DNA from: Sminthopsis crassicaudata
Taxonomy: Eukaryota
Assembly (NCBI RefSeq): GCF_048593235.1
Contig: NC_133618.1
Span: 35,808,478-35,872,477 of the forward strand
Reading direction: 5' to 3'
Length of the DNA: 64,000 nucleotides
The notes under the pieces are model-generated. The model was not told the origin of the DNA and ran no database searches. It was given only the letters and a program-made list of their open reading frames with translations. Position numbers and translations under genes: made by a program. Positions 1 through 64,000 of this stretch are shown in pieces. Within the stretch, counting starts at the first letter, position 1. Each line of letters starts with the position of its first letter.

Positions 1-230
1 AGGGTGGTAGAGAGATGGGGGCAGGAGAGGTAGATTTGTGAATTCTTAGCAAAGCAAGGGAAATTAAATCCATGGGAGCTGATGATGTCACCAAGGGAAG
101 TGATATAAAGGAAAAGAGAATAGGGCCTGAGATAGAGCACCAAAGGACACCTAGAATTAGAGGGAATGATCTGAGTAAAGATCCAGCAAAGATGAGGGAG
201 AAATCCTGACCATAAAATGACCAAGGCAAT
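1..230 (-). mobile_element. L2-like LINE fragment (old), paralogous to ~29030-29420 and ~49560-49940
   Basis: Purine-rich text (gtagatttgtgaatt...gatgtcacc...gatatag) resembles the antisense L2 3' region; the same block recurs in duplicated cassettes. Boundaries approximate. Confidence 0.45.
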
Positions 231-517
231 CATTGTCTCCGAGGACCAATGATGAAGTAAGTGTGCTACTCAGTCCCTGGCAGAGAAGTGATGGACATGG
301 AGGACCAGACATATTTCAAGGCCTCCATTTTCTGTGGATTCATTTCGGTGGATTCTTGGTTAGAAAAGAAATCAAGGGCAGAACTCTCACAGCCCCAGCA
401 TCTTCCTCTGAGACCTAGAAACTTCCCCTGAGGCAGCCCAAACAAGCTGCCCCCATCCCAGCTGAGGGGAAGGAGGTGCCCCTGGGGCACTGATGCCCTC
501 TAAGCAGCTGCTGGGCA

Positions 518-545
518 GGTTTTTGTTCCGGGCTGTAGCACCGTG
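518..545 (-). other. 12-RSS of V1: heptamer CACGGTG, 12-bp spacer, nonamer ACAAAAACC
   Basis: Read directly: heptamer 545-539, spacer 538-527, nonamer 526-518. Confidence 0.95.
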
Positions 546-1124
546 GGAGGAGAGCTATAATACTGCTGACAGTAATAGACTGCAGCGTCCTCAGCCTCCA
601 CTTTGCTGATTGTGAGGGAGTAATCTGTCCCAGAACCACTGCCACTGAACCGGGCAGGGACTCCAGTGTGCAGGTTATTTGTATAATAAATTAGGAGCTT
701 GGGAGACTCCCCTGGTTTCTGCTGATACCAGTTCAGGTAATAGCTAATACCCTGACTGGCCTTGCAGGAGATGGTGACTCTCTCTCCTGGAGATGCAGCC
801 AGGGAGGCTGGAGTCTGAGTCAGCACAATGGCCCCTCGGGCATCTGGAATCACAAACACAAGAGAAATAGTGAGAACAACATCAGGCCATATTGCCAGCA
901 GGAGAAATCCTCTGACTGTGGTGAATTAAACCTTCAGGGCTGGGTTCTGCCCCCAGGATCCCAGTGCAGAGATATATTTTCTCTCTAACCCTCAGAATTC
1001 CACACTTTCCACTCCTGGTGAGGGGGGGGGGCAACAAAAGACAGGTTTGTCTCTGCTCTTCTCACTCACCTGGGATCCAGAATAACAGGACAAGGAACAT
1101 CTGAGCCTGGAACCCCATCTCCAT
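546..1124 (-). CDS. IGKV: Ig kappa V segment V1 (family I), open frame; leader exon 1124-1070, V exon 843-546
   Basis: Spliced product [123 protein letters not shown] donor, CAG acceptor, both Cys and the core Trp intact, 12-RSS. Confidence 0.95.
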
Positions 1125-1168
1125 GTGCCTGAGCTCTGAGCTGCCCAGCACCTTCCTCCCCAGCTGCC

Positions 1169-1224
1169 TTTTTATATCTGCTCTCAGCAGGGAGCTTCCT
1201 GTGCTGGGAGGGAGCCATGCAAAA
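1169..1224 (-). promoter_or_regulatory. V1 promoter: TATAAAAA (1176-1169) and octamer variant TTTTGCAT (1224-1217)
   Basis: Octamer ~93 bp upstream of the ATG, as expected for Ig V promoters; same spacing in all family I genes. Confidence 0.8.
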
Positions 1225-2086
1225 CAGCCCAGGGAGGGAGGCTTCTGCTCACAGGCAGGCCCTGTGATCTCCCCTCCTGGCTAGTCCAGAATCCTGAGCT
1301 GTCTCAGTGCAGCAGTCCCTTCTGGGACCTTGGGATGGGGGTATCCCAGTAGGTTTAGAATCTACTCTGTCCAGTGAACCTTGATAACCTCAGAGATGCC
1401 AAGAAAGCTCAGGCTCAGATGGGGACCCTCCTGGCAGAGGTTCACATTACCCGTGATTTTTATTATACTGTTCACTAATTCAGAGTGATTGACATGACTC
1501 TTTGATCATCAGGGAGGAATTTGTAGGCATTGAGTCAGTATAATGGAACAGATTATTTTCTAGTGTTGATGTAAGAATTCTGTTGGAATGTTTTCCCCAA
1601 CTGTCCCAGCTACTGAGATCTCTGCTAAGTCCTTGGAAATGGAGAATTGTTCAGCATCTGAAACTGATATTATTTGATTAGAAGAAATTACCTTAATGAA
1701 GAAGAATTTATATCACTTTATTGCTCTAGTTGGAGAACTACAAGGCCTTTCTAAACAATCTGCCACAGAAATCTCCAATAAGTGACATCTCACCTTTGTC
1801 TGTGAGCTTCTGGGGAGAAGGGACCACCTTACCATTCCCTTGTATCTCCAGCTCTTACTATAGGTTTTGGCCATAATAAGTGCCTAATCAGTATCGATCA
1901 ATTAATTAATTTATTCATTCATTGAAATGGCAGCATAAGAAACCAAGCTTTGGATGGGCCCCCCTATACACTAAGGGAAACTCATTTTTCATTCTTTTTT
2001 GATCCATACAGATGATCTGGGATTTTAAGAGTTTTGAATTCCCATGCAAACAGAGTAGCCATGGGATCCTTTAAAAGGTACCTGAT

Positions 2087-2210
2087 GGGCACTAGGTGGT
2101 ACAGGGGCTCAAGCACCGGCCCAGCCATCAGGATGCCTGGAGTTCAGATGTGCCAGCAGCTATTTACTAATTATGTAACCCTGGACAAGTCACTTCAATC
2201 AGACTGACTC
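2087..2210 (+). mobile_element. Degenerate tRNA-derived CORE-SINE (WSINE1-like)
   Basis: gggcactaggtggtacag...gagttcagat...tgtaaccctggacaagtcactt; decayed equivalents in other cassettes (~10660, ~27460, ~48010, ~54380). Confidence 0.6.
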
Positions 2211-2705
2211 AAAAATAGCTAACTTAACAAACAACGCCCCTCTCCCTGATCACAACTTAGAATTAGATATAGAAGTGAAAGAAAACTTCTTTCCCATAGG
2301 CCATAATGTTCCCCCTCAGCCTACAGCCCCCTCCCCAGAGACTCTGCCCTTCCCTGGCCTATCACTTGTTACTGGGACAGGGTCATGGCTGTGCTCAGCA
2401 GCTGTCCCCCATTGTCCTTCCCATGACCATGTCCTATCTCTGTTCCCCCTTGCACATGGTCAATCCCTCTCACAGTCAATGAGCATTACTGTCCCATAGC
2501 CAGATCCTGATCCCTTCCTCCAGCTCTTATGTCCTCCATAGCCTTTGGGTGGTATTTTCTCTCCTGCTCCAATATAATATCTATTGCTGGGTATTTGGAA
2601 AAACAGAGAGGCTGAATTTTATAGCTGAAACATGTGCCCCCAGAAAAGAGAGTTTCCATTATTTTGAAACCTTCCCTTGTCAATCATGGCTGCTTAGTGA
2701 TGACC

Positions 2706-2930
2706 AGATAGTACAGTGGACAATGTATTGGACCTGGAACCAGGAAGATCTGAATTCAAATGCAGCCTCCAACACTTATTAGCTGTGAAAGCCTGGCCAA
2801 GTCCTCTATCTATTTCAGCTTTGTCAGCTCTAATTTGGGCATAAAAATAGCACCTAGCTCTCAGTGTGTTTGTGTAGATGAAGAGTTAATATTTTGAAAA
2901 CACTTTCCTAACTTTAAATCACTATATAAA
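2706..2930 (+). mobile_element. MIR-type CORE-SINE
   Basis: tacagtggacaatgtattggacctggaaccaggaagatctgaattcaaat...; paralogs at ~11300 and ~55050. Confidence 0.55.
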
Positions 2931-3364
2931 TTCCATTTATATGGCACATAAAGGAACAAACTCCATATAATGAATATTTTATTTATTTTTCTACTGACAA
3001 ATTCTTTTATTTTTTAATAAATCCCTTCTAAAGCCACACTGACTCTCAGGTAGATGACTGTTTTCCAAATGAAGGATCAGCCTATTATGGAGGACTCTGG
3101 CAAAAATTTTGCCAACAACTACTAAGAGAGGGATCCCCCCAATTTTAAAGAAATAGATAAATACATTTAAAAAAGAAAAGATTGGAGGAGAAGGACGTGA
3201 TAAGCACTAAATAAAGTCACAAAAAGCAGATATTGATCATTTTGTCATAGACTAAAAATTATTCATTACTGATGTAAGATGCATTCCTGCATCAAGTTTT
3301 TGGATAGTCAGAATATTGATTAGTTTAAACAAAGAGGAGAGACATTCATTTTAAAATGATTCCA

Positions 3365-3660
3365 GTTGAGGAGATGCCCATCAATTGGGGAATGGTTGAA
3401 TAAATTGTGGATGTAATTGTGATGGAAAACTTTTGTGCTCTAAGAAATGATGAGCAGGATGTTTTCAGAAAAACCCAGAAGGACTTGGGCTGATGCAAAG
3501 TGAAATGTACTGTGTACAAAGTAACAGTAATATTCAGCTCTGAATAACATAAGTCTTCTCAATAGCACAATGATCCAAAACCAGTATGAACACTTATGAC
3601 AAAAAATGCTATCCATATCCAGAGAACTGGTGGTGTCTGAATGCAGATTGAAGCATACTT
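3365..3660 (+). mobile_element. Old L1 fragment (ORF2 3' end / 3'UTR)
   Basis: gatgcccatcaattggggaatggttgaataaattgtgg...aagaaatgatgagcagg matches the L1 ORF2 end seen at ~35320-35400. Confidence 0.7.
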
Positions 3661-3729
3661 TAAAAAAAATGTTATTTTTCTTTTCTTTTTTTTTAAAGGG
3701 AATCTTTGTGTTTTTTTTTTCAGTTGTGC

Positions 3730-4620
3730 TGAATTTTTATTTTTTTTTTAATTTTAAAGCTTTTTACTTTCAAAATATATAAATGGATATTTTTTTTGGC
3801 TGGGGCAATTGGGGTTAAGTGATTTGCCCAAGCTCACACAGCTAGGAAGTAGTAAGTATCTGAGATCAAATTTGAATTAAGGTCTTCCTGACTTCAGGGC
3901 TGATGCTCTATCCACTGCACCACCTAGCTGCCCACAGATAATTTTTCAACATTGACCCTTGCATACTCTTGTGTTTCAGATTTTTCCCCTCCTTACTCCC
4001 TCCACTTCCCCTAGATGGCAAACAATCCAATATATGTTATACATATATTTAAAAATATATGTTAAATCTAATATGTATAAACATATTTACACAATTCTCT
4101 TGCTGCAAGAAAAATCATATTAAATAGGAAGGCAAATAAGTAAGAAAATAAAATGCAAGCAAACAACAACAAAGAGAGTGATAATGTTATTTTGTGATAC
4201 ACATTCAGTTCCCACAGTCCTCTCTCTAGGTGTAGAGGGCTCTTCCTCATCACAAGATTATTGGAACTGACGTCAATTATCCCATTGTTTGAAAGTCATG
4301 TTCATCAGAATTAATAGTCATGTAATATTAATGTTGCTATGTACAATGATCTCCTGGTTCTGTTCATTTCACTTAGTATCAGTTCATGTCTCTCCAGGCC
4401 CTCTAAAATCATCCTCCTGATCATTTCTTTTTCTTTTTTTTTTTCTGAGGTAATTGGGGTTATGTGATTCAGGTCCTCCTGACTTCAGGGCTGATGTTCT
4501 ATCCACTGTACCACCTAACTATCCCTTGATCAATTCTTATAGAAAAATAATATTCCATATTATTTATATACCATAACTTATTCAGCCATTCTCCAACTGA
4601 TGGGCAGCTACTTTCTTACA
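3730..4620 (-). mobile_element. L1 3' end, antisense, interrupted by SINEs
   Basis: Reverse complement matches the L1 3' ends at ~17700-18270 and ~60040-60620. Confidence 0.7.
3790..3933 (-). mobile_element. WSINE1-like SINE nested in L1
   Basis: Reverse complement begins gggcagctaggtggtgcagtggatagagcatcagccctgaagtcaggaag; T-run tail. Confidence 0.8.
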
Positions 4621-4719
4621 TACCTACTGTTTATTAGGTACTGATTAAGTGATTAAATCATTATTCCCCTCATCCCCACTACCTGAAGGCCAGGAATCTT
4701 ACATCTCATCCCTTCCTCA

Positions 4720-5750
4720 GGTTTCCATAATATTCCTCCTGCAAAAGAAGCTTGAGGTAATGTCCCCTGTGCCCTAAAAGCAGAGCTCACCTTTAAAAAT
4801 GAGCAAAAATATCAAAAAGATCTCTGATCATAGAAAACTACTTTGGAGACAGGGAAGCTTAGAACCCACATCCATAAGAGGAGATTAAAGGCAAATTGAC
4901 ACAGGTAAAGCCCCAAAGGGGGATATGAACTGTTCTCAAGCTCAAAAACCTTTCTTGGAAGAGTTAAAAACAGATATTAAAACAGAGAAGAAAAGATGGG
5001 GAAAAGAAGTAAGAGCTCAAATGAAAATTTGAGGAAAAAAGTCAACAGCTTGGGGAAAAAAGCACAGAAATTGACTGAAGAAAACAACTATTTAATGGAA
5101 AAAAGAAAAGAATTTCTTAAAAAATAGAATTGAGGAAAAATATTAGCTGAACTAAACAACTCATTTCAAAGTACAATTAGCCAAATGCAAAAGGAGGTGA
5201 AAAAGGTAACTGCAGAAAATAATTCACGTAAGTTAGAATTGGATAAATGAGAGTGAATGACTCAGTGAGGTATCAAGAATCAGACAAACAAAACCAAAAG
5301 AAGTGGAAAAAAATATAAAATATCTCAGTGAAAAAACAGCTGATCCAGAAAATAAATTCAGGAGAGACATTTTAAGAAGTACTGGAGACCTGAAAAGCAT
5401 GAAGAAAAAGAGACACAGAAAACATCTTTCAAGAAATTATCAAGGAAAATTGCATTAATATCAGACTGAATATAAAAGCATAATATTTTTACCTTTATTG
5501 TTTTTGCTGTTTATTAGCTTATTTTTTTCTATTTCCCCACTTTTGATTTTATTTTTCTTGCACAACCGGCCAAATATGGAAATATGTTTTTAAAATTGCA
5601 CAAATTTAACCTATATCAGATTGCTTTCTATCTTGGGGAGGAGGAGACAAAAAAGGGAAGGAGAAAATTTTGGAACACGAAGTTTTATAATAATGAACAT
5701 TGGAAACTTATTTGAAATTTGGAAAAAGAAAATACTATTAAAAAAAGAGA
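4720..5750 (+). mobile_element. Degraded L1: ORF1 remnant joined to a 3'UTR piece
   Basis: ORF1-like text (atgagcaaaaat...gatcatagaaaactact...aattatcaaggaaaattgc) similar to 14250-14420 and to the ORF1 end at ~30700-30800. Confidence 0.6.
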
Positions 5751-6947
5751 AAAGTTTCTGTCAGGGGAGTATGATGCCAGCAAACTGGAAAGGTAGAAAG
5801 TAGCTGGGCCAGGAAAGGCCCTAAATGCCAAGCAGAATTATCTTGTACTTGCTCCTGGAGGCTATAGGAGTTACTGGAGTTTAGGGCGTTGGAGGATGAG
5901 AGAAAGATCAGTCCTATGATTTAGGACAATCACTAGAGAATCTGAATGCAAATAGACATAGATGAGTTGTCATCTACAGAAGTAGAGTGAACAGATTCCT
6001 TTGTGTATTTGACTCTGTCCAAAAACAAAGATGGACATATCCAACTGGATCATGCTTTAGTCAACCTCAGTGCATTGTATTCTTCTACCGGCAGGTCATC
6101 TCTGGAATAGATTGGTTTTGTTTTTTCCAGTTGTAGGTGCCCCATTGTAGGAGGAATCAAGAAAATCAGGAAGGCATTCAGAGAAATAATCAGGATGGGG
6201 AAAGGATTGGAGTTCATGTTTAGTGAAGATCTTTGGAAGGATCCCAGAAAGCTTTGTCTTAGAACATACAGGGAAACAAAACAGATTGAAGGGAAATCTT
6301 CAAACATTCTAAGGTTTATCCACTGAGAGAGGTATAGCGTGTTCTGCCTAGCCTCAGAAGCAAAAACTCACACAATGGAGAGAACTAAAGAAAGAGGGAC
6401 AGAATATGAGAAGTAAAGACAAGAGACCTATGGAAGAAAATAATCCTTTATTAATCATCTATTTTTTCCAGCCAAGGTATATGAAATAGAGATTCAGAAT
6501 TTCAAGCAGAATGCATTTTAGTGGGTTCTTTTAGGGGTATGTTGAAATCAATTTTTTTATTTTCAAATTTGTAATTCTTTTAAAAAATATGGTCCTAGGT
6601 ATATGGATACAGAAAGCTTCCATGATTTTGAAAACTTACCTTGTCAAGCAGGATTCACATACAGAGTATCACTCAAACGCTGTTGGAATTCATGAATACT
6701 TGTATATTTAAATCACATTTCTCTTCAAAATTCCCTATAGAGTTATCTCAACATCCCTATTTAATTATTTCTCCTTTAGCATTTAGGGACTATGTGTGTT
6801 ATTAGGTGTGTGAGAGATGGGAAAGGTTAATTTTTTTCCCAAAAAGTTTATACAGCAACTGATATATTATGTAACTATTTGGTTATTCAATTTTAAAATT
6901 GTTTATTAAATTAAATTTTTTATATTAACTTATTTACCAAATTATAT

Positions 6948-6978
<31 letters not shown>

Positions 6979-7249
6979 AACATTTCAGACTATTCTTTTA
7001 CTCTACTCAATATGACTCCACTTAAACCAAAAAATACAAAAAGAAAGAAGAGGAAATAGTTTTCTTTTTTCAAGAAGTTAGTAGATCCATCCATAAATTC
7101 CATTCTATGACTACTTTATTTTGACATTTTAATGCCTTTTCTTTTTACATTAAATAAGAAATATAACAAATATATAAATATAAAATACATAAAATAATAT
7201 AAAATAAAAAGTAAGGGATAACATTTAATTAAAGCCAACCACAAAATCA

Positions 7250-8230
7250 GCATAATATGTCACAGAGTGAGGAAAGTCCAATTTTTCAACTCCCCCTGCA
7301 GGTCAAATTTGGTCATTGCAGGGATGAAGCATTCAGTTTTGTTGTGTTTTTTTTTTTTTTTTCCATTTACTTCACTGCTATTTTCATATGTCTTGTTTTC
7401 CTAATGTTACTGAGAGAAGTCAATGAAGAGGCATATGGCAGCAAAGAACAAATGTAAAGAAAGAATTTATAAGAAGGGATAGAATATAGTACATCATCCA
7501 AAATATAAGGTCACAAATATGGGAGGTGGCAATAAATGGGACAACTGTTGGATGACCCACGTGCTGCACTATGTCCTGATGATGGAGAAGGGCCCCATTA
7601 GATTGGATGGACTCCTCCCAGAGATCTTAGGAAGAATATGACAAAAGAGATCTTACAGCATAGACGTGCATGGCTGAGCTGGAAGGCCCAGATTTCAGTG
7701 AGTATCTGACAGACTGTTTCTCTCTCCTGATATTCTGCCTCAGTGAAACCACAAATAAACAGAGTCCAACGACTGAATCCACAGAGAATCTGTGTCTTAT
7801 ATGTGTATCACTGTCCTTGATGTCCATCCCTTCTCTGTCAGGAGGTGGGTAACTCTCTCCTAGGCCCCAAGTTGTTCTAGGCTTGGCCTGGTCAGTTTCC
7901 CTGAAATCCTGCTTTTCCTCTGGGTGCCCCATGAGAGAATGGCCTGAAGCAGGTTGGCATCCAGGCAGAGTGAGGCAGCCAGGATGGTGAAAGGGCCAAA
8001 GACCAAGAGACAGGAAAGTTGTCTGAAGGAACCAGGGGAGGCTGAGCTTGGGAGAGGAGCAACATGAGGCTTGTAGTTAGTAACTGCCTGCAAGCATTCA
8101 AAGGGCTGTAACAAGGATGGGAGTAGGACTTGTCTAGTACCAAAGCCCAGAAATATGAGCAAAGGGGGAAAGGTGCAGAGAGGATGACTTTAGACTATAG
8201 TATTGACTCTCTGACAATGAGAGCTATGTA
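7250..8230. repeat. Cassette 'tail block' (~1 kb) downstream of V2
   Basis: Homologous to blocks downstream of V4, V5, V6, V7, V8 and at ~56.9 kb. Confidence 0.75.
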
Positions 8231-8399
8231 GAAGGGTGATTGATGATCCAGTTTTGAAGGTAATAGTAATGTGATAATAATACTAGCTGATATTTCCTGC
8301 TACAAATTCCTTGGAAATTATAAATGGTTCAGCACTAGGAAGTGATCTGCTTTGATTAAAATAAATTACATTAATGAAGAAGAATTCACATAACTTACT

Positions 8400-8650
8400 T
8401 TGAGTTATACATCCTGCTTACCTCTTTATAATTATTATCTCACTTGATCCTCACAACTACCCTAGGAACCAGGTGCTATTATGAACCCTATTTTAAAGAT
8501 AACAAAATTGAGACAAAGGTGAAATGACTTATCCAGAATCACAGAGCTAGGAACTGTCTGAGATGGAATTTTGAACTCAATCTTCCTGACAACATCCCTA
8601 GCACCCTCCACTGTCTGGAGAGCTAGTCTCCCTGCACTGCACATCTTCAA
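8400..8650 (-). mobile_element. MIR/Mar-type CORE-SINE
   Basis: attatctcacttgatcctcacaactaccct...tattatgaaccctattttaaagataac...gacttatccagaatcacagagctagg is the antisense CORE-SINE core. Confidence 0.7.
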
Positions 8651-8745
8651 GCAAAGACTGTAACAACATTTTCTGAGGATTGGGAAAGGGGACGACTCTT
8701 GGTCAGGTCAGAGAAGACCACTCTTAGATGTTATTCAATTATTAT

Positions 8746-8952
8746 CAGGGGTTCTCAAACTACCGCCTGTGGGCCACATGCAGCCTGCTGAGGACGTTTA
8801 TGCAGCCCCACCTGGTTATATGGCAAATAGGCTGAAGAGTGAAGACAGAGGGTGAGTGTTTTTTGTTTGTTTTTTTTTTACTATAGTCTGGCCCTCCAAC
8901 AGTCTGAGGGAGAGTGAACTAGCCCCCTATTTTAAAAGTTTGAGGACCACTG
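8746..8952. mobile_element. Non-autonomous hAT/Charlie MITE, OC1 (OposCharlie1)-like, 207 bp
   Basis: 16-bp TIRs CAGGGGTTCTCAAACT / CAGTGGTCCTCAAACT (14/16 match); subterminal sequence resembles OC1 as I recall it; absent at paralogous sites (~15150, ~19780, ~24545). Confidence 0.8.
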
Positions 8953-9122
8953 AATTTTAGATCATGTCGCTCCATGATTCTTTGCTGAACTCACAGTCCC
9001 AACATCTTCCTCTGAGACATAGAAACCTCCCCCCAAGGAGCCCAAGCAATCTGCTCCCATCCCAACTGAGGGGAAGGAGAGGCCGCTGGGGCACTGATGC
9101 TTTTCTCAGAAGCTGCTGGGAA

Positions 9123-9150
9123 GGTTTTTGTTCGGGACTCTATCATTGTG
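9123..9150 (-). other. 12-RSS of V2: heptamer CACAATG, nonamer ACAAAAACC
   Basis: Read directly; heptamer position 5 G>A. Confidence 0.9.
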
Positions 9151-9700
9151 GGAGGCCAGCTATCATACTGCAGACAATGATACACTGCAGCATCCTCAGC
9201 CTCCACTTTGCTGATTGTGGGGGAGAAATCTGTCCCAGACCTATTCCCACTGAACCGGGCAGGGACTCCAGTGTGCAGGTCGTTTGTATAATAAATTAGG
9301 AGCTTGGGAAGCTCACCTGGTTTCTGCTGATACCAATATCCTCACTGGCCCTGCAGGACATGGTGACTCTCTCTCCTGGAGATGCAGCCAGGGAGGCTGG
9401 AGTCTGGGTCAGCACAATGGCCCCTCGGACATCTGGAATCAAACACAAGAGAAATAGTAGGAACATCAGGCCATATTGCCAGCAGGAGAAATCCACTGAT
9501 TGTGAGAATTAAACCTTCAGGGCTGGGTTCTGCTCCTATAATGCCAGTACACAACCATATTTTATCCTGAACCCCAGAATCCCCCCCTTCCCAGTTCTGC
9601 CCAGAACAACAAAAGACAGGCTTGTCTCTGCTCTTCTTCATTCACCTGAGATCCAGAGGAATAGGAAAAGGAGCATCTGAGCCTGGTTCCCCATGTCCAT
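9151..9700 (-). pseudogene. IGKV: Ig kappa V pseudogene V2 (family I); leader exon 9700-9646, V exon 9432-9151
   Basis: V exon is 282 nt instead of 298: a 16-nt deletion at the CDR1/FR2 boundary (~9335) shifts the frame to a stop at 9298-9296; the downstream frame still reads ...[18 protein letters not shown]. Confidence 0.93.
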
Positions 9701-9743
9701 GTGCCTGAGCTCTGAGCTGCCCAGTCCTTCCTCCCCAGCTGCC

Positions 9744-9799
9744 TTTTTATATCTGCTCTCAGCAGGGAGCTTCCTGTGCTGGGAGTGAGCCACGCAAAA
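9744..9799 (-). promoter_or_regulatory. V2 promoter, octamer mutated (TTTTGCGT)
   Basis: TATAAAAA 9751-9744; plus-strand ACGCAAAA 9792-9799. Confidence 0.7.
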
Positions 9800-23508: not shown

Positions 23509-24734
23509 AGTGGAGAGGCATATGGCAGCAAAGAACAAATGGAAAGAAAGAAATTCATAAGAAGGGATAGAATAAAGCACATCATCCAAAATGGAGACTC
23601 ACAAATATGGGAGATGGCAACAGAATGGGACAACTGTTGGAGGATTCATATGCTCCATTGTGTCCTGATGATGGGCAGAAGCATAGAGAAGAGCCCCATT
23701 GGTTTGAGTGGAGGCTTCCCATGGAACTTAGGAATGACAGAGAAGAACTCATAGTCATACGTGGCAAAGTTCTCATCTGCAGAGCTGGAAGCCCCAGACT
23801 CCAGTGAGTGTCTGATAGACTGTGATGCTTTCCTGATGTTCTGTCTTAATAAAATCACAAATAAGCAGAATCCAATAAACTAAATATACAGCATAGCCAT
23901 GTCTGATGTGTGTCTCTGTCCACTGTATCCATCCCTTCTCTGTCAGGAGGTCGGTAACTCCCTCCTAGATCCCAAGGTGTTCTAGGCTTATCCTGACCAG
24001 AGCTCCCCTGCTTTCCCTCCTGGGTATCCTATGGGAAAATGATCTGAGGCAGGCTGATGTCCAGGCAGAAGAAGGCAGCCAGGATGCAGAAAGGGCCAAA
24101 GGAAAGTTGTCTGAAGAAAAAGACAGGGAAGCTGAGCTTGGGGGAGGACCAACATGGGAAACTTTACAAGCAAGCATCGAAAGGGATGTTACAAGGATAG
24201 GGGTGAGACTTGTTCTGTATCCAAGCTCAGAAAGGTGAAGAGAGAGTGAAGGTGCAGAGAGGCCAACTTTAGACTGAACCTAAGGACAGACTCCCTGGCA
24301 ATGAGAATTATGTAGAAAGGTAATTGATGGTATGGTACTGGAGGGAGTGATAACTGAATTTGAACTCGGGTCTTCCTGACAACATGACTATTCACCAGAG
24401 ATTCGAACTCCCTCCAGGGGAACACCCAGTCCCCCTGCACTGGAGGTCTCCAAATAAAGGCAATAAGAACACTTGGTGAGGATTTGGAAAGGGAAATCTT
24501 CTTAGGTTTGGGTTAGAGAAACCAACCTTTGCGGCATCATCTAATTATTTGTATTGTGTTACTCCATGGTTATTAGATGGGAAAGAAATCAAAGTCAGAG
24601 CTTGTCATAGTCCCAGCATCTTCCTCTAAGACCTAGAAACTTCCCCCCAGGAGCCCAGACAAGCTGCCCCCTTCCTGGCTGAGGGCCAGAAGAGGCCCCT
24701 GGGACACTGATGCCCCCTCAGCAGCTGCAGGACA

Positions 24735-24762
24735 GGTTTTTGTTCAGAGCTGTATCACTGTG
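24735..24762 (-). other. Canonical 12-RSS of V5
   Basis: CACAGTG ATACAGCTCTGA ACAAAAACC. Confidence 0.97.
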
Positions 24763-25335
24763 GGAGGCCAGCTCCTACTCTGCCCACAGTAATAGACTGC
24801 AGCGTCCTCAGTCTCCATGTTGCTGATTGTAAGGGAGAAATCTGTCCCAGAGCCACTGCCACTGAACCGGGCAGGGACTCCAGGCAGGAGGGTGGAAGCA
24901 TATCTGATGATGTATTTAGGAGCCTGGCCTGGTTTCTGTTGGTACCAGTGTATGCTGGTGCTAATATCTTCACTGGCCTTGCAGGACATGGTGACTCTCT
25001 CTCCTGGAGAGCCAGCCAGGGAGGCTGGAGACTGGGTCAGCACAATGGCCCCTCGAGCATCTGGAATCACAAACACAAGAGAAACAGTGAGAACAATGCC
25101 AGGCCATATTCACAAAAAGAGAAATGTTTCTGACAATGAATGAAAGCTTTAGGAGCTGGGTCCTGCCCCCATGATCCCAGCACACAGCCATATTTTCTCT
25201 CTAATCCCCAGAATCACACTCCTTCCCAATTTTTCCCAGAACAACAAAAGATAGCCTCGTTTCTGTTCTTCCTCACTCACCTGAGATCCAGAGGAATAGG
25301 AAAAAGAGCATCTGAGCCTGGGACCCCATGTCCAT
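24763..25335 (-). CDS. IGKV: Ig kappa V segment V5 (family I), open frame; leader exon 25335-25281, V exon 25060-24763
   Basis: [117 protein letters not shown]. Confidence 0.95.
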
Positions 25336-25379
25336 GTGCCTGAGCTCTGAGCTGCCCAGCACCTTCCTCCCCAGCTGCC

Positions 25380-25434
25380 TTTTTATAGCTGTCTCAGCAG
25401 GGAGCTTCCTGTGCTGGGAGTAAGCCATGCAAAA
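25380..25434 (-). promoter_or_regulatory. V5 promoter: TATAAAAA plus TTTTGCAT
   Basis: 25387-25380 and 25434-25427. Confidence 0.8.
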
Positions 25435-25827
25435 CAGCCCAGGGAGGGAGATTTCTGCTCAGAGGCAGGTCCAATGATCTCACTTCCTAAGTAGTCCACT
25501 ATCTTGAGCTGTTTCAGGGCAGCAGTTCCCTTCTGGGACCCTGGGATGGGGATGTCCCGGGAAGATGGTAGATCTTATTCTGTCCCCATGAGCCTGAAAT
25601 TATCAAAATTTCCAAGAAAACTCAACACCAGCATGGTACCATCCGGAAGAGATTCACATATGTAAGGATCACTTCAAAGTGGGTCACTCTGCCTTGTAGC
25701 CTGAATCACTCCACACCCCCCCCCATCACTCATAATTCTTGTGAGATTCCCCACCTTTTCACAGGAATTACTAGGTGTGACTGTCAGGAAGAACTTTGTC
25801 AGCATTCAAGTCAGTATAACAGAAGGG

Positions 25828-25972
25828 NNNNNNNNNNNNNNNNNNNNNNNNNNNNNNNNNNNNNNNNNNNNNNNNNNNNNNNNNNNNNNNNNNNNNNNNN
25901 NNNNNNNNNNNNNNNNNNNNNNNNNNNNNNNNNNNNNNNNNNNNNNNNNNNNNNNNNNNNNNNNNNNNNNNN
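25828..25972. other. Assembly gap (145 N)
   Basis: N run; the paralogous interval upstream of V7 is ~57 bp and contains a (TA)n run. Confidence 1.
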
Positions 25973-26159
25973 ACATAACTGGCAGAGCCACTGAAGGAAG
26001 TCCCTGCTACCAAAGTCCTTGGAAATGTCAGCTGCTTCAGCATTAAAATTGATCTGGTTTTATTAGAATAAAAAGCATGAATGAAGGGAAATTACCATCA
26101 CTTTTTTCTGTCCTTGGAGAGCTAAAGGATCTTTCCCTCCAACGTGCAGCTGAAATCTC

Positions 26160-27133
26160 TGTGAGGGATAAAAACCCTCACCCCAAGATGACTACTCAGA
26201 AACCTCTAGGAGCAAAAAGCAGAAAAGTTGGTGTTTATTAATAAATTCTCATGAGAATGAGCAATTCCACCAATGGAAGGGAAAGAGAGGAAGCTCGCAG
26301 TAAAACGGCTAAAGAAGTAGGAAAGATATACTCTTTTTAGAGGTTCTGTTACAAAGCGTTACATCATAAGTTGGGGAGCATTAAGAAATAGGTGCCCTCT
26401 CCTGTTAGGTTCTTACTAGGTGCTAAGTCGGTACTTAACAATTCTCTAGCTCAGGGTTCACACCTTTAGTTCACACCTTTAAAAGGAGGAAGTTCATTGG
26501 TTGTAAGTAGTTCCCACAAGCCCCTGGAGTACCCATAGGCCCATTGTCTGGGAGAATAAATGAGGAGGGCAATTGGGAAGGAAGCCGTCTGGATTGGGTC
26601 AAGGAGAAGACTTCCCACACTCTGGGAGGCAGAGTCTGATTCCCACACTCTAGGAGACTCAGAGTCAAGATTTTATTTCCACATCTTACCTTTGCTCAGG
26701 CTGGAGGCTCCAGAAGCCTCCCAAGAAATCTGCTCACAAAGAAAAGGATTTACAGAAAAGAAACCACCTCCCAGAGAAGGATTACAATTGAGAGATGACA
26801 GGATATTACACTCTCCCCTTAATTAAATGTTAGACATTGGTGAAAAAATAGGTTAGAATGAAATGCTTTCAGATTCCCTGCTTCCAAGAGGAACCAGCCA
26901 TCACACCTTCAGATTACTAAACTAGCAGCATTTAAACTAATAGTCTAAATATTGATAGCATTGAACAGTGATCATATCAGATTAAGTAAATATACCTAAA
27001 GTTTAAGTAAATATTGGCTAATACTCAACATATTTATGCAGGTCACAGAGACATAGAAATAATGGAAAAATAAAATACAGAAAAGGAATTTCAACATTTC
27101 TGGAAGTTCTTCACCTTATCTCTATTCCCCACA
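26160..27133 (-). mobile_element. Solo LTR (TG...CA, 4-bp TSD TCTC) containing a nested second LTR; paralog 47136-47702
   Basis: Host sequence gaaatctccaacatgtga (uninterrupted in the V2 cassette) is split; minus-strand AATAAA ~75 nt from the 3' end. Confidence 0.8.
26403..26810. mobile_element. Nested solo LTR, 408 bp, TGTTAGG...ATATTACA, 6-bp TSD CTCTCC
   Basis: TSD 26397-26402 and 26811-26816; removing it reconstructs the paralogous empty site ggtgccctctccccttaatt (~47367-47386) exactly. Confidence 0.9.
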
Positions 27134-29443
27134 TCTCCAACATGTGATTCCTCCCCTCCGTCCTCTGTGAGCTCCTGGGGAACGGGGACCAGCTTATTGT
27201 TGCCCTTGTGTCTCTGGTTCTTAGCACAAGGCTTGGCCCCTAACAAATGCCTGATCTGTACTTTTTTATTTATTAATTTATTCATTGATTAAATGGGCTG
27301 TATAAGAAACCAAGCTTTGGATAGGCCCCTCTACAGCAAGAGAAACTCCTTTTTCTCCTCATTGACTCCACACAGATCATCTTTGGGAATTTTGGAATGT
27401 GTATGAATTCCCATTCAAACAGAGTAGCCACAGGATCCTTGAGGAAGAATGGAAAGGCAGCTACTGGGCATCTCAGTGCATAGAACACCAGTCCTAGAGA
27501 CAGGAGGACTTGAGTCCAAATATGACATCAGACTTTTAGTAGGTGTGTGACATTGGACATGTCACTTAACTCGGATGCCCCCTTTACCTGAAAAAAGCCC
27601 CCAGGATTCCCAAGCTATAATTTGATACAGAAGTGAAGGGAAATTTCTCTTCCCTAGACCACCCATCAGTCTGCAACACCTTCCCCAGATGCAGCTAAAG
27701 GCTCTGCCCTTGTCTAGACCTCCCAGGCCTAGCCTAGCTTCTCTCCATCCCTACTCCTTCCTTCAGGGGTCACTGAGGCATGGTCATGGCTGTGCTCAGC
27801 ACCTGTCCTCCATTGCTTCCCATCATTGTGTCCTGTCTTTGTCCTCCTCTGCACATGGCCAATGCCTGTCCTCAGCTCACAGGAAATAAAAGTCATTGTG
27901 CCACAGATGGGCACTGAACTCTGACTTCATCCCTTCTGCCCTCCACAGCCTGTGGGTAGTAATTTCTCTTCTGCTCTAGAATCAGACCCATTGCACTGCT
28001 GGGTATTGGGGGAAATAGTGAGGCTACATTTACAGAAAAGACATGTGGAAGTAGCTTATATGACACCCATTGTTAAAGTATTAATGACTTGGCAACAAGT
28101 GGACTCTCTACTATAAGTGTGAGAGGATAATCAAGGTTCACAGTCAAGTTGGGATTCTATGAGATTGTAAAAAGTAAGTAAGTAAAAAGTAAGAAAGTAA
28201 TAAGAAAGCTTGGAACAGGGAGGGACAATGGAAAGGGAGAAAACAGATGTTTTCTCATCAAGGACTATGGTAGTCCAGTGAAATTACTATCTCATAATTT
28301 CATGGAAAATAAAATCAAAACAGGAATTAGCCTCTTTCTCTAAGGTCTGAAAAATCTCCTGAGGTAGCCGAGAAGATTCTGTCTCCTAACTCAGGAGAAA
28401 AGATTCAGTTTATGTCTTTCATGCAAAGTACTTAAAACTCCTCTATTCCATTAAAGTTTTGTTTTGTTCCCTTCACGATTAAATTTAAAATGGGCAGAAT
28501 AAGATATTCCTGATTTTAGTATTATTGCATTATGGAAAATTGTTTTTCCAAGATCTTCTCTAGGATTTACTAGATGCTGCTAGTCTTTTGTGATATGAAG
28601 TCATTTCTTGTGCTTTGAAATGCTTCTTTCTGGAGTTTTACCATATTATTTTCTATTTTATATATAACAGGAGTTTTAGGCATGCTGTTCCTGAAACTTT
28701 TCCCTTATCCTGCCATCTGAGGATAATCATACAGGGAATAAAATAGTTCTTTAATGAGATAGAAAACTGTCAAATTTTTTGATGAATACAATAGAAATCA
28801 AATGATTAGCATATGAAAAGTGCTTTGCAAACATTAAAATTCAATATTTCTCATTAATATTATTATTAACACTAAATTTCCATAGTTTAAGAGCCTTGGC
28901 TATGATCATAGAGGCAACACAACTAGACTGAACCCATTTCATAAACCTCAAGACCAGGCATCTATCTACCAGGAGATCCAGGACCTGAGCTCTCTTTCTA
29001 ACTATTAGCAACACCTGAAATATGGGGTGGGGAAGGCAGTGAGAAATAGGACTTCAGGATGAATCCTAGGTCAGAGCCTTAAAGATTTCAAAGGCAGTTG
29101 TTGCCCTCTACATCACTGAAACAAGAAGAAGGTTGAGGGGGGAAGATAAGTTTGGTTTTGAACATGTTGACTTTAAGATCTCCTGGATTTTCAATTAAGA
29201 TGTCTGAAAGGCAGTAGGTGATGCCAGTTTGGAGGGGGGCAGAGAGATAGGGACAGGAGAAGTAGATTTGTGAATTGTTAGCAAAGCAACATGAATTAAA
29301 TCAGTGGGAGCTGGTGATGTCACCTACTAAAGTGATATAGAAGGTGAAGAGAAGAGGGGCCAGGACAGATCCCTGAAGAGTACCAATAGTTAGAGGACAA
29401 GATCTGAGAAAGGATCAAGAAAAAAATGATGGGACTTCCGGCC

Positions 29444-29453
29444 AAGATGGCGG
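29444..29453 (+). promoter_or_regulatory. YY1-type motif CAAGATGGCG at the L1 5' end
   Basis: Same position and core as the YY1 site of mammalian L1 promoters. Confidence 0.7.
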
Positions 29454-30054
29454 CGTGGAGGCAGACAGCTGCTTGAGCTCCTCATTTTCTCTCAGAACTT
29501 ACTTCATGACAAGCCTCTGACTTAATGCTTGACCCAGAAAGAAATCCACAAATAATCACCAAGAGAAGACATCCTTGAAAGTCGCCAGAAAAGGTCTGTG
29601 TTTGCTCGGGGGAGGGTCAATCAGACTGGGCACAGACTGAGGGCAGGCAGCCAGAGCAAGACAGGCAGCTCACACAGCTCAGACCAGAGGGGGAGGGGTG
29701 TGATCTCTGCAGTTTCTGTGAAAGGGCTTTTGCCCCAGTGTGGATGCTCCGTCTTGGCAGCAAGCCAGGAGCAGCAGAGAGGGTGTAAACACCGGAGGTG
29801 AAGATTGAAACCCCAGAAAGCCAGCATCTCTCAGAGCCCGGCCACCCCCAACCCCGACCTGGACTGACTCAGTGCGTTCTCAGAGCCTCAGAGCGCAGAC
29901 TCAGTACAGTCATTGCTGTTCTGTTAGTGGCTCTCTGCTGCCCTACCCCCAGTCTGTAGAGGAAGCCCATTAATACCATCCAGCCCCATCCCCCGCAAAA
30001 CAGACCAATTGTTTCTCTTGTCAGTTTGTTTTCTTTGATTCCTACTCTGACAAA

Positions 30055-31230
30055 ATGAACAAAAAATTCAAAAGGGCTCTAACCATTGACAGCTTCTGTG
30101 TGGAGAGGGAGCAGACTTCAAATGCTGAGGAGACTAGGAACAGAATGTCCCCAGATGTATCCCCTGGGAGGGATATAAGCTGCTCCTCAATACAAAAGAA
30201 CCTCATAGAGGAAATCAAAAAGGCTCTCACAACAGAGCTGGAAGAGAAATGGAAAAAGGAAAGGGAAGCTTGGCAAGAGAGCCTGGAGAAGTCATCCCAT
30301 GCATTCAAAGACAGAGTGGATAAAGAAATCAAATCATTGAGAAACAAGATTAGTGAGCTGGAAAAGGTAAATAACTCCAAGGAAAACAGGATTAGTGAGG
30401 TGGAAAAGGTAAACAACTCCAAGGAAAACAGGATTAGTGAGCTGGAAAAATAAATCAGCTCTCTAAAAACTAAAATGGATAAAATGGGAAAAAATTCCAT
30501 AGAAGATAAAAACTCAATTGGACAATTACAAAGAGATATAAAAAAAGTGAGTGAAGAAAATACATCATTGAAAATTAGACTGGAACAAGTAGAAATGAAT
30601 GACTCAAGGAGAAACCAAGAGGGAGTCAAGCAAAACCAGAGAAATGAAACAATTGAAAAGACTGTCAAGTACCTTACCAGAAAGACAACAGACCTGGAAA
30701 ACAGATCCAGGAGAGACAATTTGAGAATAATCGGACTCCCTGAAAAATGGGAGGAAAAAAAGAGCTTGGACACCATTTTCGAGGAAATGATCAAAGAGAA
30801 CTGCCCAGACGTTTTGGAAACAGAGGGTAAAATAGACATTGAAAAAATTCATCGATCACCTACTGAAAGGGACCCTAAAATCAAAACGCCAAGAAATATA
30901 GTGGCCAAGTTCAAGAACCATCAGACAAAGGAAAAGATATTGGAAGCTGCTAGAAAAAAACAATTTAGATATGGAGGATCCACAATAAGGATAACCCAGG
31001 ATCTAGCAGCATCCACATTAAAAGAACGCAGGGCCTGGAACATGATATTCCGAAAGGCTAAGGAACTTGGTATGCAGCCAAGAATAACTTACCCAGCAAG
31101 AATGAGCATCGTTTTCCAGGGAAGAAGATGGACATTTAACGAAATAAATGAATTCCATCTATTTTTGATGAAAAAACCAGACCTACATAAAAGGTTTGAT
31201 CTTCAAATACAGAACTCAAGAGATTTCTAA
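30055..31230 (+). pseudogene. L1 ORF1p with one in-frame stop (TAA 30451-30453)
   Basis: Track ORFs 30055-30453 and 30475-31230 share a frame; coiled coil, LENRSRRDNLRIIGLPE motif, RRM and CTD recognisable. Confidence 0.92.
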
Positions 31231-31685
31231 AAAGGTAAAAAGAAATCTTGAGAACTATACTTCTGTCAAAAAAAATATGTAAAGAACATATGTACAATTT
31301 GTCTTAGAAACTAGAGGTGGAAAGGAGATTATATCATAAAAAAGTGTAAAGTGGTGGTACTACATCTCATGAAGAGGCAAAGGTAACCTATTATATCTGA
31401 GAGAAAGAAAGGAGGGAGATGAACATAGCGTGTATCAATAGACATATTCGATTTATGGTGAAACTTCTTCCACTTCATTGAAAAGTGAAAGGGAAGGAGT
31501 AAGCTAAGGGGAAGGGAATACAGTAATTTCGAGGAAAAGGGGTGAAATAAGGGGAGGATCTTTAAGGTGGAGGAGGGATCCTAAAAAGGGAGGGCTGTGA
31601 AAAGCAAGTAGTATTCACCAGTTTAATACTGGATAGGAGGGTAAAAGGGAAGGAAAGGGGAAAAGCATAAGCAGGGGTTAATAGG

Positions 31686-34600
31686 ATGGCAAGCAATATA
31701 GAATTAGTCCTTCTAACCATAAATGTGAATGGGGCAAACTGCCTCATAAAGAGGAAGCAGTTAGCAGACTGGATTAAAAGTCAGAATCCTACTATATGTT
31801 GTTTACAGGAAACACTCCTGAAACAGGATGAGACATTCAAACTAAAAGTAAAAGGGTGGAGCAGAATCTATTATGCTTCAGGCAAAACCAAAAAAGCAGG
31901 AGTAGCCATCCTCATCTCAGATCAAGCAAAAACAAAAATTGATCTAATTAAAAGAGATAAGGAAGGGCATTATATCCTGCTAAAGGGAAGCATCAATAGT
32001 GAAGCAGTATCAATATTAAACATGTATGCACCAAGTGGTGCAGCATCTAAATTCTTAAAAGAGAAATTAAGAGAGCTGCAAGAGGAAATAGATAGCAAAA
32101 CTATAATAGCGGGAGATCTCAACCTTGCACTCTCAGAATTAGATAAATCAAACCACAAAATAAATAAGAAAGAAGTCAAAGAGGTAAATAGAATACTAGA
32201 AAAGTTTGATATGATAGATCTTTGGCGAAAGCTAAATGGAGACAGAAAAGAATATACTTTCTTCTCAGCAGTTCATGGAACCTATACAAAAATTGATCAT
32301 ATACTAGGGCATAAAAACCTCAAAATCAAATGCAGTAAGGCAGAAATAGTAAATGCATCCTTTTCAGACCATAATGCAATCAAAATAACATTTAATAAAA
32401 AGCCAGGGGAAAATAGACCAAAAAATAATTGGAAACTAAATAATCTTATACTAAAGAATGATTGGGTAAAACAGCAAATCATAGACATAATTAATAACTT
32501 CACCCAAGAAAATGACAATAATGAGACATCATACCAAAATGTGTGGGATACAGCCAAAGCAGTAATAAGGGGAAGTTTTATATCTCTACAGGCCTACTTG
32601 CATAAAATAGAGAAAGAGAGGGCCAACGAATTGGGCTTACAACTAAAATTGCTAGAAAAGGAACAAATTAAAAACCCCCAGACAAACACAAAACTTGAAA
32701 TTCAAAAAATAAAAGGTGAGATTAATAAAATTGAAAGTAAAAAAACTATTGAATTAATTAATAAAACTAAGAGTTGGTTTTATGAAAAAACCAACAAAAT
32801 AGACAAACCCTTAGTTAACCTGATTAAAAAAAGGAAAGAGAAAAAGCAAATTGATAGTCTTGAAAATGAAAAGGGTGAACTCACCACTAATGAAGAGGAA
32901 ATTAGAACAATAGTTAGGAGCTACTTTGCTCAACTTTATGCCGATAAATTCGATAACTTAAATGAAATGGAAGAATACCTTCAAAAATATAGCTTGCCCA
33001 GATTAACAGAGGAAGAAGTAAGTAGTCTAAATAGTCCCATCTCAGAAAAAGAAATAGACCAAGCTATTAACCAACTTCCTAAGAAAAAGTCCCCAGGACC
33101 AGATGGATTTACAGGTGAATTCTACCAAACATTTAAAGAACAACTAACTCCAATGCTATGTAAACTATTTGAAACAATAGGGATTGAAGGAGTCCTACCA
33201 AATTCCTTCTATGACACAGACATGGTACTGATACCTAAACCAGGTAGATCGAAAACTGAGAAAGAAAACTATAGACCAATTTCCTTAATGAATATTGATG
33301 CTAAAATCTTAAATAAGATATTAGCAAATAGACTTCAGAAAATCATCCCCAGGATAATACACTATGACCAAGTGGGATTTATACCAGGAATGCAGGGCTG
33401 GTTTAATATTAGGAAAACTATTAGTATAATTGACCATATTAATAATCAAATTAATAAAAACCATATGATCATCTCAATAGATGCAGAAAAGGCATTTGAT
33501 AAAATCCAACATCCATTCCTACTAAAAACGCTTGAGAGTATAGGAATAAATGGACTATTCCTTAAAATAATAAGGAGCATATATTTAAAACCCTCAGTAA
33601 ACATCATATGTAATGGTGATAAACTAGAACCTTTCCCTGTAAGATCAGGAGTGAAACAAGGTTGCCCACTATCACCATTACTATTCAATATAGTACTAGA
33701 AACTCTAGCCTTGGCAATAAGAGCCAAGAAAGAGATCCAAGGAATTAGAGTAGGAAATGAAGAAATCAAATTGTCACTTTTCGCAGATGACATGATGGTA
33801 TACTTAGAGAACCCCAAAGACTCTGCTAAAAAGCTATTAGAAATAATTCAGAATTTTAGCAAAGTTGCAGGATACAAAATAAATCCACATAAATCCTCAG
33901 GATTTTTATACATTACCAACACAATCCAACAGCAAGAGATACAAAGAGAAATTCCATTCAAAATAACAGTCGATAGTATCAAATATTTGGGAATATATCT
34001 ACCAAAGGAGAGTCAGGAATTATATGAGCAAAATTACAAAACACTTGCCACAAAAATAAAGTCAGATTTAAATAATTGGAAAGACATTCAGTGTTCTTGG
34101 ATAGGCTGAGTGAATATAATAAAGATGACAATACTCCCCAAACTAATCTATTTATTTAGTGCTATACCAATCAGACTCCCAAGAAACTATTTTAATGACC
34201 TAGAAAAAATAACAACAAAATTCATATGGAAGAATAAAATGTTGAGAATTGCAAGGGAACTAATGAAAAAAAAGTCAGAGGAAGGTGGTCTAAGAGTACC
34301 TGATTTAAAGCTATATTATAAAGCAACAGTCACCAAAACCATTTGGTACTGGCTAAGAAATAGACTAGTTGATCAGTGGCATAGGTTAGGTGCACAGGGC
34401 AAGATAGTGAATAAAAATAGCAATCTAATCTTTGACAAACCCAAAGATCCCAAATTTTGGGATAAGAATTCATTATTTGACAAAAACTGCTGGGAAAACT
34501 GGAAATTAGTATGGCAGAAACTAGGCATGGACCCACATTTAACACCACATACTAAGATTAGATCAAAATGGGTCCAAGATTTAGGCATAAAGAATGAAAT

Positions 34601-35499
34601 CATAAATAAATTGGAGGAACATGGGATGGTTTACCTCTCAGACTTGTGGAGGAGGAAGGAGTTTGTGTCCAAGGGAGAACTAGAGACCATTATTGATCAC
34701 AAAATAGAACATTTTGATTACACCAAATTAAAAAGTTTCTGCACAAACAAAACTAATGCAAACAAGATTAGAAGGGAAGTAACAAATTGGGAAAAAATTT
34801 TTACAATTAAAGGTTCTGATAAAGGCCTCATCTCCAAAATATACAGAGAATTGACTTTAATTTATAAGAAATCAAGCCATTCTCCAACTGATAAATGGTC
34901 AAAGGATATGAACAGACAATTTTCAGATGATGAAATTAAAACTATTTCCACTCATATGAAAGAGTGTTCCAAATCACTATTGATCAGAGAAATGCAAATT
35001 AAGACAACTCTGAGGTATCATTACACACCTGTCAGATTGGCTAAGATGACAGGAACAAATAACGATGAATGTTGGAGGGGCTGTGGGAAAACTGGGACAC
35101 TGATGCATTCTTGGTGGAGTTGTGAAAGACTCCAACCATTCTGGAGAGCAATCTGGAATTATGCCCAAAAAGTTATCAAAATGTGCATACCCTTTGACCC
35201 AGCCATACTACTACTGGGTTTATACCCCAAGGAACTACTAAAGAAGGGAAAGGGACCTGTATGTGCCAAAATGTTTGTGGCAGCCCTTTTCATAGTGGCT
35301 AGAAGCTGGAAGATGAATGGATGTCCATCAATTGGAGAATGGTTGGGTAAACTATGGTATATGAATGTTATGGAATATTATTGTTCTATAAGAAATGACC
35401 AACAGGAGAGACTTACATCAACTGATGCTGAGTGAAACGAGCAGAACCAGAAGATCATTATACACTTCAACAATGATACTGTACGAGGATGTATGCTGA
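31686..35499 (+). pseudogene. L1 ORF2p (APE endonuclease, RT, CCHC) with TGA at 34107-34109 and a ~20-bp deletion at ~35406
   Basis: 807-aa open stretch with EN and RT (FADD motif); same frame continues; C-x3-C-x7-H-x4-C knuckle; the restored frame ends at 35499. Confidence 0.92.
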
Positions 35500-37179
35500 T
35501 GGAAGTGGATTTCTTCAACATAGAGAAGAGCTAATCCAATTCCAATTGATTAATGATGGACAGAACCAGCTACATCCAGAAAAGGAACACTGGGAAATGA
35601 ATGTAAACTGTTATTTTTACCTTCTGAATCCAATTCTTCCTGTGCAACAAAAAAATTCGGTTCTACACACATATATTGTATCTAGAATATACTGTAATAT
35701 ATTTAACATATATAAGACTGCTTGCCATCTGGGGGAGGGGGTTGGGGGAGGAAGGGAAAAAATCTGAATAGAAGTAAGTGCAAGGGATAATGTTGTAAAA
35801 ATTACCCATGCATATGTACTGTCAAAAAAATGTTATAATTATAAAATAAAATTAAAATTTAAAAAAATGATGGAAAATCATAAACAGAATGAGCAAGATC
35901 ATCATGTTTCCAGAGGATCAATGATGAAGTGTTCCACCCCTCCTGACAGAGAAGTCATAGACATGAGGGGCAGAGACTTGTATTTCAGGGCAAAGTTACT
36001 CTGTGGATTCATTTTGTTTGATTGTTTATTTCTTACAAGGCTATTGTTTTTTTTTTCCTCATTCATTCTCTCAGTTTTAATTGATGGTGAACAGTGAGAC
36101 AGATCAGAAGCAAATAGGTTTAGCAATAGTGATGAAAAACTGGGGAAATAACATTTTAAAAAATACCCTGAAAAGAAAAGGAGGCACTTTGCAGTGGAGT
36201 AAAGAAACACAGGAGATTTAAGAAATGAAATATATGATTATCATCTACTTTTTTAAGTCAAAGTGTATGAAATGGAGAATCAGATTTTCATGCAGATTAC
36301 TTTGTTGTATGTTCTGTTGGGATGAATGGAAATGTTCTTTATGGTTAAGGTTTTAATTATTTTTTTTGAAAGCATGCCCCCCTGTACATGGTGAAAGAGC
36401 TTCCATTAATTTCAATTCTTCCTTTGTCTACCAGGTCTCACATTCAAAGAGGGTCACTCAGGTACTGGTGGAATCATGAACACTTTTAGCTTTAAATCAC
36501 ACTTCTCTTCCAAATTCTGTGTGTACTTACCCAGACATTTCCATTTAGTCCTTTCTCCCTGAAGACATGGGATTATTCTCTATGGAGAGGATATGTTTTA
36601 TGTGGAATGTTATTTTTTGCAAATAAGATGTATAAATAATTCTCTATGCCATGATATGACTACTTTATTTAATTTGAGTTAATTATATAGATAGATTTCC
36701 TTTTTAAGGCTTTTTGTTTTCAAAGTATATGCATCGATAATTTTCAGTGTTCATATTTGCAAAACTTTTGTTTTCCAATTTTTCCCTCCCTTGGCTTAGT
36801 TCCTCCCCTAAATAGCAAGTTATCTATTATAACTGCATATGTAATGTTAAAATGTTTATATTAATTCACAAACAGATCCCAGCTTATGCTACTCAGTAAG
36901 ATCCCTTTTAAAGACAAAAACCGAAATTAGAAAGAGGGAACAATATTTATAAGTAGTTTTTTTTTTTTTCAGCAAGATGTAGATGTATCCATAATTTGCA
37001 CATCATAATGACTTTATTTTGACTTAAATTTATAAATATCTTTTATTTTTACGTTGAATTACATGTATATCTCTATTTTAGTCTTCTACTCAAAGGACTA
37101 AGACAAATAATAAAAAATAACAAGGAGTGAGGAAGAGTCCAGTAAAACCCACAAGTAAATTAACATAATACAACAAGGA

Positions 37180-37950
37180 ATTCTTAAGAAGGGGAAGAAT
37201 ACAGAATCATCCAGAATATAAGCTCAAAATATGTCAGGTGGCAAAAGAATGGGGCAACTATTGGATTATCTATAGACTCCACTGTGTCCATATGATGTGC
37301 AGAAAAATAGAGAAAGGCTCCATTGGCTTAGAGCCCTTTCAGTGAATTTAGAAGGATAAAAGGGGTCTCACAGCATGGGCATGTATGGCTGAGTGGGAAT
37401 TTCCCCAGCTGGAAGGACCAGTCACTGTCTGATAAGAGTATGACAGAACAGTGTTCTATGTTAGAGAAACCACAAATAAACACAGTCCAACAAACTAAAT
37501 CCTCAGAATAGCCATGTCTGACATGTATGTGTGTCTCTGTTCTCTAAGTCTATCTCTTCTCTGTCAGGAGGTGGATAATTCTTGTTTAGGTCTCAAGTTG
37601 TTCTAGAGCTCCCCTGAAATCCTGCTTTCCCTGCTAGGTGCCCCATGGGAAAAGACCTGGGGCAGGCTGGTGATCAGGCAGAGGGAGGATGGGGAAGAGA
37701 GAAGAGGCCAAGAGACAGGAAGGTCACCTAAAGGAATTAGGGAGCTAAGCTTGGAGGAGGAGCAACATGGGGCATGAAGTACCCGCTTCCAAGGCTTCAA
37801 AGGGCTGTGACAAGGATGGAGGTGAGACTTGTTCTGTCAGATACCAAAGCCCAGAAATGAGAGCAAAGGGTGGAAGGGGTGGAGAGGCTGGGTTTAGATT
37901 TAAGCTAAGAAGAGACGCCTTGGCAATGAGAACTATGCAGAAATACAATT
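37180..37950. repeat. Cassette tail block downstream of V6
   Basis: Closest to the block at 51230-52160. Confidence 0.75.
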
Positions 37951-38509
37951 GATGATCCATTCCTAGGGGCAATAGTCATAAGAATAATAGCTAATATTCC
38001 TCAGAGGTTAGTAAATGCCAGGCACAGTGCTAGGCACTTTACAATCATGATCTCCCTTGATTCTCTCAACAATCCTACAAGACTGAGATAAAGGTCAAGT
38101 GACTTGTCCAGAATCACACAACTGAAAAGGATCTCAGACTGCAATGGCATTCAGGTCTTCCTGACAATGTGGCTCTATCCACTGCATCAATGTGCTCCCT
38201 TGGGAGCACCCATACTATATTTCTTCTAGAAAATGCTACAAGAACACTATTTGAAGATTTGGAAAGAGGATAGAAGATCACATATGGGTTAGACAAACCC
38301 TACTTTAGGATGGGAATTAATTATGTGGATTGTATCACCTCATGACTCTTGGCAGGGAAAGGAATCAAGATCAAAACTCACAGCTATGGCATCATCCTCT
38401 GAGACCTGGAAACCTACCCTGCAGGCAGTGCAGACATGCTGCCCAGTCCCAGCTGAGAGGAAGGAGAAGACCCTGAGATACTGATGCCTGTTTGAGCAGC
38501 TACTAGGCA

Positions 38510-38537
38510 AGTTTTTGTTCGGGGCTGTATCACTGTG
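38510..38537 (-). other. 12-RSS of V6: CACAGTG-12-ACAAAAACT
   Basis: Last nonamer base C>T. Confidence 0.93.
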
Positions 38538-39044
38538 GGAGGCCACCTATAGTCCTGCTGACAGTAATAGACTGCAGCGTCCTCAGTCTCCACTCTGCTG
38601 ATTGTGAGGGAGTAATCTGTCCCAGAGCCACTGCCACTGAACCGGGCAGGGACTCCAGTGAGCAGCCTGTCTGTATAATAAATTAGGGGCTTGGGAGCCT
38701 CCCCTGGCTTCTGTTGGTACCAATTTAATTCTTTACTAACATCTGAGCTGGTCTTGCAGTTAATGGTGACCCTCTCTCCTGGAGACACTGACAAAAATTC
38801 TGGAGTCTGAGTCACCACAATGGCCCCCCTGGAACCTGGAATAAAAAAGAAAAGACAGAACTTGATCCATATAATTTTCAATTCATAATGATCAAGCAGA
38901 GGAAAATAGACCAAATTTCCTTCTCCCTCCTAACCTTCCCCAGACATATCCCAGAGATGGCCAGAAAGCAATGGAGCATGTGCAGGATCCCTCACCTGAG
39001 ATCCAGAGCAGCAGAGAGCAGAGGAGCTGAGCCTGGGATCCCAT
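38538..39044 (-). CDS. IGKV: Ig kappa V segment V6 (family II 5' part), open frame; leader exon 39044-38996, V exon 38835-38538
   Basis: [115 protein letters not shown]. Confidence 0.95.
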
Positions 39045-39137
39045 CTCCTCCCCTGGCCTTGAATGCTGCTGAATAGTGATCCCACCCATGATCCCACATT
39101 TATGAGTATAAGCACCTGGGGTGGTCTCTGGGGAAAC

Positions 39138-39147
39138 ATGCAAATCA
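39138..39147 (-). promoter_or_regulatory. V6 canonical decamer TGATTTGCAT
   Basis: ~94 bp upstream of the ATG. Confidence 0.9.
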
Positions 39148-40489
39148 ACAGATGGGGGCAGGAGGAAGTAGAAAGGCACAATGATCTTAAGAACTTTTCT
39201 TTCAAGTAACTGAATTAATTTCATCTCATAAAAGACATGATAATCCTGTCTATTCCTCCAAAATAGTGGTGCCAGACTAATGTCTTCTGTCAGTTGTATA
39301 TTGACTTAATTTGTTATCAACATTTTATTGTAATTTTTGTTAATTATGTTTACTTTTTTAAAAGCTTTTATTCATTTTAAACTTTGATACACAGAAAAAC
39401 AAAAAAGGAACATTTTTATGTATGGGACATGAAAGCACACATGAATACAACATGAATTTCCCTTTCACAGTTTCCTTGTTTTTAAATTATAATAAGCATT
39501 ACACATTGTTTTCAAAGCTATCCTCTTTTTCTGCATTTTCTTCTGACTTTTCCTTTGTTCCCTGTTTTCCACTTTGCATTTTTCTTCTCCTTCCCTTCCC
39601 AACGCATCCTACAGAAAGGTTCCATTAAACTTAAGTATGTGTATGTGAGTGTATATATGTGTCAAACCACAAAAAAAGTATTTCTGTTTGTCAGTTCTTT
39701 ATCAGGATATGGATAACATTTTCCTTTATAGATTCTTTGTTCTCGATATGAGTATTTATAACACTTAAAATGCCTTAGTTCAAAGTTTTCCCTAGAATTC
39801 TATTGCTCTTACAGTGAACAATATCCTCTTGCTTCTGGTTATTTCACTCCATCATTTAAAACAAGTCTTTCAATATTTTTCTAGAAACAATGTGATTCTA
39901 GAAAAATATAGACTTATCATTTCTTATATCACAGTAACTTTTCATCAAAATCTCTATCACAACTCACTGAGCTATCACCAATTGTTAGACATCTCCTCAA
40001 CTTCCAATTCTTTGTCTGCACAAAGACAGCTGCTACTATATTTTTGTATTTAATTTTAAAGTTCTTTTCCTTTTCCCCCTTTTACCTTAGTATACAGATC
40101 TAAGAGAAGGATTGCTGCCTCAAAGTGTCTACACAGTTTTATAACTTCTTGGGAACACTTCCAGATTGCTATCCAAAATTGTTGGATCAGTTTATTGTTC
40201 CACCAGTAGTAAATCAGTGTTCCAATTTTTCCCCATTCCCTGCCCTCCAACATTTGTCATTTCCATTTCTCTCATGTTAGCCAATCTGAAAGGTATTTGC
40301 TGATACCTCAAAGCTGTTTTAATTTGTATTTCTCTTAATCAATACTGAATTAGAACATTTTCTTATATGATTATTGCTTCAATGAAAAAAAATTGCATGT
40401 TCATATCTTTAACAACTTATCAATTTAGGAATTACTTGTATTCTTATGAATTTGATTTTTCCTTCATACTATTTCAGAATGACAAAGGA

Positions 40490-42300
40490 TATGTGCCTAC
40501 AAGGTTATTGTACAGAGAGTACACACAAGATAAGAGCAGAGAGGTAAGTCTAAGCAATATAAGGACACTCTAAAGATCTCTCTGAAGACTTGTACAATCA
40601 ATTGTGAGACATGGACAGGGTCACATGGAAAGGCAGACTACATCAAAGAAGGCATTCTGCTCTATGAGCAAAGCAGTGTGGAGTAGCTCAACTAATGTGA
40701 AATTTGATAATTACCATCAGTGTGGTGGCAGACTTTAATACCACTTTTTCTCCTTATTAAAAGCATCTGATGACATTACTAAAAAAGGATACTACAAAGC
40801 ATGGGAGAACCCAGAGCTACTTCACTCTATTGATGACTGGGAAAGCAGGAGAGTATCATCCATTATCCAGAACCAAGTCAAGAATGCCATCATGAAAATG
40901 GCACACAATATTGATGAACTTCTCTGGTTAACCAGATTATATCATGATCTTTCAGAGGCGCTCATGCCTGACAATACCAAAAACCTTGGTCAGATTGATA
41001 AACATGGTGTACAAACATGTTCTGTTCCTGGCTTTCTTCTGGTAGTGTTGAGCTAAATTGCCCATTTCTTGGCCATTTCTGTAACCACAATTGCTCTCAG
41101 GTAGAAGACCAACTTCCAGAAGAATAATTATCCCATTAAAGAGAATACTGGTGGGAATCTTGTTGACAATGACAAAAAGAGAGCATCCTATTGGCAATCC
41201 CCAATTGTCAGAGAATAACCTAAGAAATTTTCCTTTGTAGAAATGGACAATGGAGGCCATTTAAATTCTTCTTGCCACATAACCTACAACATTTCAGTCA
41301 GCTTTTTTATGAACAGATTACCCCTTGCCTTGTAAATCTCAGCTGGAATAGAATCAGTACCAGATGCTGAACCACAGGAAAGTGTAATTTTGGGATCCTT
41401 ACCTTCAGTTGGAAGTTCAGCTAAAATGAACTTGACTTCAATCTAAGGTCAATAGCTTCAGGCTTAGTCAAAGGCCATTTATTGAGAACACTGGGGAGTG
41501 TTCAACCTATATCTCTAGATTGGTAACTCCTATAGGATGAATATGGCCCCATGAACAATGAGTAATTGAGAGATATGGTAGGTCTTTGGCTGTAAATAGC
41601 TTTCAGGAGGCCACAAAGGCTCTTTGCTTCAATACAGTCAGTGTAAAAGCGAATTACATCCATCTTCTTTGTTTGCCAAGAATCCTGCTTTTTACTTGAA
41701 CTTTAATTTTGATAGAGTTAAACACTCTTTTGTAGAGACACATGACCTATTCTGTCTGTAAACCCTGTGGAATTCTTGTTTCTTATTTAACAGCTTCTGC
41801 ATTTACCCATCATTTTTCTCAAAGCAATATTGATTTTTGGGAGAGTTCTGACCCAGAGGAATAAATGTGGTGCTGTATCTGTGAAAGCTGTCCATTCTAT
41901 TTCTGCTATATTATTGCCATCAATGTGTTGACTTAACTTTCCTTCCAAATTAGCAGCAAACTGTTCTGACTAGAGAAAGAAAGCCTGATCCAACCTGTTG
42001 ACAGTCTTTTGTTAGTAATTTTGCCTTGATGACATCACTTTTGTTTCATGTGACTGTTCAATTTGGAAATAATAACTCTGTGAGAGATCTAGCACTCTGC
42101 ACCCCACGCCATCATTGTTACTCTCACATCCTTACAATGACATAGTCCATAAAATGTCAATATTTACTGCAAATGTGCATCCAGGAAGTTGTATTGGAAG
42201 CTTTTACTTACATAGAACTTATAAGAATTCTGATCAAAACAATTACTAACTGTGATTTGAAGGCATCAAGAAGTCTCAGGTCTAAAAGTGAGACACCTTT
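40490..42300 (-). mobile_element. Degraded RTE-clade LINE (EN-RT part on minus strand; 3' end piece ~40490-40705 on plus strand)
   Basis: ORF 40952-41260 (IVHFYKGK...LPESNCGYRNG...LYTMFINLTKVF) resembles RTE RT (IVHLYKGKG...LPESQCGFRKG...LYTTFVDLTKAF). Confidence 0.75.
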
Positions 42301-42679
42301 CCCCAAGGGCCCTGTTACATTTGAGTAATATATAATGTAGCTCTGAGTTATTTCCCACTGTCTTAATGATGGCTGAGTATAAATTGCTTCCTTGTGCTGT
42401 TGTGAAACTTTAATTATTATGGTTACTTTTTCTTATTTCAACTTAAGTCATTTGAATGTAGACATCTGAAGCCATGAATTTTAGTCTTTGCTACTTTGTA
42501 AATTTTTACTTTTTATTTACTATTCATTCATGTATCCTCTTGTAATCTTTATTTTAGCTACTCTTCAGGATATCTAGCTGAAAGAAAACAAAAGATAGGT
42601 TGTCTTTTTTTCCTGTTGCTTTGTGTAGTTTAAATCTCTTCTGACACTCATCAAATATATTCTTATATGCCTTGTTTAA

Positions 42680-42976
42680 GTATACAGCATCTCTTTCCAA
42701 GAAACTCTCCTCTTCCCCCTCACTCTCACTTCCTTGCTCCCTCATTACCCCTCCATCTTTCTCTCTGTGTATCTCTCTGTCTCTTTCTCTCTCTGTCATT
42801 TGCTCTTTCTCGCTGTTATCTGTCTCTGACTCTTTTTCTTTCTCTGTTTCTCTTTCTGTGTCTGTCTTTCTGTCTCTGTTTCCTTGTCTCTCAGTCTCTA
42901 TGTGTCTCTGTGTGTGTTTTTCTGTTTCTCTCTATATATTTTTCTCCCTCCTTCCCTCCTTCCTTCTTACGCTTCT
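42680..42976. repeat. CT-rich low-complexity tract
   Basis: Visible; abuts a gap. Confidence 0.9.
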
Positions 42977-43209
42977 NNNNNNNNNNNNNNNNNNNNNNNN
43001 NNNNNNNNNNNNNNNNNNNNNNNNNNNNNNNNNNNNNNNNNNNNNNNNNNNNNNNNNNNNNNNNNNNNNNNNNNNNNNNNNNNNNNNNNNNNNNNNNNNN
43101 NNNNNNNNNNNNNNNNNNNNNNNNNNNNNNNNNNNNNNNNNNNNNNNNNNNNNNNNNNNNNNNNNNNNNNNNNNNNNNNNNNNNNNNNNNNNNNNNNNNN
43201 NNNNNNNNN
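42977..43209. other. Assembly gap (233 N)
   Basis: N run. Confidence 1.
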
Positions 43210-44449
43210 TGAATGCATTATTAAAGATTGACACACACTTGGCTCAGGCAAGCATGTAATCTCTCAATGTTGGTTCTTTCTATCACTTTTTTCTCTATAT
43301 CTCGCTTTTCATTTTTCCTCTGCTTTCTCTTCCCAAAATACTAAGAAGGGTAAATGTATCCATTTTCTATCCAAATCATGCATACACACATATACACACA
43401 CTAACTACAAACTTGGGGATTTGTATGGTGTTCTTTAAATCCTTTCACCTTCTTCTCTAAGGAGGGAGATCAGCCTGTAACTTGAAAAGAAAAAACAGTC
43501 ACTAAGCTGTGGTAGAAACACAAATTTTACCCATTCCATGGAAATAACTACCCAACTTTCCTTATTTACCTATATGGGGTATAGATATCTCAATCCAAAC
43601 TTAAAAACTTTTATAAAAATTGTATCTTCTTTATAACTTGACAACTTAACTCACCACATTTGTTCTTATCAAATGCACATTTAGATACTATCTTCCCTGT
43701 TTCTTTTTTGTAGACAGTCCCACTAACATTAAAATTGCCCAATCTTATTTGTCTCTTTCCCTTTCAGACTAATGGGAGAAGGGTTGAGTGGCAGTGAGTA
43801 AGAAAAATGAATCAATCAAACCTGTAATATAATTTTTTAAATTTTCTATGATTTTCTGTGCTAACTCAATAAACTATACGGCCTTTAATAATAACACATT
43901 TCAATTCTCTGATCTTGAAGGATTATTTACTAATGGAATGAAATGAGTTTGTCAAATAGGGGCTTGAGAAATTGAAGAAAGATTTTACATTTGTCTAATT
44001 TGGGGATATGTTCATGTAATACTGGTAGACTTAAGATGAATCTGAAGTGACCTGAATTACTGGTTCAGAAGAAGTACTTGTGCTGTGAAATGAATGGAGT
44101 AGATTTTTAGTATGTATCTGGACCAGGATCTTGTGGCCAATCATATACTATACCAGCTCAGCTGGTTAACTGTTGCTAGAACAATGAAGGCATAATATTT
44201 TCCAGATGGAAACAGGGGAATGGGACAGGAATTACTATATTTAATATCAGGTGCACCTTTTACTACTAGAACTCACCAATAATACCTTCATTACATAAAT
44301 TAGCATCATAACTCTAGCTCAGGAAAGGATCTCAGGGCCATTGTGACCCAAGCTTTCACATTGTTCCTGCTTCCTTACTTCTGATGAATTATTTCTGTTT
44401 AAGTATTGATTATTCTATTCACTTCTTTTATTTTTAGTTCCCCAGATCA

Positions 44450-45400
44450 AGCTTGATCATTCCAGGGATGAAGCATTCGGTTTTATTTTGCTGTTTTCTT
44501 TTTTTTTTTTTTTCCATTTACATCATTGACGTCCTTATATATCATGCTTTCCTAGTGGTACTTAGAGAAGTTAGTGGAGAGGCATGTGGTAACAAAGGAC
44601 ACATGGGAAGAAATAATTCATAAAATGGAAAGAATAATGCACATCATGCAAAATGGAGGCTCATAGGTGTAGGAAGTGGCAAGAGAATGGGACAACTGCT
44701 GGATGATCCATCTGCTCAGTTGTATCCTGATGATGTCCAGAAGCATGGAGAAAAGCCCCACTGGTTTGAGTGGAGTCTTCCCAGAGAATTTAGGAATGAC
44801 AAAGGGGAACTCATAGCCATACATGGCAAAGTTCTCATCTGCAGAGCTGGAAGCCCCAGACTTTAGAGAGTGTCTAACAGTCTGTGATGATTTCTTGGTG
44901 TTCTGTCTTAATAAAATCGCAGATAAACAAAATCCAATAAACTAAATCCACAGAATAGTCATTCCTGACATGTGTGTCTCTGTCTTCTGTGCCCATCCCT
45001 TCCCTGTCAGGAGCTGGGCGATTCCCTCCTAGGTTCCAAGTTGTTCTAGGCTTGTCCTGGTCAGAGCTCTCTTGGAATCCTGCTTTCGTTCCTGAGTATT
45101 CCATGGGAGAATGGTCTAAGGCAGGCTGGTGTCCAGGCAGAGGGAGGCAGCCAGGATGGGAAGGGCCAGAGGCCCAGAGAAAAGAATGTTGTCTGAGGCA
45201 AAAGACAGGGAGGCTGAGCTTGGGGGAGGACCAACATGGGACACTTTACAAGCAAGAATCCAAAGGAACGTTACAAGGATGGGGGTGAGACTTGCTCTAT
45301 ACCAAAGCTCAGAAAGGTGAACAGAGAGTGAAGGTGCAGAGAGGCCAAGTTTAGACTGAACCTAAGAATAGACTCCCTGCAGTGAGAACTATGTAAAAAT
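44450..45400. repeat. Cassette tail block downstream of V7 (V5 paralog 23506-24320)
   Basis: Homologous to 7250-8230. Confidence 0.75.
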
Positions 45401-45810
45401 CTAGGTAATTGATGATACTGGAGGGAGTAATAACTGCATTTCAATTCAATCTTCCTGACAACATGACTATTCAGCAGAGTTTCGAACTCCCTCCAGGGGA
45501 ACTGCCAGTTCCCCTGCACTAGAGGTCCCCAAAGAAAGGCAATAAGAACACTTGGGGAGGATTTGGAAGAGAAATCTTCTCAGGTGTGGGTTAGAGAAAC
45601 CCACCTTTGGGCATCATCGAATTATTTGTATTGTGTCATTCCATGGTTCTTGGGTGGGAAAGAAGTCAAGGTCAGACCTCATCACAGTCCCAGCATCTTC
45701 CTCTGAGACCTAGAAACTTCCCCCCAGGAGCCCAGACAAGCTGCCCCCTTCTGGCTGAGGGGAAGAAGAGGCCCCTGGGACACTGATGCCCCCTCAGCAA
45801 CTGCAGGACA

Positions 45811-45838
45811 GGTTTTTGTTCAGAGCTGTATCACTGTG
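45811..45838 (-). other. Canonical 12-RSS of V7
   Basis: Identical to the V5 RSS. Confidence 0.97.
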
Positions 45839-46411
45839 GGAGGATTGCTCCTACTCTGCCCACAGTAATAGACTGCAGTGTCCTCAGCCTCCATGTTGCT
45901 GATTGTGAGGGAGAAATCTGTCCCAGAGCCACTGCCACTGAACCGGGCAGGGACTCCAGGCAGGAGGGTGGAAGCATATCTGATGATGTATTTAGGAGCC
46001 TGGCCTGGTTTCTGTTGGTACCAGTGTATGCTGGTGCTAATATCTTCACTGGCCTTGCAGGACATGGTGACTCTCTCTCCTGGAGAGCCAGCCAGGGAGG
46101 CTGGAGACTGGGTCAGCACAATGGCCCCTCGAGCATCTGGAATCACAAACACAAGAGAAACAGTGAGAACAACGCCAGGCCATATTCACAAAAAGAGAAA
46201 TGTCTCTGACTATGAATGAAAGCTTTAGGAGCTGGGTCCTGCCCCCATGATCTCAGCACACAGCCATATTTTCTCTCTAATGCTCAGAATCCCACCCCTT
46301 TCCCATTTTCCCCAGAGCAATAAAAGATAGCATTGTCTGTGTTCTTCCTCACAAACCTGGGATCCAGAGCAATAGGACAAGGAGCATCTGAGCCTGGGAC
46401 CCCATGTCCAT
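45839..46411 (-). CDS. IGKV: Ig kappa V segment V7 (family I, near-copy of V5), open frame; leader exon 46411-46357, V exon 46136-45839
   Basis: [30 protein letters not shown]...[20 protein letters not shown]; the donor is the weak GTTTGT. Confidence 0.9.
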
Positions 46412-46455
46412 GTGCCTGAGCTCTGAGCTGCCCAGCACCTTCCTCCCCAGCTGCC

Positions 46456-46510
46456 TTTTTATAGCTGTCTCAGCAGGGAGCTTCCTGTGCTGGGAGTGAG
46501 CCATGCAAAA
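46456..46510 (-). promoter_or_regulatory. V7 promoter: TATAAAAA plus TTTTGCAT
   Basis: 46463-46456 and 46510-46503. Confidence 0.8.
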
Positions 46511-47135
46511 CAGCCCAGGGAGGGAGGCTTCTGCTCAGAGGTAGGCTTAATGATGCTTCCTGACTAGTCCAGAAGTCTGAACTGTATCAGGGCAGCAGTC
46601 CCCTTCTGGGACCCTGGGATGGGGATGTCCCGGGGTGGGGGTAGATCTTATTCTGTCTCCATGAGCCTGAAATTATCAAAATTTCCAAGAAAACTCATGG
46701 TACCATCCTGAAGAGATTAACATATGTGAGCAGTCACTTCAAATGGGGTCACCCTGCCTTGTAGCCTGAATCACCCACTCCCCCTCCCATCACTCATAAT
46801 TCTTGTGAGATTCCCCACCAGTTCATAGGAATTACTACATGTGACTGTCAGGAAGAACTTTGTCAGCATTCAAGTCAGTATAACAGAAGGGAGCCATTTC
46901 CTAGTGCTGATATATATATATATAATATTGCATTTTCCCTCCCACAGTACATAACTGGCAGAGCCACTGAAGGAAGTCCCTGCTACCAAAGTCCTTGGAA
47001 ATGTCAGCTGCTTCAGCACCGAAATTGATGAAATTTGATTAGAAGAAAAAGCATGAATGAAAAGAAATTACCATCACTTTTTTCTATACTTGGAGACCTA
47101 AAGGACCTTTCCCTCCAACCTGCAGCTGAAATCTC

Positions 47136-47702
47136 TGTGAGGGATAAAAACCCTCACCCCAAAATGACTACTCAGAGACCTCTAGGAGCAAAAAGCAGAA
47201 AAGTTGGTGTTTATTAATAAATTCTCATGAGAATGAGCAATTCCACCATGAGAAGGGAAAGAGAGGAAGCTTGCGGTAGAACAGCTAAAGAAGTAGGAAA
47301 GATATACTCTTTTTAGAGGTTCTGTTACAAAGCGTTACATCATAGGTTGGGGAGCATTAAGAAACAGGTGCCCTCTCCCCTTAATTGAAGATTAGACATT
47401 GGTGCCAAAAACAGATTTGACCGGAATGCTTTCAGTTTCCCTGCTTCCAAGAGGAACCAGCCATCACACCTTCAAAATTCAGATTACTAAACTAGCAGAA
47501 TAGTCTAAATATTGACAGCATTGAACAGTGATAAATGTCATCATATCAGGTTAAGTAAAGATACCTAAAGTTTAAATTAATATTGGCTAATGCACAACAA
47601 ACTTATGTAGGTCACAGAGACATAGAAATAATGGAAAAATAAAATACAGAAAAGGAATTTCAACATTTCTGGAAGTTCTTCACCTTATCTCTATTCCCCA
47701 CA
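47136..47702 (-). mobile_element. Solo LTR (567 bp, TSD TCTC) upstream of V7
   Basis: Paralog of 26160-27133 without the nested LTR. Confidence 0.8.
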
Positions 47703-50700
47703 TCTCCAACATGTGATTTCTCCCCTCCGTCCTTTGTGAGTTCCTGGGGAACGAGGACCAGCTTACTGTTGCCCTTGTGTCTCTGGTTCTTAGCACAAGG
47801 CTTGGCCCATAACAAATGCCTGATCTGTACTTTTTTTATTTATTAATTTATTCATTGATTAAATGGGCTGTATAAGAAACCAAGCTTTGGATAGGCCCCT
47901 CTACAGCAAGAGAAACTCCTTTTTCTCTCATTGACTCCACACAGATCATCTTTGGGAATTTTGGGATATGAATTCCCATTCAAACAGAGTAGCCACAGGA
48001 AGGGCAGCTGCTGGGCAGCTCAGTGCATAGAGCACCAGAGCTAGAGACAAAAGGACTTGAGTCCAAATATGACATCAGATTTTTAGTAGGTGTGTGACAC
48101 TGGGCATGTCCCTTAACTCTGATGCCCCCTTTACCTGAAAAAAGCCCCCAGGATTCCCAAGGTATAATTTGATACAGAAGTGAAGGGAGATGTCTCTTCC
48201 TTAGACCATCATGTTTCCCATCAGTCTGCAAAACCTTCCCCAGAAGCACCTAGAGGCTCTCCCCTTGTCTGGACCTCCCAGGCCTAGCCTAGCTTCTCTC
48301 CATCCCTCCTCCTTCCTTCAGGGGTCACTGAGGCATGGTCAGGGCTGTGCTCGGCACCTGTCCCACATTGCTCCTCCCCATCATTGTGTCCTGTCTTTGT
48401 CCACCTCTGCACATGGCCAATGCCTGTCCTCAGCTCACAAGAAATAAAAGTCACTCTGCCATAGATGGGCACTGAACTCTGACTTCATCCCTTCTGCCCT
48501 CCACAGCCTACAGGTGGTATTTTCTCTTCTGCTCTAGAATCTGACCCATTGCACTGCTGGGTATTGTGGAAAATAGTAAGGCTACATTTACAGATAAGAC
48601 ATGTGGAGGTAGCTTATATGAGATCCACTGTTAAAGTATTAATGACTTGGCAACAAGTGGGCTCTCTACTATGAGTGTGAGAGGATAATCAAAGTTCAAG
48701 GTCAAGTTGGGATTCTGGGAGATTGTATGGACAAAAAGTAATAAGAAAGCTTGGAACAGAGAGGGGCAATGGAAGGGGAGAAAACAGATGTTTTCTCATC
48801 CAAGAGTCTGCTAGTCCAGTGAAATTACCATCGCATAACTTCATGGAAAATAAAATCAAAACAGGAATTAGCCTCTTTCTCTGAGGTCTGAAAAATCTTC
48901 TCCTGAGGCAGCCTAGAAAATCTGTATGCTCACTCTGGAGAAAAGACTCAGTTATAGTTTTCATCCAAAGGTCAGTTTTGTTCCCGACATGATTAAATTT
49001 AAGACTGGAAGAATAAGATATTCCTGATTTTAATATTATTGCATTATGGAACATTGTTTTTGCATTGTTTCTCTGGGGTTTACTAGATGCTACTAGTCTT
49101 TTGTGATATGAATCATTCCTTGTGCCTTGAAATGCTTCTTTCTGGTGTTTTACCACATTTTTTCTCTCCTATATATAACAGGAGTTTTAGGCATGCAGTT
49201 CCTGGAACTGTTTCCTTATGCTGCCATCTGAGTATAATCATACAGGGAATAAAATAGTTCTTTAATGAGGTAGAAAACTGTCAAGCATTTTGGATGAATA
49301 GAATAGAAATTAAATGATTAGCATATGAAAAGTGCTTTGCAAACATTAAAATGCAATATAATTTCTCATTAATATTATTATTAATATTAAATTTAGATAG
49401 TTTAAGAGCCTTGGTTATGATCATAGAGGCAACAGAACTAGACCTAACCCATTTCATAAGCTTCAAGACCAGTGATCTATGTACCAGGAGATCCAGGACA
49501 CTGAGATCTCTTTCAAAGTATTAGCAAGAGCTGAGATGGGGGGGGAAGACAGTGAGAAATAGGACTTCAGGATGAATCCTAGGTCAGAGCCTTAAAGATT
49601 TCAAAGGCAGTTGTTGCCCTCTACATCACTGAAACAAGAAGAAGAAGGTTGAGGGGGGAAGATAAATTTGGTTTTGAACATGTTGACTTTAAGATCTCCT
49701 GGATTTTCAATTAAGATGTCTGAAAGGCAGTAGGTGATACCAGTTTGGAGGGGGGCAGAGAGATAGGAACAGGAGAAGTAGATTTGTGAATTGTTAGCAA
49801 AGCAACATGAATTAAATTAGTGGGAGCTGGTGATGTCACCTACTAAAGTGATATAGAAGGTGAAGAGAAGAGGGGCCAGGACAGATCCCTGAAGAGTACC
49901 AATAGTTAAAGGACAGGATCTGAGAAAGGATCAAGAAAAAATGAGGGAAAATAATAAACATAATGAGCAAGATCATCATGTTTCCAGAGGATCAATGATG
50001 AAGTGTTCCACCCCTCCTGACAGAGAAGTCATAGACATGAGGGGCAGAGACTTATATTTCAAGGCACAGTTACTGTGTGGATTCATTTTGTTTGATTCTG
50101 TTTATTTCTTACAAGGCTATTGTTTTTTCCTCATTCATTCTCTTAGTTTTAATTGATGGTGAACAGAGAGGCAGATCAGAAGCAAATAGGTTTAGCAATA
50201 GTGATGAAAAACTGGGGAAATAACATTTTTCAAAATACCCTGAAAAGAAAAGGAGGCACTTTGCAGTGGAGTAAAGAAACACAGGAGACTTAGGAAATGA
50301 AATATATGGATTATCATATACTTTTTTAAAGTCAAAGTGTATGAAATGGAGAATCAGATTTTCATTCAGAATACTTTTTGTATGTTCATTTAGGCTGAAT
50401 GGAAATGTTCTTCTTTAAATATTTAAAAAAATATTTTAATTTAAATTTTAAAAATTAATTCTTTTTTAAAGCATGGACCTTTGTATATGGTTGGAGAGCT
50501 TCCATTGATTTAAATTCTTCCTTTGTCGACCAGGTCTCATATTCAAAGAATGTCACTCATGTACTGGTGGAATCATGAACACTTTATCTTTAAATCATCC
50601 TTCTCTTTCCATTTACATGTGGACTTATCCAGACATTCCCATTTAGTCCTTTCTCCCTAAGCACATGGACATTCTCTATGTAGGGGAGATGTCTTTTATG

Positions 50701-51229
50701 GAATGCTACTTTTTCTAAATAGGATCTATAAATACTTCTCTATGCCATGATATGACTACTTTAATTAATTTGATTAAATTATATAGATAGATTTCTTTTT
50801 ATTAAGGCTTTTTATTTTCAAAATTTATGCATAATTTTCAATATTCATCCTTGCAAAATTATCTAATGTTAAAATTAAACTTTTTATATTAATTCATAAA
50901 CATATCCCAACTTATTCTACTCAGTAACACTCCTTTTAAAGACAAAAACTAAATTAGAAAGAGGAAATAATATTATAGGTAGTTTTTTTCAGCAAGATGT
51001 AGATGTATCCATAATTTGCATATTATAATGACTTTATTTTGACTTAAATATATTAATATCTTTTATTTTTACCTTGAATTATAGGTATATCTCTGCTTGG
51101 TCTTGTACTCAAAGGACTATGACAAATAATAAAAAATAAAAAGGAGTGGGGAACAGTTCAGTAAAACCTACAAGTAAATTAACATAATACAGCACAAAGA
51201 GGAGAAGATCAGATTTTTCAACTCCTTTA

Positions 51230-52160
51230 CTGGGTCAAACACAGTCATTGCGGGGAGAAAGCATTGAGTTTGGTCAGGGAGGTTTTGTTTTTATTCACAT
51301 CACTGCATTCCTTCTATGTCTTGTTTAACTAGTGGTGCTTAGTGAACTCACTGGAACAGCATGTGGGAAGGAAGAACAAATAGAAACAAAGAATTCTCAA
51401 GAAGGGGGAGAATACAGAATCATCCAGAATATAATCTCAAAATATGTCAGGTGGCAAAAAAAAATGGGACAACTATTGGATGATCCATAGAATCCACTGT
51501 GTCCTGACCATGTCCCCAAACAATGGGGAAGGGCTCCCTTGGCTTTGGTAGAGCCTTCTCAGTGAACTTAGAAGGATGTTATAAAAGGGGTCTCACAGCA
51601 TGGGCGTGCATGACTGAGTGGGAATCTGCCCAGCTGCAAGTCACAGTCCTTGTCTGACACACTGTGACAGTTTGCGGTTCTATGTTAGAGAAATCACAAA
51701 TAAACAAACTGAATCCACAGAGTAGCCATGTCTGACATGGGTGTGTGTCTCTATCCTTTAAGTCCATCTCTTCTCTGTCAGGAGATGGATAACTCTTGTC
51801 TAGGTCCCAAGTTGTTCTAGATTTGTCCTGGTCAGAGCTCCCCTGAAATCCTGCTTTCCCTGCTGGGTGCCCCATGGGAAATGGCCTGAGGGAGGCTGGT
51901 GACCAGGCAGAGGGAGGATGTGGAAGGGACTAGAGGCTAAAAGACAGGAAGGTCACCTAAAGGAATTAGGGAGGCTGAGCTTGGGGGAGGAGCAACATGG
52001 GGCATGAAGTATCCACTTGCAAGCATTCAAAGGACTGTGCCAAGGATGGGGGTGGGACTTGTCTGGTACCAAAGCCCAGAAATGAGAACAAAGGGGGGAA
52101 GGTGCAGAGAAGCTGAGTTTAGACTCAATCTAAGAACAACCTCCCTGACAATGAGAACTA
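51230..52160. repeat. Cassette tail block downstream of V8
   Basis: Homologous to 37180-37950. Confidence 0.75.
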
Positions 52161-52748
52161 TGTAAAAGTACAATTGATGATCCAGTACTGGAGGCAGTAG
52201 TCATAAGAATAATGGCTAACATTGCTCAGAGGTTAGTAAGTTCCAAGCACAGTGCTAGGCACTTTACAATCATGATCTCACTTGATTCTCTCAACAACCC
52301 TAAAAGACTGAGACAGAGGTCAAGTGACTGGTCCAGAATCACACAACTGAAAAGGACTTCAGACTGCAATGGCATTCAGGTCTTCCTGACAATGTGGCTC
52401 TATCCACTGCATCAGTGAGCTCCCTTGGGAGTTAGGCCTCCCATCCTAGACATCTTCCAGAAAAAGCTACAAGAACACTATTTGAAGATCTGGAAAGAGG
52501 ACAGACGATCATATGTGGGTTAGACAAGCCCTACTTTGGGATGGGAATTAATTTTATTAATTTGATTGTGTCACCTCATGATTCTTGACTGGGAAAGCAA
52601 TCAAGGTCAGAACTCATCACAGCCATGGCATCATCCTCTGAGACCTGGAAAACTCCCCTAGAGGCAGCCCAGACAAGCTGCCTTCCTCCCAGATGAGGGG
52701 AACTAGCAACCCCCGCGGCACTGATGCCCTCTAAGCAGCTGCTGGGCA

Positions 52749-52776
52749 GGTTTTTGTTCGGGCCTGTATCACTGTG
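52749..52776 (-). other. Canonical 12-RSS of V8
   Basis: CACAGTG ATACAGGCCCGA ACAAAAACC. Confidence 0.97.
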
Positions 52777-53356
52777 GGAGGATAGCTATCCCACTGCTGA
52801 CAGTAATAGACTGCAGCGTCCTCAGACTCCACTTTGCTGATTGTGAGGGAGAAATCTGTCCCATACCCACTGCCACTGAACCGGGCAGGAACCCCTGAGT
52901 GCAGGATGTCTGCAGACCTAATGAGGAGCCGAGGGGCCTGCCCTGCTTTCTGTTGGTACCAGTTCAGGTAATAGCTAATACCCTGACTGGCCTTGCAGGA
53001 CATGGTGACTCTCTCTCCTGGAGATGCAGCCAGGGAAGCTGGAGTCTGGGTCAGCACAATGGCCCCTCGGGCATCTGGAATCACAAACACAAGAGAAATT
53101 GTGAGAACAATACCAGGCCAGATTCCCAGCAGGAGAAATCTCTCTGACTGTGGTAAATTAAACTTTCAGAGCTGGGTCTTGCCCCCATGATCCCATTGCA
53201 GAGCCACATTTTCCACCTGACCCTCAGAATCCCACACTTTCCACTCCTGGTGAGGGGGGGGGGAACAAAAGACAGGCTTGTCTCTGCTCTTCCTCACTCA
53301 CCTGGGATCCAGAATAACAGGACAAGGAACATCTGAGCCTGGAACCCCATGTCCAT
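52777..53356 (-). CDS. IGKV: Ig kappa V segment V8 (family I), open frame; leader exon 53356-53302, V exon 53074-52777
   Basis: [117 protein letters not shown]. Confidence 0.95.
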
Positions 53357-53400
53357 GTGCCTGAGCTCTGAGCTGCCCAGCACCTTCCTCCCCAGCTGCC

Positions 53401-53456
53401 TTTTTATAGCTGCTCTCAGCAGGGAGCTTCCTGTGCTGGGAGTGAGCCATGCAAAA
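53401..53456 (-). promoter_or_regulatory. V8 promoter: TATAAAAA plus TTTTGCAT
   Basis: 53408-53401 and 53456-53449. Confidence 0.8.
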
Positions 53457-55389
53457 CAGCCCAGGGAGGGAGGCTTCTGCTCAGAGGCAGGACCAGTGAT
53501 CTCCCTTCCTAGCTGGTCCAGAACTCTGAGTTGTATCAGTGCAGCATTCCCCTTCTGGGATCCTGGGATGGGGATATACCAGTTGGGTTAGACCCTACTC
53601 TTTCCTCATGAGCCCTGAAAACCTGCAAGATGCCAAGAAATCTCAGGAGCAGAGGGGGACCTGCCTAGAAGAGATTCACATATATGGTCAGTGATTTCAA
53701 GGGGATCGCCCTGCCTTGTAGCTTGTAGTGCCCCCCATAACTCATAATTCTTGTGAGATTTCACAGATGTTCACAGAAATAACTATGTGTGATTGTCAGG
53801 ACATCTCTGTAGGCATTCAAGTCAGAATAATACCAGAGAGTCGTTTCCTAGGGCTGATATATTTAATATTGAAACCCCCCCCCACTGCATAATTGGTACA
53901 GCTACTGCAGAAAGTTTCTGCTACCAAAATCCTTGGAAATGTCAAATGATTCAACATCATAAATTGATCTGCTTTGACCCAATGCATTAATGAAGAGAAA
54001 CTGCCATCACTTTTTCAGCACTTAGAAAACTCCAAGCAATTTCCCTCCAACCTGCAGCTGAAATCTCTAATAAGTGACATCTCTCCCTATTTCTCTGTGA
54101 GTCCCTGGGAGCAAAGACCCCTTTACTGTTCTCCTAATGTCTTCAGCTCTTAGAACAAGGCTTGGACCATAATAAATACCTAATCTGTATTTTTCCTTTA
54201 TTAATTTATTCATTGTTTAAATGGATTTTATAAAAATCTAAGCTTTAGATGGGCACCTCCAAACTAAAAGAAACTCCTTTTTCTTCCTCATTGACTCCAC
54301 ACAGATGATCTGGGAACTTTGGGATATGAATTCCCATTCAGTGTAGCCACAGGATCCTTTAAGAAGAATGTAAAGGCAGCTGCTGGGCAGCTCAGTTGAT
54401 AGAGTTCTAGAGTCAGGAAGATCTGAGTTCAAATATGACACCAGTTATTTACTAGCTGTGTCACCCCGTATGTTACTTAATGCTGTTGCCACCCTTACCC
54501 ACAAAAATCCTAAGATCACATGATTCTCAAGCTATAATTTGATGTAGCAGTGAAAGGAAATTTCTCTTCCACAGACCATAATGTTTCCTATCAGTCTGTC
54601 AGCCTCCTCTCCAGAGATTTATACAGGCTTTGCCCTTACCCTTGCCCCCGAGAGCTGGCCCATCCTCTCTCTATCCTGGCTCCTTCTCAAGCACCTGAGT
54701 GGTCCCTGGGGTGTGGTATTGGCTGTGCTAGACAGCTGTCCCCCACTGTTCCTCCCCATCATTGTTTTCAGTCTCTGTCCCTCCATGTATGTGGTCAATC
54801 CCTGTCCTCAGCTCACAGGAAATGAAAGTCACTATTAGATGGACACTGGCCCCAGCCTCCAGCCCTTCTTCCCTCCCCAGCCTCTGGGTGATATTTTCTC
54901 TCTTGCTGCAGGATCAGAGGTATTGCACTACTGAATATTGGGAAGAACAGAGAGGCTGCATATGCAAAGTTGACATGCTCCCAGACAAGAGGGTTTCCAT
55001 TATTTTGAGATCTTCCCTTGTCAACAAAGCCTGACTAGAAATGGTCGCATAGTGCAGTAGATAGTGTGCTAGACTTAGAATTAGAGGTTCTGAATTCAAA
55101 TCTAGCCTTTAACACTTAGTGGCTGTGAAACCCTGTGGAAGTCATTTATACTATATCTATTTCAGCTTCCTTGGTTCTAAAACCAACCAAGGAAACAGTT
55201 TTGTCACATAAAGGAGAGCAAAAGAGCCCAGTGTCTAAAAAACAAATATTTCATTTTCTTGCCAAGTAAAAATGCTAAAACTCAAGGGTAATGCCAGTTT
55301 GAAATATAACTTCATTTGCTGGATTTTGTAAAGAATTATAAGTGGAATTACCCCATTGGTGATGTTCCCATTCTATATACATATTTTGA

Positions 55390-55591
55390 GAAAGAAACAG
55401 ACAGAGCCCAAGACAGAAAGGCAGAGAGACAGGGACAGAGAAACAGGAAAGGGGGAAAGGAGGAGAGATAAATAGAGGGAGAAAAAGTAGGAGGAGGAAG
55501 AGAGAGGAGAGGGAGAGGGAAGCACAGAAAGGGGGAAGGGAGAGAGACAGACAGACAGGAAAGAGTTAGACAGACAGACAGATAGAGACCA
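55390..55591. repeat. GA/GACA-rich low-complexity tract
   Basis: Visible; abuts a gap. Confidence 0.9.
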
Positions 55592-55839
55592 NNNNNNNNN
55601 NNNNNNNNNNNNNNNNNNNNNNNNNNNNNNNNNNNNNNNNNNNNNNNNNNNNNNNNNNNNNNNNNNNNNNNNNNNNNNNNNNNNNNNNNNNNNNNNNNNN
55701 NNNNNNNNNNNNNNNNNNNNNNNNNNNNNNNNNNNNNNNNNNNNNNNNNNNNNNNNNNNNNNNNNNNNNNNNNNNNNNNNNNNNNNNNNNNNNNNNNNNN
55801 NNNNNNNNNNNNNNNNNNNNNNNNNNNNNNNNNNNNNNN
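55592..55839. other. Assembly gap (248 N)
   Basis: N run. Confidence 1.
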
Positions 55840-56869
55840 GAAGTATATTAAAGAAAAAAGCCACATCAAGACACTATTTTAAGGGATAAAAACAAAGAAA
55901 AGAAGGAGAAGGAGGTGGTAAATTTTTAAGATGTGAAGAAACTGCCAAGAAGAAGAAATTTGCCCTCCTCTTGTAAGGGTCACCAATCCAGTACTTCTAA
56001 GTTACAGTCCCCCAATTTTCTCTCTGTCCCACAATGGAGATAGAATGCCTTATATAGAAATCATACCCAGAGCTGCTGTTTGGCTAATAAAAGTAATGTG
56101 CAATAATCCTTGATATATTGGTTTGAACCAGATTCTGAAAAAGCAAATAACTGTGTTTTTCTAAGAGATGTTTGGAGAAAGGAAGGAGTCGCAAGGTAGG
56201 GAGAATATTTATTATTAAAAATTAGATCTGATCTTCAAATTTTGAGGTTTTTTTTTAAATTCAGAACCCCATGCATATAGAACCAGAAAGGTTCCATTAC
56301 TTTGATATCTTCTTCTGTCAACCTGACCTCATATGTAAAGTAGGTCTTGCTGTTAGAATCATGGACTCTTGTATCTTGATAAAATATTTCTCTTCCAAAA
56401 TCCCTATAGATTTATTCTGACTTCATATTTAATTATTTCAATCTTATCATTTAGATAGTATCTGTGTGTGGGACAGAGCATGTGGGGGAAGTTATTTTTT
56501 TTCCAAAATGGTATATATGCATTTGTAAATTCTATAATATTGATGCTTCCCTCAGTTTTGATTTTAATTTTTTTATTCTAGGTTAATTTTTCTATTAAAA
56601 AATCTTAGACTGATTCACAGATAGATCCCTGTCCATTCTTCTACTTTGCAATACAATTCTTAAAAGAAAACAAAAGGAAAGAAAGAAGGGGCAGAATTAT
56701 GATTAAATTTTATCTTCAATTATATTTATTTATATTGTTTCTTTTTACATTCATTTATAAATATATCTCTGTGACCATCTATATGCTAAGGATATAATAA
56801 GTACTATAAAATAAAAAGTAAGAGGGAAATCTTCAATGAAACCAACCAGCAAATTAATTCAGTGTAACA

Positions 56870-57610
56870 CAAAGTAAGGAAGTTCCAATTTCCCAGCTTC
56901 TTTCACAGATCTAGTTTGGCCATTGCAGGGATGAAGCATTTCATTTTGTTCCAATCTTTCTTTTTTCATTTACAGACTGAGGGTCCTTATATTTCTTGTT
57001 TTCCTAATGATGCTTAGGGAAGTCAATGGAGATGTATGTATCATGAAAAGAATAAATGGAAACAAAGAATTCTTAGGAAGGGGTAAAATAAATTACAACA
57101 TCCAAGATGTAAGCTCACAAATATGGCAATTGGTAAGAGAATGGGAAAACTGTTAGATGTCTATTTGCTCCACTCTGCACTGAATATATTCAGGGAAATG
57201 GAGAAGAGCCCCATTAGTTTGGGGGAAAACCCAGAGAATTTACCAAGGACATGACAAAAGTAGTCTCACAGCATGGACATGCACAGCTATGTTGACATCT
57301 TCAGAGTTGGAAGACCTAGACTCCAGTGAATGTCTGAGACCTGATGCTCTCCTGGTGTTCTGCCTTAGTCAAACCACAAAAAAAAAAAAAGAGTCCAACA
57401 AACTGAATCAGAAGAGTAGCAGAGTCTAACACAAGTCTGAAACAAGTCTTTCAATATTTTTCTAGAATTACCTGACCCATTATTTCTTATAGCACAGTAA
57501 CATTCCACCAAAATCATCTAGTACAACATGCTGAGCCATGATCCAGTCATTGGGCATCTTCTCAACTTCCAGTTCTTTACCACCATGAAGATGGCTGCTA
57601 CTATATTTAA
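56870..57610. repeat. V-less cassette: V4-type tail block fused directly to family II upstream sequence
   Basis: Junction at ~57431-57449 (acaagtct twice). Confidence 0.7.
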
Positions 57611-57829
57611 ATTAAATTTATTTATATTTATATTAAATTTAAATTATATATGTAATATTATATATATATTATAACTTATTATATATTTAATATATTTTAT
57701 TATATATTTATATATTAAATTTAAATTATTTATATTTAAAGTTCTTTTCCTTTTCACCTTATTATCTTGATAATGTAAATAAATATGATAATATAAGTGA
57801 AAGCGATGAATTTTTTTTAAAATATAAAT

Positions 57830-60650
57830 TGCCCAGATTAGCAGAGGAGGAAACAAACATAAATAGTGCCATTTTAGAAAAATAAATTGAACAAGATATT
57901 TATCATCTTCCTAAGAAAAAATCTCCAGGACTGGATAGATTTACATGTGAATCCTATCAAACATTTAAAGAACAATTAATTCCATTAATATGTAAACTCT
58001 TTTGAAAAATAAGGAAAGATGGAATCCTACCAAATTCTTTTTATGACACAGACACGGAGCTGATACCTAAACTAGGTAGGTCAAAACAGAGAAAGAAAAT
58101 CATAGGCCAATTTTCCTAATGGATATTGATACAAAAATTTTAACAAAATATTAGTAAAGAGATTGCAGCAAGTTATCCATAGGATAATACATCATGACCA
58201 AGTAGAATCATGACCAGGAATGAAGGACTGGTTCAATATTAGGAAAAGCCATTAGCATAATTGACTATATTAATAATCAAATTAACAAAAATCATATGAT
58301 TTTCTCAATAGATTCAGAAAAAGCATTTGACAAAATCCAACACCTGTTTCTATTAAAAATACTAGAGATTATAGGAATAAATGGAGTTTTCCTTAAAATG
58401 ATCAACATCTGGTTAAAGCCATCAGCAATCATCAGATTTAATGGATAAACTAGGACCCATTCCCAGTAAGATCAGGGGTGAAACAAGGCTGCCCACTATC
58501 ATCCTTACTATTTAATATTGTATTAGAAATGTTAGCTTTGACAATAAGAGAAGAATAAGAGATTAAAGAAATTGGAGTAGGCAATGAAGAAACCAAATTA
58601 TTACTCTTTGCAGATTATATGATAATATTATACTCAGAGAACCTTAGAGAGTCAACTAAAAAATTACTAGAAACAATTCACAATTTTAGCAAAGTTGCAG
58701 CTTTTGAGATAAGAACTTACTATTTGGCAAAAACTATTGGGAAAATTGGAAACTAGTGTGGCAGAAAATAGACACTGACCCATACCTTGCACCTTATACC
58801 AAGTTAAGATTAAAATAGATTTGTGATTTAGACAAAAAGAGTGAGCAAATTAAAAGAACAAGGGATAGTTTAACTCTCAGATCAGTGGAGAATGAAGAAA
58901 TTTGTGACCACAGAACTTGAGTACATTATTAAATGCAAAATGGATAATTTTGATTACATTAAGTTGAAAAGTTTTGTGCTAACAAAAACCAAAGCAGACA
59001 AAATTAGAAGGAAAGCAATAAACTGGCCTCATTTCTAAAATATATAGAGAATTGGCTAAGATTTATGAGAATTCAATTCATTCTCCAATTAACAAATGGC
59101 CAAAGGACATTTGTGTCCATTGGACAGGCAATTTTCAGATGAAGAAATTAAAACCATTTCTAGTCATATAAAAGTGCTCTAAATCATTATTGATCAGAGA
59201 AATGCAAATTAAGACAACTCTGAAGTATAACTACACACCTCTCTGATTGGCTAAAATGACAGGTAAAATAATGATGAGTGTTGGAGGGGATGTGGGAAAA
59301 CTGGGATACTAATACATTGTTGGTGGAGTTGTGAACTGATTCAATCATTCTAGAGAGCAGTTTAGAACTATGCCCAAAGGTCTATCAAACTGTGCATACC
59401 CTTTAATCCAGCAATTTTTATACTGGGCTTCTATCCTAAAGATATAATAAAGGATGGAAAAGGACCCACATGTGCAAAAATGTTTGTGGCAGCCCTTTTT
59501 TGTAGTGACAAGAAACTAAACACTGAGTTATGGTACATACATATTATGGAATATTAATGTTCTATAAGAAATGATCAGCAGGATGATTTCAGAAAGGCCT
59601 GGAGAGACTTACATGAATTGCTCCTAAGTGAAATGGGCTGAACCAGGAAATCATTATACATGGCAACAACAAGATTATATGATGATCAATTCTGATTGAT
59701 ATGGTTCTTTTCAACAGTGAGGTGATTCAGACGTTGCAATTGTCTTGTGATAAAGAGAGCCAACTGCACCCAAAGAGAAGACAGTGGAAACTGATTGTGG
59801 ATCACAAAATAGTATTTTCACTCTTTTTGTCATTGTTTCCCTGCATTTTTTCTTTCTCAATTTTTCCCCTTTTGATCTGATTTTTCTTACACAGCATATT
59901 TGTGGAAATATAGAGAGAGGAACTGCACATGTTTAGCATTTACTGGATCACTTGCTGACTGGGAGAGGGTATGGGGACAAGGGAGGAAAAAAATTAGAAC
60001 ACAGGGTTTTTGTAGGGATGAATATCAAAAATAATCTATATTGAATGCTATGGAATATTATTGTTCTGTAAGAAAAGACCAGCAGGATGATTTCAAAGAG
60101 GCTTGGAGAGACCTAAATGAACTGATGCAAAGTGAAATGATCAGAACTAGAAGATCATTATACACAGCAATAATAGGACTATATAATGATCAATTCTGAT
60201 GGAAGCGGCTCTCTTCAACATTGAGATGATTTGGACCAGTTCTACTTGTGCAATGATGAAGAGAACCATGTACACCCAGAGAGAGAACCATGGGAACAGA
60301 GGGTGGAACACAGCATAGCATTCTCTCTCTGTTTTTATTGGTTTGCATTTTGTTTCTTTTTTCTTAGTTTTTCTTTTTCTTCTTTCTTGAGCTGATTTTT
60401 CTTGTGCAACTGGATGGCTGTGTGAATATGTATACACATATTGGATCTGACATGCATTTCAGAATATTTGGCATGTATTGGACTACCTGTGGGGTGGGGG
60501 AGAGGATGAGGGGAAGAAGGGGGAATTTTGCAGCAGGGAGTTATTATACATGGGTCAATGTTGGAAAAATTATCCATGTACATGCTTTGTGAATAAAAAA
60601 CCTTAATTAAAAAAAAGAAAATTATCCATGTATATATTTTGAAAATAAGC
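57830..60650 (+). mobile_element. Degraded L1 cluster: ORF2 RT part, internal deletion at ~58700, C-terminus and 3'UTR, second L1 3' end from ~60040
   Basis: Alignable to 32990-33870 and 34480-35400 of the full-length L1, with many stops and indels. Confidence 0.88.
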
Positions 60651-60855
60651 TATAATTTTTAAAGTGTACGTAAAACAAAAACTCCATATCTTGAATATTT
60701 TATTTTGACTTCAGATAATTTTACTGTTTCCTTTTGTATTTTAATTATATTTACTTGCAACTATATCCTTGATACCTGCTCAGGTCAGTAACAACTCCCT
60801 CATCAAAATGATTTTTAAAAGAATTAAGAAAAACAGTTTAGTAAAAACCAAACTG

Positions 60856-60985
60856 TGGGGGCAGCTAGGTGGTGCAGTGGATAGAGCACCAGCCTTGAAT
60901 TCAGGAGGAACCGAGTTAAAATCTGGTCTCAGACACTTAACACTTCCTAGCTGTGTGACCCTGGGCAAGTCACTTAACCCCAGGC
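60856..60985 (+). mobile_element. WSINE1-like SINE
   Basis: gggggcagctaggtggtgcagtggatagagcaccagcc...tgtgtgaccctgggcaagtcacttaacccc. Confidence 0.85.
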
Positions 60986-61162
60986 TCAGAGAAAAGAAAA
61001 AGCCAAACTGTGCACACTTCTCATATCATATGTAAAATAAGACACTAAAGAAACCTTGTTTCCCAAAGCTAGAGAAATTAAATAGTTGATGAAAAATATA
61101 ATCAGTATTATACTGAAAAATGTTAAGATAGCTTTAAGAAAAAGTTGTAGGATACACTTTTA

Positions 61163-61568
61163 TGTAGCGAGCTATCGTCTCCAGAAGCTGCTGGATCGCT
61201 CTCTGGGAAGAGATCTGCTGTGTCTACTCAAATCTCTCAGACAGATTCTTCTTCCTGTAACGAACCGTTGTCTCCAGGCAGTTGCTGTTAACTCTTGTCC
61301 AAAGAAGTGACTTCCCTTCCTGCAGAGAGCCCCGTCAAGCCTGATGCAATTCAGAGTCTTCTCCTCTTCCTGGAGTGCTGTCCTCTTTATCCTCCCAGAG
61401 AATGGGCGTGGGATAATGCAAGGGCTTCTGGGAAGAACCACTTCAGCCAATGGGCTTGCTCCTTCTATCAAGTCAACCTGAGTTCTCACCTTGTAATTGT
61501 CCAGAAAACCTGAATTCTCACCTTGTCACTGTCCAGACAACCTCAGTTCTCACTTAGTAATCCTAACA
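61163..61568. mobile_element. Solo LTR, 406 bp, TG...CA, 6-bp TSD CTTTTA
   Basis: TSD 61157-61162 and 61569-61574; empty paralogous site gtaggatacacttttac at ~11892-11908; reverse complement starts TGTTAGGATTACTAAG. Confidence 0.88.
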
Positions 61569-63121
61569 CTTTTATGTGTAATTATCATCATTAGCAGTTT
61601 TTTTTCCCCTCATTTTCTCAAGTCTGGTCAATCAACAAAACATTAAATCAAGCACTGATTTTGAGTATTTGCTGATATTTTTGATTGAAATATTCACAAG
61701 GAAAATTTAACAACCACTTTATGAGGCCCAGGTTAAAGTGGTTTCAGCACAGGCCTGAATTTAACCAAGCTCTATATCCCTTTTGGTGTTAGATGAGATT
61801 GCCCAGCCTGCTTTTGTCCTAGATTTGCCCTCCCTCCTAACCCTCTTCCTCAATCATGCTATTGTTGGTGCCCTGGGAATTATTCTGCACATCTATTTCA
61901 CAAGAATGGGATGGCCATTGGATCATACCTTTCCAGGAGTTTTACAGAGGGGCATTTACAATCTCAAATTACTGCAATTTATATACTAATTGTTGTTTTA
62001 GGGAAAGGACAACAGAACAATTCTAGGAAACTTGAGAAGTCCCTCTAGAGTAAATCAAGGTATAAACAGCTACTCATTGATTTCAGTTCAAAATTATAAA
62101 TCATGGAAAATGGCGATCAGAATGAGCAGGAAGAAGGAATGAAATATATCAAGGCTATAGACCACTTAGAATCCTCATATCTCTAGAATTTTCCTATTGT
62201 CTTTGAGATATGGTAAGCCCTAAATAAAGTCCTCCTAATAAGATATTGATCATATTTTCCTGGATAGGAAATTATGTATAACTTATTTAAGAATCATTTC
62301 TCTATCAGTTTCCTGTTGTCACATTGCTGATTTGTCTGAGCAAAGAGGAAAGGTAAGATATAATTTAAAACATTCCATCTTGACATATTTAAACAAGTTA
62401 ATGATACTAAAAATTAGTGGCAGAAATATCAAAGACTTTAGATACAATGATTTCTACACTGATAATGTTCTACTATATAGTCTACTGCAATGTATACATT
62501 AATTACTATATTGCTGTATGTGTACAACATTGTATATAACAGTGCACAACTACTTCAATGACAAAGTTCAACCAATGGAATTCTATTATCATATAAAGAT
62601 GACCCAAAGAGTCAAAATAGTTTCTAAAAACTGGGGAAATGTGCACCTGATTTGCCAAGAGGAAAAAGTTAGAACTGAAGGGCATTACCAGTATTGAATA
62701 TAATTTCATTTGCAGAATTTTCTAAGAAGAATTATAAGTGGAATCACCTCACTGACCTATACTGATCACATGATCAGTGTATATACACACTCACACACAC
62801 ATATATATTTAGAGAGAGACAGAGAAAGAGACACAAAGAGAAAGAAACTTAAAAAGAAAGAGGAAAGAAGAGAGAGATCTATTGAAAGGCTATGCTACTG
62901 GTTCAAATCCACTTCCTCTAATTTCAAATCCCCCACTCCCCCCTTGTGTCCATCAGTGAATGTTGAATGCCTTGAACAGGAAATTATAGGTAGACCAGCT
63001 TGACAAGAATTTAGAATTCATAAAACATATTATTGTACAATAATTCTTGATTAACAGGTTAGAACCAAGTTGTGAATAACCATATGAATGCATTGTCTTG
63101 GTGGGAAGTGGGAGATGGGTA

Positions 63122-63680
63122 TGATTATGATTCTTACAAGGTACTAAGATGGTGAAATTGATAGAGACAATAATTATCTAATTTAGCATGGTTCAGTATG
63201 ATTGATCTGTTCCTACAAGGAGATGTTATGGGCCAAAACTTGAAACCAGGTACTAAGTGGAATTGAGGAGACAATGGTTAAATCTAATTTAGCATTGATT
63301 TAATCCTACAACAAATAATGGTTTCCTAGTGATGTAATGATTGGAGTATACTCAGTGCACAGAATATAAGCAAGAAACTCTCAGTGCCAAAAGGGACTCT
63401 GGGAGATTGAGAAGCCAGGATTCAGTTGGGCAGAACTTTGGAAGACAGAGGAGTGGTGGCAGGCTGTCTTGTGGAGAACACTGAAACCAAGATCCAGAAG
63501 CCTTCCAGAAAAGCTAGCCAAGCCCCAAGTGAAGGAAAGAGAAAATAAAGGATCTGGACTTTAACTCCTGGCTGAATTTGAGGTGATTATTACTGTGAAC
63601 TGAAATGAAGGCTACCTCCAGAAGCTGCCCAAGAAACCTGCTCCCAAAGAACAATATATTTTAGAGAAGAGAATATTACA
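63122..63680 (+). mobile_element. Solo LTR (~560 bp), ends ATATTACA, flanked by GGTA(TG)
   Basis: Start tgattatgattcttacaaggtactaag resembles the LTR at 26403; AATAAA at ~63545; absent from the paralog at ~13320; a 17-bp tandem duplication spans the 3' junction. Confidence 0.8.
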
Positions 63681-64000
63681 GGTATGGAAATATTACAGGT
63701 ATGGAAGGAAGGGAAAGGAAAGGAGAATATTTACTTTTTAAAAAACAGATTCTATCATATTATGTTCTTGGATGGTTGTATGTTACACTGATGTGATTAT
63801 ATTGCCAAGTGAAGTGGGGAATGGCCTAGCACATTAGATTGATCCCATGAAATGAACTTATGTGAGGACATGATGAGAAGGATCAATTGATTCATAAACC
63901 CATTAACATGTAGTAAGCACCTAATATGTGGCAGCCATTGTTCTATGTACTAGAGACTGAAAATTACAAAAACAAATTCTGTTCTCAAGGATCTTGCAGT

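What the first reader, a model, noticed from the sequence alone, without database searches (positions are those of the whole stretch)
546..1135. Germline V genes are modular patchworks: V1 and V8 share FR1-CDR1, leader and RSS flank but not FR2-CDR2
Hand counts, V1 vs V8: FR1+CDR1 differ at 3/102 nt (identical CDR1 [11 protein letters not shown]), the leader exons at 1/55, and 43 nt spanning the nonamer are identical (486-528 vs 52717-52759). Both also share an intron G10 segment found in no other V here. Yet the 63 nt of FR2-CDR2 differ at 19/63, where V1 differs from family II V6 at only 7/63, and V8 FR2 (KAGQAP.LLI) resembles pseudogene V3. Mid-intron and upstream flanks are visibly more diverged. 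Inference: short gene-conversion tracts reshuffle CDR modules between germline V genes. This would build germline diversity and could make pseudogenes useful donors. I know of no description of it for a marsupial IGK locus, but cannot search.
Basis: partly seen in the sequence, partly recalled or inferred. Interest (0 to 1): 0.7.

Follow-up and report, generated by a model that had tools for sequence, protein, structure and literature searches.

The report
Mosaic germline kappa V genes
Two antibody kappa light-chain V genes 52 kb apart are near-identical over about 1 kb, but their FR2-CDR2 stretches have a different ancestry, the footprint of sequence exchange between neighbouring V genes, a process known in mouse and human since the 1980s.

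Summary
The window carries eight minus-strand V-kappa segments. V1 and V8 differ at 1/55 nt in the leader, 3/102 in FR1+CDR1 (CDR1 identical) and 20/66 in FR2+CDR2. They share a 43-nt identical run over the nonamer and an intron G10 run that no other V here has. One count was off: V1-V6 is 8-10/63, not 7/63.

The cluster is not chance (scan statistic p=1e-5). It is not selection alone either: synonymous divergence is 0.50 in the tract against 0.075 in FR1+CDR1, and the intron differs by 9%. A triplet test (p=4e-6), PHI (p=2e-4 to 4e-4) and reciprocal AU tests (0.010 and 0.027) all indicate recombination.

V8, not V1, is probably the odd one out. The V1-V8 similarity is itself only a ~1.1-kb island, and V8's 3' flank is V6-like. 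V2, V6, V7 and the V5/V7 pair also show exchange. Breakpoints do not consistently follow FR/CDR borders.

This is germline non-allelic gene conversion or unequal crossover, a classical mechanism. It is apparently not yet described for a marsupial IGK locus. No donor role for pseudogenes is shown.

The parts
518..1124 (-). V1, apparently functional V-kappa segment. Leader exon 1070-1124; intron 844-1069 (G10 at 1022-1031); V exon 546-843 (FR1 764-832, CDR1 731-763, FR2 686-730, CDR2 665-685, FR3 569-664, CDR3 546-568); heptamer 539-545, 12-nt spacer, nonamer 518-526.
   Evidence: Open frame and translation; coordinates; Pfam V-set E=7e-19; PDB light-chain V domains.
659..725 (-). V1 FR2-CDR2 tract (alignment columns 747-813). 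20-21 differences from V8, 5 from V2, 8-10 from V4 and V6.
52749..53356 (-). V8, apparently functional V-kappa segment. Leader 53302-53356; intron 53075-53301 (G10 at 53254-53263); V exon 52777-53074 (FR1 52995-53063, CDR1 52962-52994, FR2 52917-52961, CDR2 52896-52916, FR3 52800-52895); RSS 52749-52776.
52890..52956 (-). V8 FR2-CDR2 tract, of V3/V5/V7-like ('class B') ancestry with 6-7 private changes. The best in-window match is V3 FR2, 86.7% over 45 nt.
351..1447 (-). V1 side of the ~1.1-kb V1/V8 similarity island (88% overall, 85-99% by bin). Beyond it the flanks are no closer to V8 than to other V units.
52580..53681 (-). V8 side of the ~1.1-kb V1/V8 similarity island.
49936..52580 (-). 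V8 3' flank, paralogous to the V6 3' flank (35862-38340) at 80-97% identity and not to the V1 flank.
9123..9700 (-). V2, a pseudogene with a 16-nt deletion in CDR1. Its exon is V1-like, with a FR2-CDR2 tract at 9264-9330. Its upstream region, leader and 5' intron are V5/V7-like.
   Evidence: triplet p<=2e-6.
15314..15912 (-). V3, a pseudogene with an in-frame stop in FR2. It is the loosest 'class B' relative of the V8 tract (FR2 8/45).
38510..39049 (-). V6, with a family-II (V4-like) head and a V1/V8-like FR3-RSS. Its 3' flank is V8-like.
   Evidence: p=1.2e-4.
24832..25096 (-). V5 side of a 265-nt run identical to V7 (45908-46172), inside units that are 8-11% diverged.

Best explanation
These are eight tandem, same-orientation germline V-kappa segments whose sequences have been exchanged repeatedly over evolutionary time. 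The exchange was non-allelic homologous recombination in the germ line: interlocus gene conversion and, for the larger blocks, unequal crossing-over. V1 and V8 share a ~1.1-kb island, from promoter to just past the RSS, of common and fairly recent ancestry (about 9% intron divergence). Within it, a 67-134-nt stretch covering FR2 and CDR2 has a much older coalescence (30% overall, 50% at synonymous sites). In that stretch V1 groups with V2, V4 and V6, and V8 groups with V3, V5 and V7. V2 carries the V1-type tract next to a V1-type FR1 and FR3, so V8 is most likely the gene whose FR2-CDR2 is foreign. Two routes fit. A class-B donor not present in the window may have overwritten the tract. Alternatively, the tract may be the unconverted remnant of an old class-B gene that was converted on both sides by V1-like sequence. 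Shown: mosaic ancestry and its statistical significance. Inferred: the molecular mechanism, the direction, and any benefit for repertoire diversity.
For: Per-module counts. The state at most V1/V8 differences in the tract is shared with other genes rather than private: V8 with V3/V5/V7 at about 13 sites, V1 with V2/V4/V6 at nearly all. Synonymous divergence is 7.5/15.0 in FR2+CDR2, against 2/26.7 in FR1+CDR1, 3/23 in FR3 and 21/225 in the intron; Fisher p=0.0009-0.004 and 0.0005. The scan statistic gives p=1e-5. The 3SEQ-like triplet V1 = V8 background + V6-like run at columns 757-813(851) gives p=4e-6, which survives Bonferroni correction over 336 tests. With V2 as the minor parent, p=7e-5. 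PHI gives p=4e-4 for 8 genes, 2e-4 for 6 genes and 0.007 for the exon only. Partition trees place (V1,V8) together in promoter-intron (93%) and FR1-CDR1 (81%), but split (V1,V2) from (V3,V8,V5,V7) in FR2-CDR2 (97%). AU tests reject (V1,V8) in the tract (p=0.0099) and reject (V1,V2) in columns 236-746 (p=0.027). Neither tract is identical to any paralogue in the window (best matches 94% and 87%), whereas an in-window assembly copy-paste would give about 100%.
Against: The partitions for the trees and AU tests were chosen after seeing the data, and the tract is short (67 nt). The triplet test cannot say which of the three sequences is the recombinant. With V3 as stand-in donor, the signal for V8 as the child is weak (p=0.018). 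No close donor for the V8 tract exists in the window (nearest 14/66), and 6-7 of its changes are private and concentrated in CDR2, so some accelerated CDR2 evolution probably contributes. Permutation tests assume exchangeable sites. The public short-read contigs are too fragmented to bridge the tract boundaries. Only 64 kb of a locus that probably holds many more V segments was seen.
Confidence: 0.78

Rival explanations
1. One reading: V1 (and, separately or ancestrally, V2) received a short family-II (V4/V6-like) FR2-CDR2 tract by conversion, and V8 keeps the original family-I tract.
For: The triplet V1 = V8 + V6 gives p=4e-6. V1 and V2 group with V4 and V6 in the tract tree. Three sites support the exact split V1,V2,V4,V6 against V3,V5,V7,V8.
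Against: V1 and V2 are still 8-10/66 from V4 and V6. V2 shows the same tract type on a V1-type exon. With V8 as the single misplaced gene, the exon trees need only one event. Rooting on family II makes class A look ancestral and class B derived.
Confidence: 0.2
2. No exchange took place. V1 and V8 are duplicates, and FR2-CDR2 of V8 diverged by point mutation under diversifying selection on the antigen-binding and VH-contact surface.
For: CDR2 is a hypervariable loop. 6-7 V8-private changes lie in or next to CDR2. pN in the tract is 0.245.
Against: pS in the tract is 0.50, above pN and five times the intron divergence. About 13 of the V8 states, including silent ones at columns 747, 750, 771 and 780, already exist in V3/V5/V7. 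FR2 is a framework, yet it differs at 13/45.
Confidence: 0.07
3. Assembly chimera: reads of paralogous V genes were merged, creating false mosaics.
For: V genes are a multicopy family. Logan short-read contigs break at shared FR3 and leader sequence, which shows how hard the family is to assemble.
Against: Neither tract matches any in-window paralogue above 94%. The patterns are old divergences, not copy-paste. An 81-nt contig from a different sample and study (run X2) covers 655-735, the whole V1 tract, with 2 differences. All four runs from three studies give depth over 601-800. Mosaicism is seen in five or more genes at several scales.
Confidence: 0.05

Closest known systems
Germline (meiotic) gene conversion among immunoglobulin V-gene family members. 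Human V-kappa: Bentley & Rabbitts 1983, cited in PMC2187249. Mouse T15/S107 VH family: PMC2187249, PMC2189069, PMC2189536.
   Same: Short patches of sequence, silent sites included, are shared between non-allelic V genes of one cluster, so trees conflict along the gene. The exchange is inferred to be germline.
   Different: The species and locus differ: a marsupial IGK cluster, the fat-tailed dunnart according to earlier scan notes. Here the evidence is paralogue comparison within one haplotype, not allele comparison between strains. The events are old (about 9% or more divergence), not recent.
Interlocus gene conversion in human IGK segmental duplications: the ~16-kb IGKV1-13/IGKV1D-13 exchange (PMC11327106).
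   Same: Non-allelic exchange between paralogous kappa V units that alters V alleles.
   Different: The human event is about 16 kb, lies between large inverted duplications and is polymorphic. Here the tracts are 0.07-1.1 kb, plus kb-scale flank swaps, between tandem direct repeats. Population status is unknown.
Unequal crossing-over hybrids (Lepore-type) within birth-and-death evolution of V-gene arrays (established knowledge: Ota & Nei 1994, Sitnikova & Nei 1998; recalled, not read here).
   Same: V2 (V5/V7-like 5' half plus V1-like 3' half), V6 (V4-like head plus V8-like tail and flank) and the V6-like 3' flank of V8 look like hybrid units made by misaligned recombination between tandem repeats.
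   Different: The double-sided V1/V8 FR2-CDR2 patch needs conversion or two crossovers. A single unequal crossover does not explain it.
Somatic gene conversion from V pseudogenes in chicken and rabbit B cells (for example the abstract of bioRxiv 10.64898/2026.09.05.749481).
   Same: Templated transfer of short V-gene patches, including CDRs.
   Different: That process is AID-driven and acts in B cells on a rearranged V. Here the mosaics are in unrearranged germline segments that keep their RSS. No somatic process was tested or is implied.

Membership tests
Immunoglobulin kappa V gene segment (germline, unrearranged) | Split leader, short intron and V exon encoding a V-set domain with Cys23, Trp35 and Cys88 | tested here: met
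   Translations; Pfam V-set E=7e-19, 1.5e-15 and 3e-17 for V1, V8 and V6; top PDB matches are antibody light-chain V domains. The leader exon and V exon were searched separately and only by reference.
Immunoglobulin kappa V gene segment (germline, unrearranged) | RSS with heptamer, 12-nt spacer and nonamer directly 3' of CDR3 (kappa type, not the 23-nt lambda type) | tested here: met
   V1 has CACGGTG, 12 nt, ACAAAAACC at 518-545. V8 has CACAGTG, 12 nt, ACAAAAACC at 52749-52776.
Immunoglobulin kappa V gene segment (germline, unrearranged) | Linkage to J-kappa and C-kappa | not testable with these tools
Non-allelic (interlocus) gene conversion / recombination mosaic | Phylogenetic incongruence between adjacent segments, significant against a no-recombination null | tested here: met
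   Triplet p=4e-6; PHI p=2e-4 to 4e-4; reciprocal AU p=0.0099 and 0.027.
Non-allelic (interlocus) gene conversion / recombination mosaic | The discordant tract differs at silent sites as well as replacement sites, which excludes selection alone | tested here: met
   pS is 0.50 in the tract against 0.075 and 0.13 in the flanking exon parts, with the intron at 0.093.
Non-allelic (interlocus) gene conversion / recombination mosaic | An identifiable donor with near-identity to the tract | tested here: not met
   The V1 tract is 5/66 from V2. The V8 tract is at least 14/66 from every gene in the window. The donor may lie outside the window, or the events may be old.
Non-allelic (interlocus) gene conversion / recombination mosaic | The mosaic is real in the organism (independent reads spanning the breakpoints) | tested here: inconclusive
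   Logan contigs over the V exon are 70-130 nt. One contig from another sample covers the V1 tract (655-735, 2 differences), but none bridges it by 31 nt or more on both sides.
   Breakpoint intervals: columns 703-747 and 813-837 (V8 patch), about 787-811 (V6), about 505 in mid-intron (V2), 104-204 upstream (V7), and intron end to mid-FR3 (V5/V7).

The most novel reading that the evidence does not exclude
Marsupials are reported to have limited VH diversity and to rely on light-chain germline diversity (PMC3454362, PMC13637050). Under this reading, patchwise exchange that recombines CDR1 and CDR2 variants among IGKV genes, with pseudogenes such as V2 and V3 serving as reservoirs, is frequent and selectively retained. 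It would then be a significant generator of the germline light-chain repertoire, not incidental noise of a tandem array.
Probability: 0.12. Interest if true: 0.55.

Novelty: new member of a known kind. Interest (0 to 1): 0.3.

Why it matters
Even in a marsupial kappa locus, V-gene phylogenies and 'family' assignments cannot be read from whole-gene trees. Leader/intron, FR1-CDR1, FR2-CDR2 and the flanks each tell a different history. This matters for annotating and naming dunnart IGKV genes and for germline reference sets used in repertoire sequencing. It also bears on whether exchange between paralogues creates new CDR1/CDR2 combinations. It does not reveal a new mechanism.

Tried and rejected
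1. Selection alone was rejected on synonymous sites.
2. Chance clustering was rejected by the scan statistic.
3. I looked for a further V relic in the window that could be the donor of the V8 tract. blastn-short and tblastn found only the eight known segments.
4. I tested V8 as the formal recombinant of V1 with V3 or V5. The signal was weak (p=0.018 and 0.24), so the direction rests on parsimony using V2, not on a test.
5. Read support: Logan contigs are too short across the V exon to bridge the breakpoints.
6. Literature: no paper in the searchable library describes germline V conversion in a marsupial IGK locus. The library lacks most subscription journals, so absence is weak evidence.
7. 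Earlier scan notes gave no other IGK window of this genome.
9. The N runs (25828-25972, 42977-43209, 55592-55839) were left untouched.

Full report
**What is there.** The window holds eight V segments, all on the minus strand. They were found by similarity to the first one, and tblastn confirmed that these are the only ones.

| Segment | Window coordinates | Note |
|---|---|---|
| V1 | 518-1124 | |
| V2 | 9123-9700 | |
| V3 | 15314-15912 | |
| V4 | 19973-20527 | |
| V5 | 24735-25335 | |
| V6 | 38510-39049 | |
| V7 | 45811-46411 | |
| V8 | 52749-53356 | |

- Each segment has a split leader, a 160-230-nt intron and a V exon, followed by a heptamer, a 12-nt spacer and a nonamer.
- The V exons are Pfam V-set domains, and their best solved relatives are antibody light-chain V domains. 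With a 12-nt spacer they are kappa-type segments.
- V2 has a 16-nt deletion in CDR1 and V3 has an in-frame stop in FR2. The other six read open.
- V4 and V6 have a different leader, intron and promoter ('family II'). The other six share theirs.
- Earlier scan notes name the genome as the fat-tailed dunnart. I did not verify that.
- The leader and V exons were searched separately and by reference.

| Region, V1 vs V8 | Differences |
|---|---|
| Leader | 1/55 |
| FR1 | 3/69 |
| CDR1 | 0/33 |
| FR2 | 13/45 |
| CDR2 | 7/21 |
| FR3 | 6/96 |
| Intron | 21/225 |
| Proximal upstream | 37/223 |

- The run 486-528 equals 52717-52759 exactly.
- A G10 run occurs only in the introns of V1 and V8.
- The only numerical slip is V1-V6 in the tract, which is 8-10/63 rather than 7/63.
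- The cluster of differences is far beyond chance. The maximum is 21 in 66 nt, with p=1e-5 inside the conserved core and 6e-4 over the whole 1.1 kb.

That is not what the sequence shows.

- Nei-Gojobori counts give pS=0.50 (7.5/15.0) and pN=0.245 in FR2+CDR2.
- The comparison values are pS=0.075 in FR1+CDR1, pS=0.13 in FR3 and 9.3% in the intron. Fisher p is 0.0009-0.004 against the rest of the exon and 0.0005 against the intron.
- The V8 state is shared with V3, V5 or V7 at about 13 of the roughly 20 differing tract sites, including silent ones. The V1 state is shared with V2, V4 or V6 at nearly all of them.
- These are therefore pre-existing variants, not new mutations.

**Formal recombination tests.**

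- A 3SEQ-like maximum-descent test over all 336 ordered triplets put V1 = V8 background + V6-like run (columns 757-813, perhaps to 851) at p=4e-6. This passes Bonferroni correction.
- With V2 as the minor parent on the longer six-gene alignment, p=7e-5.
- A PHI test that I implemented gives p=4e-4 (8 genes), 2e-4 (6 genes with promoter and intron) and 0.007 (exon only).
- ML trees place V1 with V8 in promoter-leader-intron (93%) and FR1-CDR1 (81%). In FR2-CDR2 they place V1 with V2 against V3+V8+V5+V7 (97%).
- AU tests reject each topology on the other partition (0.0099 and 0.027).
- Caveat: the partitions were set after looking at the data. The triplet and PHI tests do not share that weakness.

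**Which gene is the mosaic?** The triplet test cannot tell. Three observations bear on the question.

- V2 carries a V1-type FR1 (2/69) contiguous with a V1-type FR2-CDR2 (5/66). Within the exon, the only gene whose position changes between partitions is V8. One event affecting V8 is the most economical reading.
- The V1-V8 similarity is only a ~1.1-kb island (351-1447 and 52580-53681). Farther upstream, V8 is as close or closer to V2, V5 and V7 (72-87%) than to V1 (52-75%).
- Downstream, the V8 flank (49936-52580) is paralogous to the V6 flank at 80-97%, not to the V1 flank.

V1 and V8 are therefore not simple recent duplicates. The tract divergence (30%) equals the distal-flank divergence (25-34%). 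That fits the idea that FR2-CDR2 is an unconverted remnant between two converted stretches. It fits an overwrite by an unseen class-B donor equally well. The V8 tract has 6-7 private changes, mostly in CDR2, and no in-window relative closer than 14/66.

**The pattern is general but not modular.** There are four other exchange signals.

- V2 is V5/V7-like from upstream to mid-intron (columns 63-505, p<=2e-6) and V1-like after that.
- V7 has a ~100-nt V2-like patch upstream that includes a shared 3-nt deletion (p<=2e-6).
- V6 is V4-like up to CDR2, then V1/V8-like through FR3, with a V8-like 3' flank (p=1.2e-4).
- V5 and V7 are identical for 265 nt across the exon, although their units differ by 8-11%.

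Breakpoints fall upstream, in the intron, in CDR1/FR2, in CDR2 and in FR3. 'Patchwork' is justified. 'Modular' is not.

**Artefact check.**

- Contigs from four public runs (three studies, same organism label) were laid on 1-3000 at 97% or more.
- Across the V exon they are only 70-130 nt long, because the de Bruijn graph branches at shared FR3 and leader sequence.
- One 81-nt contig from another sample covers 655-735, the whole V1 tract, with two differences. All four runs have depth over 601-800.
- None bridges both boundaries by 31 nt or more, so the result is supportive but not decisive.
- The stronger argument against a chimera is that neither tract matches any in-window paralogue above 94%. 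A source outside the window cannot be excluded.

**Comparison with what is known.**

- Germline conversion among V genes was proposed for human V-kappa by Bentley & Rabbitts in 1983 (reference list of PMC2187249).
- It was shown to be meiotic in the mouse T15 VH family (PMC2189069) and was seen in outbred mice (PMC2189536).
- A 16-kb IGKV exchange is common in humans (PMC11327106).
- The marsupial papers I could search describe many V-kappa genes and families and a reliance on light-chain diversity (PMC3454362, PMC13637050). They do not mention germline conversion in IGK.

The finding is a new instance of a known process. A donor role for pseudogenes and any somatic templating remain untested speculation.

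**Verdict.**

- Novelty: new member of a known kind.
- Interest: 0.3.

Noticed in passing
window 24832-25096 and 45908-46172: V5 and V7 are identical for 265 nt, from the last ~36 nt of the intron through FR1, CDR1, FR2 and CDR2 into FR3. Their duplication units are otherwise 8-11% diverged (intron 19/220, upstream 24/214, downstream 14/164). This suggests a recent homogenising conversion, or very strong constraint.
   Followed up: partly
window ~9560-10750 (V2 upstream, leader and 5' intron) vs V5/V7 units: Pseudogene V2 looks like a Lepore-type hybrid. It is V5/V7-like (84-91%) from far upstream to mid-intron, and V1-like (91-94%) from there through the exon. Triplet p<=2e-6.
   Followed up: partly
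window ~46550-46650 (V7 upstream; alignment columns 104-204) vs V2 ~9835-9935: There is a short (~100 nt) V2-like patch in the upstream region of V7, including a shared 3-nt deletion absent from V7's close paralogue V5. Triplet p<=2e-6. This is a non-coding conversion tract.
   Followed up: partly
window 35862-38340 vs 49936-52580: The 3' flanks of V6 (family II) and V8 (family I) are paralogous at 80-97% over ~2.5 kb, although the two genes have unrelated leaders and introns. V6 switches from V4-like to V1/V8-like near CDR2/FR3.
   Followed up: partly
window 1-356 vs 49749-50099: The sequence 160-520 nt beyond the V1 RSS matches a stretch 2.6 kb beyond the V8 RSS (74%) that straddles the junction of two duplication blocks at about 49940. 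V1 may therefore lack ~2.5 kb present in the 3' flanks of the other V genes, or the match may be a dispersed repeat. The window edge prevents a decision.
   Followed up: no
window 23505-29425 vs 44569-49941: A large tandem duplication unit (~5.5-6 kb, about 88.6% identical) carries V5 and V7. It is interrupted in the V5 copy by an N run at 25828-25972, which was left untouched.
   Followed up: no
window 539-545: The V1 heptamer is CACGGTG (G at position 4), as is V3's, whereas V8 and the others have the canonical CACAGTG. The effect on the rearrangement efficiency of V1 was not assessed.
   Followed up: no
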